NCBI GenBank assembly: GCA_037969565.1
Contig: JBBKXQ010000103.1
Coordinates: 107-64,106, forward strand
Source: Acidimicrobiales bacterium
Lineage (GTDB): Bacteria > Actinomycetota > Acidimicrobiia > Acidimicrobiales > SZUA-35
Length of the DNA: 64,000 nt
Direction of reading: 5' to 3'
A program made the translations under genes and the position numbers. The stretch's first letter is position 1; every line of letters begins with the position of its first letter. Shown in pieces: positions 1 through 64,000 of the stretch. The notes under the pieces were generated by a model. That model was not told the origin of the DNA, did not search any database, and saw nothing but the letters and a program-made list of their open reading frames with translations.

Positions 1-251
1 TTTGACTTTGCCACGACGGGCTCCTTTGGTGCTTGATCACTTCATCAGGACAATGGGGTCTGCGGCAGCCAACTCGTCTCGACCATGTAGTTCGAGCGCT
101 CCGACCACGGGTAGATCCACCGCCTGTGTTCGGCGGGGCGCGGATGGCGTGGATCCCGCGACCATCCGGCGGGTGCTCTACAGATTCGCTGCTCGGCAGA
201 TTCACTGCTCTACAGATCCGCTGCATCGCGGGGTACTGCATTGCGGGGTTG

Positions 252-325
252 TAGCGACGGTCGGGCTCGAACCGACGACCTCTCGATTATGAGTCGAGCA
301 CTCTTACCAACTGAGCTACGTCGCC
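252..325 (-). tRNA. tRNA with CAT anticodon (elongator tRNA-Met, or tRNA-Ile2 if lysidinylated)
   Basis: The reverse complement folds as a cloverleaf. Acceptor GGCGACG/CGTCGCT, D arm GCTC..GAGT, anticodon stem CTCGA/TCGAG with loop CTCATAA, T arm GTCGG-TTCGAGC-CCGAC. No encoded CCA. It lacks the GGG/CCC anticodon stem of initiator tRNA. Confidence 0.85.
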
Positions 326-382
326 AGAAGCGAGGACCGAGGCCTGTGATCAGGGATCACCTGCCGCCGTACCTTGTTTCAG

Positions 383-455
383 AGCCTCCTGACAGAATCG
401 AACTGTCGACCTTTTCCTTACCATGGAAACGCTCTACCGACTGAGCTAAGGAGGC
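383..455 (-). tRNA. tRNA-Thr (anticodon GGT)
   Basis: Reverse complement is GCCTCCT-TA-GCTC-AGTCGGTA-GAGC-G-TTTCC-ATGGTAA-GGAAA-AGGTC-GACAG-TTCGATT-CTGTC-AGGAGGC-T, a complete 73-nt cloverleaf. Confidence 0.9.
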
Positions 456-660
456 GAGGACCCCTGAGGCAGGGGCGTCGGAAAGTCTGCCACGGGGCGG
501 CGCGGTCCCCAACCAGTCAGGAACAGATTCCTCGGGCCGGACCGATGACGACCAACCCAGAGCAACGACCGACGAGTTCGATTCCGGATCGGGAGCACTC
601 GAATTTGTGTCGATTGCCCAAAAGGCTCAAGTGCGGCAGGCAAAGATGCCGAAGCGGAAG

Positions 661-2056
661 TGTGCGAATTGATCGGATCGAACTATCGACGGCCAACGAT
701 CGAGTGGAGCTCAACCTCCATCCCAGGATCACGGTGGTGAGCGGTCTGGGAAAGCTCGAACGGGAGGCGCTGGCATCGGAGGTTCTCGGGGCCATCGGGC
801 CAGGCCGATCAGGCCTCTCGGTCGACCTCGTGGCTGACAACGGCCGCTGCCTCGAGGTGCACCGTCCATTGACAGGGCCGTGCAGCGTGCGAGATGCCGT
901 GACTTGCGAGGACGTCACGAACGCATTCCTCTTCGGCGAAACGGTCGACGTGCTCGGAGCACTCGGCCTCTCGCGCGGACAGACCCGTTCGACGCTGCAC
1001 TTCAGCGACAAGAACCTGAAGGCGGTCGACGATCTCGACGCCACCGTCGTCCGCCTGGGATCGATCGATCAGACCGAACTCTGGAGCGCAGCTATCAAGC
1101 TGGCGGAAGTGGAGGTCGAAATGGCCTCGGTGGTGGACGAAGCGATATTGGCTGACCCGCTCGAGGACTATGCCGAGGAGATCGAAGAAGCTCACGCCGG
1201 ACGCGACATCGCGGCCGACCAACTCGAGAAGGCCCGGAGTCAGCTGCGGAGCGGCTCGCTCGCTCTCGCGTTCATCGGAGTCGCCGTCGGGCTCATCACC
1301 CACCCATTCCTGGCCGTCCCCTTCCTCAGCCTCGCGATCGGCGTTGGGGTGAGAGCGTGGCGACGAGGCCAGGACTACGAGACCGCCTCCGCGTTCGAGA
1401 TCGAAGTGTTGAGCAAGGCGGGGGTCGCCAGCTACCTCAACTTCCAGCTCAAGAAGGTTGACGAGCTCACCTCGAACAACGCCGTGCGAAGCCGGTCTCT
1501 GGAGCTGGCCGAACTCCACCGGCAGGCGCGAACCACCTGGGAGTCGATCACAGGCAAAGGGATCAGCCTGGAGTGGGCCGCCGGACAGCGGGCCCAGATC
1601 ACGGCGGCCGCATCCCGAATCGACGGCGGCAGCGGCTATCCGGCTGGTCATGCGATGGAATGTTTCGCCCGGGCCTTCGTGAATGCTCGAAGCTCTGTCG
1701 GCGAGAGCTTGCCGCTCGTCGTCGACGAGCCATTCACCACAGTTGGCGATCCGGAGCTTCTCGAGATCCTGTCCGCCATGGAGACCTACGCCGCCCACAT
1801 GCAATACATCGTCATGTCCAACGACGACCGAGTGCTGCGGTGGATCCAGGCCCGAACCGAACAGGGGACGGCCTCACTGGTCCGTCTCGGCTCCGAATCC
1901 GGTCGAGAGCAGCGACCAACCACCACCCCCCTCGAAATCAAAACCTCCTCGCCATCGATCGCACGACCCACGAGCCCACTGATCGATGAGGCCGTACGAG
2001 TCGACGGGTTGGCGCTCCAGGCCACCGTTCCTGCTGTGGTTCATCAACTGAATTAG
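661..2056 (+). CDS. SMC/Rad50/RecF-like ATPase-fold protein with a degenerate P-loop and a central hydrophobic hairpin (hypothetical)
   Basis: The ORF 374-2056 overlaps tRNA-Thr, so the start must be internal. GTG at 661 gives VRIDRIELSTANDRVELNLHPRITVVSGLGKLER, a RecF/SMC-style N-terminus in which the Walker A is degraded to SGLGKL. Walker B-like LPLVVDEPF followed by YIVMSNDDRVL lies near the C-terminus. The central segment LALAFIGVAVGLITHPFLAVPFLSLAIGVGV is hydrophobic. ATG 545 is an alternative start. Confidence 0.55.
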
Positions 2057-2065
2057 TTTGCGGGA

Positions 2066-2611
2066 GTGCAGCTCCGACTCGCCACCATTTCCGACGCCGA
2101 GGCGATCATGGAGATCTACAACCGCGAGGTTCTCGAGACCACGCACACGTTCGATCTCGTGCCTCGAACAATCGAGCAGCAAGTGACCTACATCCAGGAT
2201 CGATCGGGTGGCCTCGCCGTGATCGTGGCCACAACTTCCCGAGCGCCGGACGAACAAGCGCCGGACGAACAAGCACTGGACAAGGGCGTGGTCGGGTTCG
2301 GGAGCCTGAGTTTCTACCGCGACCGACCTGGTTATCGAACCTCGGTCGAGAACTCGGTCTATGTGCATCACCAACACCGGGGCCGCGGCGCGGGCGACCT
2401 CTTGATCGGCGGACTCATCGACCGAGCGCGGGCTCACGGCTTCCACGCGATGTTCGCTCGCATCGCCGACGCACAAGAAACAAGCGTGCAGCTCCACACC
2501 AAACACGGGTTCCGCCTCGTCGGCATCGAGAAGGAAGTCGGCCGAAAGTTCGGCCAATTCCGCGACGTCGCCTTGATGCAATTGCTTTTGGACGGCCCCG
2601 CCGTCCGCTGA
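2066..2611 (+). CDS. GNAT N-acetyltransferase (phosphinothricin-acetyltransferase-like)
   Basis: 181 aa with a GTG start. The acetyl-CoA motif VYVHHQHRGRGAGDLL and C-terminal HGFRLVGIEKEVGRKFGQFRDVALMQ are typical of the PAT/GNAT family. Confidence 0.8.
   Translation: MQLRLATISDAEAIMEIYNREVLETTHTFDLVPRTIEQQVTYIQDRSGGLAVIVATTSRAPDEQAPDEQALDKGVVGFGSLSFYRDRPGYRTSVENSVYVHHQHRGRGAGDLLIGGLIDRARAHGFHAMFARIADAQETSVQLHTKHGFRLVGIEKEVGRKFGQFRDVALMQLLLDGPAVR
2243..2272 (+). repeat. Perfect 15-bp in-frame tandem duplication (APDEQ-APDEQ) inside the GNAT gene
   Basis: gcgccggacgaacaa occurs twice back to back and is codon-aligned with the CDS starting at 2066. Confidence 0.9.
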
Positions 2612-2632
2612 GTCGGCTCGCTTCGGCTGAAA

Positions 2633-3127
2633 TCAGTCTCGGAAGTTCTGATACTGCAGCGGAAGGTCGAAGTCGTTTTCCTTCAACGCCGCGATCACCG
2701 CTTGCAGCTCGTCCCGTTTCTTCCCGTTGACTCGGACCTGGTCGCCCTGCGTCGAACTCTGGATGCCCTTGATCTTCAGGTCTTTGACGAAGACGTTGAT
2801 CTTCTTGGCCATCTCGGAGCTGACCCCGGCTTTCAAGTCGGCCTCGAGCCGGGCTCGGCCACCAGCGGCATCTTCGATGTCACCGAACTCGATGGCCTTG
2901 AGTGAGACCTTTCGTTTCACCAGCTTTTCCTCGAGCACCTGCCGCAGCGCGAACATTCGATCCTGGCTGGCCGACTCGAGCGTGATCGACATCGCCTTGT
3001 CGTCGAGTTCGATCGAGGAATTGGTGTTCTTGAAATCGAACCGGTTGGTGATCTCCCGATCTGCTTGGTCCACGGCATTCCGGACCTCTTGCATATCGAT
3101 TTCGGACACAACGTCGAACGAAGGCAT
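2633..3127 (-). CDS. yajQ: YajQ-family (UPF0234) nucleotide-binding protein
   Basis: MPSFDVVSEIDMQEVRNAVDQADREITNRFDFK... through ...LPLQYQNFRD is the canonical YajQ sequence, 164 aa. The start is taken at ATG 3127 (M14 of the tracked ORF). Confidence 0.9.
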   Translation of the reverse strand: MPSFDVVSEIDMQEVRNAVDQADREITNRFDFKNTNSSIELDDKAMSITLESASQDRMFALRQVLEEKLVKRKVSLKAIEFGDIEDAAGGRARLEADLKAGVSSEMAKKINVFVKDLKIKGIQSSTQGDQVRVNGKKRDELQAVIAALKENDFDLPLQYQNFRD

Positions 3128-3166
3128 GGTGAAAACGTAGCGGACCGCTAGCCTCTGTCGCTCCAA

Positions 3167-3249
3167 GGGTCGGTGCCCGAGTGGTCAATGGGAGCGGACT
3201 GTAAATCCGCCGGCTTTCGCCTACGTAGGTTCAAATCCTACTCGGCCCA
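3167..3249 (+). tRNA. tRNA-Tyr (anticodon GTA), long variable arm
   Basis: GGGTCGG-TG-CCCGAGTGGTCAATGGGAG-CGGACTGTAAATCCG-long variable arm-GTAGGTTCAAATCCTAC-TCGGCCC-A. Anticodon loop CTGTAAA. This is a class II tRNA architecture. Confidence 0.9.
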
Positions 3250-3291
3250 CGGAAAGTCCTTCGGTCCTGCGGGGCCCAGGGACGCGATGGG

Positions 3292-3323
3292 CCCGAGCAT
3301 CCGCTCGGGTCTATTTGTTTGTT
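3292..3323 (+). terminator. Rho-independent terminator after tRNA-Tyr
   Basis: 7-bp stem CCCGAGC/GCTCGGG with a 4-nt loop, followed by the T-rich tract TCTATTTGTTTGTT. Confidence 0.7.
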
Positions 3324-3513
3324 CTGCCCGGCGTGGCGACGGCGCGCCCCGAGGTGCCAGATGTTGGGGCAGCGCCATTGAGTTGGGTCGAACGCGGGCT
3401 AACGTCGGTGGGTCCTTTCTGGACCGCCGCAACGACCCGTTGTGGTGCCGGCTCCCTCGAACCGGTTCCCGTGGCGTCCCTCGCCCCGCAGCCCCCACCT
3501 CGGAGACAATCGA

Positions 3514-4458
3514 ATGACTCACTCACCCCGCACCTGGGTTCGCCTCATGGCCGCCCTGTTGTCCTTCACACTGCTCGCCGCCGCCTGCGGTTCCGATGCC
3601 GCCGATGAAAGCGCCAACACCACCGCAGCGCCGTCCGCCGACGAAAGCACCGATACCACTGCAGCACCGTCCACCGACGAAAGCACCGACACCACCGCAG
3701 CACCGTCCACCGACGACAGCCCGGATACCGGGCTTCCCGATCTCGGCGGCCGCACCGTCACCGTTGGTGTCGAGAACGCCTACCTGCCGTTCAACTTCGT
3801 TGCCGTCGGTGAGAGCGAAGGGCAGGGCTGGGACTACGACGCCTGGAACGAAATCTGTCGCCTCCTCAACTGCACGGCCGAATTCGTGCCTGCCGGCTGG
3901 CCCGATGTGATCGACCAAGTTGCCCAGGGCGAACTCGACACAGCAGCCGACGGCATCAGCATCACCGACGAGCGCAAGGAAGTTGTTGCGTACTCCGATG
4001 CCTACATGACGGTGCAGCAGAAGTTCGTTGTCGGCAAGGACGACGACCGATACGCATCAGCTGACGACATCATCAATGGCGATGCGATCATCGCCACCCA
4101 GGTCGGCACCACCAACTTCGAACTCGCCGTCGAACTCCTCGGTGGCGACGAACGCATCCAGGCCTTCGACCAATTCGGTTTGGCCATCCAGGCGCTCATC
4201 GCCGGCGATGTCGACGCCGTGATCATCGATGATGCCGCCGGCCTCGGCTACATCGGCGAAAACAAGGACGCTGTCAAGACCATCGACGACGGACTCCAGA
4301 GCGATCCGCTCGGGTTCATCTTTCCCCTCGACACCGATCTCACCGATGCGGTCAACGCTGCCATCGCAGAGATGAAGGCCAGCGGCTTCCTGGACCAGAT
4401 CGGCGAGAAGTTCTTCGGCGTCGGCTTCGAGATCACCTACGACGACATCGAAGGCTGA
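3514..4458 (+). CDS. Amino-acid ABC transporter substrate-binding lipoprotein (PBP type 3)
   Basis: Start at ATG 3514. Signal peptide plus lipobox LLAAACGS, then a repetitive acidic Thr/Ala/Pro linker. The mature domain (VGVENAYLPFNF..., DGISITDERK, GDVDAVIIDD) is typical of polar amino-acid binding proteins. Confidence 0.85.
   Translation: MTHSPRTWVRLMAALLSFTLLAAACGSDAADESANTTAAPSADESTDTTAAPSTDESTDTTAAPSTDDSPDTGLPDLGGRTVTVGVENAYLPFNFVAVGESEGQGWDYDAWNEICRLLNCTAEFVPAGWPDVIDQVAQGELDTAADGISITDERKEVVAYSDAYMTVQQKFVVGKDDDRYASADDIINGDAIIATQVGTTNFELAVELLGGDERIQAFDQFGLAIQALIAGDVDAVIIDDAAGLGYIGENKDAVKTIDDGLQSDPLGFIFPLDTDLTDAVNAAIAEMKASGFLDQIGEKFFGVGFEITYDDIEG
3601..3729 (+). repeat. 36-bp in-frame tandem repeat, about 3.6 copies (ADESxxTTAAPS linker)
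   Basis: Units at 3601-3636, 3637-3672 and 3673-3708, plus a partial fourth. They encode ADESANTTAAPS/ADESTDTTAAPS/TDESTDTTAAPS/TDDSPDT. Confidence 0.9.
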
Positions 4459-4499
4459 TCAATCGCCTTCTGTTACGCGCACCAAATCGTCTGAACTAG

Positions 4500-4529
4500 A
4501 GTGCGCCGGGTCTTCGGGCCCGGCGCACT
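4500..4529 (+). terminator. Strong intercistronic stem-loop between the binding-protein and permease genes (attenuating terminator or mRNA stabiliser)
   Basis: Perfect 11-bp GC-rich stem AGTGCGCCGGG/CCCGGCGCACT with an 8-nt loop, followed only by a weak TTTG. It lies 42 nt after the stop at 4458. Confidence 0.5.
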
Positions 4530-4565
4530 CGCGTTTGCATCAACCTCTCCCGTCTACGCCAATCC

Positions 4566-5399
4566 ATGGAGTGTCAGTTGGCTGAATCAGTCGTGAATGT
4601 CGAGGGCCCAGCCCCGAACTCGGTGACCACATTCGACTTCAAAGACAGCCCGTGGTGGCTGTTGGTGGTACTCGGCATCGTCGGTGCGATGATCTTGGCC
4701 GTCATCTTCAGCGACAACTACCAGGAGGCGTTCTTCGAGATCATTCCCGGTCTCAAGCAGACGCTGCTCCTCACCGCTGGGTCATTCGTGGTTTCGATCG
4801 TGCTCGGGTTGGGGCTCGGGATCGCCCGGCAGAGCAAGAATCCCTTCATCAACACTCCGGCCCACGTCTACATCGAGTTCGTTCGGGGCGTCCCGATGCT
4901 CGTCTGGATCTTCGCCATCGCCCTGGTGCTGATACCCGAGACGGTCAATGGCCTCAACTCCCTTTTCGATCTGACCCTCGCGACCCGAGACATCCCCCAG
5001 ATCTGGCGTGGTGGTATCGCGCTCTGCTTGTTCTACTCCGCCTTCATCGCCGAGGTGTTCCGAGCCGGGATCCAGTCGGTTCCGAGCGGACAGATCGAGG
5101 CCGGCAAAGCACTTGGCCTCAATGGCCGAACGATCATGCGGAAGATCACGCTTCCACAAGCCGTGCGCAACACGCTGCCTGCGCTCGGTAACGACTTGAT
5201 CTCGCTGATGAAGGACACCTCGCTGGTGTCGGTCATCGCGGCGACAGAACTCACATACAAGGCCCGCATCTACCAAGGCAGTTCCTTCCGGGTTCGAGAA
5301 ACCTTCTTCGTGTTGATGGTGATCTACGTGACGCTCACGCTCGTGTTGTCGCTTGCGCTGCGTTTCATCGAGGCCCGCCTCGCCATTCCCGATCGTTGA
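4566..5399 (+). CDS. Amino-acid ABC transporter permease (His/Glu/Gln/Arg/opine family)
   Basis: Contains the EAA-loop region IEAGKALGLNGRTIMRKITLPQAVRNTLPALGNDLISLMKDTSLVS and multiple hydrophobic spans. Confidence 0.9.
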   Translation: MECQLAESVVNVEGPAPNSVTTFDFKDSPWWLLVVLGIVGAMILAVIFSDNYQEAFFEIIPGLKQTLLLTAGSFVVSIVLGLGLGIARQSKNPFINTPAHVYIEFVRGVPMLVWIFAIALVLIPETVNGLNSLFDLTLATRDIPQIWRGGIALCLFYSAFIAEVFRAGIQSVPSGQIEAGKALGLNGRTIMRKITLPQAVRNTLPALGNDLISLMKDTSLVSVIAATELTYKARIYQGSSFRVRETFFVLMVIYVTLTLVLSLALRFIEARLAIPDR

Positions 5400-5516
5400 C
5401 GCAACCCGGCTGCCCACCCATCGCACGGCACTCACGCCGGCAGGGGCGAGGCCTCGATGCACCCAGTTGCGTGGGTCTCCCGAGCCAGTGGCGCCACGTT
5501 GCTAGATTCAGGCGGC

Positions 5517-6752
5517 ATGAAACTCGAGTCGATCAAGACCTGGGCCGTCGCTCCACCATCGGGGATCGGGGGCGCATTCTGGGTGTTCGTGAGGGTCACG
5601 ACCGACTCTGGTGTCCAGGGCATCGGCGAGTGCTATGGCATCCCCTATTCGGCCAACATCGCCTGTGAGATGGTGGAGGACACCTTCGATCGGTTCATCG
5701 CCGGCGAGGACCCGCACAACATCGAGGCCATGTTTCGCCGCGTCTATTCCGCCGGATTCACGCAGCGTCCGGATCTGACCATGATGGGGGTTTTCAGCGG
5801 AATTGAGATCGCCGTGTGGGACATCCTCGGCAAACTCGCCGATCAGCCGGTCTACAACCTCCTTGGCGGGGCATTTCATGAACGGCTGCGCACCTACACC
5901 TACCTCTATCCTGCGAGTGTCCACGACCCGTCGCTGCCGTCTGCTGATGAGGCGGATCCCTACCACGACGGTGATGCTGCCGCCGAGCGAGCACTCGTCT
6001 ACGTCGAGCAGGGCTTCACCGCCGTCAAACAGGACCCCACCGGGCCGTACAGCTTCCAGGGAGGCCGAGAACTCTCACTCCATGAGCTCCGCCGATCCGA
6101 GGAAAACGTTCGCAAGGTCCGCGAAGCCGTCGGCGACCGCTGCGACATCCTGTTCGGCACCCACGGCCAGATGACCACGTCGTCGGCCATACGCCTCGCT
6201 CGCCGAATCGAGAAGTACGACCCGCTCTGGTTCGAGGAGCCTTGTCCTCCCGACCAGGTGGCCGCCATCGGCAAGGTGGCTACGGCCACATCCATCCCCA
6301 TCGCCACGGGCGAGCGACTCACCACCCGCACCGAGTTTCACGAGGCCTTGAAGGCCGGCGTCTCCATCGTCCAACCCGACATCGGACGATCGGGAGGTAT
6401 CTGGGAAACAAAGAAGATCGCCGTGATGGCCGAACTCTTCAACGCCCAGATCGCGCCCCACATCTACTGCGGACCAGTCGCCCACGCCGCCGCCGCTCAC
6501 GTCGGATTCAGCTCACCGAACTTCCTCATTCTCGAAACGATCCAAACGCCGTTCCACGATCAGGTCCTCGTCGAGCCACTGACGTGGGAATCCGGGTTCA
6601 CCGTCGCGCCGAACACGCCCGGCCTCGGCATCGAACTCGACGAAGCGGTCCTCGACGCTCATCCCTACACCGACCGCGGCGGTCGACTTCACCTGGAGAT
6701 GACGCAGATCCCACTCAGTTCAGACAACGAGAAATCCGTCTTCGAGTTGTGA
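5517..6752 (+). CDS. Enolase-superfamily enzyme (mandelate racemase/muconate lactonizing family, sugar-acid dehydratase-like)
   Basis: Start at ATG 5517 (MKLESIKTWAV...). Family-typical features include GIGECYG, AVWDILGK, the EEP motif (LWFEEPCPP), ATGERL and QPDIGRSGGI. Confidence 0.8.
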   Translation: MKLESIKTWAVAPPSGIGGAFWVFVRVTTDSGVQGIGECYGIPYSANIACEMVEDTFDRFIAGEDPHNIEAMFRRVYSAGFTQRPDLTMMGVFSGIEIAVWDILGKLADQPVYNLLGGAFHERLRTYTYLYPASVHDPSLPSADEADPYHDGDAAAERALVYVEQGFTAVKQDPTGPYSFQGGRELSLHELRRSEENVRKVREAVGDRCDILFGTHGQMTTSSAIRLARRIEKYDPLWFEEPCPPDQVAAIGKVATATSIPIATGERLTTRTEFHEALKAGVSIVQPDIGRSGGIWETKKIAVMAELFNAQIAPHIYCGPVAHAAAAHVGFSSPNFLILETIQTPFHDQVLVEPLTWESGFTVAPNTPGLGIELDEAVLDAHPYTDRGGRLHLEMTQIPLSSDNEKSVFEL

Positions 6753-6770
6753 CTGGCCGGGACCACCGGA

Positions 6771-7346
6771 TCATTGCCTCGCCGATCCGTGGTAGCCGGA
6801 CGGGATGAAGATCGTGGGGATTCCGAGGCCCTCGAACATCTTCACGTTTCGGGGATCATCGTCGATGGCGAGTATCGGCTCGTAGTTTCGGGACCGGAGT
6901 TGCTCGACGGCGTGCTGTTTCATCAGGGTGGATCGTCGGTAGTCACCCGATGCTCTCATGATCAGGAGATCCCAGCGGATCCTGTTCGCCTGAATCCACT
7001 TCAACGTGATTCCGTCGATCCAGTCGGACCGAGCGGTGACGAGAGCAATGACATGATCGCCGGAGACCGTCTCCAAGAGCCGGGCCTGCTCGACCAGTAG
7101 CCCATCTCCGCCGGCGGCCAAGAAAAAGCTGTCCCAGTCCTGCCACCGGCTTTCGAGATAGTGCTGACGATGTCGGGCGTCGGCAAGTACACCATCGATG
7201 TCAATGACAAGGGTCGGTGCAGGCTCGGTCGGGTCAGACCGACGAATTCCGTCAGGCCAATACCACGGCGGTTCGTCGTCGTTGTGGTCGAAAGTCAGTG
7301 GCTCAGTCTTCGTCGTTGGATGCAGCGCGGTTGGCAATTTCGGCAA
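6771..7346 (-). CDS. HAD-superfamily phosphatase
   Basis: Motif I VIDIDGVLAD, motif II LVTARS, motif IV-like LAIDDDPRNV. The only in-frame starts are TTG codons that overlap the acs 3' end by about 40 nt, so the start is uncertain. Confidence 0.6.
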   Translation of the reverse strand: MPKLPTALHPTTKTEPLTFDHNDDEPPWYWPDGIRRSDPTEPAPTLVIDIDGVLADARHRQHYLESRWQDWDSFFLAAGGDGLLVEQARLLETVSGDHVIALVTARSDWIDGITLKWIQANRIRWDLLIMRASGDYRRSTLMKQHAVEQLRSRNYEPILAIDDDPRNVKMFEGLGIPTIFIPSGYHGSARQ

Positions 7347-9258
7347 AGACGTCGGGGTCGGCGAGGGTCGTGGTGTCGCCGAGACCTCGCCCGTCGGCGA
7401 CGTCTCGCAAGAGCCGCCGCATGATCTTTCCGGATCGGGTTTTCGGGAGGTCGGGAACGATGACCACCGTTTTCGGTCGGGCGATCTTGCCGAGCTTCAC
7501 GCCGACGTGCTCTCGGATCTCGTTGCCGAGCTCCTCCGAAGCCTCATGGGTGCCACGGAGAATCACGTATCCGATGATGGCCTGACCGGTGAGCTCGTCG
7601 GCTCCCCCGACCACGGCCGCTTCGGCCACCGCAGGATGATCAACGAGCGCCGACTCGACTTCGGTCGTCGAAATCCGGTGACCCGACACGTTCATCACAT
7701 CGTCGACTCGGCCCAACAGCCAGATGTAGCCGTCCTCGTCGAGCTTGGCCCCGTCGCCGGCGAAGTACTTGCCCTCGTAGGTGCTCCAGTAGGTGTCTTT
7801 GTATCGCTGCTCATCGCCCCAGATTCCCCGCAACATCGACGGCCAAGGGCGCGAGATCGTCAGGTAGCCGCCTCCCACCTCAACCGTCTTTCCGTTGTCG
7901 TCGACCAACTCGGCGAAAACCCCGGGGATGGGTCCGGTGGCCGATCCGGGTTTCGTGGTGGTGACCCCGGGCAACGGCGAGATCATGTGGCCGCCCGTTT
8001 CGGTCTGCCACCACGTGTCGACGATGGGGCGTTCACTGCCACCGATGTGCTCGTGGTACCACATCCATGCCTCGGGATTGATGGGTTCACCGACTGTTCC
8101 GAGCACCCGAAGTGACGACAGGTCATGCTTCTGCGGTTCCTCCACGCCCCACTTCATGAACATCCGGATCGCCGTTGGCGCCGTGTACAGCTGGGTGACG
8201 CCATAACGTTCGACGATGTCCCAGAGCCGATCTCGGCCTGGCGTGTCGGGTGTGCCTTCGTACATGACCGACGTACAGCCGTTGACCAGTGGGCCGTAGA
8301 CGATGTAGCTGTGGCCTGTCACCCAGCCGATGTCGGCGGCGCACCAATAGATGTCGGTGTCGGGCTTCAGGTCGAAGACGTACTTGTGGGTGAAGGCCAC
8401 CTGGGTGAGATATCCACCCGTGGTGTGCATGATCCCCTTCGGCTTTGCGGTGGTGCCAGAGGTGTAGAGAAGGTAGAGAAGCTGCTCGGCGTCCATCGGT
8501 TCGGCGGGGCAGTCGTCGGAGGCCTCGGCCATGAGGTCGTGCCACCAGTGATCGCGACCATCGACCATCTCCGGGTTGGTGTCGCAACGGTTGGCAACAA
8601 TGACATTTTCGACGCTGGGGGCTCCGATTTCGAGCGCGGCATCGACGGTGGGCTTGAGGAGGGCCGCTGCTCCCCGTCGGTAACCGGCGTCGGCGGTGAT
8701 GATCAGCTTCGCTTGGGCGTCGACACAGCGGTCAACGATCGCATCGGCAGAGAACCCACCGAAGATCACGGAGTGAGCGACGCCGATTCGGGTGCAGGCG
8801 AGCATCGCGATCGGGAGTTCGAGGATCATGGGCATGTAGATGGCGACCCGGTCGCCCTTCTCCAAACCAAGGCCCTTCATCACATTGGCGAACTTCTTCA
8901 CTTCGGTGAGCAAGTCGGCGTAGGTGAGCGTGATCTTGTCGCCCGGCTCGCCCTCCCAGTGGAAGGCGACTTTGTCACCTCGACCGGCCTCGACGTGGCG
9001 ATCGAGACAGTTGGCGCTCACATTGAGCTTGCCGTCGGCGAACCACTTGGCGAAGGGCAACTGCCAGTCGAGTACTTCGGTGAAGTCCTGATCCCAGGTG
9101 ATCAACTCACGGGCTTGACGGGCCCAGAAGGCCTCGTAGTCAGCCTCGGCCTCGTCGTAGAGCGACCGGTCGTTGGTGTTGGCTCGAGCTCGAAACGCAG
9201 CCGACGGAGCGAAGGTTCGTGCTTCGTTCTCGTACACCTCGATGGCATCTGCTGGCAT
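7303..9258 (-). CDS. acs: Acetyl-CoA synthetase
   Basis: 651 aa from ATG 9258, with AGGAG 6 nt upstream. AMP-binding motif YTSGTTAKPKG, plus WWQTETGG and RTRSGKIMRR, match Acs. Confidence 0.95.
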   Translation of the reverse strand: MPADAIEVYENEARTFAPSAAFRARANTNDRSLYDEAEADYEAFWARQARELITWDQDFTEVLDWQLPFAKWFADGKLNVSANCLDRHVEAGRGDKVAFHWEGEPGDKITLTYADLLTEVKKFANVMKGLGLEKGDRVAIYMPMILELPIAMLACTRIGVAHSVIFGGFSADAIVDRCVDAQAKLIITADAGYRRGAAALLKPTVDAALEIGAPSVENVIVANRCDTNPEMVDGRDHWWHDLMAEASDDCPAEPMDAEQLLYLLYTSGTTAKPKGIMHTTGGYLTQVAFTHKYVFDLKPDTDIYWCAADIGWVTGHSYIVYGPLVNGCTSVMYEGTPDTPGRDRLWDIVERYGVTQLYTAPTAIRMFMKWGVEEPQKHDLSSLRVLGTVGEPINPEAWMWYHEHIGGSERPIVDTWWQTETGGHMISPLPGVTTTKPGSATGPIPGVFAELVDDNGKTVEVGGGYLTISRPWPSMLRGIWGDEQRYKDTYWSTYEGKYFAGDGAKLDEDGYIWLLGRVDDVMNVSGHRISTTEVESALVDHPAVAEAAVVGGADELTGQAIIGYVILRGTHEASEELGNEIREHVGVKLGKIARPKTVVIVPDLPKTRSGKIMRRLLRDVADGRGLGDTTTLADPDVFAEIANRAASNDED

Positions 9259-9289
9259 GGCGCGCTCCTCTTGCGGGACGTGGACCGCT

Positions 9290-9859
9290 CTAGTCAAGCC
9301 GCGTCGTCGTCAATGGTCCAGCGGCGACGGCAACGAGGCGGGCCACACCGTCCTTCTCCTCATGATCAATCACGTGGAGAGACGCGAACGCCCTTCGGAG
9401 TTCACCTTCGCCGGTTCGGAACGGCCCGGGAGCAGCCCCGACTTCGCTGAGGCAGATGACGACCAGCATCCCTCGTGGGGCCAGCCGATCGATCATCGAT
9501 TGATCGAGGCGTGCATCTCGAAAGAGCTGGCAGAGGATCAGATCTACCGCCGGACCTTCGGGCAGACCACGATCGAGATCATGAACAGTGAAGTGAGCGT
9601 GCACGGCGGCGGCCCTCGCGCTGGCGGCGGCGAGACCGATGGCGACCGGGGACACATCAAAGCCCCAGACATCGAGACCTCGCGCTGCGAGCCAGAGCGA
9701 CGAAGCGCCACGGCCACAAGCCACATCGAGCGCCAACCCCGACGTGGGAAGGAGATGGGCGATCGGGGCGAGATGGCGCGACGGCGCAATCTTGTTCTGC
9801 GGCTCGGCGACACCCGCTTCGTAGCGTTCGTTCCAATGATCCCGGTCGGAGTCGGCCAT
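9290..9859 (-). CDS. Class I SAM-dependent methyltransferase
   Basis: Motif I LDVACGRGASSLWLAARG followed by VWGFDVSPVAI; 189 aa. Confidence 0.75.
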   Translation of the reverse strand: MADSDRDHWNERYEAGVAEPQNKIAPSRHLAPIAHLLPTSGLALDVACGRGASSLWLAARGLDVWGFDVSPVAIGLAAASARAAAVHAHFTVHDLDRGLPEGPAVDLILCQLFRDARLDQSMIDRLAPRGMLVVICLSEVGAAPGPFRTGEGELRRAFASLHVIDHEEKDGVARLVAVAAGPLTTTRLD

Positions 9860-9883
9860 CAGGCAGAGTACTCACGACGACGG

Positions 9884-11899
9884 TCAAGATCGTTGAGGAT
9901 CCGGCAGGTCGAGCAAGGTGGAAAAGGTCGGCCCCAACGTGCTCGAGTAGGCGTCCGTGATGTGGTGCTCGTCGTTCCAGACGTACTCTCCGTTGTCCTC
10001 GAAGAAGCAATCCTCGAACGGGCACAACAGGTCGACAGGGTCGATGAGCAACCCGCCGAACTCCTCGACGACCGCGGCCTGGACCCGGTCCAAGTCCTCC
10101 GTGCTGGCCTGCGCCTCGGCTCGGCTCAACACGCAGGAGCTGCGATCGTCTCGCTGCGATGCGCAGTCGAGCGGGGCGATGTCGTTCTTCGGTGTTGCGA
10201 GGATGACGACGAGTTCGGCCCCTCGAGCGCGAGTGATTCTCATGAACTCGTCGAGGTTCATCTCCCATTGCAGCAATTGATCCTCGGCAACATCGCCACT
10301 CGCATCGAGCAGGTCTTCGTACCCGGCCGAGTGGCTCAGGATGATCCGGTCTGGTTCGAGTTCGGCTACCGCCGAGCCGAGACCGACGCGCATGGCGGCG
10401 CACCACGGTGCCTCGGAGAGCGTCCCATTTCCGATGACGGTACAGCTCCCACCCATTGCTCGAACGACCTCACCCCCCGACGCAATGACCGCCGACGAGA
10501 TCCCGGGGGCCCAGTTCGCCATGTGTGAATCACCGACGAGAAGCGTCCGCTCAGCGCCCGGCGCTCCGTCGCGGCACTGGCTCAACAGCTGTTCGACGTT
10601 CGACGTCGAACACTCCGCAGGAAGGTGGGGCCAATCCGTCCGGGCATCAGCCAAGGCCAACAGCGTCGGTTGTTCGAGCGTACGAGCAGCCTGCCAAGCG
10701 AAACCCGCCAGCAATACCCAGCTCGAAGCAAGCATGCCGACGACGACCACGGCACTCCGAGAGCGTGATGCACCGATCCACCGATTGCGTCGGACCGGCT
10801 CTTCGATCCAGCGGTAGGAGATCACGGCAGGAACGAGGCCGAACAGGGCAAGAGCCAGCGAGACGGACCAGCTGCGAGTCGTCTCGAATCGGAATGGCGC
10901 CCATCGTTCGAGAGCGGCTCGCCCCAACACGAGAGTCGGCCAATGCCAGAGGTACCACGAGTACGACCAGCGCCCGATCTGCTGGACCGGCTCGAGGCGA
11001 AGGAGGCGATCCATGGGGCCCGTGTCAGCGTGGGCCATGACCAGCAGAAGCGTCGCAAGGACCGGCAGCGTTGCGATCCAGCCCGGAAAGGCTCGGTCGG
11101 GAGAGATGATCGCCAGCGAGAGCAACAGAAGAATGAAGCCGCCGATGTGCAGGATCGTTCCGCGGCGAGGCGACATCGTGGCCCGTCGTACCTCTGGCCA
11201 GGTCAACGCCAACAGGGCGCCGGCCCCGAGTTCCCAGCTTCGCGAGAGTGAGTTGTAGTAGGTCATGGGGGACGGCATGCGAACGTCGGCGATGGCGTGG
11301 AGAAACGAAATCGCAACGAGGGCAGCGGTGATGGCGAGCACAACGCGTCGATGGCGGCGGATCCCGACAACCAGGGCGGGAACGGCGACGATGGCCGGCC
11401 AGACGACATAGAACTGTTCCTCCACCGAGAGCGACCACATGTGAAGGAAGGGACTCGCTTCGGCTGAGTCGCCGAAATAGCTTCCCCGCAGAGAACCGAA
11501 CCGAATGTTCGCCCAATAGAACGACGAGGCCCACGCGTCGGTCACGCGGTCCTGCAGGGTGAATGGGACGAGTACGACGAACGATGCCGCAAGCGTCACC
11601 ACGACCATTGCGGTCGCAGCAGGAAGTAGGCGCCTGGCCCGCCGCACCCAGAAACCAAGGAGGTCGACCGATCCCTGCTCTGCGACTTCGGCGAGCAGGC
11701 GCTGTGTGATCAGATACCCGGAGACGACGAAAAAGACGTCGACTCCGATGAAGCCGGCACCAAAGAAGGGAACGCCGGCGTGGAACGCCACCACGATGAT
11801 GATCGCCACTGCCCGCAGGCCGTCGATGTCGTGGCGAAAGGCCACGGGCTGACGCGAAGAGTCCACCTGGTAGTCATCGGCACCGGCGACCGAGACCAA
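9884..11899 (-). CDS. Acyltransferase-3 family membrane O-acyltransferase with C-terminal SGNH domain (OafA-like)
   Basis: The N-terminus FRHDIDGLRAVAIIIVVAFHAGVP...GVDVFFVVSGYLIT is the AT3 signature. About 10 hydrophobic spans follow, then a soluble tail containing LLVGDSHMANW (SGNH block I). Confidence 0.85.
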   Translation of the reverse strand: MVSVAGADDYQVDSSRQPVAFRHDIDGLRAVAIIIVVAFHAGVPFFGAGFIGVDVFFVVSGYLITQRLLAEVAEQGSVDLLGFWVRRARRLLPAATAMVVVTLAASFVVLVPFTLQDRVTDAWASSFYWANIRFGSLRGSYFGDSAEASPFLHMWSLSVEEQFYVVWPAIVAVPALVVGIRRHRRVVLAITAALVAISFLHAIADVRMPSPMTYYNSLSRSWELGAGALLALTWPEVRRATMSPRRGTILHIGGFILLLLSLAIISPDRAFPGWIATLPVLATLLLVMAHADTGPMDRLLRLEPVQQIGRWSYSWYLWHWPTLVLGRAALERWAPFRFETTRSWSVSLALALFGLVPAVISYRWIEEPVRRNRWIGASRSRSAVVVVGMLASSWVLLAGFAWQAARTLEQPTLLALADARTDWPHLPAECSTSNVEQLLSQCRDGAPGAERTLLVGDSHMANWAPGISSAVIASGGEVVRAMGGSCTVIGNGTLSEAPWCAAMRVGLGSAVAELEPDRIILSHSAGYEDLLDASGDVAEDQLLQWEMNLDEFMRITRARGAELVVILATPKNDIAPLDCASQRDDRSSCVLSRAEAQASTEDLDRVQAAVVEEFGGLLIDPVDLLCPFEDCFFEDNGEYVWNDEHHITDAYSSTLGPTFSTLLDLPDPQRS

Positions 11900-11943
11900 A
11901 GCAAGTGTCAGCCGAGCGCCGACCGGTGTGAAATGTCGGGCAA

Positions 11944-12573
11944 CTACGGCAGGTCGTAGCGACGACGAAGCCCGTCGACGAGGATGTCGAGTCCGGTTTC
12001 GAACATCTCGGGACCAGTGATTTGCGACACCTCGGCCACGAACTCCATGAGCTCCGGGTCGGTGAGATCGTGGGTGACTGGACCGCCGTTGGTGCGGAGC
12101 TGCGCCATTGTGCCGAGTTCGCTGGCCGTGTGTCCCATCACGAAACTCACGGCGAAGTGAAGGGCGAAATGAGCAGAATCGATCGAGAGCCCGACGCGTC
12201 GGAATCGTTCGTGCGCCCAGTAGAGAACCGTGAAGGCCCGCTCGGAGCGGGCGGGCCGGGCCGAGAACAGTTCGAGCGCAGCCTCGTGGCTGATCAGGAC
12301 TTCATGAAAGGCTCGGAGGCCGAGCCGAATAGCCGCTTCCCAGTCTTCATCCGCCACATCCGGCAATTGGATCTCGGCATACAGGAGGTCGAGAACGGCG
12401 TCGAGCAGGTCGGCCTTGTTCGTGACGTAGTGATAAAGCGACATGGCCTCGACGCCGAGTTCTGCTCCCAACTTGCGCATCGACAGTCCGGCCAGGCCGT
12501 GTGCGTCGATCAGTTCGAGCGCCTTGGCCGCGATTCGATCTCTACTGAGAGCTGGTCGCTCGACAACAGACAT
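11944..12573 (-). CDS. TetR-family transcriptional regulator
   Basis: N-terminal HTH region IAAKALELIDAHGLAGLSMRKLGAELGVEAMSLYHYVTNKADLL; 209 aa. Confidence 0.9.
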   Translation of the reverse strand: MSVVERPALSRDRIAAKALELIDAHGLAGLSMRKLGAELGVEAMSLYHYVTNKADLLDAVLDLLYAEIQLPDVADEDWEAAIRLGLRAFHEVLISHEAALELFSARPARSERAFTVLYWAHERFRRVGLSIDSAHFALHFAVSFVMGHTASELGTMAQLRTNGGPVTHDLTDPELMEFVAEVSQITGPEMFETGLDILVDGLRRRYDLP

Positions 12574-12582
12574 GCTGAGAGA

Positions 12583-13512
12583 CTACTGGACCGATGATTC
12601 CGCTGGCCCTTGCCACTGCATGCACAACCAAGAGCCCAAACCATCCGGGTCGAGAAGCGCCTCGGCTTCACTGACCCGGCTCCGCATTCTCATCGCGAGG
12701 AGATCGGGTCGAGCGGCGTGTTCGATCCAGTGGGCCCGACCTTCGGCCACGAGTTCACCGATGCCGTGTTTCACCAGGAAGTCGGATTGCGAAATCACAC
12801 TCGTTGGCGGCGGAAGCTGATCCACGGCGATGTCGGTGGTGATATCCCAGCTACCGGGGCGATCGTAGGGATCATCCCCCCGCTCATGGTTTCGGTAGGT
12901 TCGAAGCCAGCCCCCGCGATCGGCGAGTTCGCCCGTGGTGGCTGTTCCGTAATCGAAGGCCACCAACCGGCTCGGACGGCGCGCCAAAACGTTCTCGACG
13001 AGTTGCACCGCTTCGGTCAACAGCGGAGCCGGCTTGCCCGTTGGCACGTCGAGATCGGGATCGGTATCGAGCGGGATCCAACGTTCACCGTCGTCGGTCA
13101 CCTCGACCTCTTCCCAGCCCGATTCGATCCGGCGAACGATTCTGAACGGCATGTTGTCGAGCAGTTCGTTGGCGATCACGATTCCGTTCTCCAGAACCGG
13201 AGGCAACGTGATGTTGTTGGCTCGATCGACACCGATCAGTTCCCAGGCCTTCGAACAACGGGGGGCAGCCAGTGTGAGCGATCGAAGCAGGGTGCCGGGG
13301 CCCGTACCGAGGTCGATGACCGGGAATGGATCGGGTCGACCGAGTTCGTCCCACCATTGGTCGAGCGCCCGGGCCAAGACGGCCCCGAAGAGTGGTCCGA
13401 CTTCGGGACTCGTGATGAAGTCGCCCCGGCGCCCGGCGATTCCCCGGGCCGACGCGTAGAACCCGCCCTCGGGATCGTAGAGACAGCGCTCCATGTATTC
13501 GTCGAACCGCAC
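12583..13512 (-). CDS. MidA/NDUFAF7-family (DUF185) SAM-dependent methyltransferase
   Basis: GTG start at 13512. Hallmark N-terminal block YDPEGGFYA...GDFITSPEVGPLFG, then the SAM motif VIDLGTGPGTL; 309 aa. Confidence 0.75.
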   Translation of the reverse strand: MRFDEYMERCLYDPEGGFYASARGIAGRRGDFITSPEVGPLFGAVLARALDQWWDELGRPDPFPVIDLGTGPGTLLRSLTLAAPRCSKAWELIGVDRANNITLPPVLENGIVIANELLDNMPFRIVRRIESGWEEVEVTDDGERWIPLDTDPDLDVPTGKPAPLLTEAVQLVENVLARRPSRLVAFDYGTATTGELADRGGWLRTYRNHERGDDPYDRPGSWDITTDIAVDQLPPPTSVISQSDFLVKHGIGELVAEGRAHWIEHAARPDLLAMRMRSRVSEAEALLDPDGLGSWLCMQWQGPAESSVQ

Positions 13513-13536
13513 GGGACGAGGCTAGAGCGGTCTGGG

Positions 13537-13709
13537 GGTCGCAGCGGTCTGCGTGTCACGCGATCCCGAGGGACGAGGGTCGCAGCTGTCTACGAAGCAG
13601 ACCAAATGTGGTCGCAGCGGTCTGCGTGTCACGCGATCCCGAGGGACGAGGGTCGCGCCGCAAGCTCGACTCGGATGCGGGTCAGCGGTCTGCGAAGCAG
13701 ACCAAATGT
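13537..13709. repeat. Intergenic tandem direct repeat (73-bp unit, 2 copies; the second carries a 27-bp insertion)
   Basis: A perfect 47-bp copy ggtcgcagcggtctgcgtgtcacgcgatcccgagggacgagggtcgc occurs at 13537-13583 and 13610-13656. Each is followed by gtct[a/g]cgaagcagaccaaatgt (13588-13609 and 13688-13709). Confidence 0.9.
13687..13703 (-). terminator. Stem-loop immediately 3' of the nuoN stop (possible terminator or processing signal, no U-tract)
   Basis: GGTCTGC-GAA-GCAGACC, a 7-bp stem starting 5 nt after the TGA at 13709-13711. The second repeat copy holds a degenerate version. Confidence 0.35.
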
Positions 13710-15208
13710 CACAACGCGAAGTCGGTGAGGTTTCCGACCTCTCCGAGCAGCACGGTGCCGACCAGGATCGTGAAGATCAGGCAGAGGGCGAGCGCCGCCT
13801 GCAATGTTGGTGGGATGACCACGGGGGTGTGGTCTTCGTCGGGTTCGGGCATGAACCACATCTGCTTGGCGATGGCCAGGTAATAGTAGGCGGCGATCAC
13901 GGAGTTGACGGCGGCCACGACTGCGAGCGCGACACCCCACGTGTTGCCGCCGTTGGTGAGCACACGGAAGATTTCGAACTTCGCCCACCAACCGCCGACG
14001 GGCGGGATCCCGGCGAGCGAGAACAGGAAGGCCGTCATGATCGCTGTGAGCCCAGGGGCGTAGTGGAACAGTCCGCCATAGCTGCTGATCTCGCCGGAAC
14101 GAGTCTTGCGGGCCACGCTCATCACGACGGCAAAGGCACCGAGGTTCATGGCGGCGTAGATCACGAGATAGGTGACGATCGCCGACGCAGCTTGGTCGGG
14201 CCGATCGGCGTAGACGGCGAGTGGGGCCAGCATGTAGCCGGCCTGGGCCACTCCGGAATACGCCAGCATCCGAACGATGTTGGTCTGGCGCATCGCGATC
14301 AGGTTTCCGACGGTCATGGTGACCGCACTGAGCACCCACATGAGCGGCTGCACAACATCGGCCTGGCCGGGGAAGGCGAAGATCACGACACTGATCAGGG
14401 CCACGAAACCGGCGGCTTTCGAGGCAACGGCCAAGAAAGCGGTGAGCGGCGTGGGGGCCCCTTCGTAGGTATCGGGAGCCCATGTGTGGAACGGAACGGC
14501 TGACACCTTGAACCCGAATCCGATGATGGTGAAGACCACCGCCAGGGTCACCAGCGGTGCGCTCTGGCCGGCCAACGCAACCCCGATGTCGTCGAGTCGT
14601 GTACTGCCGGTGACGCCGTAGAGGACGGACATCCCATAGAGCATGATGGCCGAAGCGAACACGCCCATCAGCATGTACTTCAGGCCGGCTTCGTTCGACT
14701 TCAGATCCCGCTTACGCCAAGCGGCCAACAGGTAGGCGGGTATCGAGACAAGCTCGATCGCCACGAAAATCGAGACCAGGTCGCGGGCCGAGGTCATCAC
14801 CAACATGCCGACAACCGAGGCCGAGATCAGTTGGTAGAACTCGCTGTCGTAGTAGTCGCCCTCGAGCATGTAGTTGGTGGAGAGCAGCACGACGACGTAG
14901 CCGCTGAGGAGAAACAGCCCCTTCAGAACGAGTGCGTACTCGTCGACCACGTAGGCACCGTCGAACATCGAACGAGGAAGCTCGGAGCTGTCGTTCCAGA
15001 GCGTGACGACGGGAACGAGTGCGATCAGAAACGAAAAGCTGGTGAGCGTGGGGATCCACTTGCGAACCCGCTCGAGGCCGACAAGGTCGACGATGGTGAT
15101 GATGGCGCCGGTGAGCAGCAGGAGGAGTTCGGGCGCGGCGGCGTGCCAGTCGATGAGCGGCCGATCGAACGGGGCCTGAACCACTTGGGTCTGGAGGGCA
15201 GCGAGCAT
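13709..15208 (-). CDS. nuoN: NADH-quinone oxidoreductase subunit N (11-gene operon)
   Basis: 499-aa polytopic antiporter-like protein with KSNEAGLKYMLMGVFASAIMLYG. It is the last gene of the array. Confidence 0.93.
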   Translation of the reverse strand: MLAALQTQVVQAPFDRPLIDWHAAAPELLLLLTGAIITIVDLVGLERVRKWIPTLTSFSFLIALVPVVTLWNDSSELPRSMFDGAYVVDEYALVLKGLFLLSGYVVVLLSTNYMLEGDYYDSEFYQLISASVVGMLVMTSARDLVSIFVAIELVSIPAYLLAAWRKRDLKSNEAGLKYMLMGVFASAIMLYGMSVLYGVTGSTRLDDIGVALAGQSAPLVTLAVVFTIIGFGFKVSAVPFHTWAPDTYEGAPTPLTAFLAVASKAAGFVALISVVIFAFPGQADVVQPLMWVLSAVTMTVGNLIAMRQTNIVRMLAYSGVAQAGYMLAPLAVYADRPDQAASAIVTYLVIYAAMNLGAFAVVMSVARKTRSGEISSYGGLFHYAPGLTAIMTAFLFSLAGIPPVGGWWAKFEIFRVLTNGGNTWGVALAVVAAVNSVIAAYYYLAIAKQMWFMPEPDEDHTPVVIPPTLQAALALCLIFTILVGTVLLGEVGNLTDFAL

Positions 15209-15211
15209 CGT

Positions 15212-16753
15212 CTACTTTCCGAGTGCGGCGACGGTGTCGGAGATCGAGGAGATCGGGGCATCGAGCACATCGAAGATGATGGCGGGCACGAACCCGAGCA
15301 CGACGATGAGGATGAGGAGCGGCACCCAGGCCACCCACTCGAAGATGCCAACGTCGTGGATGTTGGGGTCGTTTTCGAATTCTTCCGACGGTGTGCCGAA
15401 GGCCGTGCGCTGCAGCAGCCAGAGGAGGTAACCGGCGGCGAGCACGGTGCCGAGGGCGGCCACCACCATGTAGAACCGGAAGAGCCCCACATTCAGACCC
15501 GGAGCAGGTTGGTAAGCAGCGAGGATCGCGGGGAACTCACCCCAGAAGCCGGCCAACCCGGGAAGGCCGAGCGATGCCATGGTGGCGAAACCGAGGATCC
15601 AACCCATCTTCGGGGCCTGGAGAAGCAATCCACCGAGGCGCTTGATCTCGAGGGTGTGGTACCGCTCTTTGACCGATCCGGCGACGAAGAACAACATGCC
15701 GGTGATGAGGCCGTGAGCCACCATGCCGAACACGGCGGCCTGCAGACCGAACGTGGTGAGCGTGGCGATTCCCAGCATCACGTAGCCCATGTGAGCCACG
15801 GACGAGAAGGCGATCAGGCGCTTCATGTCGGTCTGGGCGAGACAGCCGAGGGCGCCGTAGATGATGCCGATGACGGCCAGGGCGCCGATGATCGGGGCCC
15901 AGTCGACTGCTGCTTCGGGAAGGATCGGAATGGCGATACGGATGAAGCCGTAGGTTCCGAGCTTGAGGAGCACCGCAGCCAGGATCACCGAGCCCTGGGT
16001 CGGTGCCTGCGTGTGAGCGTCGGGAAGCCAGGTGTGGAACGGGAACATCGGCACCTTGATACCGAAGCCCATGAACATGCCGCCGAAGATCAGCCACTGG
16101 GTCTGAGACGAGATGTCGCGGCTGGCAACCTCGGCCGCCAGCTGTTCCATGTCGAACGTGGACGAGCCGGTGACCCAGTAGAGGGCCAGAAAACTGACCA
16201 GCATCAACGCCGACCCGAACAGCGTGAAGAGGAAGAACTTGATCGCGGCGTACAGACGATCCGGGCCACCCCACACACCGATCATGAAATACATCGGGAG
16301 GAGCACGACCTCGAAGAAGACGAAGAAGAGGACGAGGTCTTTGGCAACGAACGTGCCGAGCATTCCGGTGTGGAGCACGAGAATGAGCATCAGGAAGGCT
16401 TTGGTGTTGCCCGGCTCGGGGATGTGGTCCCAGCTGTAGATGATCACCAGCGGTGTGACCAGCAACGTCAATGCGATCAGCGGAAGCGAGATGCCGTCGA
16501 TCGCCACGTGGAAACGAGCATTGACGACATCGATCCAGCCCTGGTTGATGACGAACTGGGGCGTCTGGGATGCGTCGTAGTTGAAGTCGAGCAGCAGGGC
16601 GACCCCGACGGCTGCGGTGAGCAGCGACACGCCCAGCGCGATGCTCTTGTGGGCGCTCTCCAGCTTGCCGGGAACGAGCATCATCACGGCCACTCCCACG
16701 AGGGGGAGGAACACCATCAAGCTGATGCCGTTGTCGTTCAGGAAGTCAGTCAC
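15212..16753 (-). CDS. nuoM: NADH-quinone oxidoreductase subunit M (11-gene operon)
   Basis: 513 aa with WLPDAHTQAPTQGSVILAAVLLKLGTYG, typical of NuoM. Confidence 0.95.
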   Translation of the reverse strand: MTDFLNDNGISLMVFLPLVGVAVMMLVPGKLESAHKSIALGVSLLTAAVGVALLLDFNYDASQTPQFVINQGWIDVVNARFHVAIDGISLPLIALTLLVTPLVIIYSWDHIPEPGNTKAFLMLILVLHTGMLGTFVAKDLVLFFVFFEVVLLPMYFMIGVWGGPDRLYAAIKFFLFTLFGSALMLVSFLALYWVTGSSTFDMEQLAAEVASRDISSQTQWLIFGGMFMGFGIKVPMFPFHTWLPDAHTQAPTQGSVILAAVLLKLGTYGFIRIAIPILPEAAVDWAPIIGALAVIGIIYGALGCLAQTDMKRLIAFSSVAHMGYVMLGIATLTTFGLQAAVFGMVAHGLITGMLFFVAGSVKERYHTLEIKRLGGLLLQAPKMGWILGFATMASLGLPGLAGFWGEFPAILAAYQPAPGLNVGLFRFYMVVAALGTVLAAGYLLWLLQRTAFGTPSEEFENDPNIHDVGIFEWVAWVPLLILIVVLGFVPAIIFDVLDAPISSISDTVAALGK

Positions 16754-16784
16754 TCGAAAGTCGCTTTCTCACACGGCCGGTTTC

Positions 16785-19022
16785 TCATACGGCGAGGATG
16801 AACACCGCAGCCAACAGCGTGGCCGCACCGAACATCAGGGTTGCGTAATTACGGATCTTGCCGGATTGCATCTTGCGGAGGAATCCGCCCGAGCTGAGGG
16901 CAGACAGGCCCGATCCGTTGACCGAGCCATCAATGAGCCCTTGGTCGATGAACCGATAGAGGAACTGGCCGCCGAAGACGGCGCCCTTGCCTGTGTAGTT
17001 GATGACGTTGTCGATCACGTTCTGGTTGAACCAGTAGATCGCCCGGGCCAGAGGGCCCTTGGTACCCGCTGCGATCACGTCGGTGTAGAGGTGATCGAGG
17101 TAATACTTCTGCACCAACATCGTGTGGCCGGCCCGAGCAAACTTGTTGTGATCACGGAGGCCGCCCGTGACCTCGGTGGCCCGTGGGTTCTTGGCGAACA
17201 GGCGGCGGTAGTACTCATAGGTGAAGTAGATGGCCACGACACCGATGAGGGTGGCCAGGATCGCCATCGCCGGACTGGCCGAAGCGTGGCTGATCAGCGG
17301 GAAGACCTTGCCGCCACCGGGCTCGACCCAGTGTTCGAACTTCAGGCCGATGGTGTCGCCCACCCATTCGGTCGGCATGTTGATCAGACCGGCAACGACC
17401 GCGAGCCCGGCCAGCACCTGGAGCGGGATCATCATGCGGGGGCCTGGATCGTGGGGATGGTCGTGGCCCCGATATTCACCGAAGAAGACGAGCATGATCA
17501 CGCGTGTCATGTAGGCGGCAGTGAGCGCCGCTCCGAGAAGTCCGAACACGAGAGGAATGGTGTAATCGCCGTTGCCGCCAGTGCCGGGGAAGGCGCCGGC
17601 TCCCACCAAGATCTCGTCCTTGCTCCAGAAACCGGCGAGGGGGAAGAGACCGATGAGTGCTCCGGTGGCGATCATGAAGGTGACGAACGTCTTGGGCATC
17701 AGCTTCCGCAGACCGCCCATCTCGGCCTTCATGTCGAAGCTGTGATGGCAGGCGTGGCTGAGGGCTCCGGCCCCGAGGAAAAGGCACGCTTTGAAGATGG
17801 CGTGGGTGAAGAGGTGGAACATGGCGGCAGTCCAGGCGCCCATACCGAGAGCCATCACCATGTAGCCGAGCTGGCTCACCGTCGAGTAGGCCAACACCTT
17901 CTTGATGTCGTTCTGCACGAAGGCCAGCAGACCTCCGCCGACAACCGTGATGCCACCGATGAGGGCCATGGCGTTGATGCTGCTGCCGGGAATCGACAGG
18001 CCGAACCAGAACACGGGGTAGAGGCGACCGATCAGGTAGATGCCGGCGACGACCATCGTGGCGGCGTGAATCAGCGCGCTGACGGGTGTTGGACCTGCCA
18101 TGGCGTCGGGCAGCCAGGTGTGCAGAACGAACTGGCCCGATTTCGACATGACGGCGGCCATGAGCGACAAGCTGGCGACGGTGAGCGTGCCCTGACTGAT
18201 GTCGCCGTTGACGGCTGCCTCGTTGATGGTTTGGATGTCGAACGTTCGACCGGCGGCGAAGAAGAGAATCGACATGCCGACCAACAGCCCGATATCGCCG
18301 ACCCGGTTGGTGAGGAAGGCCTTCAACGCGGCGTCGGAATTGGCCTTCTCCTCCCACCAGTGACCGATGAGCGCGAACGAGCAGACGCCGACGAGTTCCC
18401 ATCCGACGATCAGCTGCAGCGTGCTTGAACTGAGGACCATGAACAGCATGGCTGCGGTGAACAAGCTGAGGAAAGCGAAGTAGTGGGTGTAACGCCGATC
18501 ACCGCTCACGTAGTCGGTGGAGAAAATGTGCACCAGCAACGAGATGAAGGTGACGACGATCAGCAGCAGAACCGACTGCCCATCGATGAGGGTTCCGATG
18601 CCCACCGCTTTGGGCGCGCTCAAGTCGTCGCAGTTGTTGTTCGGCGCCTCGCCGGTGTCGAACCAGCAGAGCGAGTTCACGACGGCGGCAGGTTTGCCTT
18701 CGACCTCTCCGCCTTCACCCGAAGCTTCAGTGGCGAACTCACCAGTACTGCTCGCCGCCAACTCGAGCCCAGAGGCCTCGGCGTGTTCGACTCCGCCCGA
18801 CTCGATCTGGGAGATCCACGTGAATCCGGTGGCAAGCGCCAGGAAGAAGCAGATGCTGACCGCGGTGACGCCGATCCAATGGACCTGCCCGCCCAGACGC
18901 TTTCCGAAGAAGAGCGTGATCAGGAACGACCCGGCCATGATCGCAGGGATCAGGAAGGCGTAATCGAACAGCCAATGGCTGACCTCGAACGTCTCGACGG
19001 CTTCGGTGGCAAAGAGGAACAT
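16785..19022 (-). CDS. nuoL: NADH-quinone oxidoreductase subunit L (11-gene operon), with an insertion in an N-terminal loop
   Basis: 745 aa with HWWEEKANSDAALKAFLTNRVGDIG and WLPDAMAGPTPVSALIHAATMV, plus a C-terminal lateral-helix region. Confidence 0.95.
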   Translation of the reverse strand: MFLFATEAVETFEVSHWLFDYAFLIPAIMAGSFLITLFFGKRLGGQVHWIGVTAVSICFFLALATGFTWISQIESGGVEHAEASGLELAASSTGEFATEASGEGGEVEGKPAAVVNSLCWFDTGEAPNNNCDDLSAPKAVGIGTLIDGQSVLLLIVVTFISLLVHIFSTDYVSGDRRYTHYFAFLSLFTAAMLFMVLSSSTLQLIVGWELVGVCSFALIGHWWEEKANSDAALKAFLTNRVGDIGLLVGMSILFFAAGRTFDIQTINEAAVNGDISQGTLTVASLSLMAAVMSKSGQFVLHTWLPDAMAGPTPVSALIHAATMVVAGIYLIGRLYPVFWFGLSIPGSSINAMALIGGITVVGGGLLAFVQNDIKKVLAYSTVSQLGYMVMALGMGAWTAAMFHLFTHAIFKACLFLGAGALSHACHHSFDMKAEMGGLRKLMPKTFVTFMIATGALIGLFPLAGFWSKDEILVGAGAFPGTGGNGDYTIPLVFGLLGAALTAAYMTRVIMLVFFGEYRGHDHPHDPGPRMMIPLQVLAGLAVVAGLINMPTEWVGDTIGLKFEHWVEPGGGKVFPLISHASASPAMAILATLIGVVAIYFTYEYYRRLFAKNPRATEVTGGLRDHNKFARAGHTMLVQKYYLDHLYTDVIAAGTKGPLARAIYWFNQNVIDNVINYTGKGAVFGGQFLYRFIDQGLIDGSVNGSGLSALSSGGFLRKMQSGKIRNYATLMFGAATLLAAVFILAV

Positions 19023-19030
19023 ACGGAGCG

Positions 19031-19330
19031 TCAGCCTTGGAGGAGGTCGGCTTCGGATACGTCGATGCTCCGACGATTCCGGTAGATGAGCAGGACGATG
19101 GCGAGTCCGACGCCGACTTCAGCGGCGGCGACAGCGATGATGAACAGGGCGAAGACCTGACCGCTGATGTCGTCGTTGAACGCACCGAAGGCGACCATGT
19201 TGACGTTGACCGCGTTGAGGATCAGCTCGATCGACATGAGAACCAGCACGCCGTTCTTGCGGGTGAGAACCCCGTAGACGCCGATACAGAACAACAGCGC
19301 CGAGAACAGCAGGAATTGATTGAGAAACAT
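19031..19330 (-). CDS. nuoK: NADH-quinone oxidoreductase subunit K (11-gene operon)
   Basis: 99 aa from ATG 19330: MFLNQFLLFSALLFCIGVYGVLTRKNGVLVLMSIELILNAVNV... The tracked ORF's 76-aa Arg-rich extension is rejected. Confidence 0.93.
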   Translation of the reverse strand: MFLNQFLLFSALLFCIGVYGVLTRKNGVLVLMSIELILNAVNVNMVAFGAFNDDISGQVFALFIIAVAAAEVGVGLAIVLLIYRNRRSIDVSEADLLQG

Positions 19331-19338
19331 GGGCGCCC

Positions 19339-19887
19339 CTAATCCCGACGGGCCACGACGACGGCCCCGATCAATGCGGCGAGAAGCAGCAGCGAGATGG
19401 CCTCGAACGGCACGATGTAGGTGCTGAAGATCGAGTCGGCGACCTGCTGGGTCCCTTGAACTTGACGATCGACGGGCAGCGTCTGGTCGTCGAATGCTTC
19501 GACCAATGAGTAGGCCATCACGGCGAAGAGCGACGTGGCCACGAGTGCACCGATCCACCGCTGCTCGTGGTCGAGATCGTCTTCAGCCCCGATTTTGGCT
19601 CGGGTGAGCATCACCCCGAACAGGAGCAACACCATGATGGCACCGACGTAGACCAGTACTTGGGTGGCGGCCGCGAACTCGGCGCCGAGGATCACGTAGA
19701 TCGCTGCCACCGACGCAAGAACGACCAGCAGATAGAGCGCGGCGTGCACGACGTTGCTGGTGGTGACCATTCGCACGGCAGCGACGAGCGCGACGAGCGC
19801 GACCACATAGAAGAAACCGTTGATCACCCACTCTTCCGTGCTGGTGAGCGAAGTCGTTTCCTGGGCAAGGACGAGGATTCCGCTCAA
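19339..19887 (-). CDS. nuoJ: NADH-quinone oxidoreductase subunit J (11-gene operon)
   Basis: 182 aa with [16 protein letters not shown]. Position is between nuoI and nuoK. Confidence 0.9.
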
Positions 19888-20384
19888 CGAGGGACCTTCT
19901 TCGCCTTGACGTCAGCACCTGGTTCGTAGGTCTCGAAATCCGGGACCGTCTCCATCCACTCACCCAGACGGGTCTTGTCGTGAAGGAGATCGGCGATCTT
20001 CGGCTCGGAGTATTCGTATTCCGGGCTCCAGAACAGCGCCTCGAAGGGACAGACCTCGACGCAGATTCCGCAGTACATGCAGAGCGAATAGTCGATGTCG
20101 AAGCGATCGAGCTTGTTGACCGAACGGGGTTTGCCGCCGGCCCGCCGAGGTGGGGCAAGCGTTTTGTGACCCTCGATGTAGATGCACCAATCGGGGCATT
20201 CGCGGGCACAGAGCATGCACGATGTGCAGTTCTCCTCGTGGAGGGCGATCACGCCGCGTGCCCGAGGAGCAGGGTCTTCCTTTTCGTGCGGATACTGAAC
20301 CGTTTCCGCGCCGTTGACCACCGTCTTGGCCAGTTCTTTGAAGGTGAGGCCGAGGCCTTTCACCAATCCCGGTACCAGCCCCAT
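19884..20384 (-). CDS. nuoI: NADH-quinone oxidoreductase subunit I, 2x[4Fe-4S] (11-gene operon)
   Basis: Start at ATG 20384 ([18 protein letters not shown]...). Cluster motifs [12 protein letters not shown] and [12 protein letters not shown]. Confidence 0.93.
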
Positions 20385-20457
20385 CAGCCGCACACTCCCT
20401 GCTCGAATCGCCCGACAGTCTGGCTGCAAGCGCTGCTCTTCGCACCCGTTGAAATGA

Positions 20458-21525
20458 TCATGAGCCCGTGAACGCCACTTTCAATACGCCGGTGACGGCG
20501 ATGTTCACCAGTGCGATCGGGATCAGCACCTTCCAGGCGAACCTCTGGAGCTGATCCTCGCGGAATCTCGGGTAGGTGAAACGAACCCAGTAGATGACGA
20601 ACGTGAGCATCAGCATCTTCACCGTCATCACGAGCGGGCCGATCACGTTGAACCAGGCCGAGTCGTACTCGAGGCCGATCAGGTCGGTGATGAAAGGCGG
20701 GATACTCCAGCCCCCGAGAAACAGGACCGAGGCCAGGAAGGCGAAGATTCCGGCGGTGGCGAATTCGCCGATGAAGAACATCAGGAAACGCATCCCCGAA
20801 TATTCGGTCATGTAGCCGCTGACCAATTCGGATTCGGCGATGGGCATGTCGAACGGCACCTGCGTGAGTTCGGCCTGAACGGCGATCACGAAGATCATGA
20901 AACCGACGAACTGCGTGAGGATGAACGGCAGGCCGAGGCCTCCGAATCCGAAGATCTCGCCATTGATCTGGGCGTAGACGATCTGTTGGAGATTGAGTGT
21001 TCCGGCTTGGATGACGACCCCGACAACGGCGAGAACCATCGGGAGTTCGTAAGCGATGAGCTGACCAGCGGCCCGCAAACCACCGAGCAAGGAGTATTTC
21101 GAGGCGCTCGACCAGCCCGCCATGAGGATCCCGATGACCGAAATCGAGCTGACCGCCAGCGCGAAGAACACGCCTGTGTCGAGATCGGTGAAGAGCGCAT
21201 TCGGTCCGAACGGCACCACGACCGCAAGCAAAAAGGTGCTGAGCAACACGACATAGGGCGCCATGGCGAAAATCGTGCGATCGGCCTTGGCCGGAAAGAT
21301 GTCTTCCTTCTGGAGCGACTTACCGACCTCGGCCAGAAGCTGGAGCGACCCGTAGGGACCAGCCTCCATGGGGCCGAGCCGACTCTGCATGAACGAGACC
21401 ATCTTGAACAGGTACAGATAGACGGTGACGCCGGCGGGTCCGAGGACCACCAAGAGCACCAACCCCATCTTCAGGAGGGTGCTCGACCACCAAGGAAAGT
21501 CGACGGCGAGGAGAGCAGCGGTCAC
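20458..21525 (-). CDS. nuoH: NADH-quinone oxidoreductase subunit H (11-gene operon)
   Basis: 355 aa with a GTG start. Contains [30 protein letters not shown] and [12 protein letters not shown]. Confidence 0.95.
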
Positions 21526-21545
21526 GCGATCACCCCTGCAGTCGA

Positions 21546-21711
21546 AGCTGTGGATCGATGTTGTGAGCGCCAGCGAGCAACTCGGTTAGTGAGCGAAGCG
21601 AACGGCGTAGGAGAAACGAACGGCGTCACGAGACCACCTCCGCAGCCGGAGCTGTCGGTCGATGTGGTGAGCGCCAGCGAGCAACTCGGTTAGTGAGCGA
21701 AGCGAACGGCG
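21546..21711. repeat. Two 62-bp direct repeats (59/62 identical, 104-bp period) filling the nuoD-nuoH spacer
   Basis: Copies at 21546-21607 and 21650-21711. The perfect 45-bp core is gtgagcgccagcgagcaactcggttagtgagcgaagcgaacggcg (21563-21607 and 21667-21711). The copy edges echo the nuoD 3' end (cggtcgatgt). Confidence 0.9.
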
Positions 21712-21714
21712 GCG

Positions 21715-22887
21715 TCATCGGTCGATGTCTCCGAGGATGAAATAGAGCGACGCCAGGATCGTGATGACGTCGGGAACGTAGGTGCCCTTCAGCAACCAGG
21801 GCGAAATGCTCATGTTGTTGAAACTGGCGGAGCGAATCTTGACTCGGAACGGCTCGAGGCCGCCCTTGCTCACGACGTAATAACCCATCTCGCCCAGCGG
21901 GTTCTCGGTGGCCACGTAGGCCTCACCTTCGGGAACCTTGATGATGCGGGGCACCTTCGCCATGATGGGACCGGCGGGAATCGTGTCGAGCAACTGATCG
22001 ACCATGCTGCAGCTCTCACGCACCTCTTGGAGGCGAACCCACGAGCGGGCGTAGGCGTCGCCGTCGGGATGAGTCCAGACTTTCCAGTCGATCTTGTCGT
22101 AGGCGAGGGCAGTGGGAGCATCTCGGCGCAGGTCCCAGTCGACACCCGAGCCCCGAATGTTCGCACCACTCAGCCCGTAGCTGAGACCGACATCGGCCGG
22201 AATGACGCCGATGCCCCGCGTGCGAGCTTCGAAGATCTCGTTGCCGAACAGCAGACCTTCGATGAGATCGCAAAAATCACGGATCTTGTCGATGCTCTGC
22301 TTCGTTTCGGCAATCCACCCCGATGGCAAGTCGTCCTTGACGCCGCCGATTCGATCGAAGTTCGGGTGGAACCGGCCGCCAGTGACGGACTCGATCTGGT
22401 TGAGGATGTGCTCGCGATCGCGGAAGGCATAGAAGACCGGCGTGACCGCACCGAGCTGCACACCGAGGTCGCCCAAGAACAGGGTGAGGTGACCGATCCG
22501 ACCGAGCTCGAACAGGATCGTGCGAATGTGCTGGGCCCGAGCTGGTGCCTCGATACCCATCAACTGTTCAGCGGCGAGGATGAACGGCACTTCGTTGCAG
22601 AAGCTCCCGAGCCAGTCGATGCGGTTGACGAGTGTGGTGACCTGGGCGTAGGTACGAACCTCGGTGAGCTTCTCGTAACCCCGATGCATGTAGCCCATGA
22701 TCGGTTCGGCCTCGATCACCTGCTCGCCGTCGAGGCGAGCCACGATGCGGAGCGTGCCGTGGGTCGCCGGATGCTGAGGACCGATATTGAGGGTCATGCC
22801 CTCGGCTTCGAGTTCGAGATTGACCCGAGCGTCGGCTGCTTGAGCCGCCACATAGGCCAATTGTCGGCGATCACTGATGGCGGTCAT
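21715..22887 (-). CDS. nuoD: NADH-quinone oxidoreductase subunit D (11-gene operon)
   Basis: 390 aa with NIGPQHPATHGTLRIV, GYMHRGYEKL and C-terminal FILGDIDR. Confidence 0.95.
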   Translation of the reverse strand: MTAISDRRQLAYVAAQAADARVNLELEAEGMTLNIGPQHPATHGTLRIVARLDGEQVIEAEPIMGYMHRGYEKLTEVRTYAQVTTLVNRIDWLGSFCNEVPFILAAEQLMGIEAPARAQHIRTILFELGRIGHLTLFLGDLGVQLGAVTPVFYAFRDREHILNQIESVTGGRFHPNFDRIGGVKDDLPSGWIAETKQSIDKIRDFCDLIEGLLFGNEIFEARTRGIGVIPADVGLSYGLSGANIRGSGVDWDLRRDAPTALAYDKIDWKVWTHPDGDAYARSWVRLQEVRESCSMVDQLLDTIPAGPIMAKVPRIIKVPEGEAYVATENPLGEMGYYVVSKGGLEPFRVKIRSASFNNMSISPWLLKGTYVPDVITILASLYFILGDIDR

Positions 22888-23672
22888 GAGGCATCTCCGC
22901 TGTCGCTTGGCGTCTCATCAGCGACGTCGCTGCTGACTGCGTCGGGCGCTGGGGATGAGGGATCTGAGGACGAGGGATCTGCGACGTCGTCGGGATTGGT
23001 GGCCGTCGGCTCGTCTTTGGCCGGCATCGGCTCGACGTCGACGATTCCGGGCCATGGCTTCACCAGCCGAGCCAGAAGCGGGAAGTCCTTGCGCATCGGG
23101 TGGCCTTCGAAGTCTCCGGGAAGGTAGATCTTCTGCAACCCTGGGTGACCGGCGAAGTTGATGCCGAACATCTCGAAGGCCTCACGCTCGTGCCAATTGG
23201 CGCCGGCGTAGACACCGGTCCAAGAGGGAACCGTCAGCGTGTCGTCGGGAACATCGGACTTGATGTGGACTCCGAGCCCGGTGGTGAGGTTGTAGACGCG
23301 AGACAGGATCTGGAAGCGAGTCTCGCCACCGGCGTAGCCTCGCACGATCTCGGTTGTGGCCGCCGATTCGGCCTCACCATTTGCCTCGATCTCGAGCGCC
23401 GAGTCGACGGCGGAGTCGAGGCTGCGACCGAACGGAGAAGGCAACCAATCGATCACGGAGATGAAGTCGAAGAACCGGAATCGTTGCCGCTCGCGGAGAT
23501 ATTCCGCCACGTCGGCCAGCGACTCGGGGGCAACGCGGATCCACAGATCGACGCCCGGGATGAGATGGTGTTCGATCAGTTGATCGCCGAGCTCGGCGAC
23601 CAAGACCTCGAGGAGTGCCTCGCGGGCCTCGTCCGGAACGGTCTCTTCGGCTACTTCGGTGGTGTCAGTCAT
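22884..23672 (-). CDS. nuoC: NADH-quinone oxidoreductase subunit C with an acidic Ser/Pro/Asp-rich C-terminal tail (11-gene operon)
   Basis: 262 aa. The core carries WHEREAFEMFGINFAGHPGLQKIYLP. The tail is DEPTATNPDDVADPSSSDPSSPAPDAVSSDVADETPSDSGDAS. Confidence 0.9.
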   Translation of the reverse strand: MTDTTEVAEETVPDEAREALLEVLVAELGDQLIEHHLIPGVDLWIRVAPESLADVAEYLRERQRFRFFDFISVIDWLPSPFGRSLDSAVDSALEIEANGEAESAATTEIVRGYAGGETRFQILSRVYNLTTGLGVHIKSDVPDDTLTVPSWTGVYAGANWHEREAFEMFGINFAGHPGLQKIYLPGDFEGHPMRKDFPLLARLVKPWPGIVDVEPMPAKDEPTATNPDDVADPSSSDPSSPAPDAVSSDVADETPSDSGDAS

Positions 23673-23696
23673 GCTGGGTGCTCACTCGAGCGACGC

Positions 23697-24200
23697 TCAC
23701 GCGCCAATCTCGAGCGGATCTCCCTTCCACTTTTCGACCATGTCCTCGTGTTGGATGATCTCCTGCAGCAGCACGATTCCTTCTAGCAGCGCCTCGGGCC
23801 GAGGAGGACATCCGGGCACGTACACATCGACGGGGATGATCTGATCGATGCCCTTCGTGACGCTGTAGCTGTCCCAGTACGGACCGCCGCAGTTGGCGCA
23901 CGAACCCATCGAAATGACGTACTTCGGCTCGGGCATCTGCTCGTAGAGCCGTCGAATCGCCGGTGCCATCTTGTCGGTGACGGTTCCCGACACCACAACG
24001 AGGTCGGCCTGGCGTGGACTGGCCGGGAGAGGAATGACGCCGAGACGCATCACGTCATAACGGGGCGACCCGAAAGCAGCACCCATCTCGATCGCACAGC
24101 AAGCGAGCCCCCACTGGTAGACCCAGAGAGAATATTTGCGGCTCGTGTTGAGCAACGTGGTGAGAGCTTTGGGCATCTTGCCCGAGTCAACGAGACCCAT
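23697..24200 (-). CDS. nuoB: NADH-quinone oxidoreductase subunit B (11-gene operon)
   Basis: Start at ATG 24200 (MGLVDSG...). Contains [21 protein letters not shown] and GCPPRPEAL (N2 cluster ligands). Confidence 0.93.
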
Positions 24201-24289
24201 GGAGGAGTTACTCCGGAATGTTTGTGGATGGCGAACGTGATTGTGCGTTGGTGTTGCGGAAACGAGCGGGTGGATTTTGCGTCGCGGGC

Positions 24290-24655
24290 TCAAACCCAGC
24301 GCAAGACACCCTTCCGCCAGGCATAAGCCAGACCGAGGGCGAGAATGAAGATGAAGATCACCATCTCGACCAAGCCGAAGAACCCATAAGCCTCGAGACG
24401 AGTGGCCCAAGGAAAGATGAACACGGCTTCAACGTCGAACATGACGAACAACAAGGCAAAGATGTAATAGCGGATTTGGCTCTGTGACCAGCCCGATCCG
24501 ACCGGATCAACACCACTCTCGTAGTTCTCGAGCTTCGCCGACGTTGGGCGGCTGGGGCGCAGGAAGCTGCCGGCACCGATCAACGTGCCAACGAGCACGA
24601 TGGCCAGGCCGCCAAAAATAGCGACAATTGCGTAGTCACGAAGGAAGTCCGACAC
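24290..24655 (-). CDS. nuoA: NADH-quinone oxidoreductase subunit A (11-gene operon)
   Basis: Start placed at GTG 24655 ([16 protein letters not shown]...). Contains YESGVDP...[23 protein letters not shown]. An upstream start (up to 24736) cannot be excluded. Confidence 0.85.
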
Positions 24656-24849
24656 GGGGCGAGATGGTATCTGTCCAGCGAAGCTTCGACCAAGCTCTCC
24701 CGTATTTAGATGTTGACTCGCCCGCGGGCTGAGCAAGGGCGATGAGCGAGAACGTGGTCGGGGATCGGCTCACGATCGTCAAGCGACCGCCCTCGGCCTC
24801 GCTGATCGACCGTCGTCGTGCTGACCGTTTGCTCACATGGGTCGGCTGG

Positions 24850-26763
24850 TCAGGGCAGCGGCGACAGCGCCACCACCGCCAGGGGTGGGAGATCGAGCTC
24901 CACGGCCTGGCCTTGCCCGTGGCCCCCGGGGCCTGACGCCTCCACTGCGCTCAGCTCGAACGCTCCGGAGCCTCCGTAGACCGGGCGATCGCTGTTGAGT
25001 ATGACCTCCCACGTTCCACTCGAGGGCACGCCGATGCGATAGCCAGGGCGAGGCACCGGCGTGAGATTGATCACGCAGAGCACTGGGCGATCGGTCTCGT
25101 CACCCTTCCGCATCCACGCCAACACCGAATTCTCGCCGTCGTCGAGCACGACCCATGCGAAGCCAGCCGGTTCCATCTCTCTGCGATGCATCGCAGGCTC
25201 CGCGGCATACATCAGGTTGAGGTCTCGCACCCATTCCTGGATCCCGGCGTGGGACGGAAGTTGGAGTTGATCCCAGGCCAGCGGGAGGTCGTGGTTCCAC
25301 TCCGGTCCCTGTCCGAACTCTTGCCCCATGAACAAGAGTTTCTTGCCCGGATTGAGCCATTGATTGCCGTACAGAACTCGCAGATTGGCGAACTGCTGCC
25401 ACTCGTCGCCGGGCATCTTGGCCAGGATCGAACCCTTGCCGTGTACGACCTCGTCGTGGCTCAGTGGAAGGACGTACTGCTCACTGAAGGCATAGATCGC
25501 CCGAAACGTGATTTCGCCATGGTGGTAGCGACGATGGATCGGATCGCGCTCGAGGTAAGCCAGCGTGTCGTGCATCCAGCCCATGTCCCACTTGTAGTGG
25601 AAGCCCAATCCACCCTCGTCGACGCGGCGGGTGACGCCGGGAAACGCGGTGGATTCCTCGGCGATGGTGATCGCGCCGGGATGTTCGGCCCCGATCGCCA
25701 CGTTGAGATCCCGCAAAAACTGGATGGCCTCCAGGTTTTCGCGACCGCCGTACTTGTTCGGGATCCACTCCCCTTCCTCTCGCGAGTAGTCGCGGTAAAG
25801 CATCGAGGCCACGGCATCAACCCGGATTCCGTCGATGTGGTAGCGCTCGATCCAATGAAGTGCGCTGCTGATCAGGAACGACCGAACCTCGTGGCGGCCG
25901 TAGTTGAAGATGTAGCTGTTCCAGTCGGGGTGCCACCCTTCCTGGGGATCGCCGTGCTCGTAGAGGTGCGACCCGTCGAAATTGCCAAGGGCAAAGTCGT
26001 CGGATGGAAAGTGGGATGGCACCCAATCGAGAATCACCCCGACACCCAACTGGTGGAGACGATCGACGAAACCCATGAACTCGGTGGGTGTGCCGTACCG
26101 GGCCGTTGGCGCGAAAAACCCTGTGCTCTGATAACCCCACGAGCCGTAGAAGGGGTGCTCCATGATCGGCAGCAGTTCCACGTGGGTGAAGCCGCACTTA
26201 GCCATGTGTTCGGCGAGGGGCTCCGCGAGCTCGGTCCAGCCGAGGCTTCGATGGGCATCGGCGTGACGCCAGGAACCCACGTGCATCTCGTAGATCGAGA
26301 TCGGTTTGTCGTGCCCTTGGATCGCCCCTCGCTCGGCCATCCACGATTCGTCGTTCCATTCGTGGTCGAGATCGGTGATCACCGAGGCCGTGCCGGGCGC
26401 CAACTCGGCAGCAAACGCGAGCGGATCGGCGCGCTCGACTTCATGCCCGGCTTCGGTTCTGATTCGGAACTTGTATCGATCGCCGATCGCAGCGTCGGGA
26501 ACGACGCCGGCCCAGATGCCGGAATGACCCTGGGGATGCAAGCGGTATGAATCGTCTTGATTCCAACCGGAGAAATCACCGACCACCCAGACATCCCTGG
26601 CTGCTGGAGCCCACACGGCAAATCGGCGACCAGGGGCTGACCACTCGGCGATCGGTTGAGCTCCGAGCACGTCGAAGAGTCGCCGGTGACCACCTTCGTT
26701 GAAAAGCCAACGGTCTCCCTCGAGGATCAACTCGCCGTCGTCGCTCTGTCCGGCGGTGGTCAT
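24850..26763 (-). CDS. glgB: 1,4-alpha-glucan branching enzyme
   Basis: 637 aa from ATG 26763, which overlaps the SDR stop as ATGA. GH13 motifs VILDWVPSHF, GIRVDAVASMLY, AEESTAFPG and LPLSHDEVVHGK. Confidence 0.92.
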   Translation of the reverse strand: MTTAGQSDDGELILEGDRWLFNEGGHRRLFDVLGAQPIAEWSAPGRRFAVWAPAARDVWVVGDFSGWNQDDSYRLHPQGHSGIWAGVVPDAAIGDRYKFRIRTEAGHEVERADPLAFAAELAPGTASVITDLDHEWNDESWMAERGAIQGHDKPISIYEMHVGSWRHADAHRSLGWTELAEPLAEHMAKCGFTHVELLPIMEHPFYGSWGYQSTGFFAPTARYGTPTEFMGFVDRLHQLGVGVILDWVPSHFPSDDFALGNFDGSHLYEHGDPQEGWHPDWNSYIFNYGRHEVRSFLISSALHWIERYHIDGIRVDAVASMLYRDYSREEGEWIPNKYGGRENLEAIQFLRDLNVAIGAEHPGAITIAEESTAFPGVTRRVDEGGLGFHYKWDMGWMHDTLAYLERDPIHRRYHHGEITFRAIYAFSEQYVLPLSHDEVVHGKGSILAKMPGDEWQQFANLRVLYGNQWLNPGKKLLFMGQEFGQGPEWNHDLPLAWDQLQLPSHAGIQEWVRDLNLMYAAEPAMHRREMEPAGFAWVVLDDGENSVLAWMRKGDETDRPVLCVINLTPVPRPGYRIGVPSSGTWEVILNSDRPVYGGSGAFELSAVEASGPGGHGQGQAVELDLPPLAVVALSPLP

Positions 26764-27650
26764 GAGTCGGTCGGCTGGCTGATGTCGAGCCCGAAGATCT
26801 CGGTGAAACGGCGTCGATATTCGACGTTGGATTCGATCCCGCCGAGCTCCACCCAGTCTTCGTCGGAGACGACACCGCGTTTGGCGGCGGTGAGTTCTTT
26901 GCCTCCCCAGCCACAAGACCAGCGAAGCTTCGGGTCACTGGTGGTGACCGCTTCGTAGATCGTGTCGGCAACCTCGGAGGGTTGACCCGGAGTCTGGAGG
27001 CCGTTTGCGTAGAAGTCGAAGAGTCGGGCGTAGTGGTTGCCGTAGGCGCCGGTCTCGTTCGGGGCGTCGACATTCTTCGCCATGATCGCGGTTTTGACGA
27101 TGCCCGGTTCGATGATCGCCACTCTGATCCCGAACGGAGCGAGTTCGTGAGCCAGTTCTTCGCTCATGCCCTCGGCGGCCCACTTCGACGCAACATAGGG
27201 AGCTTGACCAATTGCCGCGAACCGACCGATCACCGATGTGACGTTGACGATCGTGCCACTCCCCCGCTGACGCATCGACGGCAGAACGGCCTGGATGCAG
27301 CGCACGCAGCCATGGAGGTTGACATCCATCACCTCGGCGAACCGGGCGATGGAACATTCCTCGACGGTGGCGTTACCGCCGACACCGGCGTTGTTCACGA
27401 GCACATCGATGTGGCCGGCTTCGGCGAGGATCTGACGCATCGCAGCGTTCACCGAGTCGGTGTCGGTCACGTCGCAGACGACGGGATGCACGGTCACACC
27501 AGCGGCCTCGGCCAGCGTCGCGAGTTTCTCGCCCTTGTCGAGCGACCGCATCGTTCCGTAGACGGTCCACCCTCGGGCCGCGAGATCGATGGCCGCAGCC
27601 CGTCCGATTCCAGAGTTACTTCCCGTGACTACGGCAACCGTCTTCGTCAT
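26760..27650 (-). CDS. Short-chain dehydrogenase/reductase (SDR)
   Basis: Cofactor motif VTGSNSGIGRA, NNAG, and catalytic YVASKWAAEG. Confidence 0.9.
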   Translation of the reverse strand: MTKTVAVVTGSNSGIGRAAAIDLAARGWTVYGTMRSLDKGEKLATLAEAAGVTVHPVVCDVTDTDSVNAAMRQILAEAGHIDVLVNNAGVGGNATVEECSIARFAEVMDVNLHGCVRCIQAVLPSMRQRGSGTIVNVTSVIGRFAAIGQAPYVASKWAAEGMSEELAHELAPFGIRVAIIEPGIVKTAIMAKNVDAPNETGAYGNHYARLFDFYANGLQTPGQPSEVADTIYEAVTTSDPKLRWSCGWGGKELTAAKRGVVSDEDWVELGGIESNVEYRRRFTEIFGLDISQPTDS

Positions 27651-27674
27651 TGCCTGACCTTAGGCCGCACCTTC

Positions 27675-28538
27675 CTACTTTTTCTCGAGACGAGGAACAA
27701 TCTCCGAAGCGGCAAACTTCAGCTGCTGTGCGGCATCGTCGCCGTAGGGCACGAGGATCACCGAGTCGGCGCCGGCGTCAATCAACTGCTGCAACCCGTC
27801 GGCAACGACGGCGGGATCCGGATCGACGGCGCCCCATCCGTCGCTGTCCACGTCGGCCGGAGGAGGGCCGAGTTCGTCCAGGTCGCCGCAATAGAAGCCG
27901 GCGAACACGGTCAACCGGTGATGGTCGGTTCGGCCCGCATCGGATCGGCCGTCGTTGATGAATCCGAGGGCGGCTCGTATGTCGTCCGGACCACGGCCTT
28001 CAGGCAGGATCGTTCCGTCGGCAACAGCGCCTGACAACCGCAGCGACTTGGGCCCAGCGACGCCCGCCGACACCGGCGGTATCTGTAGCGGCGGCCAATG
28101 AAGCGCCACCTTGTCGAGCGCGACGTAATCGCCATGAACCGTGACCGTGGCGCCTGCGAGGAGTTGGCGGATGGCACCGATCGTCTCTGACAGGAGCGTC
28201 AGGGGCGAGTCGACGCGTTCGCCGATCTCCGCCATCCAATGCTGCAGCCCGTGGCCCACGCCGGCGGCGATCCGACCCGGATAGAGCTCGGCGAGTGTGG
28301 CCCACTCCATGGCGAGCGCAGCGGCATTCCGAAATGGGGCGGGGGCGATGCCATGACCAACGATGACGTGGTCCGTTGCCTCGAGGACAGCCCCCATCTG
28401 GCTGATGCCGCCGGCCCATCGAAGATCTTCGACTACCCACAGTTCATCGAATCCCTGCTCGATGATCTGGGCGTGAGCCGCTACTGCTCCGGGCGGGACG
28501 TCTCTCCGAATCATTGCTCCGATACGCGTCATCGACAC
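27675..28538 (-). CDS. Luciferase-like monooxygenase family (LLM class, probably F420-dependent) oxidoreductase
   Basis: 287 aa with an LLM-like layout (GFDELWVVEDL..., GRIAAGVGHG, TVFAGFYCG). The cofactor assignment is inference. Confidence 0.65.
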   Translation of the reverse strand: MSMTRIGAMIRRDVPPGAVAAHAQIIEQGFDELWVVEDLRWAGGISQMGAVLEATDHVIVGHGIAPAPFRNAAALAMEWATLAELYPGRIAAGVGHGLQHWMAEIGERVDSPLTLLSETIGAIRQLLAGATVTVHGDYVALDKVALHWPPLQIPPVSAGVAGPKSLRLSGAVADGTILPEGRGPDDIRAALGFINDGRSDAGRTDHHRLTVFAGFYCGDLDELGPPPADVDSDGWGAVDPDPAVVADGLQQLIDAGADSVILVPYGDDAAQQLKFAASEIVPRLEKK

Positions 28539-28660
28539 AGTATGGATCGTCGACTGGGGGTCCGCAGGCGCTCCGAATCCGAACCCACCGCTGGACCGAG
28601 CAACCGGAGGCAGATCTCGTCGTCGTCGGCTTTCCGTCCGGGCCGAGCCAGACTGGTCCG

Positions 28661-29791
28661 ATGCGGATTGGTCCGATCGAGTTGAGCTCGCCCGTGGTGT
28701 TGGCCCCCATGGCCGGCGTCACCAATGCTCCCTTCCGTCGGCTCTGCCGGCGATTTGGCGGCGGTCTGTACGTCAGCGAGATGATCTCCGCTCGGGCTCT
28801 GGTCGAGGGTTCCGACAAAACAGAGCGGCTGGCCAGCTTCGATGCCGATGAGTCACCACGCTCCCTACAACTCGCTGGTGTCGACCCGTTCTACATGGGC
28901 GAGGCCGTCCGCTACCTCGTCGGTGAAGGTCGAGTCGACCACATCGACATCAACTTCGGATGTCCTGTTCGCAAGGTGACCAAGAATGGCGGGGGCGGCG
29001 CCCTCCCCTACAAGCGCAAGCTCTTTGCCGCCGTCGTCGAGGCCGCCGTTGCAGCGGCAACGCCGGCCGGGGTGCCGGTCACGATCAAAATGCGAGTAGG
29101 CATCGACGACGACCACATCACCTATCTCGACGCTGGTCGAATTGGCGCCGATCTCGGAGTAGCCGCCGTGGCTCTTCATGGCCGAACCGTTTCCCAGCTC
29201 TACTCCGGCCACGCCGACTGGGACACGATCGCCAACCTGAAAGCCGTGATCGACGACACCGGCACCGGAATCCCGACCTTGGGCAATGGCGATATCTGGG
29301 ACGCACAAGACGCCGTTCGAATGATGGCCGAAACCGGCTGCGACGGCGTGGTGATCGGTCGCGGTTGTCTCGGTCGACCATGGCTATTCGGTCAGCTCGA
29401 AGCCGCGTTGCGGGGAGAGGCCCCGCCGGCTCACCCAACGACGCACGAGGTGATTCCGGTCATGCGAGAGCATGCCGGTCTTCTCGTTGCATGGATCGGC
29501 GACGAAGGGCGCGGTTGCCGCGAGTTCCGCAAGCACACCGCCTGGTACCTGAAGGGTTATCCCGTCGGTGGCGAGTTGCGGGGCAAGCTCGGCAACTTCA
29601 GCACTCTCGAGGAACTCGACCGACTCCTCAGCACGATCGAGGATCATGCACTACCAGAGGCCAACTGGCGTGTCGCCCGGGGTCACACCCGCGGCCCACA
29701 AAACGTCGCCTTACCCGACGGGTGGCTCGACGATCCGCACGACGGCGCGTTGGCAAATCCCGAGGGCGACTCCGCCGCCTCAGGAGGCTGA
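28661..29791 (+). CDS. dus: tRNA-dihydrouridine synthase
   Basis: Start at ATG 28661. LAPMAGVTNAPFRRLC, DINFGCPVRKV and ALHGRT are Dus-family motifs. Confidence 0.9.
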   Translation: MRIGPIELSSPVVLAPMAGVTNAPFRRLCRRFGGGLYVSEMISARALVEGSDKTERLASFDADESPRSLQLAGVDPFYMGEAVRYLVGEGRVDHIDINFGCPVRKVTKNGGGGALPYKRKLFAAVVEAAVAAATPAGVPVTIKMRVGIDDDHITYLDAGRIGADLGVAAVALHGRTVSQLYSGHADWDTIANLKAVIDDTGTGIPTLGNGDIWDAQDAVRMMAETGCDGVVIGRGCLGRPWLFGQLEAALRGEAPPAHPTTHEVIPVMREHAGLLVAWIGDEGRGCREFRKHTAWYLKGYPVGGELRGKLGNFSTLEELDRLLSTIEDHALPEANWRVARGHTRGPQNVALPDGWLDDPHDGALANPEGDSAASGG

Positions 29792-29825
29792 GCGGTCGTC
29801 GTTCTTCGCCTGAGGGGCGGAGGGC

Positions 29826-30416
29826 TCAGGGGTTCGCTGGCTCCGTTGGTCGACGTGTACCCACTCGGCGCTGTGCGAAGGTCTTCGACCAATCCTGTGC
29901 TTTGCGTCGATCAGCGGCCATCCGCCGATTGATTCCGAATTCGGTGGGGTCGTCCAGCCATTCGCTGAGCGCATCGAGGCCGTACCAGACCCCATCGAGA
30001 TCGCCGTTGGCCACTGCGGCCGAGACGTTCGGCCGTTGGGCCAGTTCGAACAGGTCGCCGTTGCTCGTGATGATCACCCGAGCGAGCGGCAGATCGGCAG
30101 CCAGGCCGGCAAGGACATCGCGTCCGCGCGTTCCCGGTGACTCGTCAACGAGGATCAGCGCGTGGGCTTCGCAGTGTTTCGCGACATCGACGGCTTGCAC
30201 TGCGTTGGTCACGGCGGCCAGGGCGTCGAACGAGGGGTGATTGGCGACGACTTCCTGCAGTCGGCCCCGCAGGAACGGATCGTTGGCCCCGATGACGATG
30301 GAATATGGGGCTGACACTTCGTCCATTCGCTGCTCCCTGAGAAGGTCCGCCGCCTCGTTCCCTCCAGCACGAGTCGGCGTGCGAAGAGTGTGGTCCACCG
30401 GCGTTGCCTGGAACAT
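29826..30416 (-). CDS. Stand-alone receiver-like (CheY-fold) protein, degenerate, with a basic C-terminal tail
   Basis: The pattern SIVIGANDP...ALILVDES...RVIITSNG resembles REC beta1/beta3/beta4, but the beta5 Lys is not evident. The start is ambiguous (30416 or ATG 30326). Confidence 0.4.
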   Translation of the reverse strand: MFQATPVDHTLRTPTRAGGNEAADLLREQRMDEVSAPYSIVIGANDPFLRGRLQEVVANHPSFDALAAVTNAVQAVDVAKHCEAHALILVDESPGTRGRDVLAGLAADLPLARVIITSNGDLFELAQRPNVSAAVANGDLDGVWYGLDALSEWLDDPTEFGINRRMAADRRKAQDWSKTFAQRRVGTRRPTEPANP

Positions 30417-30501
30417 GGGCCATCAAGCCCGACTCGAGTGGGTATTCGGCCTCAGTGAGCGCAACCGCGAGGTGCCGTGCCGCTCTCGGGAACTATGGCC
30501 G

Positions 30502-32082
30502 TCAAGGCCGCAGCAGTGTGAGGGTGGCCGCGGCATTGTCGAGGAAACCTCCACCCAGATCGGGGAAGATCCCGAACACGACCGTGACGACCACGCTGAT
30601 CACGAGAACGGTGAGCGCCGCCGGAGGAATGTCGATCGGCCCGTAAGCCGGACCCGAATCAGCGTCGGAGTCAGTGTCGGCCGGCTCGGAGAAGACCATT
30701 GCGACGACGACGCGGAGGTAGAGGTATGCACCGACCACACTGGCAAGCATCGCAACCGCAGCCAGCCAGTAGTCGTCATCGGAAGCGGCCGCAGCAATGA
30801 TTCTGAACTTGGCGAAGAAGCCCGAAGTGAAGGGCACACCGGCCTGCGCAAACAGCAGCACGGCGAACAGGCCGGCCAGAAGGGGTTCGGATTTGGCCAG
30901 GCCCCGGTAGGAGTCGACGTCGTGCGAACCATCGCCGACTCTTCCCATCACCGTGATCACGGCGAAGGTGCCGATGATCATGGCGGCGTACGTGAACAGG
31001 TAGAAGAGGATGGACTTGCTGCCGAGAATGTCGGTGCCCTCATCGAGGGCGGCACTGTGCAATCCGACGAGCATGAACCCGGCGTGGGTGATCGACGAAT
31101 AGGCCATCATTCGCTTGATCTCGCTCTGAACGACGGCGAGGAAAGAGCCGACGACGAGCGACATCACCGCAAGCGCCGCCACGATCGGCAGCCATTCGTT
31201 GCTCAGGTCGCCGAACGCATACAGGAAGACACGAAGGAACCCGCCGAAGGCTGCGACCTTGACGGCCGACGCCATGAACGCGACGACCGGCGAAGGAGCG
31301 CCTTGGTAGACATCTGGCGTCCAGACGTGGAAGGGCACAGCCGAGACCTTGAAGGCGAACCCGACGAGAAGAAACCCGATACCGACCAGGAGCAATGAAG
31401 AACTCTCGGCCGGTACTTGGCCGTTGACACCGGGCTGGAAGAGGGAGCGATTGATGCCATTCAGGGTGGTCGAGCCTGTGGCTCCGTAGACCAGTGCGAT
31501 CCCGTAGAGGAAGATCGCCGACGACAACGCGCCCAGAACGAAGTACTTGAAACCGGCCTCCTGCGATTGGCTACGACGGAGATGCAACGCGGCGAGTACA
31601 TAAACGGCAATCGAGAGAATCTCGAGGCCGACGAACGAAACGATCAGGTCCTCGGCCGAGGCCAAGAGCACGCCGCCGGACGCCGACAGCAGGATCAGGG
31701 CATACCATTCCGGCCCTTCGAGGCCCTCCCGACGTAAGTAGTCGTCGAGAAGGAAGGCCACGAGAACCACCGAACAACAGATGATGCCGGTGATGAAGAT
31801 CGTGAAGTTGTCGACGACGATGGCGTTCGAGAGAACGTAGAACTCCCGTCGCCCGCCGATCGCCCCCTGTTCATTGACCCGGTCGGCGATCCATGGAAGG
31901 AACCCGGCGGCGATGATCGCTGACACGGCGGTGAAGGTGGCGGAGAACGCACCCGTCCGGGTACGCGGTATCAGCGATGTGATGGTGATGAGCAGCACAC
32001 CGGCGAGGGAGAGAATCACGAAAGGCCAAATCAACGACCACTCGATGTCGGGAGTTTGCACCTGTGCGAACTGGAGGGTCAT
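30502..32082 (-). CDS. nuoN: NADH-quinone oxidoreductase subunit N (14-gene operon)
   Basis: 526-aa antiporter-like protein with SQEAGFKYFVLGALSSAIFLYG. Terminal gene of the array. Confidence 0.93.
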   Translation of the reverse strand: MTLQFAQVQTPDIEWSLIWPFVILSLAGVLLITITSLIPRTRTGAFSATFTAVSAIIAAGFLPWIADRVNEQGAIGGRREFYVLSNAIVVDNFTIFITGIICCSVVLVAFLLDDYLRREGLEGPEWYALILLSASGGVLLASAEDLIVSFVGLEILSIAVYVLAALHLRRSQSQEAGFKYFVLGALSSAIFLYGIALVYGATGSTTLNGINRSLFQPGVNGQVPAESSSLLLVGIGFLLVGFAFKVSAVPFHVWTPDVYQGAPSPVVAFMASAVKVAAFGGFLRVFLYAFGDLSNEWLPIVAALAVMSLVVGSFLAVVQSEIKRMMAYSSITHAGFMLVGLHSAALDEGTDILGSKSILFYLFTYAAMIIGTFAVITVMGRVGDGSHDVDSYRGLAKSEPLLAGLFAVLLFAQAGVPFTSGFFAKFRIIAAAASDDDYWLAAVAMLASVVGAYLYLRVVVAMVFSEPADTDSDADSGPAYGPIDIPPAALTVLVISVVVTVVFGIFPDLGGGFLDNAAATLTLLRP

Positions 32083-33712
32083 TCGTCTGCTCCCTCGTTG
32101 CTCAGCACTGCATCTTCGCCGTTGCCCTCTTCGCCGTGCTCGAGGGCTTCGGTGAGTTGCTCGACCCCGGCGGGTTCGGCTGGAGCCTCCGGCTCACTCT
32201 CTACGACGCTCATGTGGACGAGGAGTTGGTCAACGGCCGGTTCGATCCGTTCGAGCACGGGCTTGGGATACACACCGAGGAACACGATCAACCCGAGCAA
32301 TGGAAGAATCGAGAGCATCTCGGAAACTCGAAGATCGGCCATCTTGGCATTCTCACCTTCGGCCTTTCCGTGGAAGACACGCTGGTAGGCCCAGAGAAGG
32401 TAGAGCGCAGCGAGGATCACCCCCGTGACGGCGACGACGGTCCACCAGCGAGCCGACTGGAACGCCCCGAGCAGAATCAGAAACTCTCCGGCGAATCCGT
32501 TCAGGCCAGGGAGCCCGATACTCGAGAGCATCACGAGCGTGAACACGCCGGCCATGATCGGCGCCGAACTCTGCAAGCCGCTTAGCTCGGAGATCTCACG
32601 GGTGTGCCGACGGTCGTAGATCCACCCGACGAGGATGAAGAGGGCACCGGTGGAAATTCCGTGGTTGACCATCTGCAAGACCGCGCCCTCGAGACCCTGC
32701 GGATTCAACGCAAAGATGCCGAGAACGATGAATCCCATGTGGGCCACCGAGGAGTAGGCGACTACTCGCTTGAGGTCCTTCTGCATGGTTGCCACGACGG
32801 CGCCGTAGACGATGCCGATCACCCCGAGCGTGAGGAAGACCCACGCCAGATCTTGGGCGGCCTGAGGGAAGAGGTAGAGCCCGAATCGGATGTATCCGTA
32901 GCTACCGAGTTTGAGCAGGACCCCGGCCAGGATCACCGACCCGGCGGTTGGTGCTTCGGTGTGCGCATCGGGAAGCCACGTGTGGAGGGGAAAGAGCGGG
33001 ACCTTCACGGCGAACCCCAGAGCGAAGCTGAGGAAGATGAGCGTTTGTGCCGTGCTGCCGATCGCAGGTGTGCCGTCGGGGAAGGTTGCTCCGGCCAGGC
33101 GGGTGACATCGAAGGTCAGTTCGCCGAGAGCATCGCGAGAGAGGAAGGCCGTTGACACGAGACCGACGAGCATGAGGGCCGAGCCCGCCATGGTGAAGAT
33201 GAAGAACTTCATGGCGGCGTAGACGCGGCGGCCGTGACCCCAGCCCCCGATCAGGAAATACATCGGCACGAGCACGATCTCGAAGAACAGGAAGAACAGC
33301 AGCAGATCGAGGGCCATGAACACGCCCATCGAGCCCGCCATCAAGACCGTGAGCCAGAAGTAATAGGGCTTCTTGTCGTGATCCGGTTCGGACGTGAGGA
33401 TCGCGATCGGAAAGAGCAGCCCGGTGAGAACGACGAGGAACAACGAGATTCCGTCGACGGCCAGGAACCACTGCAGGCCCAGGTCTTTGACCCATGTCTC
33501 CTGTACGACGAATTGGAATCCGCCGTCGGCCTTGTCGAACGACCAGAGGAGGTAGGCCGCCATGGCGCCGGTGATGGTGGTTCCTGCCAACGCAACCAGC
33601 TTGAGGTATTCAGCCCTGGACGACGGGAGGATCAGGATGAGCACCGCCGTCAAGAGCGGTACGAAGATGAGCGACGGCAGCAACGGCCACGCGATGGTTT
33701 CGGCGGCCAGCA

Positions 33713-33713
<1 letters not shown>
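32079..33713 (-). CDS. nuoM: NADH-quinone oxidoreductase subunit M (14-gene operon)
   Basis: Start at ATG 33713 (MLAAETIAWPLL...), sharing 1 nt with the nuoL stop. Contains WLPDAHTEAPTAGSVILAGVLLKLGSYG. The tracked 121-aa Arg-rich extension is rejected. Confidence 0.93.
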
Positions 33714-36079
<2,366 letters not shown>

Positions 36080-36081
36080 GT

Positions 36082-36387
36082 CTAGCCCCTCAATTCCGCA
36101 AAGTCGTCCGCAGTGGCTGCGGGCCGGCGGCGCAGCAATGCCACCACGATCGACAGTCCGACCACCACTTCGGCGGCGGCCACGACAAGAACGAAGAACA
36201 CGGCGGTCTGACCGGCCAAGTCACCGAGCGCGGTGGAAAAGGCCACGAAACTGAGATTCACGGCGTTGAGCATCAGCTCGACCGACATGAACATGACCAG
36301 CGGATTTCTTCTGGTGAGCAGTCCGAAGGCACCAATCGAAAAGAGCATTGCGCTCAACACGAGGTACCAGGTTTCTGTTACTTCCAT
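36082..36387 (-). CDS. nuoK: NADH-quinone oxidoreductase subunit K (14-gene operon)
   Basis: 101 aa: [28 protein letters not shown]... Confidence 0.93.
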
Positions 36388-36557
36388 GGGGCCTCACTCG
36401 ACAGGGACGGCGCGGGCAGGACTCGGACGCGGCCACACGACTGCAGCACGAGCGTTGTCGATGACAACCTCGGTGGGAATGACGTCGTGGAGATGAAAGC
36501 GGTTGGCACGGCCAATGGTTCCTGCGGGCAGTAGGCGGGTGGGACTAGAGCGATCGT

Positions 36558-37136
36558 TCAGCGAATCGAGGAGCCGGGATCATCGACCGCCAAGTCCTCG
36601 CCGCCCCGGTTACGTACGAGCACCACCGCACCAACAGTGGCGATCGTGAGCAACAAGGCGGTGGCTTCGAACGCCAGGATGTTACGTGTGAAGAGGTCAC
36701 GGGCCAACTGTTCGACGTCGGGTGTGTCGTCCATCGGAGTGACCGAGGCGGGTTGTCCGGTGAGGGCCACATTGCCCCGATCGTCGCCTGGCCCGGAGAG
36801 GAAAAGCCCGCCGAGTGCGAGAAGGAAGATGAGCCCGGCCCCGGCGGCCGCAAGTGCCCGTTGTCCGACCAATGGCTCGATCTGGGTGTTTTCGACCTCG
36901 TCAACGCCGAGCAGCATGATCACGAACAGGAACAAAACCACGATCGCACCGGCGTAGACGACCACCTGGACGAGAGCGAGGAAGTGGGCTTCCTGCAGAA
37001 TGAAGAGCAGGGCGACACCGAAGAACGAGGCGATCAGCGACAGTGCGGTGTGCACGGGATTGCCGAAGCTGATGACACCGAGTGCACCGCCGAGCACGAT
37101 CGCGGCAGCGATCACGAACACAACCACGTCGATCAT
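36558..37136 (-). CDS. nuoJ: NADH-quinone oxidoreductase subunit J (14-gene operon)
   Basis: 192 aa with VQVVVYAGAIVVLFLFVIMLLG. It is followed by an unusual 170-nt gap before nuoK. Confidence 0.88.
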   Translation of the reverse strand: MIDVVVFVIAAAIVLGGALGVISFGNPVHTALSLIASFFGVALLFILQEAHFLALVQVVVYAGAIVVLFLFVIMLLGVDEVENTQIEPLVGQRALAAAGAGLIFLLALGGLFLSGPGDDRGNVALTGQPASVTPMDDTPDVEQLARDLFTRNILAFEATALLLTIATVGAVVLVRNRGGEDLAVDDPGSSIR

Positions 37137-37837
37137 CAGTGATGACCTCCGTGGGCTGCGTCGTCAGCGTCTGCAGCGGGTCCGTTGGTCGTCACCGGAG
37201 CATCTTCGGCGGGGTGAGCCTGACCCATCTCGGGATTCCGAACGCCATAGCCGAGCTCGCCGGACCAGGCGACGTTGTTCTCGTACGTCGCCTTGCCCGA
37301 TGAAGACGTAGCTCGCATCCAACCCGAAGTGTTCTCGTCTTCGCCCGGACGCCAGTCTTCCCAGGGAAGATGTTGCGGTCGACCATCGTCGTCGACCAGC
37401 AGTTCGTCTTTGGTGTAGATGGCGTCGGCTCGATTGGTGAAGGAGAACTCGAAGAGTTTGGTTTCGGTGATGGCCTCGGTGGGACAGGCCTCGACGCAGA
37501 GATCGCAATGAATGCAACGGAGATAGTTGATCTCGTAGATGAATCCGAATCGTTCACCCGGTGATTTCGGATCCTCCGGGGAATTCTCCGCTCCCCGAAC
37601 GTAGATGCATTGGGCTGGACACACGCCGGCGCACAGTTCGCACCCGATGCACTTCTCCATGCCGTCTTCGTATCGATTCAACACGTGACGACCGTGAGCC
37701 CGTGGCGGCTTGGGCGCCTTCTGGTCTTTGGCGCTGATCTCGCCGTTCCGGCCGACCTTGCCGCCCCGATACTCCTTGGTGGTGACGCCTTCACCCCACT
37801 TCTTGAGGGTGACGGCGAAGCCTTCGAGATATCCCAT
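37136..37837 (-). CDS. nuoI: NADH-quinone oxidoreductase subunit I with a ~70-aa C-terminal extension (14-gene operon)
   Basis: Start at ATG 37837 (MGYLEGFAVTLKKW...). Cluster motifs CIGCELCAGVCP and CIHCDLCVEACP. Confidence 0.93.
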   Translation of the reverse strand: MGYLEGFAVTLKKWGEGVTTKEYRGGKVGRNGEISAKDQKAPKPPRAHGRHVLNRYEDGMEKCIGCELCAGVCPAQCIYVRGAENSPEDPKSPGERFGFIYEINYLRCIHCDLCVEACPTEAITETKLFEFSFTNRADAIYTKDELLVDDDGRPQHLPWEDWRPGEDENTSGWMRATSSSGKATYENNVAWSGELGYGVRNPEMGQAHPAEDAPVTTNGPAADADDAAHGGHH

Positions 37838-39126
37838 CAGTGGGCTCCTCCTTCGGTCGCCGAACCGACCATTGGTGTGCGGTCGGCCGTGACGTGCACT
37901 TCGTTCAGGCCGGCGTCGTCGAGTCGTTCGGCCCGAGAGTTCTTGACGGCGATACGCACGAGAAGCCAGCCGATCCCGAGTCCGATGATGCCGATGGCGA
38001 GTACGACCGTGGTGTCGGCGAAGGTGCTGTTGTCGAACAGGCCGACATTTCCGTCTCGGGCGACGCGGAGGGCAGCAAGGATCAACATCCAACCGAGCGA
38101 AAGCGGAATGAGGACCTTCCAGCCGAGATCCATCAGTTGGTCGTAACGGACCCGAGGCAATGTTGCCCGGAACCAGACGAACATGAAGAGGAAGACGAGC
38201 AGCTTCAGGAAGAACCAGACGAAACCCCAGAGCGCTCCCGGTAGGAAGCCGAAGTCGGGTCCGCTCGGTCCGCCGAAGAACAGGGTGACGATGATGGCTC
38301 CCATCGTGACTGTGTTCATGAACTCAGCGAGGAAGAAGAGCGCGAATCGGATCGAGGAGTACTCGGTATGGAATCCGCCGACGAGTTCCTGCTCGGCTTC
38401 GACCAGGTCGAACGGCGGCCGATTGAGTTCGGCCGTGCCGGCGATGAGGAACACGATGAACGGAATGAACCCGGTGACGACCACATTCCAGGTTCGGATG
38501 TCGCCGGCCTGACTGAACACGATCTCGTGGGTACTGAGGGTGCCGCTGACCAGAATCACCGACGCCAGCGAAAGACCGAGGGCGGCCTCGTAGGAGATGG
38601 CCTGGGCCGAGGCTCGGACGGCTCCGAGCAGCGGGTACTTCGATCCCGAGGACCAACCGGCGAGCAAGATTCCGTAGATGCCGAGTGAACTCATCGCGAG
38701 GAAGAACAGGATGCCGATCGGCAGATCGGCGACCTGCCAGAGGAACTCACGCCCGAAAATGGTGGAACTTCCGGAGCCATCTCCGGAGAAATCACCGGCC
38801 AGTGGAACCAAGGTGAAGGTGAGGAACGCCGGAACCAGGGCCAGATAGGGCGCCAGTTGGAAGACGTAACGATCAGCCTTGGTGGGGATGATGTCTTCTT
38901 TGAAGAACAGCTTGATCCCATCGGCGAGGGTCTGGAGCATTCCGAACGGGCCGGCGACGTTGGGCCCGAGGCGGTTCTGGAGCCGCCCGACCACCTTGCG
39001 CTCGAACCAGACCATCAGCATGGTGGAAACAAGGCAGATCACGAAGGACGCAACCACCATCACGAGAACGAGGATCACATCACCGAAATCAACACCGTCG
39101 GCTAGAAAAGGTTGCCCGCCGTTCAT
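37837..39126 (-). CDS. nuoH: NADH-quinone oxidoreductase subunit H (14-gene operon)
   Basis: 429 aa with RLGPNVAGPFGMLQTLADGIKLFFKEDIIP and GGFHTEYSSIRF. Confidence 0.95.
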   Translation of the reverse strand: MNGGQPFLADGVDFGDVILVLVMVVASFVICLVSTMLMVWFERKVVGRLQNRLGPNVAGPFGMLQTLADGIKLFFKEDIIPTKADRYVFQLAPYLALVPAFLTFTLVPLAGDFSGDGSGSSTIFGREFLWQVADLPIGILFFLAMSSLGIYGILLAGWSSGSKYPLLGAVRASAQAISYEAALGLSLASVILVSGTLSTHEIVFSQAGDIRTWNVVVTGFIPFIVFLIAGTAELNRPPFDLVEAEQELVGGFHTEYSSIRFALFFLAEFMNTVTMGAIIVTLFFGGPSGPDFGFLPGALWGFVWFFLKLLVFLFMFVWFRATLPRVRYDQLMDLGWKVLIPLSLGWMLILAALRVARDGNVGLFDNSTFADTTVVLAIGIIGLGIGWLLVRIAVKNSRAERLDDAGLNEVHVTADRTPMVGSATEGGAH

Positions 39127-41558
39127 CCCGGCACCGTCACTCGGATTTCGGCCACCAGGTTCTTCGACTTGATCAAGGTGCCAGCGTCAAAGCCGGGAAT
39201 CCGGAAGGGAATACGGGCTGCGCCTCGGGGTAGTCCCGGTTCGCGCTGAGCTGACAAATCGTGAGTGCCACCCGACCATTCGATGGTGACGGTGTCGCCG
39301 TCGTTGATCCCGAGGGCGTCGAAGTCGTGGGTCGACAATCGAACGGTGGCCTGCTCGGGCAGGTCGCGCAGAGAAGCCGAATGTTGCACCATCGTTCCGA
39401 GATCCCAGAGCTTGCGGTCGACCACCAGTCGGAGACCGTAGCCGTCTGGTGTTGGGGCCACGACCGGATCACCGAACTCGGCGGACCAGGAACGATCGGT
39501 CGCCAGAAGCGGGCCGTCGCCGGATCGAACCAGCGATTGCCAATCCACCTCGCTGAACGAAGAGACCGTTCCGGCGAGATCAGCTCGCAACTCCTCGAGC
39601 GTGACGAACCCCAGGTCGGCGCCGAGGGATCCAGCGATGTCGGCCGCAATCATCCAATCGGGCCGAGCTTGTCCTGGCGGCGTGACTTTCGCCTGCAGTG
39701 GCGAGAGGCGTCCCTCGAGGTTCACGAACGAACCGTCGACCTCGCCCGACATCGCGGCCGGAAGCACGATGTCGGCCGCGTTGACCGAATCGTTCATGAG
39801 GCAATCAACGGCGACGACGGTGGAAACCGCTTCGAAGGCGGCGAGCGCAAGCTCACGATCGGGAACGTCGGCCAACGGATCGGCCCCGAGAAGGAGCAAG
39901 GTGTCGATCTTGCCGTCGACCGCGGCTTGAAGCATTCCGATGGTGTCGAGTCCGTGCTTACTCGTGCGCGCTCCCCCGAATCCGAATCCGGGAGCGAACC
40001 CCATCTCGAGCGCTCCATGCACATTGCCCCGACGGAGAGCACTGAGGAATCGGGCCTCGGGGAGATGCGACCGCAATGCGGCAATGGCCGACACCGTGAA
40101 ACCGGCATCTTCGGCGAGATTGCCTCGCCCGACGACGACGGATACGGGTCGGCCTGAGCCGAGCAGTTCGGAGATCTTGCCGAGGGTGGCGGCGGAAACG
40201 CCGCCGATGGCCGTGTCGGTTGATCCGGCCGCGATCGCCCGCACGACATTGCCGAGTTGGCCGGGCAGCGGATGGGCACTCACCTTGGCGTGCGGGTTGA
40301 GACTGGTGGCACGCGGCGTGAGCTCCACGATCGTGGCGCCGTCTTGCACCGCAGCGTGTCGTAGACGGAGGAACAGTGTGGGTAGTTCCTCTTTCGGGTC
40401 GGCGCCGAGCAGCACGATGATCCCGCCGGGAGTGGCCACATCGGCAATCGTGGCCCGAGGGAGTCCGAGCAGAACCTCGGCCGGGAGACCATCGCCGAGC
40501 TGAGCATCGATGTTGTCTATTCCGGCGACACCCTTCAGGAGCTTGGCCCAGGCGTACTGACCTTCGACCGGGAGCCGGGACCCGCCGATGACGCCGACCC
40601 GGTCGGGTCCGACGCTCAACGCTTCAGCCACGAGGCGGCCGACATCACTCCAGCGCCGAGGTACCAGACGGAGATCGTCGCGCACGAGGGGCTCGACGAT
40701 CCGTTGATCGGATTCCGATGCCTCGTAGAGGAATCGTTCCTTGTCGGAGAGCCAACTCCAGTTGACGGCATCGGAGTCGACGCCGAGCACGCGGACGAGT
40801 CGGTCACGCGATGACTGGAGAACGACTCTGGCACCGGTGCTGTCGACGGTCGAGGTGCTCTCGGTTTCGGCGAGATCCCAGGGACGCGCCTTGAAACGGT
40901 AAGGCGAGGCCGTGAGGGCTCCGACGGGGCAGATCTGCACCGTGTTGCCACTGAAGTAGGACGAGAACGGATGATCGGGGAACGTGTTGACCTGGGTTTG
41001 GGACCCTCGGTCCATGAAGTGGATGAGCGGATCGCCGGCTACTTCGTCGGCGAAGCGAGTGCACCGATCGCAGAGGATGCAGCGCTCACGATCGAGCTGG
41101 ACCAGACCGGAGATCGGAATCGGCTTCTCGAAGTGCCGCTTTTCTTCGACGAATCGGCTCTCACCCGGACCGTAGGAGTAGGCGTTGTCCTGTAAGGGGC
41201 ATTCGCCGCCCTTGTCACACACCGGGCAGTCGAGCGGATGATTGATCAGCGTGAGTTCCAAGACGGCGTCTTGGGCCTCAGCGGTTTTCGCCGACGTGGT
41301 GTCAACCACCATGTTCGGGGTGACGGTGAGCATGCAGCTCGGTTGGAGCGACGGGCCGCGACCGGCGTCGACCTCGACCAGACACATTCGGCACATGCCG
41401 ACCGGACGCATACGCGGGTGATAACAGAAGCGAGGAATGTGAGCGCCCTCACGTTCGCAAGCGTCGATGAGCATCTCACCCTCACGGGCCATGAACTCTT
41501 GACCGTTGAGGATGAATGGGATTCCGGTCGGAGCTTCGGTGGGTTCAGTGGCGGTCAT
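39123..41558 (-). CDS. nuoG: NADH-quinone oxidoreductase subunit G (14-gene operon)
   Basis: 811 aa. N-terminal 2Fe-2S/4Fe-4S motifs (CYHPRMRPVGMCRMC, HPLDCPVCDKGGEC, CILCDRC) are followed by a molybdopterin-like domain. Confidence 0.95.
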   Translation of the reverse strand: MTATEPTEAPTGIPFILNGQEFMAREGEMLIDACEREGAHIPRFCYHPRMRPVGMCRMCLVEVDAGRGPSLQPSCMLTVTPNMVVDTTSAKTAEAQDAVLELTLINHPLDCPVCDKGGECPLQDNAYSYGPGESRFVEEKRHFEKPIPISGLVQLDRERCILCDRCTRFADEVAGDPLIHFMDRGSQTQVNTFPDHPFSSYFSGNTVQICPVGALTASPYRFKARPWDLAETESTSTVDSTGARVVLQSSRDRLVRVLGVDSDAVNWSWLSDKERFLYEASESDQRIVEPLVRDDLRLVPRRWSDVGRLVAEALSVGPDRVGVIGGSRLPVEGQYAWAKLLKGVAGIDNIDAQLGDGLPAEVLLGLPRATIADVATPGGIIVLLGADPKEELPTLFLRLRHAAVQDGATIVELTPRATSLNPHAKVSAHPLPGQLGNVVRAIAAGSTDTAIGGVSAATLGKISELLGSGRPVSVVVGRGNLAEDAGFTVSAIAALRSHLPEARFLSALRRGNVHGALEMGFAPGFGFGGARTSKHGLDTIGMLQAAVDGKIDTLLLLGADPLADVPDRELALAAFEAVSTVVAVDCLMNDSVNAADIVLPAAMSGEVDGSFVNLEGRLSPLQAKVTPPGQARPDWMIAADIAGSLGADLGFVTLEELRADLAGTVSSFSEVDWQSLVRSGDGPLLATDRSWSAEFGDPVVAPTPDGYGLRLVVDRKLWDLGTMVQHSASLRDLPEQATVRLSTHDFDALGINDGDTVTIEWSGGTHDLSAQREPGLPRGAARIPFRIPGFDAGTLIKSKNLVAEIRVTVPG

Positions 41559-43054
41559 CGGTGGCCGACCTCTTCCCTTGCATCTCGTTGGGCGGGGTTT
41601 GTTTCCGCCGAGCTTGGTTGGGCGGAGATCGCGCCGGCAACGGCTGCTGGTGCCGCCACGATCTTCGCTTCGAATTCGCTCCGGAACCGTCGAATGGCCG
41701 AGGTGATCGGCGCCACCGAGGACGGGCCGAGCGGACAGATCGTCGTCTGTGAGCGGTATGGAAAGGGGATCGCCTCGAGATTGCCCTCACCGAAGGCCGC
41801 CACTGGGTAGGCACCGGGGGTGATGTTCTGCCCGATCTCGATCAAGAGATCGATGTCTTCGGGCCGGCCCAGACCATCATCGATGCGTTGCAGCACCTTC
41901 TCTTCCCAGCTCGTGCCCTCCCGACAGGGGGTGCACTTACCGCACGACTCACGGGCGAAGAATCGCACCAGACGAAGCGCCGCCTTCACGATGTCGGTGG
42001 TTTCGTCCATGACCATCAAGGCTCCGGACCCGAGCATCGAACCGGCGGCTCCGACATCTGCCGCCTCGATCTTGATGTCGAGTTGCTCCTCGAAGAACCA
42101 CGGGGCCGAACCACCACCGGGCACGTAGGCCTTCAGTTCGTTGTCGTCCTTGATCCCTTGGCAGAAATTCTCGCCGTAGAACAGATCCCGGAACGAGACC
42201 TTCCCTTGCTCGATCTCGTAAACGCCCGGCCGCTTGACGTGGCCGCTGATGGCGAGCATCCGCGTGCCCGGGGACTTCTCTGAGCCGTACTTCTTGAACT
42301 CGGCCGCGCCGTTGACCATGATCCACGGAAGGTTGGCCAGCGTTTCGACGTTGTTGACGATCGTGGGCTTCATGTAGACGCCCTTGGCCGCTGGAAAGAA
42401 CGGCGGTTTCAGACGTGGTTGGCCCCGATTACCTTCGAGGCTCTCGATGAGGGCTGTTTCTTCACCGACGATGTAGGCACCAGCACCCCAGTGGAGCACC
42501 ACATCGATGTTCACGTCGGTGCCGAGAATGTGTTTGCCGACATAGCCGGCGGCATAGGCGTCGTTGAGCGCTTGCGCGATGTTCTCCTGGGCCTGGGCCA
42601 TCTCGCCCCGGACGTAGAGAAAACACTGATTGAGCCCCAGCGCGTAGCAGGCGATGATGCAACCCTCGATCAACTGATGCGGATCGCGCTCCATGAGCAG
42701 GCGATCCTTGTAGGTGCCGGGCTCGGACTCGTCGCCGTTGACCACGAGATAACGGGGCCACACCGGAGGCAGGAAACTCCATTTGATGCCGGCCGGGAAA
42801 CCCGCTCCGCCCCGACCGAGCAGAACGGCCTCCTTCACCTCTGCCGCGATGTCGGCCGGTTGACGTCGCAGGGCCGCCTTGAGTCCGTCGTATCCGCCGG
42901 TGGCCAGCGACCGCTCGAGCGTGTGGCTGTCGGCGTGACCGAAGCGACTCGTGACGATCTTCGGGCCTTCGTTGTCGACGTAACCGGGCGCGCTCGGCAC
43001 GTAGTCGTTCGTCCGGCGGCCAGGGTTGGACGTTCGATGGTTTTCGGTACTCAC
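41555..43054 (-). CDS. nuoF: NADH-quinone oxidoreductase subunit F (14-gene operon)
   Basis: Start at GTG 43054 (GTGA overlap with the nuoE stop). Contains GRGGAGFPAGIKW (FMN site) and ESCGKCTPCREG (N3 cluster). Confidence 0.93.
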   Translation of the reverse strand: MSTENHRTSNPGRRTNDYVPSAPGYVDNEGPKIVTSRFGHADSHTLERSLATGGYDGLKAALRRQPADIAAEVKEAVLLGRGGAGFPAGIKWSFLPPVWPRYLVVNGDESEPGTYKDRLLMERDPHQLIEGCIIACYALGLNQCFLYVRGEMAQAQENIAQALNDAYAAGYVGKHILGTDVNIDVVLHWGAGAYIVGEETALIESLEGNRGQPRLKPPFFPAAKGVYMKPTIVNNVETLANLPWIMVNGAAEFKKYGSEKSPGTRMLAISGHVKRPGVYEIEQGKVSFRDLFYGENFCQGIKDDNELKAYVPGGGSAPWFFEEQLDIKIEAADVGAAGSMLGSGALMVMDETTDIVKAALRLVRFFARESCGKCTPCREGTSWEEKVLQRIDDGLGRPEDIDLLIEIGQNITPGAYPVAAFGEGNLEAIPFPYRSQTTICPLGPSSVAPITSAIRRFRSEFEAKIVAAPAAVAGAISAQPSSAETNPAQRDAREEVGHR

Positions 43055-43674
43055 GAGACTTCCTCCGGGGCCGGCTGCCGGCTGGTGAACCATGCCGGCG
43101 TACCTGCATCTTCGGGGGTTTCGACTCCGCCGAGCCGATCGGGGGCGATGTGCTGGCGCACATGGCCGAGGGTGCCGTGGCTGGGAATCTCGGGCCGTTT
43201 GCCCGACCGGAGGTCGTCGATCAGCCGATCGAAATCTTGGTTGTCGAGCCGGTACTCGTAGCGGTAATTGACCTGCAGGCAGGGCGCCTCGGTGCAGGCG
43301 GCGATGCATTCGACATCTTCGAGGGTGAAGAGGCCGTCATCGGTGGTGCCACCCGGTCGGACGCCCAACTTTTCCTCGGCGTGATGGAGCAGATCCTCGG
43401 CGCCGAGCAACTGGCAGGAAAGATTCGTGCAGATGTCGATCTTGTATTTGCCGACGGGATGCAGCACGAACATCTCATAGAACGTACAGGTGCCCATGAC
43501 CTCGGCCGGAGTGATCCCGACCAGTTCGCCGAGGTGCTCCATCGCATCTTCGGCGACGTATCCATCCTGCTCCTGAGCCAGATGGAGCAGTGGAATAAGG
43601 GCTGACTTGGGGCGCGGGTAACGGGCGATGATTTCACGCGCCAAAGCCTCGTTGTCTGCGGTCAAACGACTCAA
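43051..43674 (-). CDS. nuoE: NADH-quinone oxidoreductase subunit E (14-gene operon)
   Basis: 207 aa with a TTG start. 2Fe-2S ligand context ICTNLSC...ECIAACTEAP. Confidence 0.9.
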   Translation of the reverse strand: MSRLTADNEALAREIIARYPRPKSALIPLLHLAQEQDGYVAEDAMEHLGELVGITPAEVMGTCTFYEMFVLHPVGKYKIDICTNLSCQLLGAEDLLHHAEEKLGVRPGGTTDDGLFTLEDVECIAACTEAPCLQVNYRYEYRLDNQDFDRLIDDLRSGKRPEIPSHGTLGHVRQHIAPDRLGGVETPEDAGTPAWFTSRQPAPEEVS

Positions 43675-43679
43675 GAGCT

Positions 43680-45026
43680 CTACCTGTCTACTTCGCCGAG
43701 GATCGGGTCGACACTGGAGATGATGGCCACGGTGTCGGCCAAGAGTGAATCAGCCATCATGTGCGACATCGCTTGGAGATTGACGAAACTCGGGGCACGG
43801 AAGTGCATCCGATAGGGCTTCGACGAGCCGTCGGAAACGATGTAGCAGCCGAGTTCGCCACGGGGGGATTCGACGGCAACATAGGTTTCCCCCACCGGAA
43901 CTTTGAAGCCCTCAGTGAAGATCTTGAAATGGTGGATGAGGGCCTCCATCGACTCGTCGATTCGGGCCCGCGGGGGTGGGGTGACTTTCGTGTCTTGCAC
44001 CCGGTAATCGCCCTTGGGCATACCGTCGACGATCTGATGAATCATCCGGATCGATTCCCGGATCTCGTTGAGCCGGATCGCGTATCGGTCGAAGCAATCG
44101 CCGTAGGTGCCGACGACGACATCGAACTCGAGTTGGTCGTACGCCAGGTAGGGCATGTCACGACGGAGATCCCATTCGACTCCGGTGCTCCGCAGCACTG
44201 GCCCGGTTGTGGAGAGCGCAATGGCTTCGGCCGAAGTGAGCACACCGACGCCTTGCAGTCGGTCTCGCCAGATCGGCTGGCCCGTCATCAAGATGTCGTA
44301 TTCCTCGAGTCGGGGTGGGAGCATCGCCATCAACGCCAGAACATCATCCCGCCAGCCGTCGGGCAGGTCGACGGCAACCCCGCCGGGCCGGATGTAGTTG
44401 TGGTTCATCCGCAGACCGGTGACGGCCTCGAAGAATCGCAGCACTTGTTCGCGCTCGCGCCAGCCGTAGATCATCATCGAAACGGCGCCGAGGTCCATGC
44501 CGTTGGTGGCCATGAACAGTAGGTGGGACGAGATCCGATTCAGCTCACTCATGAGCATCCGGATCCACGTGGCCCGAGCCGGAACCTCGATCTGGAGAAG
44601 CTCCTCGACGGCCAGTGAGAACACCAACTCGTTGAAGAACGGCGCGGCGTAGTCCATTCGAGTGACGTTTGTCGGGCCCTGGAGGTAAGTGAGGTTCTCG
44701 GCCGTCTTCTCCATACCCGTGTGGAGGTAACCGACGATCGGCTTGGACCGCCGGATCGTTTCGCCATCCATCTCGAGCATCAGTCGAAGCACCCCATGGG
44801 TCGACGGGTGCGCCGGTCCCATGTTGATCAGCATCGTCTGGTCGTTCTCGTCGTCGAGGGGACTGTCGGCGAGTTCGGCGGCACGTACCTCGGACATGCG
44901 AAGCACTGCACTCTTGCGGGGCAGACGGTCGAGTTGGGTGGCGAGCGCGCCAGCCTCGACGGCGGCTTCAGCCTCGTCGGTGGTGTCGATCGTGGATTCG
45001 GATTTGGAGTTCTCGGTGACGGTCAT
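43680..45026 (-). CDS. nuoD: NADH-quinone oxidoreductase subunit D (14-gene operon)
   Basis: 448 aa with NMGPAHPSTHGVLRLM, GYLHTGMEKT and C-terminal PILGEVDR. Confidence 0.95.
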   Translation of the reverse strand: MTVTENSKSESTIDTTDEAEAAVEAGALATQLDRLPRKSAVLRMSEVRAAELADSPLDDENDQTMLINMGPAHPSTHGVLRLMLEMDGETIRRSKPIVGYLHTGMEKTAENLTYLQGPTNVTRMDYAAPFFNELVFSLAVEELLQIEVPARATWIRMLMSELNRISSHLLFMATNGMDLGAVSMMIYGWREREQVLRFFEAVTGLRMNHNYIRPGGVAVDLPDGWRDDVLALMAMLPPRLEEYDILMTGQPIWRDRLQGVGVLTSAEAIALSTTGPVLRSTGVEWDLRRDMPYLAYDQLEFDVVVGTYGDCFDRYAIRLNEIRESIRMIHQIVDGMPKGDYRVQDTKVTPPPRARIDESMEALIHHFKIFTEGFKVPVGETYVAVESPRGELGCYIVSDGSSKPYRMHFRAPSFVNLQAMSHMMADSLLADTVAIISSVDPILGEVDR

Positions 45027-45034
45027 TGTGGGCC

Positions 45035-45589
45035 TCAGCGCGACGCGGGCGAACCTTTGAACTGCACGGGGATGGTTCCGGTTGCGAAATCCTTACGGAG
45101 AGGATGGCCTTCCCAGTGCTCGGGCATCATGATTCGGGACAGATCCGGGTGATTCTCGAACACGATGCCCATGAGGTCATAGACCTCACGTTCGAGCGTG
45201 TCGGTGCCGGGAAACGTCGAGTACAACGAGTCGATGGTGGGGTCGGATTCGGGGACCTGCACTCGAGCCCGAATTCGGTTGCGGCGTTCGTGGGAAATGA
45301 ACGACGCCACGAGTTCATATCGCTCCGGAGTGACCCCCGCAGGAAGCGAGCGCCGGCCTTGGAATGTGAGGTAGTCGACGGCAGTGACATCGACACACAT
45401 GTTCCATCCGTCGCGAAAGAGATCGGAGGCAACCTGGAGCCACTGCTCCCGAGAGGGATGAATGACCCGCTGCTCGTTGGCATAGGTGACCGGGCAGCCG
45501 TATGCGAGTTCGGGGCCCGCCGCCTCGACGACGTCACCGTTCTCGGTTTCGTCGCCAGCGTTTTGGGCGTCAGCGATGTCTGCACTCAT
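45035..45589 (-). CDS. nuoC: NADH-quinone oxidoreductase subunit C (14-gene operon)
   Basis: 184 aa with [35 protein letters not shown]. Confidence 0.92.
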
Positions 45590-46179
45590 CGCTTGCGACC
45601 GGGCGTGAGAAGTTGCTGGATCTCGCCTTGACCATCACGCTGCTCGATCAGGATTCCGGCGCCACCGCCGTTGGCACGCCGACGCCGCATCAGCTCGCCG
45701 GTTTCGATCTGCGTGTGCAGTGTCTCGATTGCATGGAGCAGTGTTTCCGGGCCGGGCGGGCAACCCGGGGCATAGACATCGACGGGAACGATCTGGTCGA
45801 CCCCCTGAACGATGGCGTAGTTGTTGAACATGCCACCCGTGGACGCGCAAACACCCATCGAGATGACCCATTTGGGTTCCGCCATCTGGTCGTAGATCTG
45901 CCGGAGCACAGGAGCCATTTTCTGACTCACGCGGCCGGCCACGATCATGACGTCGGCCTGGCGGGGCGACGCCCGGAACACTTCCATTCCCAGCCGGGCG
46001 AGGTCGTAGTGCGACCCACCGGTGGCCATCATCTCGATTGCGCAACAGGCAAGTCCGAACGTGGCCGGCCACGACGAACGAGACCGACTCCAACGAACGA
46101 GGTTCTCGAGTTGACCGGTGACGAAGTTGTGTTCGAGACCACCGAGGCCATCTTGCTGGACATCGCCGATGATGCCCAT
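45586..46179 (-). CDS. nuoB: NADH-quinone oxidoreductase subunit B (14-gene operon)
   Basis: 197 aa with [21 protein letters not shown] and GCPPGPETL. Confidence 0.95.
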
Positions 46180-46709
46180 CAGTGAGCGCCGACCGGTTCG
46201 AGTTCTGCCTCGGTTTGTGTCGTAGCTGGAACCAAGGAGGCCGCGGCTGCCGCTGGGACCTCGTCATAGCGACCTTCGAGCCCGACCCGCCGCACGGTGG
46301 AGTTCGAGGTGCGATCACCACCGACCATGGCCACTTGGCGACGGTTGGTCTGCAGGGGACCCCAGTCGAGTGCTCCCTTGGAAACGAGGTAGAGGAAGGA
46401 CTCGAAGACCAGGGCCGAGAACAACAACATCGACAACAAGCCGTAGAGGGCGAGTTCCCGATGGATCAGCGCCCACGGATAGAGAAAGACGATTTCGATG
46501 TCGAAGACGATGAACAACATCGCGACGAGGTAGAAGCGCACGGGAAACCGTTGTGGCGGTTCCCGGCCGGGGACGATTCCGCATTCGTACGGGGCATATT
46601 TCATGGTCGTCGGACGACGGGGGGCCAAGATCTTTGACGCGATCAAACTCACTCCGGCAAACAAGACGGCCAGAACCAGCAACGCCGCTACTGGTAGATA
46701 CTGGGCCAT
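46179..46709 (-). CDS. nuoA: NADH-quinone oxidoreductase subunit A with a ~55-aa C-terminal extension (14-gene operon)
   Basis: 176 aa with YECGIVP...[30 protein letters not shown] lies upstream of ATG 46709. Confidence 0.92.
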
Positions 46710-46727
46710 AGAGAAGTCCTCTCGATG

Positions 46728-47753
46728 TCAGGCAGCAGCTGCGGCTCGGATGCTTCGTTCCCGCTTGTCACGGGTGTGGAGCATCCACGAGAGCACAGCA
46801 AACAAGATGCCGTTGAAGATGGCAAACAGGGCGGGGGTGACACGGGAACCGCCGAACAGTGCGGGCAGAGGGCCACCTCGGTCGCGTTCGAGTACGACCG
46901 TGACCACCGGTTTCTCCGGATCGGCGGCTGCGACCGGCGGTGCTTCACCCGGCAGTGTCGGTACATCGATCACGCCCTGGAACTGAATGGCCACCAACTC
47001 CTGCGGATGCCAGAAATGGATGAAGGTGGTGTCGAGCTTGTGCACGATTCGATCCGGGGCGTCGGTGAAGAGCTCGACCCAGGCGCTCTTCGTCGGATCG
47101 TCCTCGGAAATGGCCGGGTCGAGAAGTGGTTTGCCGCCGATGTTGAAGGCCCCGTAGGTGAGGGGCACGAACTCTGACGAGTTGGGGAACACACCTTCTT
47201 CGAGCAGGAACTCTTCGGACGAAGACGATGCCTCACCGCGGCGAGGGTTGGACGTTTCGAGGTAGCGCCACCCGGCGAAATCGTCGACGTTCGCTCTCGC
47301 GTAGGCAACGGCCTCTTCTTGAGCGATGTCTGGATCGGTGGATGTGACGCCGGCCTCGACCGAGTTGGTCTCGAGATCGAGGCCGAGTTCGGCAACCTTC
47401 TCGTGCTCGGCGAATTCGAGTCCGTCGCTGTCGAATGCCGGGTTGTCGCCGTTGATCTCGACGAGGGCCCAGGACTCGGCCTCGCCCTTCCAACCGATGG
47501 CATACACCGTCCAGACGACTCCCATGAGGAAGAACCAACCGAACAACGCCGAACCAGCGATCAACCCGCCAGTGCGGGATCCGCTGTTGGTTGCGACCAG
47601 AAGATAGGTGCCACCCATGAGCACGACGACCCCGACGAGCACGCTGAGGAGCCCTCGGAAGAACGGGTCGAACGCCACGCCACCGATGAAGGCAAGGGAC
47701 TCGGCGGATGCCCCATCAGTGAGTGCACCGAGGAACGCAATGGAGTGGGACAT
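46728..47753 (-). CDS. Uncharacterised membrane protein (3 N-terminal hydrophobic spans and 1 C-terminal, acidic central domain)
   Basis: 341 aa. Its ATG shares 1 nt with the stop of the upstream cytochrome c gene, and its stop lies 18 nt before nuoA. I recognise no family motif. Confidence 0.7.
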   Translation of the reverse strand: MSHSIAFLGALTDGASAESLAFIGGVAFDPFFRGLLSVLVGVVVLMGGTYLLVATNSGSRTGGLIAGSALFGWFFLMGVVWTVYAIGWKGEAESWALVEINGDNPAFDSDGLEFAEHEKVAELGLDLETNSVEAGVTSTDPDIAQEEAVAYARANVDDFAGWRYLETSNPRRGEASSSSEEFLLEEGVFPNSSEFVPLTYGAFNIGGKPLLDPAISEDDPTKSAWVELFTDAPDRIVHKLDTTFIHFWHPQELVAIQFQGVIDVPTLPGEAPPVAAADPEKPVVTVVLERDRGGPLPALFGGSRVTPALFAIFNGILFAVLSWMLHTRDKRERSIRAAAAA

Positions 47754-49327
47754 CAGAGGCCTCGCTCGTAATCAACAACGGCCTGGATGTACTCGGGAGG
47801 AAGCAGTGCGCCGAAGCCCGGCATCATGCCGGCGGCACTCTGGCCCCCACGTCCGTATCCCTGACCAGCCTCGGCCCCGTTGTAGATGAAGTTGTAATGC
47901 GCGTAGCTGGTGCGCTCCGGCATGTCGATGATCGTGCAATCGCCACCAAGTCGTCCGTCGTCGAATTCGACGACCTCACCCGACAGATCGGCGGCGGTGA
48001 GGACAGGAGGATCGATGAATCCGGCGGTGGCGGTGACACCCTCGGGCAGCTCGGCGGGGGCCACCTGCAACGCGAAGTCGGAGGCGTAGGGATAGGCGTT
48101 GGCCGAGACTCCGGCCGGCTCCCAGAGGTTGGAGATGGTGAGGCAATCGGCCAAGTCACCATCGGTGATGACCCGATAGAGGACTTCTCCGCCGTTTTCG
48201 TCCGTCCGGGCGGCGACAGGGAGGCCCTTGTCGTCGAGCCGAACCTTGGATCCGTCCATTGCTTCGTAATAGAAACCCTCGTCATCGGGGATTCCGCCTT
48301 CGGGAGACCAACTCCCGTCGATCCGCTTCCAGGTGTCATCGGGGAAGCGATTCAGAACGCCTCCGGCGCACAGGTTGAACCCGATGCCTGACGGATTACC
48401 GCCTCCGCACCCGGCAACACCGTCGGCCAACGGATCGCCGCCCGGTACCGGAGCAGTCGGGCCCAGGGACCAACCGCCGGTGTGGCAACGTCCGCAGCTG
48501 AGCGAAGCGTTCTGGAAACTGGAGAAGTAACCGAGGTTGAAGACGGCTTCTCCGAGCGTGTCGAACTCGCCGGCGTCGAGAGACCGTTGGAGCTCCACGT
48601 CGATCAGCTCGGCCTGCTTTTCAGCAGCCGCTCGGGCCACCACCGATTCGGCGTCGTTGGGATCGTCGGTACCGGCTGCAGCAATGGCGATGGGGTCGAG
48701 GGTGGGAACTTCGAAGAGCTTGATGTACTTGATCACGTTGGTGATCTGTTGCTCGGTGAGCGGTCCGCCTCCGGGTACGCCCCAGGCCGCCATCGGCGAT
48801 CCCGGCCGCCCATAATTGAGAATGTAGGTGACTTCCTCGATCGAGTAGCGGAGGAACACGTTGTTCAGCGCCGGAGCAACCCAGGATGCGTTGGCGAGGA
48901 ACTGGCCATCTTGATCCTGCAGCACATAAGGAGCGGCACCACCGACGCCACCCGCGGCGTGGCAGTTCACACACTGCGCTGTTCGGATGTAGACACCTTC
49001 GCCCCGGCTCTCGAAGTTGAGCTGGTAAGCGTCGACGGCACCCTCTTGTCGCCCGGGCTCGGCCAACCAATAGAACGGCAACGAAAGGGCGACGATCGCC
49101 ATCAGGACGAGCGCGAAGCTCAACGACCAGTCGAGCTTCTTCCCTTCGAGGTCTTCATCGGAGTAGTACTCCTTCTTGTTCGCCGCCAGTTCGATCTCGG
49201 AACCGAGTTCGGCTCGAGCCTGGAACGAGTTGCGGACGAAGAGCAGGACGAAGCCGAGGAGAACAACGACGGCGACGGTGAGACCGATCGCTCGGAAGTT
49301 CGCGGCGAATATTGCGGCACTTGTCAT
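47753..49327 (-). CDS. Membrane-anchored diheme c-type cytochrome, unusually long (524 aa)
   Basis: N-terminal hydrophobic anchor. Two CxxCH motifs (CVNCH and CGRCH) are separated by about 170 aa. There is a long C-terminal domain with no further heme motif. Confidence 0.85.
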   Translation of the reverse strand: MTSAAIFAANFRAIGLTVAVVVLLGFVLLFVRNSFQARAELGSEIELAANKKEYYSDEDLEGKKLDWSLSFALVLMAIVALSLPFYWLAEPGRQEGAVDAYQLNFESRGEGVYIRTAQCVNCHAAGGVGGAAPYVLQDQDGQFLANASWVAPALNNVFLRYSIEEVTYILNYGRPGSPMAAWGVPGGGPLTEQQITNVIKYIKLFEVPTLDPIAIAAAGTDDPNDAESVVARAAAEKQAELIDVELQRSLDAGEFDTLGEAVFNLGYFSSFQNASLSCGRCHTGGWSLGPTAPVPGGDPLADGVAGCGGGNPSGIGFNLCAGGVLNRFPDDTWKRIDGSWSPEGGIPDDEGFYYEAMDGSKVRLDDKGLPVAARTDENGGEVLYRVITDGDLADCLTISNLWEPAGVSANAYPYASDFALQVAPAELPEGVTATAGFIDPPVLTAADLSGEVVEFDDGRLGGDCTIIDMPERTSYAHYNFIYNGAEAGQGYGRGGQSAAGMMPGFGALLPPEYIQAVVDYERGL

Positions 49328-50196
49328 CAGTGTTCTTCCGAAGATCCAATGCAGTGGGGACCCTCGGCCTCTTGGCCGGTGGTGTTGGTCCCGATGGGCG
49401 GGCCCTGGATGATAACGCCGGTGTTCACGAGCAATTCATTGCCTGCGCTCACCGTCATGGGGAAGCGGTCCATGCCTCGCGGGGCCGGACCACCCTTCTT
49501 TTCGCCGACACGGTTGTACTGCGAACCGTGACATGGGCACTCGAACCACTGTGAGGTGAGGCACTCGGGAACTCGGCAACCCAGGTGCGGACAGGTTTGG
49601 TAGAGGGCGACGACGCCGGCTTCGAGACCAGGCTCGACCTGGGCGATGAAGCCGTAGCTCGTCTTTGCCTTCTCGAGGGCTGAGGCCGGGTATTCGGTGA
49701 CCCACATCCGACCCTCGGGAACGTAGAAGAACCCGCCGCCAGCTTTGATGCTGGCCTCGACGTCGGCCAAGCGACCGACGTTGATTTGGGAGCCGAAGCC
49801 TTTGGCCCCTTGGGGCCAGAGGAACGCAATACATGCCGCACCGAAGCTGCTGAGGCCGAGGGCAAACGTGGTGACGATGCTGCGGTTGAGGAACTGCCGC
49901 CGAGCGATACCGATGGTCTCGGGGTCGGGCGGCACGTAGGCAACGGGTGCGGTGTCGCGGGCCTTCTCCAGGGCGCCACTCTGTTCGTAGCGGGCAGCCG
50001 CTTCCACGGCCTTTCCGGTGAGAACGAGTTCCTTCTCGTCGTCGGTGTCGAGTCGGACGGCCGAGCGATCGCGCTTGAGCGTCTCGCCGGAGAGTTGCCC
50101 GAAGGCAGCCGACGAATCGCGGCCGCGCAGTGACGCGCCGACCACGAGCAGGGCGACGAGAGCCAGAATCACGATTCCTATGATCAAAACGGTCAT
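49327..50196 (-). CDS. qcrA: Rieske [2Fe-2S] subunit of the cytochrome bc/b6f-type complex
   Basis: CPHLGCRV...CPCHGSQY Rieske boxes with an N-terminal membrane anchor. Confidence 0.92.
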   Translation of the reverse strand: MTVLIIGIVILALVALLVVGASLRGRDSSAAFGQLSGETLKRDRSAVRLDTDDEKELVLTGKAVEAAARYEQSGALEKARDTAPVAYVPPDPETIGIARRQFLNRSIVTTFALGLSSFGAACIAFLWPQGAKGFGSQINVGRLADVEASIKAGGGFFYVPEGRMWVTEYPASALEKAKTSYGFIAQVEPGLEAGVVALYQTCPHLGCRVPECLTSQWFECPCHGSQYNRVGEKKGGPAPRGMDRFPMTVSAGNELLVNTGVIIQGPPIGTNTTGQEAEGPHCIGSSEEH

Positions 50197-50220
50197 TGCG
50201 GTACCTCGCTACTTGAGGAT

Positions 50221-50982
50221 CTAGAGCTCGAAGAACAGGCCGGAAGCCCAGGGAAAGACGAAGTTGAAGCCAGGCCCACGGAAGAACGAACCGATGAGCG
50301 TGAGCGTGGCCCAGAACATGAGGAACACGGTGAACAACGAAACCGCGAACTTGCGATCTTCAGGCTTGTTCGACGGGTTCTTGTCGATGTAGGGGGCCAT
50401 CGTGAGCACGATGAGGCCCATGCCGGGCACGGTGACACCGGCGACCATGGGGTGGAACATGGTGAGGAGTTCTTGGAGGCCGAGGAAGTACCACGGGGCC
50501 TTCGACGGGTTCGGCGTCTGGTTCACGTTGGCCAACTCGAGCAGTGGGGCGTTGACGAAGATCGAGAAGATCGTGAGGAAGGCGGTGCAGAACAGTGCGG
50601 CACCGAATTCGACGACGATCAAGTGGGGCCAGGTGTGGACCTTGTCTTGCGGCTTCGACTTCACGTCTTGAATCGAGCCCGACTTCACCACCGTCAGCAG
50701 ACGCTGCGTGTGTCCGGCCGGACCGGTCATGGCTGGAACGTCGGCCACAGCCGTTGCTGCCGCTACTGCCGTACCGACCCCACCGCCACCAACAGCAGCG
50801 ACGTCAGTGCCCTTGGATTTTGCCGACTTCGACCGCTCGAGCAGATGAGCGGGAATCTTGCTCGCCGAAGGATCGGCAGCAGATTCGGTCGAGGCCGCAG
50901 GCGCGGCCGGCTCGCTCGATGCTTCAGCCTTCTTGCGAGCTTCTTCGGCCCGTTTACGGAGATGCTCCGGGATTTCAGTCAT
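50221..50982 (-). CDS. Cytochrome b C-terminal half (subunit IV / PetD-like) with a ~110-aa N-terminal extension
   Basis: PWYFLGLQELL signature and 3 hydrophobic spans. The N-terminal extension is charged and Ala/Pro-rich and holds two copies of an IP[EA]HL[LR][KE]R motif. Confidence 0.88.
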   Translation of the reverse strand: MTEIPEHLRKRAEEARKKAEASSEPAAPAASTESAADPSASKIPAHLLERSKSAKSKGTDVAAVGGGGVGTAVAAATAVADVPAMTGPAGHTQRLLTVVKSGSIQDVKSKPQDKVHTWPHLIVVEFGAALFCTAFLTIFSIFVNAPLLELANVNQTPNPSKAPWYFLGLQELLTMFHPMVAGVTVPGMGLIVLTMAPYIDKNPSNKPEDRKFAVSLFTVFLMFWATLTLIGSFFRGPGFNFVFPWASGLFFEL

Positions 50983-51060
50983 TGCGAGTCCTCTCGGACG
51001 AGTGTGACAGGGGTGAGGGTGACATGAGATTCAGTGCTTTTCTGGGCAGAAACCGGGCGC

Positions 51061-51852
51061 TCAGAGCGGACCGGAAATACCGCCGTCTTTTCGGACCCGC
51101 CAGAAATGGATGGCCATGAAGATGACGGTGACGAAGGGCAAGAGCAAGACGTGGAGCACATACCAACGGAGCAGGGTGTCGGTACCGATCACTTTGCCTC
51201 CGAGGAGAACGAAGCGAACTTGTTCTCCGAAGACCGGTGTGTACCCCATCATGTTCGTGCCGACGGTGACGGCCCACAGTGCGAGCTGATCCCAGGGCAG
51301 TAGGTAGCCGGTGAAGGAGAGGAGCAGCGTCATCTGCAGGAGAATCGTGCCGATGACCCAGTTGAATTCTCGGGGGGCCTTGTACGCGCCGTGGTAGAAG
51401 ACGCGAGCCATGTGGAGGAACACCGACAACACCATGAGGTGGGCCCCCCATCGGTGCATGTTGCGAACGAGCAGTCCGAAGGTGACCGACGTCTGGAGGG
51501 TGTAGATGTCGGTCCACGCCGCCGCCGCTGTCGGGCGATAGAAGAACATCAAGAAGATGCCGGTGACGGTGAGGATGATGAAGAGGAAGAAACTGAGCCC
51601 ACCGAGGCAGAGCGTGTAACTCACCTTCACGGCGTGTCGCTTCACCTTCACGGGGTGAAGGTGGTAGAGCACCGAGTTCATGATGACGTAGGACCGGTTC
51701 CGGGGGCTGTCGGTGTAGCCCTTACGGAACACCGAGCCCGGCCGGAAAATGGAGTTCCACGTCTGCGAGCCCTGGATGGAATCGGTTGCGTTGCCCGCCG
51801 CAGCGGACGCACGCTCGGCGAGCGTGGGCTTGTCTTGAATCGACTTTGCCAT
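51061..51852 (-). CDS. qcrB: Cytochrome b6-type (N-terminal half of a split cytochrome b)
   Basis: 263 aa with NMHRWGAHLMVLSVFLHMARVFYHGAY and LLRWYVLHVLLLPFVTVIFMAIHFWRVRKDGGISGPL, which contain the four heme-ligand His contexts. Confidence 0.92.
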   Translation of the reverse strand: MAKSIQDKPTLAERASAAAGNATDSIQGSQTWNSIFRPGSVFRKGYTDSPRNRSYVIMNSVLYHLHPVKVKRHAVKVSYTLCLGGLSFFLFIILTVTGIFLMFFYRPTAAAAWTDIYTLQTSVTFGLLVRNMHRWGAHLMVLSVFLHMARVFYHGAYKAPREFNWVIGTILLQMTLLLSFTGYLLPWDQLALWAVTVGTNMMGYTPVFGEQVRFVLLGGKVIGTDTLLRWYVLHVLLLPFVTVIFMAIHFWRVRKDGGISGPL

Positions 51853-51955
51853 GAGGTTCCTCGGGTTAGGAATGGTGTTGCTTGTTCGAGCGGAGCGGAT
51901 TGGGATTGCGATTGGAATTACTGAGCGGGGCGGGTGGAACTGCGGGAATCGAGAA

Positions 51956-52372
51956 TCAGGCGAGGCGCATGCCGTAGCCGTAGCCGTATGACTCGGTGCG
52001 TTGATGGAAGTCGCCGGTGGGATTCGGGTCGACGATCTTGCCGAGAATGATCACGCCCGTTGGGCAGCGATCGACGCACAGTGCACAGCGGGTGCAAACG
52101 TCGTCGTCGATCGTGAAGATGAATGCGTCAGAAGGATCGTCGCCCGGCTTGGCGACGCCGTAGCTCTCACTGATCGAATCAGTGGTTTGCATATGGATGC
52201 ATTTCCACGGACAGATGTCGACACATCCCTCACAAGCAATGCACTCCGACTGATCGATGTGAATGAACTGCTTTGGCTTGACGGCCTTCGACAAGTAGTC
52301 GGCATCGACCTCGACGAGGATGTAGTCGTCACGAAATTCCGGGAGCGGTGGGTTTGCGTCGGTGGTGACCAT
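51956..52372 (-). CDS. 2x[4Fe-4S] dicluster ferredoxin-domain protein
   Basis: 138 aa with two CxxCxxCxxxCP motifs (CIACEGCVDICP and CTRCALCVDRCP). It sits 9 nt after the upstream membrane-protein gene and 103 nt before cytochrome b6. Confidence 0.88.
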   Translation of the reverse strand: MVTTDANPPLPEFRDDYILVEVDADYLSKAVKPKQFIHIDQSECIACEGCVDICPWKCIHMQTTDSISESYGVAKPGDDPSDAFIFTIDDDVCTRCALCVDRCPTGVIILGKIVDPNPTGDFHQRTESYGYGYGMRLA

Positions 52373-52381
52373 ACGGCAGCC

Positions 52382-52822
52382 TCAGCCTCTCTTCACGAGC
52401 GGTCGGCCATAGGAGCTCGTGGCGACGTCGGTCGAGGGCTTGGCCTTGCCCCGGTTCTGCCACTGCGACCACATGACGATCATTGCACCGAGGTAGATGT
52501 TGTAGATCACGACGGCGCCGAGATCGGAAAGCACCCGGTAGGTGATCTCGAATGGGAACCAACCACCACGGCTCTGCGCCGCGATCAAACCCCAGGCGTC
52601 CCAGATCCGGTCGGCTCGGAAGCTCCACTCGTTCTCGGCCAGGGTGAGCCACTGGTGGGGAACCACGCCGAACACGATGAAGAGCAAGAAGTAGATGTAG
52701 ATGGCGAAGAGCATCGACTCGCCCCACGTCATGTGATCTTCCGGGGCGCGACGTTTCCCGTAGACGACAATGCCACCGGCCATGGCGAGTGAGATCAAGA
52801 TTGAAACCACGAGGGCGACCAT
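52382..52822 (-). CDS. Small uncharacterised integral membrane protein, first gene of the bc-nuo array
   Basis: 146 aa with about 3 hydrophobic spans. GAGGAG lies 6 nt upstream of ATG 52822. No recognised motif. Confidence 0.7.
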   Translation of the reverse strand: MVALVVSILISLAMAGGIVVYGKRRAPEDHMTWGESMLFAIYIYFLLFIVFGVVPHQWLTLAENEWSFRADRIWDAWGLIAAQSRGGWFPFEITYRVLSDLGAVVIYNIYLGAMIVMWSQWQNRGKAKPSTDVATSSYGRPLVKRG

Positions 52823-52922
52823 GGAACTCCTCTGAGCAGCGCTGAGGTTGAAACGGGGACAAAGTTTTGTGACAGGGACAAGTGCAAAGCAGAACGAGGT
52901 TCAAAGCAGAGGCAAACGACGC

Positions 52923-52940
52923 TTGTGAACGTCTGCACAA
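52923..52940. promoter_or_regulatory. Candidate Rex operator (ROP)
   Basis: TTGTGAACGTCTGCACAA matches the palindromic actinobacterial Rex consensus TTGTGAA-N4-TTCACAA at 13 of 14 arm positions. It lies 101-118 nt upstream of ATG 52822 in the divergent intergenic region. A TAGATT -10-like hexamer on the operon strand abuts it (52939-52944). Confidence 0.6.
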
Positions 52941-53272
52941 TCTAATCGGCCACGAGGCGCCGCACACAAACCGCGGCGAATTGAAATACTGCGGTTGGAG
53001 GACGCATCGTTGCCCCACGGTGCGAGGACTCGCTCCATGCGACGCCTAGGTGTAGCACGACGAGAAGCAATCGACCATCACTGGGCGTTGGAGATCGTCG
53101 ATGAATGTCGTCGGTACGGAACTCGTTGAATCGCTCGACGATCGCCTACAGTGCAGCGCCGTCGGGTCGATGTGATGCAAACGCGCCACATCGCACCCAG
53201 GTGGTTCGCCACTTTCGCACCGTTTTCTCTACCGTTCGTTCAACCGCCACCACTTCTCTGGCCGAGGGCACA

Positions 53273-54145
53273 GTGACTGAAATTCCCGAACACCTCCTCA
53301 AGCGAAGCCGAGCCGCAAAGGGCAAGCCCGATGAGGCTGCGCCGGCAGCGGCCGTCGAGGCATCCGGCGAGAAGCCGGCCGCTCCCGTGGCTGCCGGGCC
53401 ACCCGCACTCGCCAAGGCCGCAGCTTCGATCTCGGCTGATCCGGCACCGGCTGCAGCAGCCCCGGTTCCTCACTACATCGCCGCAGCCAACGCCCGACGC
53501 CGACTTCCGGTGTGGGCCTTCTTCATCCTGGGTTTCCTGCCCCTGTGGGCCATCTCGTTCGCCGGCACGATGCAACAGCCGGAGGTCGAAGACCCACTGT
53601 TCACCGAGGCTGCGCTCGTCTACACCCAAACCGGCGGTTGCTCGGGCTGCCATGGCGCGGGCGGTGGCGGCGGAGTCGGCTACAAGTTCTCCGACGGCGA
53701 GATCATCAAGTCGTTCCCCAACGCCATCGACCAGATGGTGCACGTTGCCCGAGGCTCGGCCGCAATCCTCGATGAGCAGTACGGGAATCCCGATCGCGAA
53801 GGTGGAGCCAGGATCTCCGGAGCCCGAGCCAACGGAGCGATGCCGGCGATGACGGGAGTCCTCACCCTGAGCGAGCTCGAACTCGTGATCTTCCACGAGC
53901 GAGCCGTGCTGGGCGGCGAAGACACCACCAGCCCCGAGTACGTGGAATGGATCGATCATCTCCGCGAATCGGCTGAAGCAGGCGGCGGATCGCCGCTGTC
54001 CGATGCCGACCTCGAGCTTCTCCTGAAGTGCGCCGATCCAGTGATGACTCCGGGAGCAACCGGCGAAGGATCCACCGGCGATGACGGCGAAAGCAACTGT
54101 CCCGGCCCGAAGGCTGCGGCCAGCAACGAAGCGGCCTCCAGCTAA
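53273..54145 (+). CDS. Membrane-anchored monoheme class I c-type cytochrome
   Basis: Start placed at GTG 53273 (GAGGG 6 nt upstream), giving VTEIPEHLLKRSRAAKGK. An Ala/Pro linker and one hydrophobic span follow, then CSGCH and a distal GAMPAM (Met ligand context). Confidence 0.8.
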   Translation: MTEIPEHLLKRSRAAKGKPDEAAPAAAVEASGEKPAAPVAAGPPALAKAAASISADPAPAAAAPVPHYIAAANARRRLPVWAFFILGFLPLWAISFAGTMQQPEVEDPLFTEAALVYTQTGGCSGCHGAGGGGGVGYKFSDGEIIKSFPNAIDQMVHVARGSAAILDEQYGNPDREGGARISGARANGAMPAMTGVLTLSELELVIFHERAVLGGEDTTSPEYVEWIDHLRESAEAGGGSPLSDADLELLLKCADPVMTPGATGEGSTGDDGESNCPGPKAAASNEAASS

Positions 54146-54257
54146 TTCGGGTAGTTCCTGGTCCGCTCTGTTCGCCGGCCTACAGCAACCTAAGGTTGGG
54201 ACCGAAGAGACCGGAGAAGCCACTCCTCGCTTCTCTTCTCTCTGTCTGAAGGATGTT

Positions 54258-56519
54258 ATGCGCAGCCGTCACACCATTGCAGCCGTTGCTGCCATTGCTT
54301 GTCTGCAACTCGTTGCACCCAGCGGCGCCACTGCGGCCGCCACTGATGAGGTCGTCACTCGCCCCGGTGAAGTGGTCATCGAAACCGTTCCTGGTGTCTC
54401 GCCCTCCGATCCCGAGGTGCTTGCCTCCGTCGAGGCCACGCGGGCCGAGCAACAGATCGCTTTCGACGAAACGGCGGCGTCTTCGGCACCCCGTCGGTCG
54501 GCGGCCCTCACTTCTGCTGGAATCGCTGTCACGTTCGTCGAGCCGTCGACACCCAACGACGTGCGAGCGGTGGTGAACGCCGCCGTCGCCGACTGGAACG
54601 CAGCCTTGGCGACCAGCACCAACGGTCCGATTTCCCTGGCCTTCGATTGGTCGAACCAAGGCGGCAGCGGCGTGTTGGGCTTCGCCGGCCCGACCCAGTA
54701 CATCAAGCGGGGAGATTCGTTCATACCGACAGCGTTGGCGAACACGCTCGACAACAGGGACTACACCGACGGCCACGAGATCGTGGTCACGATCGCCAGT
54801 GAGTATTACAACACCGGGTGGTATGTGAGCACCGATGCCAACGTGCCGGGCAACAAGATCGACCTTTACGGAACGATTCTCCACGAGATCGGCCACGGAC
54901 TCGGCTTCCTCGGTTCGGTGCAGGGTCCGGCCGACAATCCCCGATTGGCCGACCAACCCGACAAGTACGACACACTGGTTTCGGTCGATGGCGCCAAACT
55001 TCTCACCCTGCCCAACCCCAACGGCTTCCTCACATCCAACAACCTCGACATCGCCATCGGCGGAGGTTCGGTCCACCGCATCTATGCCCCGACCCGATTC
55101 CTCCTCGGGAGTTCGTTCAGCCACTTCGACGAACTCGCCTACCCAAGCGGAAGCGCTGGATCGCTCATGACCCCCTCGCTGTCGAATGGAGAAGTCGAAC
55201 GACAACTCGATGGGCCGACCCTCGGTGTGATGGCCGAATCAGGTTGGCCGATGGACGTCCTCCCGCTGACACCGACGATCGCCTCCACCCAGATGGGACA
55301 AGGGTGGGTCACAACCAACTGGGCGGTTGATCTGCGCCAGCGTGGTACGCCCGCCACCGATTACATCGTGCAAGCCCTGCTGAACGGTGGAGTTGTGAGC
55401 GCGGTCACCACGCCCGGTGCGGCCACCACTGCCACGCTGTCCGGCCTCACCACCGGTTTCAACTACACGATTCGGGTCACGCCTCGAACGAACGGCAAGG
55501 CCGGCATCCCGGCAACCACGACCATCGCCTTGGTGCTGCCACCCGGGCCTCCCCTGTTCGTTTCGGTGATCGGGTCCGACTTCAACCGCACCGTGAGTTG
55601 GACAGCCGGCCCCGATGGCGGAAGCCCGATCACGAGCTATGTCATCGACGCTTCGCTGAACGGTGGCGCTTACGTCAACCTCGGCTCCACCTCCGACACC
55701 TCGCTTGCCACTCCCACCCTCACCAACGACGTCTATCAGTTCCGGGTTCGGGCCGTCAGCGCCAATGGTTCCAGCGACTACGGCTACTCGCTCCCCGTTG
55801 GATTCACCAACACCGTCGTTCGGCCCTTCCCCCTCGACGGACAAATTGCGCGGCTCTACCAGGCCTATTTCCGGCGTGCTCCCGACGCGGCGGGAATGAA
55901 CTACTACTTGGGTCTCCGTGCTCAGGGCACATCACTGGCCAACATCTCTTCGGTTTTCGCCGTGTCCAGCGAGTTCATCGATACCTATGGGCAGCTCGGC
56001 AATCGGGCGTTCATCACCCAGCTCTATCGGAATGTGCTGGGACGAGAAGGCGATCCGGCCGGCATCAACTACTGGACAGGACAGCTCGACACCGGAGCCA
56101 GCCGGGGCGAGGTCGTGGTCGGATTCTCCGAATCGGCCGAGTTCATCCGGGCCACGCAGACGGCTGCGGCCCAAACATCGGTCGACGCAGCCATCTACCG
56201 CCTCTACCTCTCCTACTTCCTGCGGCCGCCCGACGATGCCGGATCGGGCTACTGGAGCCGTCAGGTCAGCAACGGTGCGCCCCTGACCGCCGTTTCGGAA
56301 GCGTTCGCGGCTTCGGCCGAATTCGTCAACCGATATGGCAGCCTCACGAACGCGCAGTTCATGAAGCTCGTGTATGCGAACGTGCTCACCCGCCAGCCTG
56401 ACACTGCGGGTTTCAACTTTTGGCTCGGTCGGCTCGACGCCGGCCTCGGCCGGGGAGACGTGATGCAGGGGTTCGCCGATTCGCCCGAATTCGTTCTTCG
56501 TACCGGAACGGTCAAGTAG
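54258..56519 (+). CDS. Secreted multidomain protein: metzincin-like HExxH domain, 2 FN3-like domains and 4 DUF4214-like repeats
   Basis: ATG 54258 has AAGGA upstream, followed by a signal peptide (AAIACLQLVAPSGATA). HEIGHGLGF and a downstream SLMTP Met-turn are present. Two FN3-like segments follow (YIVQALLNGG...YTIRVTP and YVIDASLNGG...YQFRVRAV). Four repeats match LY..(L/F).R..D..G..(Y/F)W......G.....(V/I)...F..S.EF. Confidence 0.8.
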   Translation: MRSRHTIAAVAAIACLQLVAPSGATAAATDEVVTRPGEVVIETVPGVSPSDPEVLASVEATRAEQQIAFDETAASSAPRRSAALTSAGIAVTFVEPSTPNDVRAVVNAAVADWNAALATSTNGPISLAFDWSNQGGSGVLGFAGPTQYIKRGDSFIPTALANTLDNRDYTDGHEIVVTIASEYYNTGWYVSTDANVPGNKIDLYGTILHEIGHGLGFLGSVQGPADNPRLADQPDKYDTLVSVDGAKLLTLPNPNGFLTSNNLDIAIGGGSVHRIYAPTRFLLGSSFSHFDELAYPSGSAGSLMTPSLSNGEVERQLDGPTLGVMAESGWPMDVLPLTPTIASTQMGQGWVTTNWAVDLRQRGTPATDYIVQALLNGGVVSAVTTPGAATTATLSGLTTGFNYTIRVTPRTNGKAGIPATTTIALVLPPGPPLFVSVIGSDFNRTVSWTAGPDGGSPITSYVIDASLNGGAYVNLGSTSDTSLATPTLTNDVYQFRVRAVSANGSSDYGYSLPVGFTNTVVRPFPLDGQIARLYQAYFRRAPDAAGMNYYLGLRAQGTSLANISSVFAVSSEFIDTYGQLGNRAFITQLYRNVLGREGDPAGINYWTGQLDTGASRGEVVVGFSESAEFIRATQTAAAQTSVDAAIYRLYLSYFLRPPDDAGSGYWSRQVSNGAPLTAVSEAFAASAEFVNRYGSLTNAQFMKLVYANVLTRQPDTAGFNFWLGRLDAGLGRGDVMQGFADSPEFVLRTGTVK

Positions 56520-56525
56520 CGGGAG

Positions 56526-57893
56526 TCAGGCGGCGGCGATTGCTGCCGCCGACGCCGCCGCAGCCTCGAACGTCTGATCGAGGTCGGCTGGGGTGTGGCT
56601 GAGGCTGGGGAACATCGCCTCGTACGCCCCGGGCGCGAACGCAATTCCCCGATCGAGCATCCCGTGGAAGAACGGGGCGTAATGACCGAGATCAGCTGAG
56701 GCCTTTGCGTCGTCGTAGTTCCGCACCGGTGCGTCGGCAAAGAACAAACCGACCAGCGGGCCGACCTGTGGGACCTGGACGGCAAGGCCGGAGCCAGAGA
56801 TGGCCGCCTCGAGGCCTGCGGCCAAGGCCGCTGCCGTTGCAGTGAGCTGCTCATAGCGATCGTCGGAGAGTTGACGAAGGGCGGCGAGCCCAGCTGCTGT
56901 GGCCAGAGGGTTTCCTGACAATGTTCCGCCCTGATACACGGGCCCGAGTGGCGCCACATGACTCATCAGGTCGCGGGAACCACCGAACGCGCCAACAGGA
57001 AGTCCGCCACCGATCACCTTGCCGAACGCCCACACGTCAGGCGTCACGCCCGACCAGGCGGTGGCGCCTCCCCGACCGAGGCGGAAGCCGGTGATGACTT
57101 CGTCGAAGAACAGAAGGGCGCCGACCCGGTCGCACTCGTCTCGACAGGCCTGGAGGAATCCCGGCTCTGGCTCGACCAGACCCATGTTGGCTGCCACCGG
57201 TTCAATGGCGAGAACGGCCGTGTCGTGGTCGAGCGTGGGGACCACGTTGTAGGGCCACACAACCGTGTCGGCGACGGCGGCCTCGGTCACACCAGCAGAA
57301 CCGACAAGACCCTGGTTTGCCACTCCTGAGCCACCGGCAACCAGCAAGGAATCAACATGGCCGTGATAGCACCCGGCGAACTTCACGATCTTCGACCGCC
57401 CCGTTGCTCCTCTTGCGAGCCGGATGGCCGACATCGTGGCCTCCGTACCCGAGGATGTCATGCGGATCATCTCGATGCCTGGCACCCACTCGGCGATCAG
57501 CTCGGCCATCTCGACTTCACGAAGCGTGGGCGCCCCAAAGGTGGTGCCCCGGGTAGCGGCGTCCTGTATGGCGGCGATGACGGCCGGATCGGCGTGGCCG
57601 AGAATCGACGCTCCATAGCTCTGGACGTAATCGAGATATTCGTTGCCCTCCGAATCGAAGACGCGACTGCCCTTGGCCCGCTCGACGAAATAGGGGATGC
57701 CGCCGACCGAGAGAAATGCTCGGACGGGAGAGTTCACGCCACCGGGAAGCACTCGCTTGGCTCGCTCGAACAACGCTTCGTTCGATGACCCGGCAGGGCC
57801 ATTTGATTCGGCAGGGCCATTTGATTCGGCAGGGGCACTTGATTCGGCAGCGGCATTTGATTCGGCAGGGCTCGGGACGGCAGAGGTGGTCAC
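56526..57893 (-). CDS. hemL: Glutamate-1-semialdehyde 2,1-aminomutase
   Basis: LPGGVNSPVRAF, the PLP-Lys context FGKVIGGG and overall aminotransferase class III layout. GTG start at 57893 with a repeat-containing N-terminal extension. Confidence 0.93.
   Translation of the reverse strand: MTTSAVPSPAESNAAAESSAPAESNGPAESNGPAGSSNEALFERAKRVLPGGVNSPVRAFLSVGGIPYFVERAKGSRVFDSEGNEYLDYVQSYGASILGHADPAVIAAIQDAATRGTTFGAPTLREVEMAELIAEWVPGIEMIRMTSSGTEATMSAIRLARGATGRSKIVKFAGCYHGHVDSLLVAGGSGVANQGLVGSAGVTEAAVADTVVWPYNVVPTLDHDTAVLAIEPVAANMGLVEPEPGFLQACRDECDRVGALLFFDEVITGFRLGRGGATAWSGVTPDVWAFGKVIGGGLPVGAFGGSRDLMSHVAPLGPVYQGGTLSGNPLATAAGLAALRQLSDDRYEQLTATAAALAAGLEAAISGSGLAVQVPQVGPLVGLFFADAPVRNYDDAKASADLGHYAPFFHGMLDRGIAFAPGAYEAMFPSLSHTPADLDQTFEAAAASAAAIAAA
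57792..57872. repeat. 18-bp in-frame tandem repeat, about 4.4 copies, in the hemL 5' end
   Basis: Units ggcagggccatttgattc at 57792, 57810, 57828 and 57846, plus a partial fifth. They encode the AESN(G/A)(P/A) hexapeptide repeats PAESNAAAESSAPAESNGPAESNGPA. Confidence 0.9.
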
Positions 57894-57906
57894 GCTGCCA
57901 GTGTGG

Positions 57907-58890
57907 TCACGCTTGGAGGCGCTCGGCTACTTCGGCCGCCAGATAGGTGAGGATCACGTCGGCGCCCGCCCGCTTGATCGAGGTGAGGATCTCGATCGCC
58001 GCTGCGTCTCCGTCGATCCAGCCGTTGGCGGCGGCCGCCTTGAGCATCGCGTACTCACCGCTCACGTGGTAGGCGACCACGGGCACGTCGACCTCAGCTC
58101 GCACATCGGAGATGACGTCGAGGTACGTGAGTGCCGGCTTCACCATGACCATGTCGGCCCCTTCGGCAAGGTCGAGGCGAACCTCCTCGAGTGCCTCCCG
58201 ACGATTTCTCGGATCCTGTTGGTATCCCTTGCGATCGCCACCGTCGGCAATGGTCACGTCGACGGCATCTCGGAAGGGGCCATACATCGAACTCGCGTAT
58301 TTGGCCGAGTAGGCGAGAATCAGGACATCGGTGAATCCCTCGCTGTCGAGCGCTCGGCGAATGGCCCCGACCTGTCCGTCCATCATCCCGGACGGGGCCA
58401 CGATGTCGGCCCCGGCTCGAGCCTGGGCGACGGCTGCCTTCTGGTAGAGGTCGAGCGTGGAGTCGTTGTCGACTTCGCCGTTGTCGTCGACGATCCCGCA
58501 ATGGCCGTGGCTGGTGTACTCGTCGACACAGAGATCGGCAATCAGCACGATCTCGTCGCCGAATCGTTCACGCAGTCGACCGAGGGCCACCTGCACGATC
58601 CCGTTCGGGTTCCACGCTTGTGAACCCTCGGCGTCCTTCGTTTCGGGTATCCCGAAGAGCACCAGGGCCGGAATGCCGAGAGTCACCAACCGGGCGACTT
58701 CGGTCTCGAGCGAGTTGAGGGTGTGTTGGCTCACGCCGGGGAGCGAGTCGATCGCTACCGGCGAATCGATTCCTTCGCGAACGAAGAGCGGTGCCACGAG
58801 ATCATCGATGGACAGTGAGGTTTGGGCCACCATCCGACGGAGAGCATCGGTGCGGCGAAGGCGTCGAAGACGCCGCTGGGGAAACGTCAT
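57907..58890 (-). CDS. hemB: Porphobilinogen synthase (delta-aminolevulinate dehydratase)
   Basis: 327 aa with DLCVDEYTSHGHCG, MVKPAL (Schiff-base Lys) and YHVSGEYAM. Confidence 0.95.
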   Translation of the reverse strand: MTFPQRRLRRLRRTDALRRMVAQTSLSIDDLVAPLFVREGIDSPVAIDSLPGVSQHTLNSLETEVARLVTLGIPALVLFGIPETKDAEGSQAWNPNGIVQVALGRLRERFGDEIVLIADLCVDEYTSHGHCGIVDDNGEVDNDSTLDLYQKAAVAQARAGADIVAPSGMMDGQVGAIRRALDSEGFTDVLILAYSAKYASSMYGPFRDAVDVTIADGGDRKGYQQDPRNRREALEEVRLDLAEGADMVMVKPALTYLDVISDVRAEVDVPVVAYHVSGEYAMLKAAAANGWIDGDAAAIEILTSIKRAGADVILTYLAAEVAERLQA

Positions 58891-59651
58891 CAGGCGAGGC
58901 TACGCACGGTTGCCGCAATCAGGCCATCGGTGGTGTGCGGGTCGGCCACTGCGGCCACCTCGAGACCACGGTGGCGCGCCATCTCTGCGGTACTGGGCCC
59001 AATGGCAACCACGACGGGCGGGACGTTCTCGAGTCCGAGAACCTCGATCAACCGGTCGGCGGTCGATCCGGAGGTGAGGAGCACCGCGTCGGCCTCTCGA
59101 GCCGCAGCGAGGTCGGCTTCGGTTTGGCGCGGCAGGGCCGACGCGTAGGCGACAACGGATTCAACGACGGCACCGCGGGCCCCGAGCACCGTGATGAGTT
59201 CCGAGCTGGCCAGTTCGGCCAGCGGGGCCAGGATCCGAACCGAGGTGGTTGTCGACTGATCCGTCGCTGCTCGACGATCCAGGGGCAGGGCCTGCGCCAG
59301 AGCAGATGCCGTTGCGTCGGCTGGCATGAAGGCCACGCCGAGTCCCGACTCGGTTGCGGCCTCTGCCGTGGCCGGTCCAACGGCGGCAACGAGTGTGCTC
59401 GACGGCCACTGGTCGACAAGTGCGACGAGCGCTCGCACCGAATTGGCCGACGTGAAGGTGACCCAATCGAATTCATCGATCCGACGAGCGGCTGCAGCGA
59501 GAGCCACACCGCCATCGGGGGGACCCACGATCTCGAGAAGCGGAAGTCGAACCACCGATGCCCCGAGATTCTCCAGTCCACTGATCAGGTCGTGGGCCTG
59601 GTCGGCAGGGCGACACACAACAACGGTGAAGCCATCGAGCGGCTGACTCAC
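58890..59651 (-). CDS. hemD: Uroporphyrinogen-III synthase
   Basis: 253 aa with a HemD-like two-lobe pattern (WVTFTSANSV...). Position between hemC and hemB, with start and stop overlaps on both sides. Confidence 0.8.
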   Translation of the reverse strand: MSQPLDGFTVVVCRPADQAHDLISGLENLGASVVRLPLLEIVGPPDGGVALAAAARRIDEFDWVTFTSANSVRALVALVDQWPSSTLVAAVGPATAEAATESGLGVAFMPADATASALAQALPLDRRAATDQSTTTSVRILAPLAELASSELITVLGARGAVVESVVAYASALPRQTEADLAAAREADAVLLTSGSTADRLIEVLGLENVPPVVVAIGPSTAEMARHRGLEVAAVADPHTTDGLIAATVRSLA

Positions 59652-60565
59652 GGCAGATCGAGGCGAGATCGGAGTTGGCGGGCAGCCTCGGCCCCCAGCT
59701 CGGCGATGTCGCCCTCCAAGGGGTGCCCGACTTCCAACGTGACTCGTTCGAGTCGCGTCTCATCTTCGGAGGCAAGCACCGCTCGCAGGCGAAGCGATCC
59801 ACCGTCGAGGAGCTGGGCGTGTGCTCCCGCCGGCAGGTCACAGTCACCGCCGAGTTCGACCAGAAATCCACGCTCGGCCTCGACGCGGCAACGGCTCGGC
59901 CCGTGATCGATCGAGGCGAGCCTTTTCCTCAGCTCGTGATCGTCGTTGCGACATTCCACAGCAAGAGCACCTTGACCGACCTGCGGGATCATCAGCGACG
60001 GATCGAGAACATCCACGTTTCCAGGTTCGATACCCAGGCGGCTGAGCGCGGCATTGGCCATCACGATCGCGTCCATGACCTGGGCGCCGTCGACCGGCGG
60101 GGCGTTGAGCTGTCCGAGACGGGTCTGGATGTTTCCCCTCAGTCCGACGAATTCCAGATCGGGTCGGAGGTGTTGGAGCTGCACCCGCCGACGGTTCGAC
60201 CCGGTCGCCACGGTGGCCCCGATCGGCAGTTGGGCGAGGGAACAACCGATGAGTGCGTCGCGATCGTCGCCCCGTTCCGGGAACGCGGCCAGCACGAGCC
60301 CATCGGGTGTTTCGGCCTGCAGGTCCTTGGCCGAGTGGACGGCAATGTCGGCCTGACCGAGAAGGACGAGCTGCTGGATCTCCTTGCTGAACGCGCCCTT
60401 GCCACCGAGCTCGGCAATCGGAACACTGAGATCTCGATCGGCGAATGTTTCGGTCGAGATGATCTCGATCTCGACCGAGGGGTCTACCCCAGTGAGAAGA
60501 TCGGCCACATGATGGGCCTGCCACAGGGCTAGTGGACTTTGACGGGTGGCGATCCGAACGATCAC
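59648..60565 (-). CDS. hemC: Hydroxymethylbilane synthase (porphobilinogen deaminase)
   Basis: VRIATRQSPLALWQA, HSAKDL, GLRGNIQTRL and the cofactor Cys context GGDCDLP. Confidence 0.95.
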   Translation of the reverse strand: MIVRIATRQSPLALWQAHHVADLLTGVDPSVEIEIISTETFADRDLSVPIAELGGKGAFSKEIQQLVLLGQADIAVHSAKDLQAETPDGLVLAAFPERGDDRDALIGCSLAQLPIGATVATGSNRRRVQLQHLRPDLEFVGLRGNIQTRLGQLNAPPVDGAQVMDAIVMANAALSRLGIEPGNVDVLDPSLMIPQVGQGALAVECRNDDHELRKRLASIDHGPSRCRVEAERGFLVELGGDCDLPAGAHAQLLDGGSLRLRAVLASEDETRLERVTLEVGHPLEGDIAELGAEAARQLRSRLDLP

Positions 60566-61851
60566 GAGAGCCCGAAGAGCTCCCGCACTGCTTCCGCCAG
60601 TCGATCCCCACGATGTGAACCCGACGCTGAACGCAGCCCTACCGACGGCTCGTGGAGCATCTTCTTCACGATGGCCCTGGTGAGTGCGTCGACCGCTGCG
60701 GATTGGGCAGGATCAAGACTGTCGAGGTGTTTGGCGTAGTGGTCGAGCTCACCGCTACGAACAGCCTCGGCCCAGCGGTGCATGCTGCCCAGGAGTGGTT
60801 CGACTTCTTCGGCACTGCTCGTTGCCCGATAGCGGACGATTTCTGCATCGACCACGGCTCGAGCCGAGACCACTTCCTTTTGCCGTTCTTCGAGTCCACG
60901 ATTGGCGAAAGCCTGGAGGTCGGAGAGAACAAGCAGATCGACCCGATCAGATCCGATGACGGCGGGGTCGACATCGCGAGGCACGGCGAGGTCGAGAATC
61001 AGCAGTCGGTCGGCTCCGATGCCGGAAGGCTCGCGCTGGGCGGTTCGGGCCTCGCAGGCTCGAGCCACGAGGTCGGCGTCGAGAACCTGGCCCGGAGCAC
61101 CAGTGGCGCTGATGACGACATCGGCAGCTGCGACCGCCCCTTCGAGATCGTCGAATGAATGAACGCTCGCTCCGATCGCGGCGGCGATCTCGGTGGCTCG
61201 CAGGGCGGTGCGGTTGGTGACGGTGACGGCGACGTCTTCACTCTTGATGAGGGCGGTGGCCACACCCGAGCCGACTTCGCCAGCGCCGATCAACAACACA
61301 CGCATGCCGGTGAGATCGCCGAGCCGCTCCCGAACCAAGCTGACCGCAGCGTGCGATATCGAGGCCGTGCGGCGACCGATGGCGGTGTCGGTGCGGACCC
61401 GTTTGCCGGAACTGATGGCGTGTTCGAAGAGCGGACCCAACAGGGGGCCGACCGAACCCTCGATGCGGGCCGTTTCCCAAGCGTTGCGAATCTGCCCAAG
61501 GATCTCGTGTTCTCCGAGGACCGCAGAATCGAGTCCGGCGGCAACCGAGAAGAGATGCTCGATTCCTTCGTTGTTGAAGTGCACGTAGAGGTGCGGGGCG
61601 AACACGGCATCGTCGACACCGGCCACGAGGGCCAAGGCATCCCGCACTTCGCGGTAGGCATCGTGGAAGCGTTCGGCGTGAACGTAGACCTCGGTGCGGT
61701 TACACGTGGACAACACCACGGCCTCGTTGATGAACTCACCAGAGACGATCTCGCTCAGCGCCTTCGGCAGCACGTCGGCCGAGATCGTCATCTTCTCGAG
61801 CACCGAAAGAGGAGCCGAGCGATGATTCAGGCCGATTGCGATGACGGTCAT
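60562..61851 (-). CDS. hemA: Glutamyl-tRNA reductase
   Basis: Start at ATG 61851 with AGGAG upstream. Contains MTVIAIGLNHRSAPLSVLEK, LSTCNRTEVY and the Rossmann motif LLIGAGEVG. Confidence 0.95.
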   Translation of the reverse strand: MTVIAIGLNHRSAPLSVLEKMTISADVLPKALSEIVSGEFINEAVVLSTCNRTEVYVHAERFHDAYREVRDALALVAGVDDAVFAPHLYVHFNNEGIEHLFSVAAGLDSAVLGEHEILGQIRNAWETARIEGSVGPLLGPLFEHAISSGKRVRTDTAIGRRTASISHAAVSLVRERLGDLTGMRVLLIGAGEVGSGVATALIKSEDVAVTVTNRTALRATEIAAAIGASVHSFDDLEGAVAAADVVISATGAPGQVLDADLVARACEARTAQREPSGIGADRLLILDLAVPRDVDPAVIGSDRVDLLVLSDLQAFANRGLEERQKEVVSARAVVDAEIVRYRATSSAEEVEPLLGSMHRWAEAVRSGELDHYAKHLDSLDPAQSAAVDALTRAIVKKMLHEPSVGLRSASGSHRGDRLAEAVRELFGLS

Positions 61852-61990
61852 TGGACTCCTCGGGTGCCGAATGCACCGCAGCACCGGCCATGCCGACTGC
61901 TGCAACAACTGAACCGGGGCTGGAAGCAGCGGATTCCCCATTCTCGCCGGGAAATGGTCGTCTGCACCACTCGGGTGGGGGTGGAACGTG

Positions 61991-62695
61991 TCACGTCGAC
62001 GAAGACTCCTGCTCGAGGTGCCGGGCGAGCGGCACTCCGACGCCACTCCGAACGCCTGCGGACCGCTGTTGGTAGAAACTCAAAATCTGGAGTTCGGTGG
62101 CGAGGTCGACCCGTCGGACTTCCACATCCTCGGGAACATCGATGCCGATGGCGGTGAAGTTCAAGAGCGAAGTGAGCCCGGCTGCCACCATGAGGTCGGC
62201 GGCGGCTTGGGCGGCGTCGGGTGGTGTGGCGATCACGGCGACGGCCAAGTGCTCGCGAATGACGATCTCGGCGGCGGCGTCGACGTGTTCAACGGTGATG
62301 CCGGCCACGGTTTGCCCGACGACGCCGGCGTCGACGTCCAATAGTGCCCTCACCGGGAAGCCTCGGCTACCGAGCCCGTCGTAGTTTGCGAGCGCTCTCC
62401 CCAGGTTGCCAACGCCCACGATCGCCACCGGCCACTCCTGATTGAGACCGAGGACCACGCTGATCTCGTAAACCAAGTACTTCACGTCGTAGCCGACTCC
62501 GCGCGTGCCGCTGATGCCGAACGACGCAAGATCTCGACGCAGTGTCGCAGGATTCACCCCGGCCAACTCCGCCAGTTGGTCGGACGAGACCATCGCCGAG
62601 TTGTCCGCCGCGAGATCGACCAACCGCTGGAGATAACGGGGAAGCCGGGCGACGGTGGCCTCGGAAACGCGCCCGGTGTCGGAGTTGTTGCTCAC
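61991..62695 (-). CDS. rex: Redox-sensing transcriptional repressor Rex
   Basis: GTG start. ATVARLPRYLQRL...SSDQLAELAGVNPATLRRDLASFG (winged helix) plus the NADH-binding VAIVGVGNLGRALANY. Confidence 0.93.
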   Translation of the reverse strand: MSNNSDTGRVSEATVARLPRYLQRLVDLAADNSAMVSSDQLAELAGVNPATLRRDLASFGISGTRGVGYDVKYLVYEISVVLGLNQEWPVAIVGVGNLGRALANYDGLGSRGFPVRALLDVDAGVVGQTVAGITVEHVDAAAEIVIREHLAVAVIATPPDAAQAAADLMVAAGLTSLLNFTAIGIDVPEDVEVRRVDLATELQILSFYQQRSAGVRSGVGVPLARHLEQESSST

Positions 62696-62821
62696 CGGAT
62701 CGCTTCAACGAAAAGGATGCTCACGACGTCGAGCTACTCACTCGGAGTTCCGCGGCGCGAGGCGATCGACATGCCAAGAGGCTACGAACCCACGCTCGAT
62801 TTCACAAATGAACAAACTGAC

Positions 62822-63613
62822 ATGTTGGAACGTCAGTCCTCATCTCGACCGGGCGACCGCCGATGGGAGGTTCTGAGCAAAAGTCGCTTCCGCCGTCGAG
62901 AAGTCCGTCGCTACTCGAGCCTTCTCTGGATGCTCTGCTTCAGCGCGATCCTGATTTCGACTGCCCTCACCGCCTCGGCGGCCGGCGCCGACGAGCGCGA
63001 CGACGAGCAACAGTTCTACGCCCTCATCAACGAACTTCGAATTTCTCGAGGACTCCAACCACTGGTGGTCCACGCCGAACTCGTGTCAACGGCGAGGGGC
63101 TGGGCCCAGGTCGTTGCCGACGCCGGCGCCATCAGTCATGCTCGGGACCTCTCGATCGGTGTGACCGAACGGTGGGCCCTTCTCGGTGAGAACGTCGGCG
63201 TGACCTCGAATTCGGTGCAGCGCGTCTTCGACGCATTCGTGGCGAGTCCCACGCACTACCGGAATCTGGTCGAGTCATCGTTCGATCACATCGGCGTGGG
63301 AGTGGTCACGGGATCCGACGGTCGGCTCTACACGGTCCATCGATTCATGGACCTCGTCGGCCAACCCCAACCGGCAGCGCCCGCAGTGCCCGATCCCGCG
63401 CCGGTCGTACCCCAAGCCACCGCTGTACCCAACACCACGAACCCTCCGGCGACCGCTCCGACCACCACGCCGCCTGCGAGCTCGGCTCCTGCGACCGCCC
63501 CTCCTGCGGCTGCGCCAGCCACCACCGAGCCTGTCACGACCGTGCCCGTCGGCGCCGAACGTTCGAGCCGGTTCATCGACGTCCTCCTGGAACTCGACGC
63601 CGCCGGCATCTAG
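62822..63613 (+). CDS. Secreted or anchored CAP (SCP/PR-1-like) domain protein with a Pro/Thr/Ala-rich C-terminal region
   Basis: The hydrophobic segment LLWMLCFSAILISTALTASAAG is followed by a CAP-like core (INELRISRGLQPL...HYRNLVESSFDHIGVGV). The start is ambiguous (ATG 62822 or ATG 62771). Confidence 0.7.
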   Translation: MLERQSSSRPGDRRWEVLSKSRFRRREVRRYSSLLWMLCFSAILISTALTASAAGADERDDEQQFYALINELRISRGLQPLVVHAELVSTARGWAQVVADAGAISHARDLSIGVTERWALLGENVGVTSNSVQRVFDAFVASPTHYRNLVESSFDHIGVGVVTGSDGRLYTVHRFMDLVGQPQPAAPAVPDPAPVVPQATAVPNTTNPPATAPTTTPPASSAPATAPPAAAPATTEPVTTVPVGAERSSRFIDVLLELDAAGI

Positions 63614-63707
63614 GTCCCGTTCCGCGTTGTGATCACGGGCCCTGCGCAGCAGCACGGCGAGCGCAGGAACTGGGCCTCCATACGTCGGAGAACCTCTGAT
63701 CCAAACG

Positions 63708-63730
63708 CTTTTCGGTCTGCGAAAAGTTTG
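63708..63730 (+). terminator. Possible terminator after the CAP-domain gene
   Basis: 7-bp stem CTTTTCG/CGAAAAG with a 5-nt loop, followed by TTTG. The stem is AU-rich and the call is weak. Confidence 0.4.
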
Positions 63731-63774
63731 CGATCGCGGTGGCGAATAGTGTCGCGACCAACGAGGGGGATGCC

Positions 63775-64000
63775 GTGGAGATTCGATTGCTCGGTTCGAC
63801 CGAGGCTTTCGACGAGTCGCGTCGCGAGCTGGCTGGCCCGACGCAGCGCCGGCTGCTTGCTGTGCTGGCTCTTCACCGCAACGAGGTCGTATCGGTCGAC
63901 AGCCTGATCGATCTGACATGGACGGGCAATGTGCCGGACCGCGCGGAGCACAACGTGCGTTCGTACGTTCATCGTCTCCGCGGCGCGCTCGGCCCAACAG
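63775..64000 (+). CDS. SARP/AfsR-type (OmpR-like winged-helix) transcriptional regulator, 5' fragment running off the window
   Basis: Not in the ORF track because no stop falls within the window. GTG 63775 is preceded by GAGGGGGA. Translation VEIRLLGSTEAFDESRRELAGPTQRRLLAVLALHRNEVVSVDSLIDLTWTGNVPDRAEHNVRSYVHRLRGAL matches the SARP/BTAD N-terminal DNA-binding domain pattern. Confidence 0.6.
   Translation, partial: MEIRLLGSTEAFDESRRELAGPTQRRLLAVLALHRNEVVSVDSLIDLTWTGNVPDRAEHNVRSYVHRLRGALGPT

Follow-up and report, generated by a model that had tools for sequence, protein, structure and literature searches.

A MidA/NDUFAF7-family methyltransferase gene that follows an 11-gene nuo operon in Acidimicrobiia, and the candidate acceptor arginine of the linked NuoD

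A gene for a MidA/NDUFAF7-family methyltransferase follows the last gene of an 11-gene nuo operon in a 64,000-nucleotide stretch of DNA from an Acidimicrobiales bacterium, the whole of which is referred to here as the window. The window also holds a second nuo operon, of 14 genes, and each operon encodes its own NuoD. The question raised by this locus is whether the methyltransferase, called MidA below, serves the complex encoded upstream of it, and whether it does so by modifying an arginine that is found in NuoD1, from the 11-gene operon (operon 1), and not in NuoD2, from the 14-gene operon (operon 2).

In mitochondria, the complex I assembly factor NDUFAF7 is the enzyme responsible for symmetric dimethylation of an arginine of NDUFS2. 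The methylated arginine lies in the 'HRGXE motif' (Carroll 2013, PMC3750175; Hameedi 2021, PMC8042128), which is where a sequence-only reading of the window, made before this analysis, had placed it. Symmetric dimethylarginine occurs at the same position in the bovine, human, yeast and Paracoccus proteins, but not in that of E. coli; mass spectrometry showed the bacterial modification in Nqo4 of Paracoccus denitrificans, and E. coli NuoCD was shown to lack it (Carroll 2013, PMC3750175). Arginine methylation of a bacterial NuoD, which the sequence-only reading had offered as a new hint, was therefore already on record. The MidA homologues of alpha-proteobacteria have likewise already been inferred to be the methylating enzymes. 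The features of the window that bear on the question are collected in Table 1.

Table 1. Features of the window, with positions counted from its first nucleotide
Feature	Position	Strand	Remark
TetR-family regulator	11944-12573	-	starts 9 nt past the MidA stop; conserved only in the closest subclade
MidA/NDUFAF7-family (PF02636, COG1565) SAM-dependent methyltransferase	12583-13512	-	309 aa, GTG start
Spacer nuoN1-MidA	13513-13708	-	196 nt, repeat-filled; 47-nt perfect direct repeat in two copies; 27-nt repeat in two copies
nuoN1	13709-15208	-	last gene of operon 1; PF00361
nuoM1	15212-16753	-	ORF position and tblastn
nuoL1	16785-19022	-	ORF position and tblastn
nuoK1	19031-19342	-	Pfam
nuoJ1	19339-19887	-	Pfam
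nuoI1	19884-20429	-	Pfam
nuoH1	20458-21525	-	ORF position and tblastn
nuoD1	21715-22887	-	390 aa; candidate methyl acceptor Arg-69 in GYMHRGYEKL
nuoC1	22884-23672	-	Pfam
nuoB1	23697 to about 24200	-	Thr codon 23982-23984
nuoA1	24290-24736	-	Pfam
nuoD2	43680-45026	-	Thr-103 (codon ACG 44718-44720) in GYLHTGMEKT
nuoB2	45586-46179	-	Arg 45931-45933 in AGR motif; compensating arginine of the Thermus Nqo6 Arg83 type

The methyltransferase, its fold and its relatives

The open reading frame at 12583-13512 scores 71.1 bits with the Pfam family PF02636 (Methyltransf_28/MidA/DUF185), for which the cut-off is 23.3. It encodes the N-terminal motif GDFITSPEVGPLFG, the SAM motif I DLGTGPGTL (GxGxG) and the motif ANELLDN (A-N/Q-E-x-x-D), so that the identification of a DUF185/MidA methyltransferase from its hallmark and its SAM motif, as made in the sequence-only reading, is borne out. 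An alignment of 90 diverse MidA relatives (A1) served as the subfamily profile. In this alignment, GDFxTSPE, GxGxG and ANELLDN are invariant or nearly so, and all of them are intact in the window protein. The family motifs GDF(I/V)T(S/A)PE...LFG, GxGxG and A-N/Q-E-x-x-D also align with the same motifs in the solved structures 5ztz, 1zkd and 4f3n. Conservation of the catalytic residues was judged from the family-invariant positions, and by this measure MidA is apparently catalytically active.

The subfamily profile was compared at full length with the PDB, where it matches solved MidA proteins from Burkholderia (4f3n, 2e-51), Rhodopseudomonas (1zkd, 3e-42) and Dictyostelium (5ztz, 7.5e-39). A model of the window protein generated by AF2 on the A1 alignment has a pLDDT of 96.5, and the top Foldseek matches of the model are 4g67/4f3n, 5ztz/5zu0 and 1zkd, with TM scores of 0.71-0.80 and E-values of 1e-16 to 1e-21. 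Other methyltransferases in the PDB give TM scores of ~0.3, such that the strong structural neighbors are MidA/COG1565 structures only. By model and structure search together, the two-domain MidA fold is present in the window protein, which is a genuine member of the MidA fold family. Hameed and colleagues reportedly described a MidA structure and its substrate-binding residues in 2018.

MidA from the window is 18-25% identical to the characterized or solved MidA proteins, and those from Burkholderia, Rhodopseudomonas and Dictyostelium are about equally distant from it. It may be an orthologue of NDUFAF7 or may belong to a paralogous branch of COG1565. It shares with the NDUFAF7/MidA proteins of human and Dictyostelium, for which the target is NDUFS2 Arg-85, the Pfam family, the fold and the GDFxTxPE, GxGxG and A(N/Q)ExxD motifs. 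It differs from them in that it is 18% identical to the Dictyostelium structure and, at 309 aa against 401-414 aa, is shorter by ~90 residues. Many relatives have an N-terminal extension of ~15-20 residues that is missing from the window protein, and a stop codon is found four codons upstream of its GTG.

Close relatives (E<=1e-30) make up 211 of 8133 representative clusters. Relatives were also sought by three protein searches, which included a query from the most divergent locus and a profile of the representative clusters not covered by the loci described below. The source-named close relatives from these searches carry either Acidimicrobiia-lineage labels or generic Actinomycetota/Actinomycetia MAG labels only.

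On the plus strand, an open reading frame of 372 aa (12610-13728) runs antisense to the methyltransferase gene, overlaps it, and was favored by a naive picker that multiplies length by GC3. This frame was rejected, given that the minus-strand frame has the Pfam match, that its homologues number in the thousands, and that its GC content is distributed normally over the codon positions.

Two NuoD paralogues and a reciprocal exchange with NuoB

Operon 1 has the order nuoA-B-C-D-H-I-J-K-L-M-N and is without nuoE, nuoF and nuoG. The genes nuoA, B, C, D, I, J, K and N were confirmed by Pfam; nuoH1, nuoL1 and nuoM1 were assigned from the positions of their reading frames and from 60-94% tblastn matches to relatives with matching Pfam calls, for example at locus L016. 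The same 11-gene architecture without NuoEFG is found at L016 and at L097-L101. For operon 2, nuoD, E, F, G, H, I and N were confirmed by Pfam and NuoB2 by similarity to NuoB/Nqo6 chains of known structure, and the remaining genes (nuoA, C, J, K, L and M) were assigned by the order of reading frames and by their translations only.

A six-frame pattern scan of the window finds only two NuoD motifs, GYMHRGYEKL and GYLHTGMEKT. Arg-69 of NuoD1, encoded by CGG at 22681-22683 and part of the peptide PIMGYMHRGYEK, is located 26 residues after His-43. At the position homologous to the methyl acceptor of NDUFS2, NuoD1 has this arginine and NuoD2 has Thr-103. The sequence-only reading had given the positions of both codons correctly, as it had its other sequence facts, and its claim that the NuoD linked to MidA is the only one in the window to keep the acceptor arginine agrees with the scan. 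Beyond the window, GYMHRGYEKL is exact in all 23 of the related loci that reach nuoD.

The exchange is mirrored in NuoB, such that operon 1 combines Arg in NuoD1 with Thr in NuoB1, and operon 2 combines Thr in NuoD2 with Arg in NuoB2. In Thermus, the arginine of Nqo6 fills the same space beside cluster N2 (Hameedi 2021, PMC8042128). The pairing of HTG in NuoD2 with AGR in NuoB2 is the state seen in chains 2fug_4/2fug_6 from T. thermophilus and 8e9g_D/8e9g_B from M. smegmatis. Given the threonine of NuoB1 where NuoB2 has arginine, together with the HTG of NuoD2, operon 2 is, judged from its sequence, a complex I of the known Thermus/Mycobacterium type, in which the arginine has shifted out of NuoD and into NuoB. 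It therefore provides an internal contrast, in that the site is not methylatable there. In short, one cell encodes a 'NuoD-arginine' enzyme and a 'NuoB-arginine' enzyme, and the methyltransferase gene accompanies the former.

Since HTG is the standard arrangement in Thermus and Mycobacterium, specificity for one paralogue becomes almost automatic. The sequence-only reading had linked MidA to NuoD1 and had suggested that methylation may be specific to one paralogue. The link has gained strength from the invariant motif of the 23 loci and from a gene order kept throughout Acidimicrobiia; the threonine of NuoD2 does not amount to a special loss.

An arginine in the HRG motif is no guarantee of methylation, given that it is unmodified in E. 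coli. The HRG arginine is ancestral and retained in unmethylated enzymes, and it is found in cyanobacterial NdhH as well. MidA could then serve the 11-subunit complex in some other way, by acting elsewhere in NuoD1 or on a different subunit, or as a chaperone-like factor without catalysis, with Arg-69 left unmodified. Such a role would agree with a gene order that ties the enzyme to the operon and not to one residue, and with the deviation of NuoD1 and NuoB1 from canonical enzymes around N2 and the quinone site. Every characterized member of the family, however, acts on the arginine of a NuoD homologue, and the motif around Arg-69 does not vary in any of the 23 linked operons. A different target within the complex is thus held to be distinctly unlikely, and dimethylation of Arg-69 is the reading carried forward.

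The quinone site of operon 1 is of interest in its own right. NuoD1 retains the quinone-site histidine, His-43. Trp-92 (22612-22614, within NRIDWLGSF) stands at the position of Thermus Tyr87, and Gln-144 (within GVQLGA) stands at that of Thermus Asp139; both residues are the same in all 23 orthologues. NuoB1 has all four cluster cysteines and lacks the arginine known to be hydroxylated in PSST of mitochondria. The two replacements in NuoD1 and the missing arginine of NuoB1 suggest that the 11-subunit enzyme may not be a conventional quinone reductase, and with Trp-92 and Gln-144 in the site, canonical complex I may be an inexact model for it. The atypical quinone site may outrank the methyltransferase in interest.

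Gene order around nuoN and MidA

Of the related loci, 15 were drawn from species genomes (with a single protein query), 80 from metagenomes and 7 by exact look-up, and the nuo, TetR and other proteins of the window were placed in them by tblastn. Gene order was counted over the 82 informative loci among 96 (L001-L096), all of which are from Acidimicrobiia or are unlabeled metagenome contigs. The order nuoN-MidA is kept in 72 of the 82: in 63 of these, MidA is preceded by a nuoN1-type gene of the same orientation at a distance of no more than 400 nt, and in the other 9 such a gene is likewise upstream in the same orientation but 0.4-3.2 kb away. In 2 further loci the nuoN1-type gene is convergent with MidA, and in 8 a nuo gene is absent near MidA. 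The loci with larger gaps that were scanned contain unrelated genes as inserts, which encode an ECF sigma factor, a GGDEF protein, a restriction-enzyme-like protein and a kinase.

When MidA is collapsed at 60% identity, adjacency is found in 25 of 32 clusters. The exceptions are scattered singletons, and the non-adjacent clusters look like products of secondary rearrangement. The order persists to 37% MidA identity, at L014 and L015. In each of six further look-ups, MidA follows the 11 nuo genes, and 5-125 nt separate the called genes; three of the six are source-named, as Microthrixaceae, Acidimicrobiaceae and an Acidimicrobiia 380-aa type. Within one window, finding the arginine-bearing paralogue as the neighbor is a one-in-two event, and it is the comparative data that lift the association above chance. 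Across the sequences compared, the link between nuoN and MidA is real and conserved throughout Acidimicrobiia.

The region downstream of MidA is more varied at close range. Its immediate neighbor differs by subclade and may be TetR, a sigma factor, a short-chain dehydrogenase or an acetyl-CoA synthetase (ACS); in the window, an acyltransferase and a small methyltransferase are inserted after MidA in addition to TetR. ACS is found downstream on the same strand in 40 of the 50 loci that reach far enough, and is almost as conserved there as nuoN is upstream. The slowly changing block can be written as nuo11 - MidA - variable insert - ACS - HAD - HtpX. Given the frequency of ACS, part of the synteny reflects a slowly rearranging block, and synteny was downgraded as decisive evidence. 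The counts are also not independent events, since all loci come from one class, and the source-named matches of the three protein searches, with their Acidimicrobiia-lineage or generic Actinomycetota/Actinomycetia labels, offered no independent lineage for comparison.

The adjacency could therefore be an inherited gene order without functional coupling, in which case the substrate of MidA would be an unrelated protein, a small molecule or DNA. In favor of this explanation are the sampling of a single class, the conservation of a functionally unrelated acetyl-CoA synthetase, the 8 loci without nuo beside MidA and the relatives with unrelated genes between nuoN and MidA. Wolbachia MidA is reported to leave methylated bases in the DNA of E. 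coli (PMC12455994), and most bacterial COG1565 proteins are uncharacterized. The junction of nuoN and MidA nevertheless outlasts replacement of the downstream block: it is intact at L101 and L102, where the region downstream has been replaced by mobile elements or unrelated enzymes. The spacers between called genes are operon-like, the order is maintained between divergent MidA proteins, and the gene for the only substrate that biochemistry has established for the family lies 9 kb upstream. Together these observations make inheritance without coupling unlikely, and they argue for a functional connection of MidA with the 11-subunit complex.

The spacer in the window has its own peculiarities. 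The TGA stop codon of nuoN1 occupies 13709-13711 and the GTG of MidA 13510-13512, so that the distance of 196 nt on the same strand given by the sequence-only reading is exact. This is at the long end of the range in relatives. Among related loci, a median of 58 nt separates the nuoN stop from the site that corresponds to residue 1 of the window MidA, and the true gap is shorter once N-terminal extensions are counted; some relatives that carry TetR have spacers of only 13-16 nt. The 27-nt repeat of the spacer includes the perfect 7-3-7 palindrome GGTCTGC-N3-GCAGACC, directly after the nuoN stop. No Shine-Dalgarno sequence precedes the GTG of MidA, and TAGCCT is found at -12 to -7.

With a long, repeat-filled spacer on one side and a tightly following TetR gene on the other, MidA may be transcribed apart from nuo in this genome. 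MidA and TetR, which overlap by 4 nt at L016, could then form their own regulated and possibly leaderless unit in the window genome, with the palindromes of the spacer acting as operator or terminator and with expression uncoupled from nuo. A promoter scan of the spacer, however, finds no match to the consensus, and the fold of the spacer is no more stable than that of shuffled sequence (z = -1.3). The repeats and the palindrome are absent from related loci, including those with TetR. A separate unit is accordingly very unlikely, and it would concern regulation only, such that it is compatible with service of MidA to the upstream complex. For the same reasons, the repeats were rejected as an operator or terminator for TetR; the repeats and palindrome are real and were treated as a local peculiarity. 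TetR probably stands outside the nuo-MidA unit.

Proposed role and known systems

On this evidence, we lean toward the view that the MidA-type enzyme serves the upstream 11-subunit complex by dimethylating Arg-69 of NuoD1 while that complex is being assembled. The analysis shows the family and fold of the enzyme, an acceptor motif in NuoD1 only, the reciprocal swap in NuoB and the conserved gene order; which substrate is used, how it is methylated and what part this plays in assembly are proposed by analogy with known systems. As in mitochondria and Paracoccus, MidA would bind newly made NuoD1 and would symmetrically dimethylate Arg-69 within HRGYEK. The modification would be made before or during the docking of NuoB1, and would shape the environment of cluster N2. 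The 14-subunit enzyme would be left unmodified at the same site, where NuoD2 has threonine and NuoB2 supplies the arginine. We hold somewhat more tentatively that the same applies across the class, such that MidA would be the effective twelfth gene of the NuoEFG-less operon and would dimethylate only its own NuoD, with the arginine moved to NuoB in the 14-subunit complex I.

Several known systems can be compared with this proposal. Like the substrate of NDUFAF7, the neighboring NuoD1 has the acceptor motif H-R-G-x-E-K. Unlike NDUFAF7, MidA has its gene within or beside the operon that encodes the presumed substrate, and the presumed substrate complex is without an NADH module. Paracoccus denitrificans also has a bacterial NuoD with HRG, and there Nqo4 is symmetrically dimethylated, with a MidA homologue as the inferred enzyme. 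The window differs in its lineage, which is Actinomycetota, class Acidimicrobiia, and in that the partner is an 11-subunit paralogue beside a 14-subunit enzyme without the arginine.

The arrangement has been described for Ca. Actinomarina, which belongs to the same class and likewise has an 11-gene operon followed by a PF02636 gene. Bulzu et al. (bioRxiv 10.1101/2021.02.01.429150) reported a conserved unit of heliorhodopsin - 11-subunit nuo - NDUFAF7 (K18164/PF02636) - htpX - pspE, with a 14-subunit operon nearby. The window differs from that cluster in the TetR, acyltransferase and small methyltransferase genes that follow MidA. Two nuo clusters of Actinomarinales were also described by Lopez-Perez 2020, with F420 suggested as the donor for the truncated one. 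The adjacency of 11-subunit nuo and NDUFAF7 was therefore already recorded, and the interpretation given here is plausible and largely anticipated. The contrast of Arg and Thr in NuoD, the swap in NuoB and the class-wide linkage were not found in Bulzu et al. 2021 or Lopez-Perez 2020, and provide a modest new angle.

If the proposal is true, this would be the first dimethylation of a NuoD arginine outside Proteobacteria and mitochondria and, as far as the literature found allows, the first methyltransferase encoded with its own substrate complex. It would bear on the 'proteobacterial origin' proposed for such protein arginine methylation. The modification would also be tied to an enzyme with an unusual quinone site, in which Trp and Gln replace Tyr and Asp. 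A comparison within one cell would become available between two solutions for stabilizing cluster N2, given that an enzyme of the methyl-arginine type and one of the Thr/Arg-swap type would form a natural contrast for the effect of the modification on N2 and on the docking of NuoD with NuoB. For annotation, PF02636 genes behind nuoN in Acidimicrobiia could be labeled as likely complex-I assembly methyltransferases; many close relatives of MidA carry the name NDUFAF7 in JGI annotation.

Residues at the quinone site

The quinone-site histidine is retained in NuoD1, the NuoD subunit encoded by the 11-gene nuo operon that lacks nuoE, nuoF and nuoG. Relative to Nqo4 of Thermus, however, two canonical quinone-site residues are replaced, such that Trp-92 (in NRIDWLGSF) takes the position of Tyr87 and Gln-144 (in GVQLGA) that of Asp139. 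Both replacements, together with the retained histidine, were found in all of the related 11-gene operons seen (23 related loci). The shared replacements suggest that the quinone site or the substrate chemistry of the NuoEFG-less enzyme is altered.

A second known site of arginine modification near the quinone pocket is the hydroxylated arginine of mitochondrial PSST, in VVFRASPRQ (Carroll 2013, PMC3750175). NuoB2, from the 14-gene nuo operon, reads EVFRASPRQ there, whereas NuoB1, from the 11-gene operon, has a sequence without the arginine at this position. The 11-subunit enzyme therefore lacks the second modification site.

Surroundings of the MidA-family gene

The order of 11-gene nuo operon, MidA-family methyltransferase gene, acetyl-CoA synthetase, HAD phosphatase and HtpX-like peptidase is conserved across Acidimicrobiia (window 7303-12573 and the related loci L016 and L097-L100), and 40 of 50 loci have the acetyl-CoA synthetase gene downstream of MidA. 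In the window, genes for a TetR protein, an acyltransferase and a small methyltransferase are inserted between the two.

The spacer between nuoN1 and MidA consists almost entirely of repeats that occur neither in relatives nor in the rest of the window. The start codon of MidA is GTG, and no Shine-Dalgarno sequence precedes it (window 13510-13530). The hexamer TAGCCT (TANNNT) lies at -12 to -7 relative to the start, a placement that matches the layout of actinobacterial leaderless transcripts. Given a stop codon four codons upstream of the GTG, the MidA of the window lacks the N-terminal extension found in many homologues.

The respiratory-chain island and irregular gene calls

The two complex-I-type operons are 5.8 kb apart, and a cytochrome bc-type cluster adjoins the 14-gene operon; the window is thus a respiratory-chain island with two complex-I-type operons.

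Features of the window
Feature	Position	Remark
TetR gene		between MidA and ACS (acetyl-CoA synthetase)
Small class I methyltransferase	9290-9859	between MidA and ACS
AT3/SGNH acyltransferase	9884-11899	between MidA and ACS
nuoN1-MidA spacer	13513-13708	
47-nt perfect direct repeat	13537-13583, 13610-13656	
27-nt repeat	13583-13609, 13683-13709	contains palindrome GGTCTGC-N3-GCAGACC
NuoD1	21715-22887	Trp-92 codon 22612-22614
NuoB1	23697-24200	
Cytochrome bc-type cluster	46728-51852	directly upstream of 14-gene nuo operon
Cytochrome c	47753-49327	in bc-type cluster
Rieske	49327-50196	in bc-type cluster
Split cytochrome b	50221-51852	in bc-type cluster

Two related loci have irregular gene calls. 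In L102 (GCA_036704275.1, 10001-11827), the MidA domain is part of a single called product of 608 aa that also matches alpha/beta-hydrolase families and is still directly behind nuoN. Because the neighboring nuo genes appear fragmented in this assembly, the fused product may be artefactual. In L015 (MAG MFD05942.bin.2.272, 780-11120), nuoC, nuoD, nuoL and MidA are each split into two reading frames, most likely by sequencing or assembly errors rather than as pseudogenes.

Follow-up and report, generated by a model that had tools for sequence, protein, structure and literature searches.

A split cytochrome b/Rieske locus with an embedded ferredoxin gene conserved across Acidimicrobiia

The window analysed here, a stretch of 64,000 nucleotides, carries a seven-gene Rieske/cytochrome b module, a complete complex I operon downstream of it and a divergently transcribed cytochrome c gene. 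The features are as follows:

M146, 52382..52822, minus strand: 146-aa membrane protein with three helices, first gene of the module
Fd138, 51956..52372, minus strand: 138-aa soluble 2x[4Fe-4S] ferredoxin with Fer4 domains
Cytochrome b6, 51061..51852, minus strand: 263 aa, four-helix split type (Pfam Cytochrome_B, 5.6e-45)
Subunit IV (PetD-like), 50221..50982, minus strand: 253 aa (Pfam Cytochrom_B_C)
Rieske [2Fe-2S] protein, 49327..50196, minus strand: 289 aa (Pfam Rieske), CPHLGC / CPCHGS
Membrane-anchored dihaem cytochrome c, 47753..49327, minus strand: 524 aa, two class-I-like domains
M341, 46728..47753, minus strand: 341-aa membrane protein
nuoA-N, 30502..46709, minus strand: complete complex I operon of 14 subunits, separated by 18 nt from M341, which precedes it
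Membrane-anchored monohaem cytochrome c, 53105..54145, plus strand: divergently transcribed, CSGCH179, one transmembrane (TM) segment
Complex I-like operon, 13709-24736, in the same window: 11 subunits, without nuoE/F/G

All seven minus-strand open reading frames were recovered with exactly the coordinates and lengths given in a preliminary description of this DNA, and its domain calls (ferredoxin, cytochrome b6, subunit IV/PetD-like protein, Rieske protein and two-CxxCH cytochrome c) hold up in searches of Pfam and NCBIfam. From M146 through Fd138, b6, subunit IV, Rieske protein and dihaem cytochrome c to M341, the intergenic distances are 9, 103, 78, 24, -1 and -1 nt; the two -1 nt gaps are the 1-nt stop/start overlaps claimed for the last three genes, while the wording "tightly packed" is slightly generous for the gaps of 103 and 78 nt. 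Homologues of each frame number in the hundreds to thousands, and 80 related genomes keep the gene order wherever the contig is long enough, so the seven are real genes and not chance reading frames. The 103-nt gap between Fd138 and b6 could leave room for a promoter. Among the nuoA-N subunits, nuoA, B, C, D, E, F, G, I, J, L, M and N were detected by name; this operon, the APWY motif of subunit IV and the haem-ci CxGG cysteine of cytochrome b6 had been missed earlier. A haem biosynthesis cluster lies just upstream of the module.

The redox core resembles photosynthetic b6f in its split b6 and subunit IV, its haem-ci cysteine and its haem histidines, which stand in register. The split of cytochrome b over separate genes was confirmed, and the closest PDB relatives of the window's b6 are b6f cytochrome b6 chains (E 4e-47). 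C82 aligns with Cys35, the haem ci/cn cysteine; H133/147/234/249 align with H86/100/187/202; and F250 and R254 align with F203 and R207. TLCLGG (CxGG) is present in 74/74 b6 orthologues. The b6 protein also has a conserved, basic N-terminal extension of ~47 residues on the cytoplasmic side, which, including H64/H66/H73, is conserved in both the Acidimicrobiia and the distant locus sets. Subunit IV carries the Qo motif APWY at residue 162, kept in 67/67 and 45/45 orthologues of the two locus sets, and a cytoplasmic N-terminal tail of ~115 aa with two IPxHL(L/R)xR(S/A) motifs, at residues 4 and 43. The Rieske protein has an extra N-terminal TM helix and a cytoplasmic loop of ~80 aa, an internal twin-arginine motif (ARRQFL) precedes its second TM helix, and its box II is CPCHGSQY, with the Ser and Tyr of CxCHGS.Y kept in both locus sets. 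In anammox Rieske proteins, the CHGS.Y signature has been used to argue for a high-potential centre and hence for a very low-potential bL (PMC12954380).

Kao & Hunte (2014, PMC4122944) reported that split Acidimicrobidae cytochromes b fall in the PEWY-cyt c or the APWY clade, and CxGG was described for the latter. By its sequence, the core of the module is assigned to the APWY clade, and it probably corresponds to what Dibrova et al. call subfamily G (PMC5600118). The preliminary description had allowed that the arrangement might be a bc subclass already named and with characterised subunits; the core clade is indeed named, but it is a clade without characterised subunits, and no description of the small ferredoxin, or of a minimal ferredoxin version of the complex, was found in the literature searched. 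The small dedicated ferredoxin is the new element; the core clade itself was already known.

Fd138 contains two CxxCxxCxxxCP motifs plus Cys58 on motif scan; no TM helix or signal peptide was predicted in it, and the domain search gave no flavin or NAD(P) domain. Its designation as low-potential is assumed. Both cluster motifs are retained in 80/80 orthologues, and outside them the N- and C-terminal extensions are family-specific and conserved. Identity across Acidimicrobiia is 73-92%, against 77-95% for b6, which points to strong constraint, about as strong as that on b6. The family is isolated, with 38 representatives at E<=1e-30 among 1.84 billion. A GAGG lies inside the M146 3' end, ahead of the Fd138 start, and together with the 9-nt gap it makes translational coupling of M146 and Fd138 plausible. 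Assignment of Fd138 as NuoI is ruled out, as both nuo operons carry their own NuoI. Database M146-Fd and Fd-b6 "fusions" look like frameshifted assemblies and are therefore of no use as Rosetta stones.

The two membrane proteins, described earlier as unknown, remained without a match in family and fold searches; each has 3 predicted TM segments. None of the 492 homologues of M146 is named or has a Pfam domain; they share the invariant motifs PHQWLT.AENE, GGWFPF and C-terminal GRPL. Its AF2 model (pLDDT 86) has helices at 2-24, 33-65 and 95-122; a Foldseek search of the PDB gave no match (best E=1.1), and the PDB sequence search gave nothing credible, its hits being confined to 13-residue stretches of ETV6 fusion proteins, which are unrelated (E>=0.0065). 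Predictions put its basic C-tail (+5) in the cytoplasm and its PHQW/GGWFPF loop on the outer side. M341 comprises N-terminal helices, an acidic extracytoplasmic alpha/beta domain of ~210 aa and a C-terminal TM helix (AF2 pLDDT 82); its 223 homologues are unnamed and lack Pfam domains, and searches gave neither a PDB fold match (best E 0.28, TM<=0.15) nor a profile match. M146 may be the membrane partner or anchor of Fd138, and M341 may be an accessory subunit specific to the lineage or an assembly factor.

The 524-aa dihaem cytochrome c has two N-terminal TM segments, and its two far-apart CxxCH motifs, noted earlier, are CVNCH119 and CGRCH278, with PMAAW (178-182) and MMPGF (501-505) as Met-ligand motifs. 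Two CxxCH motifs occur in 62/63 orthologues. What had been called a long extra C-terminal domain is actually a variable insertion of ~140 aa within the second class-I domain, at residues ~329-471, between CGRCH and MMPGF. It occurs in <60% of 64 orthologues, which range in length from 349 to 547 aa. A PDB sequence search with this protein found no relative.

The ferredoxin is encoded in at least 578 species genomes, of which the best 80, all Acidimicrobiia, were sampled. The order M146-Fd-b6-subunit IV-Rieske-cytochrome c-M341 was found in 80/80 as far as the contigs reach, with M146 upstream of Fd138 in 80/80 and M341 in all 63 loci reaching its position, so the ferredoxin and both membrane proteins show conserved synteny with the split b genes. 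A diverged version of the locus occurs in Nitriliruptoria, Egibacteraceae and other Actinomycetota, with a weak M146 HMM match directly upstream of the ferredoxin in 37 distant loci and M341 in 26. The ferredoxin gene lies directly upstream of b6 in the 80 Acidimicrobiia loci and in 76/76 informative distant loci (156/156). In every Acidimicrobiia locus long enough, nuoA/B follow M341, and module and complex I are probably co-transcribed there; in the distant set they do not follow, and since the adjacency to b6 holds in these loci too, the ferredoxin goes with b6 and not with nuo. The arrangement was called atypical, which is correct against classical Actinomycetes, but it is the norm for the whole class Acidimicrobiia. 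Judged by this distribution, the module is most likely the standard complex III locus of a large actinobacterial group.

When members of its own family are set aside, Fd138 has its closest single-domain relatives in the C-terminal Fe-S domains of three NAD(P)/FAD oxidoreductases, two of which are encoded in APWY-type Rieske/cytochrome b clusters of anammox-type arrangement. These two, P0499 and P0500, are 35-41% identical to Fd138 over up to residues 1-112, a likeness that is modest; a Rieske gene directly follows P0499, and P0500 is preceded by genes for a b6 that shares 62% identity with the b6 of the window and for a subunit IV with APWY. The third, P0510, is encoded outside any Rieske/cytochrome b cluster, and the Fe-S similarity may therefore be a general feature of GltD-like enzymes. 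Oxidoreductases of this kind have been reported to migrate together with the complex in Kuenenia, and models place them on the n-side with an Fe-S chain up to haem cN (PMC12954380; PMC5600118). Fd138 thus has a related Fe-S domain but differs from the anammox-type subunits in lacking the flavin/NAD(P) module. The anammox bc analogy, offered earlier as inference, has in this way gained a homology link.

We consider it fairly probable that the module is a class-wide menaquinol:cytochrome c reductase, the main complex III of Acidimicrobiia, and that Fd138 is bound to its cytoplasmic face, close to haem ci. Physical association of Fd138, M146 and M341 with the core seems a reasonably favoured reading. 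The redox core would consist of b6 (haems bL, bH and covalent haem ci), subunit IV, the Rieske protein and the membrane-anchored dihaem cytochrome c. By homology with b6f and bc complexes, menaquinol would be oxidised at a Qo site made by b6 and subunit IV; one electron would pass from the Rieske protein through the dihaem cytochrome c to a membrane-anchored cytochrome c or terminal oxidase, and the other from bL to bH and to haem ci on the cytoplasmic side. Fd138 would be a bound n-side subunit, docked on a basic platform of b6 N-extension, subunit IV tail and M146 C-tail and exchanging electrons with the low-potential chain at its haem bH/ci end, while M146 and M341 would be lineage-specific accessory membrane subunits. 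The net charges (+8, +3 and +5 for the three platform elements vs -12 for Fd138, pI 4.4) agree with such docking, but basic cytoplasmic loops are expected from the positive-inside rule alone, which weakens the charge argument.

The exchange between Fd138 and haem ci, and its direction, we only infer. To an exit, in which Qo bifurcation would drive the reduction of a low-potential acceptor in the way suggested for anammox complexes, we give clearly less than even odds; to an entry, with flow from ferredoxin to menaquinone like the proposed b6f cyclic route, slightly lower ones; and the rest of the probability falls to a role in internal buffering or structure alone. For aerobic heterotrophs, there is no obvious need for quinol-driven ferredoxin reduction. 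The constancy of the ferredoxin and the two membrane proteins hints at a possible extra cytoplasmic-side electron route, and if the Fd138 port is real, the complex gains a side route to cytoplasmic redox partners.

Three other explanations were weighed. Fd138 could be bound while the complex runs a plain Q cycle, its clusters buffering or sharing electrons between the dimer's two haem-ci/Qi sites, or being relics of a lost oxidoreductase module, without cytoplasmic exchange. The conserved haem-ci pocket (the F203/R207 equivalents) is compatible with a wholly ordinary Q cycle needing no ferredoxin, the chain is a full aerobic-type one with complex I directly downstream, Fd138 has no flavin or NAD(P) domain, and an additional redox centre, a haem b, has been proposed as an n-side dimer bridge in the AF3 models for anammox (PMC12954380). 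This reading is unlikely, however: a buffer does not obviously require a separate soluble protein, and the eight cluster cysteines and the surface extensions are kept at 73-92% class-wide and across much deeper divergence, which argues for a selected redox function.

It is improbable that Fd138 is a free cytoplasmic carrier, merely co-regulated, for instance one that feeds electrons to the NuoEFG-less complex I-like enzyme or to other enzymes that depend on ferredoxin. It does lack a TM helix or anchor and is separated from b6 by 103 nt, and enzymes of the NuoEFG-less type, like that encoded in the window, elsewhere use ferredoxin or F420H2; but it always lies between M146 and b6 in the informative loci, also where nuo is not adjacent, the family occurs in b6 context only across every locus sampled, and extensions so highly conserved are typical of fixed protein interfaces. 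A role of Fd138, with or without M146, in biogenesis, as reductant or scaffold for haem-ci attachment or in cytoplasmic-side Rieske/haem maturation, is quite improbable. In chloroplasts and cyanobacteria, haem ci requires dedicated n-side maturation factors (the CCB system), and we know of no equivalents for Gram-positive b6-type complexes; M146 is small and membrane-bound, with invariant aromatic/His motifs and no family match, and the upstream haem genes would fit. However, the PHQW/GGWFPF loop is predicted on the outer side rather than the n-side, His56 is not conserved in distant M146-like proteins, the closest Fd138 relatives are electron-transfer domains of oxidoreductases, and assembly factors rarely match a catalytic subunit in conservation as Fd138 matches b6.

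For the reductase as preferred here, the monohaem cytochrome c is a likely electron acceptor. Its gene was detected in 70/80 Acidimicrobiia loci: in 66 it lies upstream of M146 on the opposite strand, and in 4 the strand is the same. Translation probably begins at the in-frame GTG at 53273, which is preceded by GAGGG and gives a protein of 290 aa with the N-terminus MTEIPEHLLKRS. The protein has an IPEHLLKRS motif in common with subunit IV.

The preliminary description had placed seven tightly packed genes on the minus strand, and all seven open reading frames (ORFs) were confirmed exactly. They are given here from upstream to downstream, followed by the divergent gene that lies upstream of the module.

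52382-52822, minus strand: ORF of M146, a 146-aa membrane protein
51956-52372, minus strand: ORF of Fd138, a 138-aa protein assigned by Pfam/NCBIfam as a 2x[4Fe-4S] ferredoxin
51061-51852, minus strand: ORF of cytochrome b6, assigned by Pfam/NCBIfam
50221-50982, minus strand: ORF of subunit IV, PetD-like, Pfam Cytochrom_B_C, with three transmembrane (TM) segments
49327-50196, minus strand: ORF of the Rieske protein, assigned by Pfam/NCBIfam
47753-49327, minus strand: ORF of the 524-aa cytochrome c, assigned by Pfam/NCBIfam as a c-type cytochrome
46728-47753, minus strand: ORF of M341, a 341-aa membrane protein
53105-54145, plus strand: membrane-anchored monohaem cytochrome c, divergent from the module

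The intergenic distances along the module are 9, 103, 78, 24, -1 and -1 nt, and nuoA begins 18 nt past M341, opening a complete nuoA-N operon that continues on the same strand to position 30502. A scan of 46000-53400 for promoters and terminators gave no informative sites. About 6 kb downstream of this 14-gene nuo operon, a second complex I-like operon is present at 13709-24736 on the minus strand, with the order nuoA-B-C-D-H-I-J-K-L-M-N and without nuoE/F/G between D and H. In other organisms, eleven-subunit complex I-like enzymes take ferredoxin or F420H2 as donor, so there may be a respiratory branch here that is linked to ferredoxin independently of Fd138.

The closest solved relatives of the window b6 are the cytochrome b6 chains of b6f complexes (E 4e-47). 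In the alignment to solved chains, which include 6rqf_I and 1q90_B, C82 corresponds to Cys35, the residue that binds haem ci/cn covalently; H133, H147, H234 and H249 correspond to the four haem-b ligands of solved b6f b6, and F250 and R254 to the haem-cn pocket residues F203 and R207. By alignment, b6 is predicted to carry haems bp, bn and cn and is paired with a three-helix subunit IV. The haem-ci motif CxGG appears as LCLGG at residues 81-85, and TLCLGG is kept in all 74 orthologues from the Acidimicrobiia set, which comprises the 80 loci of the best relatives. The N-terminus of b6 has about 47 extra residues, which are basic (+8) and highly conserved, including H64, H66 and H73; the stretch YHLHPVKVKRH at residues 64-73 of this cytoplasmic extension is conserved in the Acidimicrobiia set and also in a distant set of 80 further loci from other Actinomycetota. 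From AF3 models of anammox complexes it has been proposed that an extra haem b, located where the two monomers meet, is ligated by a His in the N-terminal region of each cytochrome b (PMC12954380).

Subunit IV carries the Qo motif APWY at residue 162, and APWYF[LM] is found in 67/67 Acidimicrobiia and 45/45 distant orthologues. It also has a cytoplasmic tail of about 115 residues. The motif (M)TEIPEHL(L/R)KR(S/A)..AK occurs twice in the N-terminal tail on the cytoplasmic side (residues 4 and 43; 50947-50973 and 50830-50856, minus strand) and once more at the probable N-terminus of the divergent monohaem cytochrome c (53282-53308, plus strand). The longest ORF probably gives the wrong start for this cytochrome; a GTG in frame at 53273, with GAGGG upstream, would give a 290-aa cytochrome c starting MTEIPEHLLKRS, parallel to the N-terminus of subunit IV, and a 285-aa gene lies at the same position in one related locus (L081). 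In the 80 Acidimicrobiia loci, IPEHL-type motifs were found only at the subunit IV and divergent cytochrome c positions, and they are absent from the distant set. The same cytoplasmic peptide on two different membrane proteins suggests a common binding partner or targeting signal.

The Rieske protein has box II as CPCHGSQY, and its Rieske boxes are kept in 65/66 Acidimicrobiia orthologues; the hydrogen-bonding Ser and Tyr of box II are both kept in all lineages sampled. Its topology is unusual, with an N-terminal TM helix (3-21) followed by a cytoplasmic loop of about 80 aa, and the twin-arginine motif [TAS]RRQFL is internal, just before the second TM helix; an RRQFL-type motif is present in 42 of the 66 orthologues. 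Besides two TM helices, the 524-aa cytochrome c contains a pair of class-I-like domains, where domain 1 has CVNCH119 and the Met-ligand motif PMAAW, and domain 2 contains CGRCH278 and MMPGF. Two CxxCH motifs are present in 62/63 Acidimicrobiia orthologues. The long extra C-terminal domain that had been attributed to this protein has to be redefined: the extra residues, about 140, do exist, but they form a variable insertion (~329-471) inside domain 2, which is found in less than 60% of 64 orthologues with lengths of 349-547 aa. A sequence search of the 524-aa protein against the PDB gave no relative.

Neither membrane protein could be assigned to a known family, since in Pfam/NCBIfam M146 has no match above any cut-off and M341 has no match whatever. 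M146 has 492 detectable homologues, all without names, and contains the invariant motifs PHQWLT.AENE, GGWFPF and the C-terminal YGRPL.K.G. AlphaFold2 predicts a three-helix bundle with confidence (pLDDT 86), for which Foldseek found no significant fold match in the PDB, and its profile found nothing credible among PDB sequences, only 13-residue stretches in unrelated ETV6 fusion proteins. From the positive-inside rule, the conserved loop of M146 is predicted to face outward and its basic tail (+5) to be cytoplasmic. Similarly, M341 has 223 homologues, all without names; in its model (pLDDT 82), helices at the N-terminus precede an alpha/beta ectodomain, which is acidic (net -29), and a TM helix ends the chain, and no match was obtained by Foldseek against the PDB, by profile against PDB sequences or in Pfam, where all 41 alignment members were searched. 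Both proteins would be accessory subunits of the complex.

Fd138 contains two CxxCxxCxxxCP motifs and a conserved ninth Cys, and both cluster motifs are kept in 80/80 orthologues. The extensions outside the cluster region are conserved too, with DANPPLPEF at the N-terminus and YGYGYGMRL at the C-terminus. Because the protein has neither a TM helix nor an export signal, it is expected to be cytoplasmic. The family is small and isolated: among 1.84 billion cluster representatives, phmmer gave 681 matches at E<=1e-3, many of them fragments, and 38 at E<=1e-30. Outside the family, the top single-domain matches come from proteins of 595-685 aa that combine Fer4_20 and Pyr_redox_2 (FAD/NAD(P)) domains with a dicluster domain at the C-terminus, and it is this last domain that Fd138 matches. 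For instance, the database proteins P0499 and P0500 both have the full Fer4_20 plus Pyr_redox_2 architecture; P0499 aligns with residues 1-112 of Fd138 at 35% identity (pairwise E 3e-19) with an inter-cluster insert of equal length, and P0500 is 41% identical, a non-cluster relative, P0510, scoring similarly. The gene for P0499 has a Rieske gene immediately after it with overlapping stop and start, and the locus of P0500 is preceded by a b6 62% identical to that of the window and by a subunit IV with KAPWYFLGLQELL, multihaem cytochromes following; P0510 is encoded outside any Rieske/cytochrome b cluster. Fd138 itself has only Fer4-type dicluster matches and contains no FAD/NAD(P) or Fer4_20 domain. 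Given the architecture of these relatives and the cluster context of P0499 and P0500, Fd138 looks like the Fe-S portion of an anammox-type oxidoreductase subunit without the flavoprotein.

It was also considered whether Fd138 is the NuoI of the adjacent complex I, and this was rejected: both nuo operons of the window encode their own NuoI, the score against TIGR01971 is 44 bits (cut-off 113), and the linkage of the ferredoxin with b6 persists where nuo is not adjacent. Apparent Rosetta-stone fusions of M146 with the ferredoxin or of the ferredoxin with b6 (P0379, P0385, P0386, P0418, P0421, P0427, P0458 and others) were not used as evidence, because their long out-of-frame, low-complexity stretches rich in Arg, Pro and Ser make them most likely products of frameshifted assemblies. 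Such pseudo-fusions call for caution in Rosetta-stone inference from metagenome protein catalogues.

A scan with one genome per species found a relative of Fd138 in at least 578 genomes, the best 80 of which are without exception MAGs from Acidimicrobiia, with Microthrixaceae, Iamiaceae and Ca. Aldehydirespirator among them. The expectation that the ferredoxin and both membrane proteins are syntenic with split cytochrome b in related genomes was borne out by tblastn in every Acidimicrobiia locus that is long enough. In these loci the order M146-Fd-b6-subunit IV-Rieske-cytochrome c-M341-nuoA-nuoB is constant and on one strand, and most also have the divergent cytochrome c upstream; the locus appears to be the standard complex III of Acidimicrobiia. 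Identity to the window proteins is 77-95% for b6, 73-92% for Fd138, 57-85% for subunit IV, 42-78% for the Rieske protein, 33-67% for cytochrome c, 29-66% for M146 and 25-70% for M341, from which it can be seen that Fd138 is about as constrained as the catalytic cytochrome b.

The distant set was reached by a metagenome scan from a few full-length Fd138 relatives of 31-47% identity. By the names of cluster members, some of its loci belong to Nitriliruptorales/Nitriliruptoraceae and Egibacteraceae, and others come from MAGs labelled Actinomycetes, Frankiaceae, Mycobacteriales or plain Actinomycetota. In all 76 loci whose contig extends past the ferredoxin, b6 follows directly, with 55-75% identity and CxGG kept, and after it come an APWY subunit IV, a Rieske protein with CPCHGS.Y and a mostly monohaem cytochrome c, with an M341-like protein in 26 loci. 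The ORF immediately upstream of the ferredoxin gives a weak match to the M146 profile in 37 loci; this homology is credible because of the invariant position, the '(V/I)P.xWL..A(E/D)' element and the basic C-tail, and His56 of M146 is not conserved in these proteins. No nuo gene was found downstream of the module in the distant set, and two loci (L138 and L146) have nuoA/B upstream on the opposite strand, so the module is joined to the nuo operon only in the Acidimicrobiia set. Since the adjacency holds without downstream nuo, the linkage is that of the ferredoxin with b6, not with complex I.

Several known systems share parts of this architecture. The core has the APWY-clade features that were tested, namely APWY, a split cytochrome b and CxGG, and is assigned to this clade by motifs, not by tree placement; its b6 is 62% identical to that of an APWY cluster from another lineage (L163). 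The APWY clade is phylogenetically defined and was described in 2014 as entirely uncharacterised (PMC4122944); its complexes are regarded as mechanistically distinct, and split cytochrome b in Acidimicrobidae (Ilumatobacter) was recorded in the same survey (Kao & Hunte, PMC4122944). Unlike WCMGG, reported as the most common CxGG context in the clade, the context here is TLCLGG. No APWY-clade structure is among the cytochrome b matches in the PDB. We infer, independently of a tree, that the clade probably corresponds to a portion of the subfamily G that Dibrova et al. defined (2013/2017), for which the co-occurrence of oxidoreductases with Rieske/cytochrome b has been noted (Dibrova et al., PMC5600118).

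In Kuenenia, NAD(P) oxidoreductase subunits co-migrate with the Rieske/cytochrome b complex and are modelled on the n-side, the cytoplasmic face; in the models an Fe-S chain leads toward haem cN, and a further haem b lies between the two monomers (PMC12954380). The window module resembles these anammox complexes (Kuste4569-4574 and Kustd1480-1485) in its b6-type core with haem cN, predicted here from the sequence, in a cluster-encoded Fe-S protein of proposed n-side location and in the retained hydrogen-bonding Ser (and Tyr) of the Rieske protein. The 35-41% identity of Fd138 is to the C-terminal dicluster domain of APWY-cluster oxidoreductases, Kuenenia being likened by described architecture only. 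In contrast to the anammox complexes, Fd138 is without Pyr_redox_2 FAD/NAD(P) and Fer4_20 domains, the c-type partner is a dihaem class-I cytochrome rather than a multihaem or HAO-type one, and the hosts are aerobic actinobacteria.

With the b6f complex of cyanobacteria and chloroplasts, the module shares the split b6/subunit IV, the haem cn Cys, the haem ligands and the equivalents of F203 and R207. It differs in having APWY instead of PEWY at Qo and a 47-residue N-terminal extension on b6, and no match to cytochrome f (PetA) or to the PetG/L/M/N families was found among the seven module proteins and the flanking cytochrome c, for ORFs of at least 80 aa. For b6f, a role of ferredoxin (via FNR) in feeding haem cn from the n-side has been put forward; the ferredoxin there is the general photosynthetic one, whereas here it is a dedicated operon gene. 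The actinobacterial QcrCAB (bcc) and Firmicute QcrABC (b6c) complexes share the role of menaquinol:cytochrome c reductase in Gram-positives, the quinone here being presumably menaquinone from the chemotaxonomic background of Acidimicrobiia. The dihaem c subunit is like QcrC in having two CxxCH, each with a Met-ligand motif, a functional likeness with no QcrC model match listed, and b6 and subunit IV are arranged as in Bacillus, except that subunit IV is not fused to cytochrome c. Membership of QcrCAB, which has an unsplit QcrB of ~540 aa and a QcrA with three TM segments, was rejected, with 120 bits against the QcrB model NF050120 (cut-off 500) and 22 against the QcrA model NF050121 (cut-off 275); cytochrome b is split, the motif is APWY and not PDWY, and no cta genes are adjacent in the window.

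The Geobacter Ext cluster (extHIJKLMNOPQS) has a Rieske/b6/subunit IV core of the same type in ExtO/ExtP/ExtQ, and the model NF040969 ('selenite/tellurite reduction operon b-type cytochrome ExtP') gives the window b6 302 bits, just over its cut-off of 290. This assignment was also rejected, because only b6 passes, subunit IV reaching 56 where ExtQ requires 150. The Ext cluster encodes a porin, a rhodanese, a selenocysteine cytochrome and 10-12-haem cytochromes, all four lacking here, and no ferredoxin; the seven module proteins and the flanking cytochrome c include no porin, no rhodanese and no multihaem cytochrome of the kind of ExtKL/M/N/S. Since the ExtP score exceeds its cut-off, automated annotation would give b6 a Geobacter-specific name. 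Members of the Fd138 family are labelled NuoI, HycF or PreA(-like) in public records, and these labels and 'ExtP' are both misleading. In the literature searched, no description was found of a ferredoxin in an actinobacterial b6-type operon, nor of M146 or M341. Because the APWY features are present, the b6f, QcrCAB, Ext and full anammox-type assignments fail and no prior description was found, the complex is classed among the Rieske/cytochrome b complexes with an n-side Fe-S partner, as a minimal-ferredoxin version that is class-wide in Acidimicrobiia and occurs in other Actinomycetota too.

The core is securely a b6-type menaquinol:cytochrome c oxidoreductase with Q-cycle-type bifurcation. 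As judged from sequence data, the balance leans towards a physical association of Fd138, M146 and M341 with it. Fd138 would then be a bound n-side subunit that trades electrons with the haem bH/ci end and is kept in place by the basic extension of b6 together with the tails of subunit IV and M146; the electrostatic complementarity is weak evidence, because the positive-inside rule already predicts basic cytoplasmic loops. The ferredoxin could also be a free protein that is no more than co-regulated, perhaps as a donor to the complex I-like enzyme of the window that lacks NuoEFG, but this seems unlikely, as it is wedged between M146 and b6 in 156/156 informative loci and its extensions are conserved. 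A role as maturation factor, for example for haem ci, is more doubtful still: the conserved loop of M146 is predicted to face outward, and His56 is lost in distant relatives.

For a bound Fd138, we tentatively put forward, as possible rather than probable, that complex III is a bifunctional machine in which the ferredoxin gives the low-potential chain, at its haem bH/ci end, a link with the cytoplasm, as exit or as entry; both the cluster potentials and the direction of electron flow are inferred. In the exit mode, bifurcation at Qo would drive the reduction of a low-potential acceptor, paid for by the high-potential branch, and would give an aerobe a quinol-driven ferredoxin-reducing branch. 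In the entry mode, reduced ferredoxin would feed menaquinone via haem ci, as a hard-wired counterpart of the debated ferredoxin:quinone reductase activity of b6f. Exit is favoured by the Rieske Ser and Tyr in all lineages and by the distinctness of APWY; this Ser and Tyr signature has been tied to a raised Rieske potential, and a very low bL potential was inferred from it in anammox (PMC12954380). The conserved haem-ci pocket and the aerobic-type context beside complex I favour entry or else an ordinary Q cycle, in which Fd138 would be bound as a mere internal buffer or relic, an explanation with a small chance of being right.

Oceans, lakes, soils and activated sludge (Microthrix) all hold abundant Acidimicrobiia, and no accessory protein of what appears to be their standard complex III locus carries a name. 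Rieske/cytochrome b complexes as such belong to the textbook enzymes. What haem ci/cn does, and whether it is fed by ferredoxin, has long been asked in b6f research, and anammox bifurcation to low-potential acceptors is proposed, unproven and hard to study. A minimal Fe-S domain beside a haem-ci b6 in cultivable aerobes would make both questions experimentally accessible, and if the bifunctional reading is true, the anammox-type Rieske/cytochrome b mechanism and haem-ci function could both be studied in this complex as a minimal cultivable model.

Further genes surround the module in the window. A haem biosynthesis cluster, hemA-hemC-hemD-hemB-hemL, lies just upstream on the module's strand (56526-62046, minus strand), and many related loci likewise have hemL close to the module. 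Between the divergent cytochrome c gene and hemL, 54081-56519 (plus strand) encodes an 812-aa protein with four DUF4214 repeats and an fn3 domain, and a 713-aa DUF4214 protein is likewise encoded near the module in L081 (583-2724).
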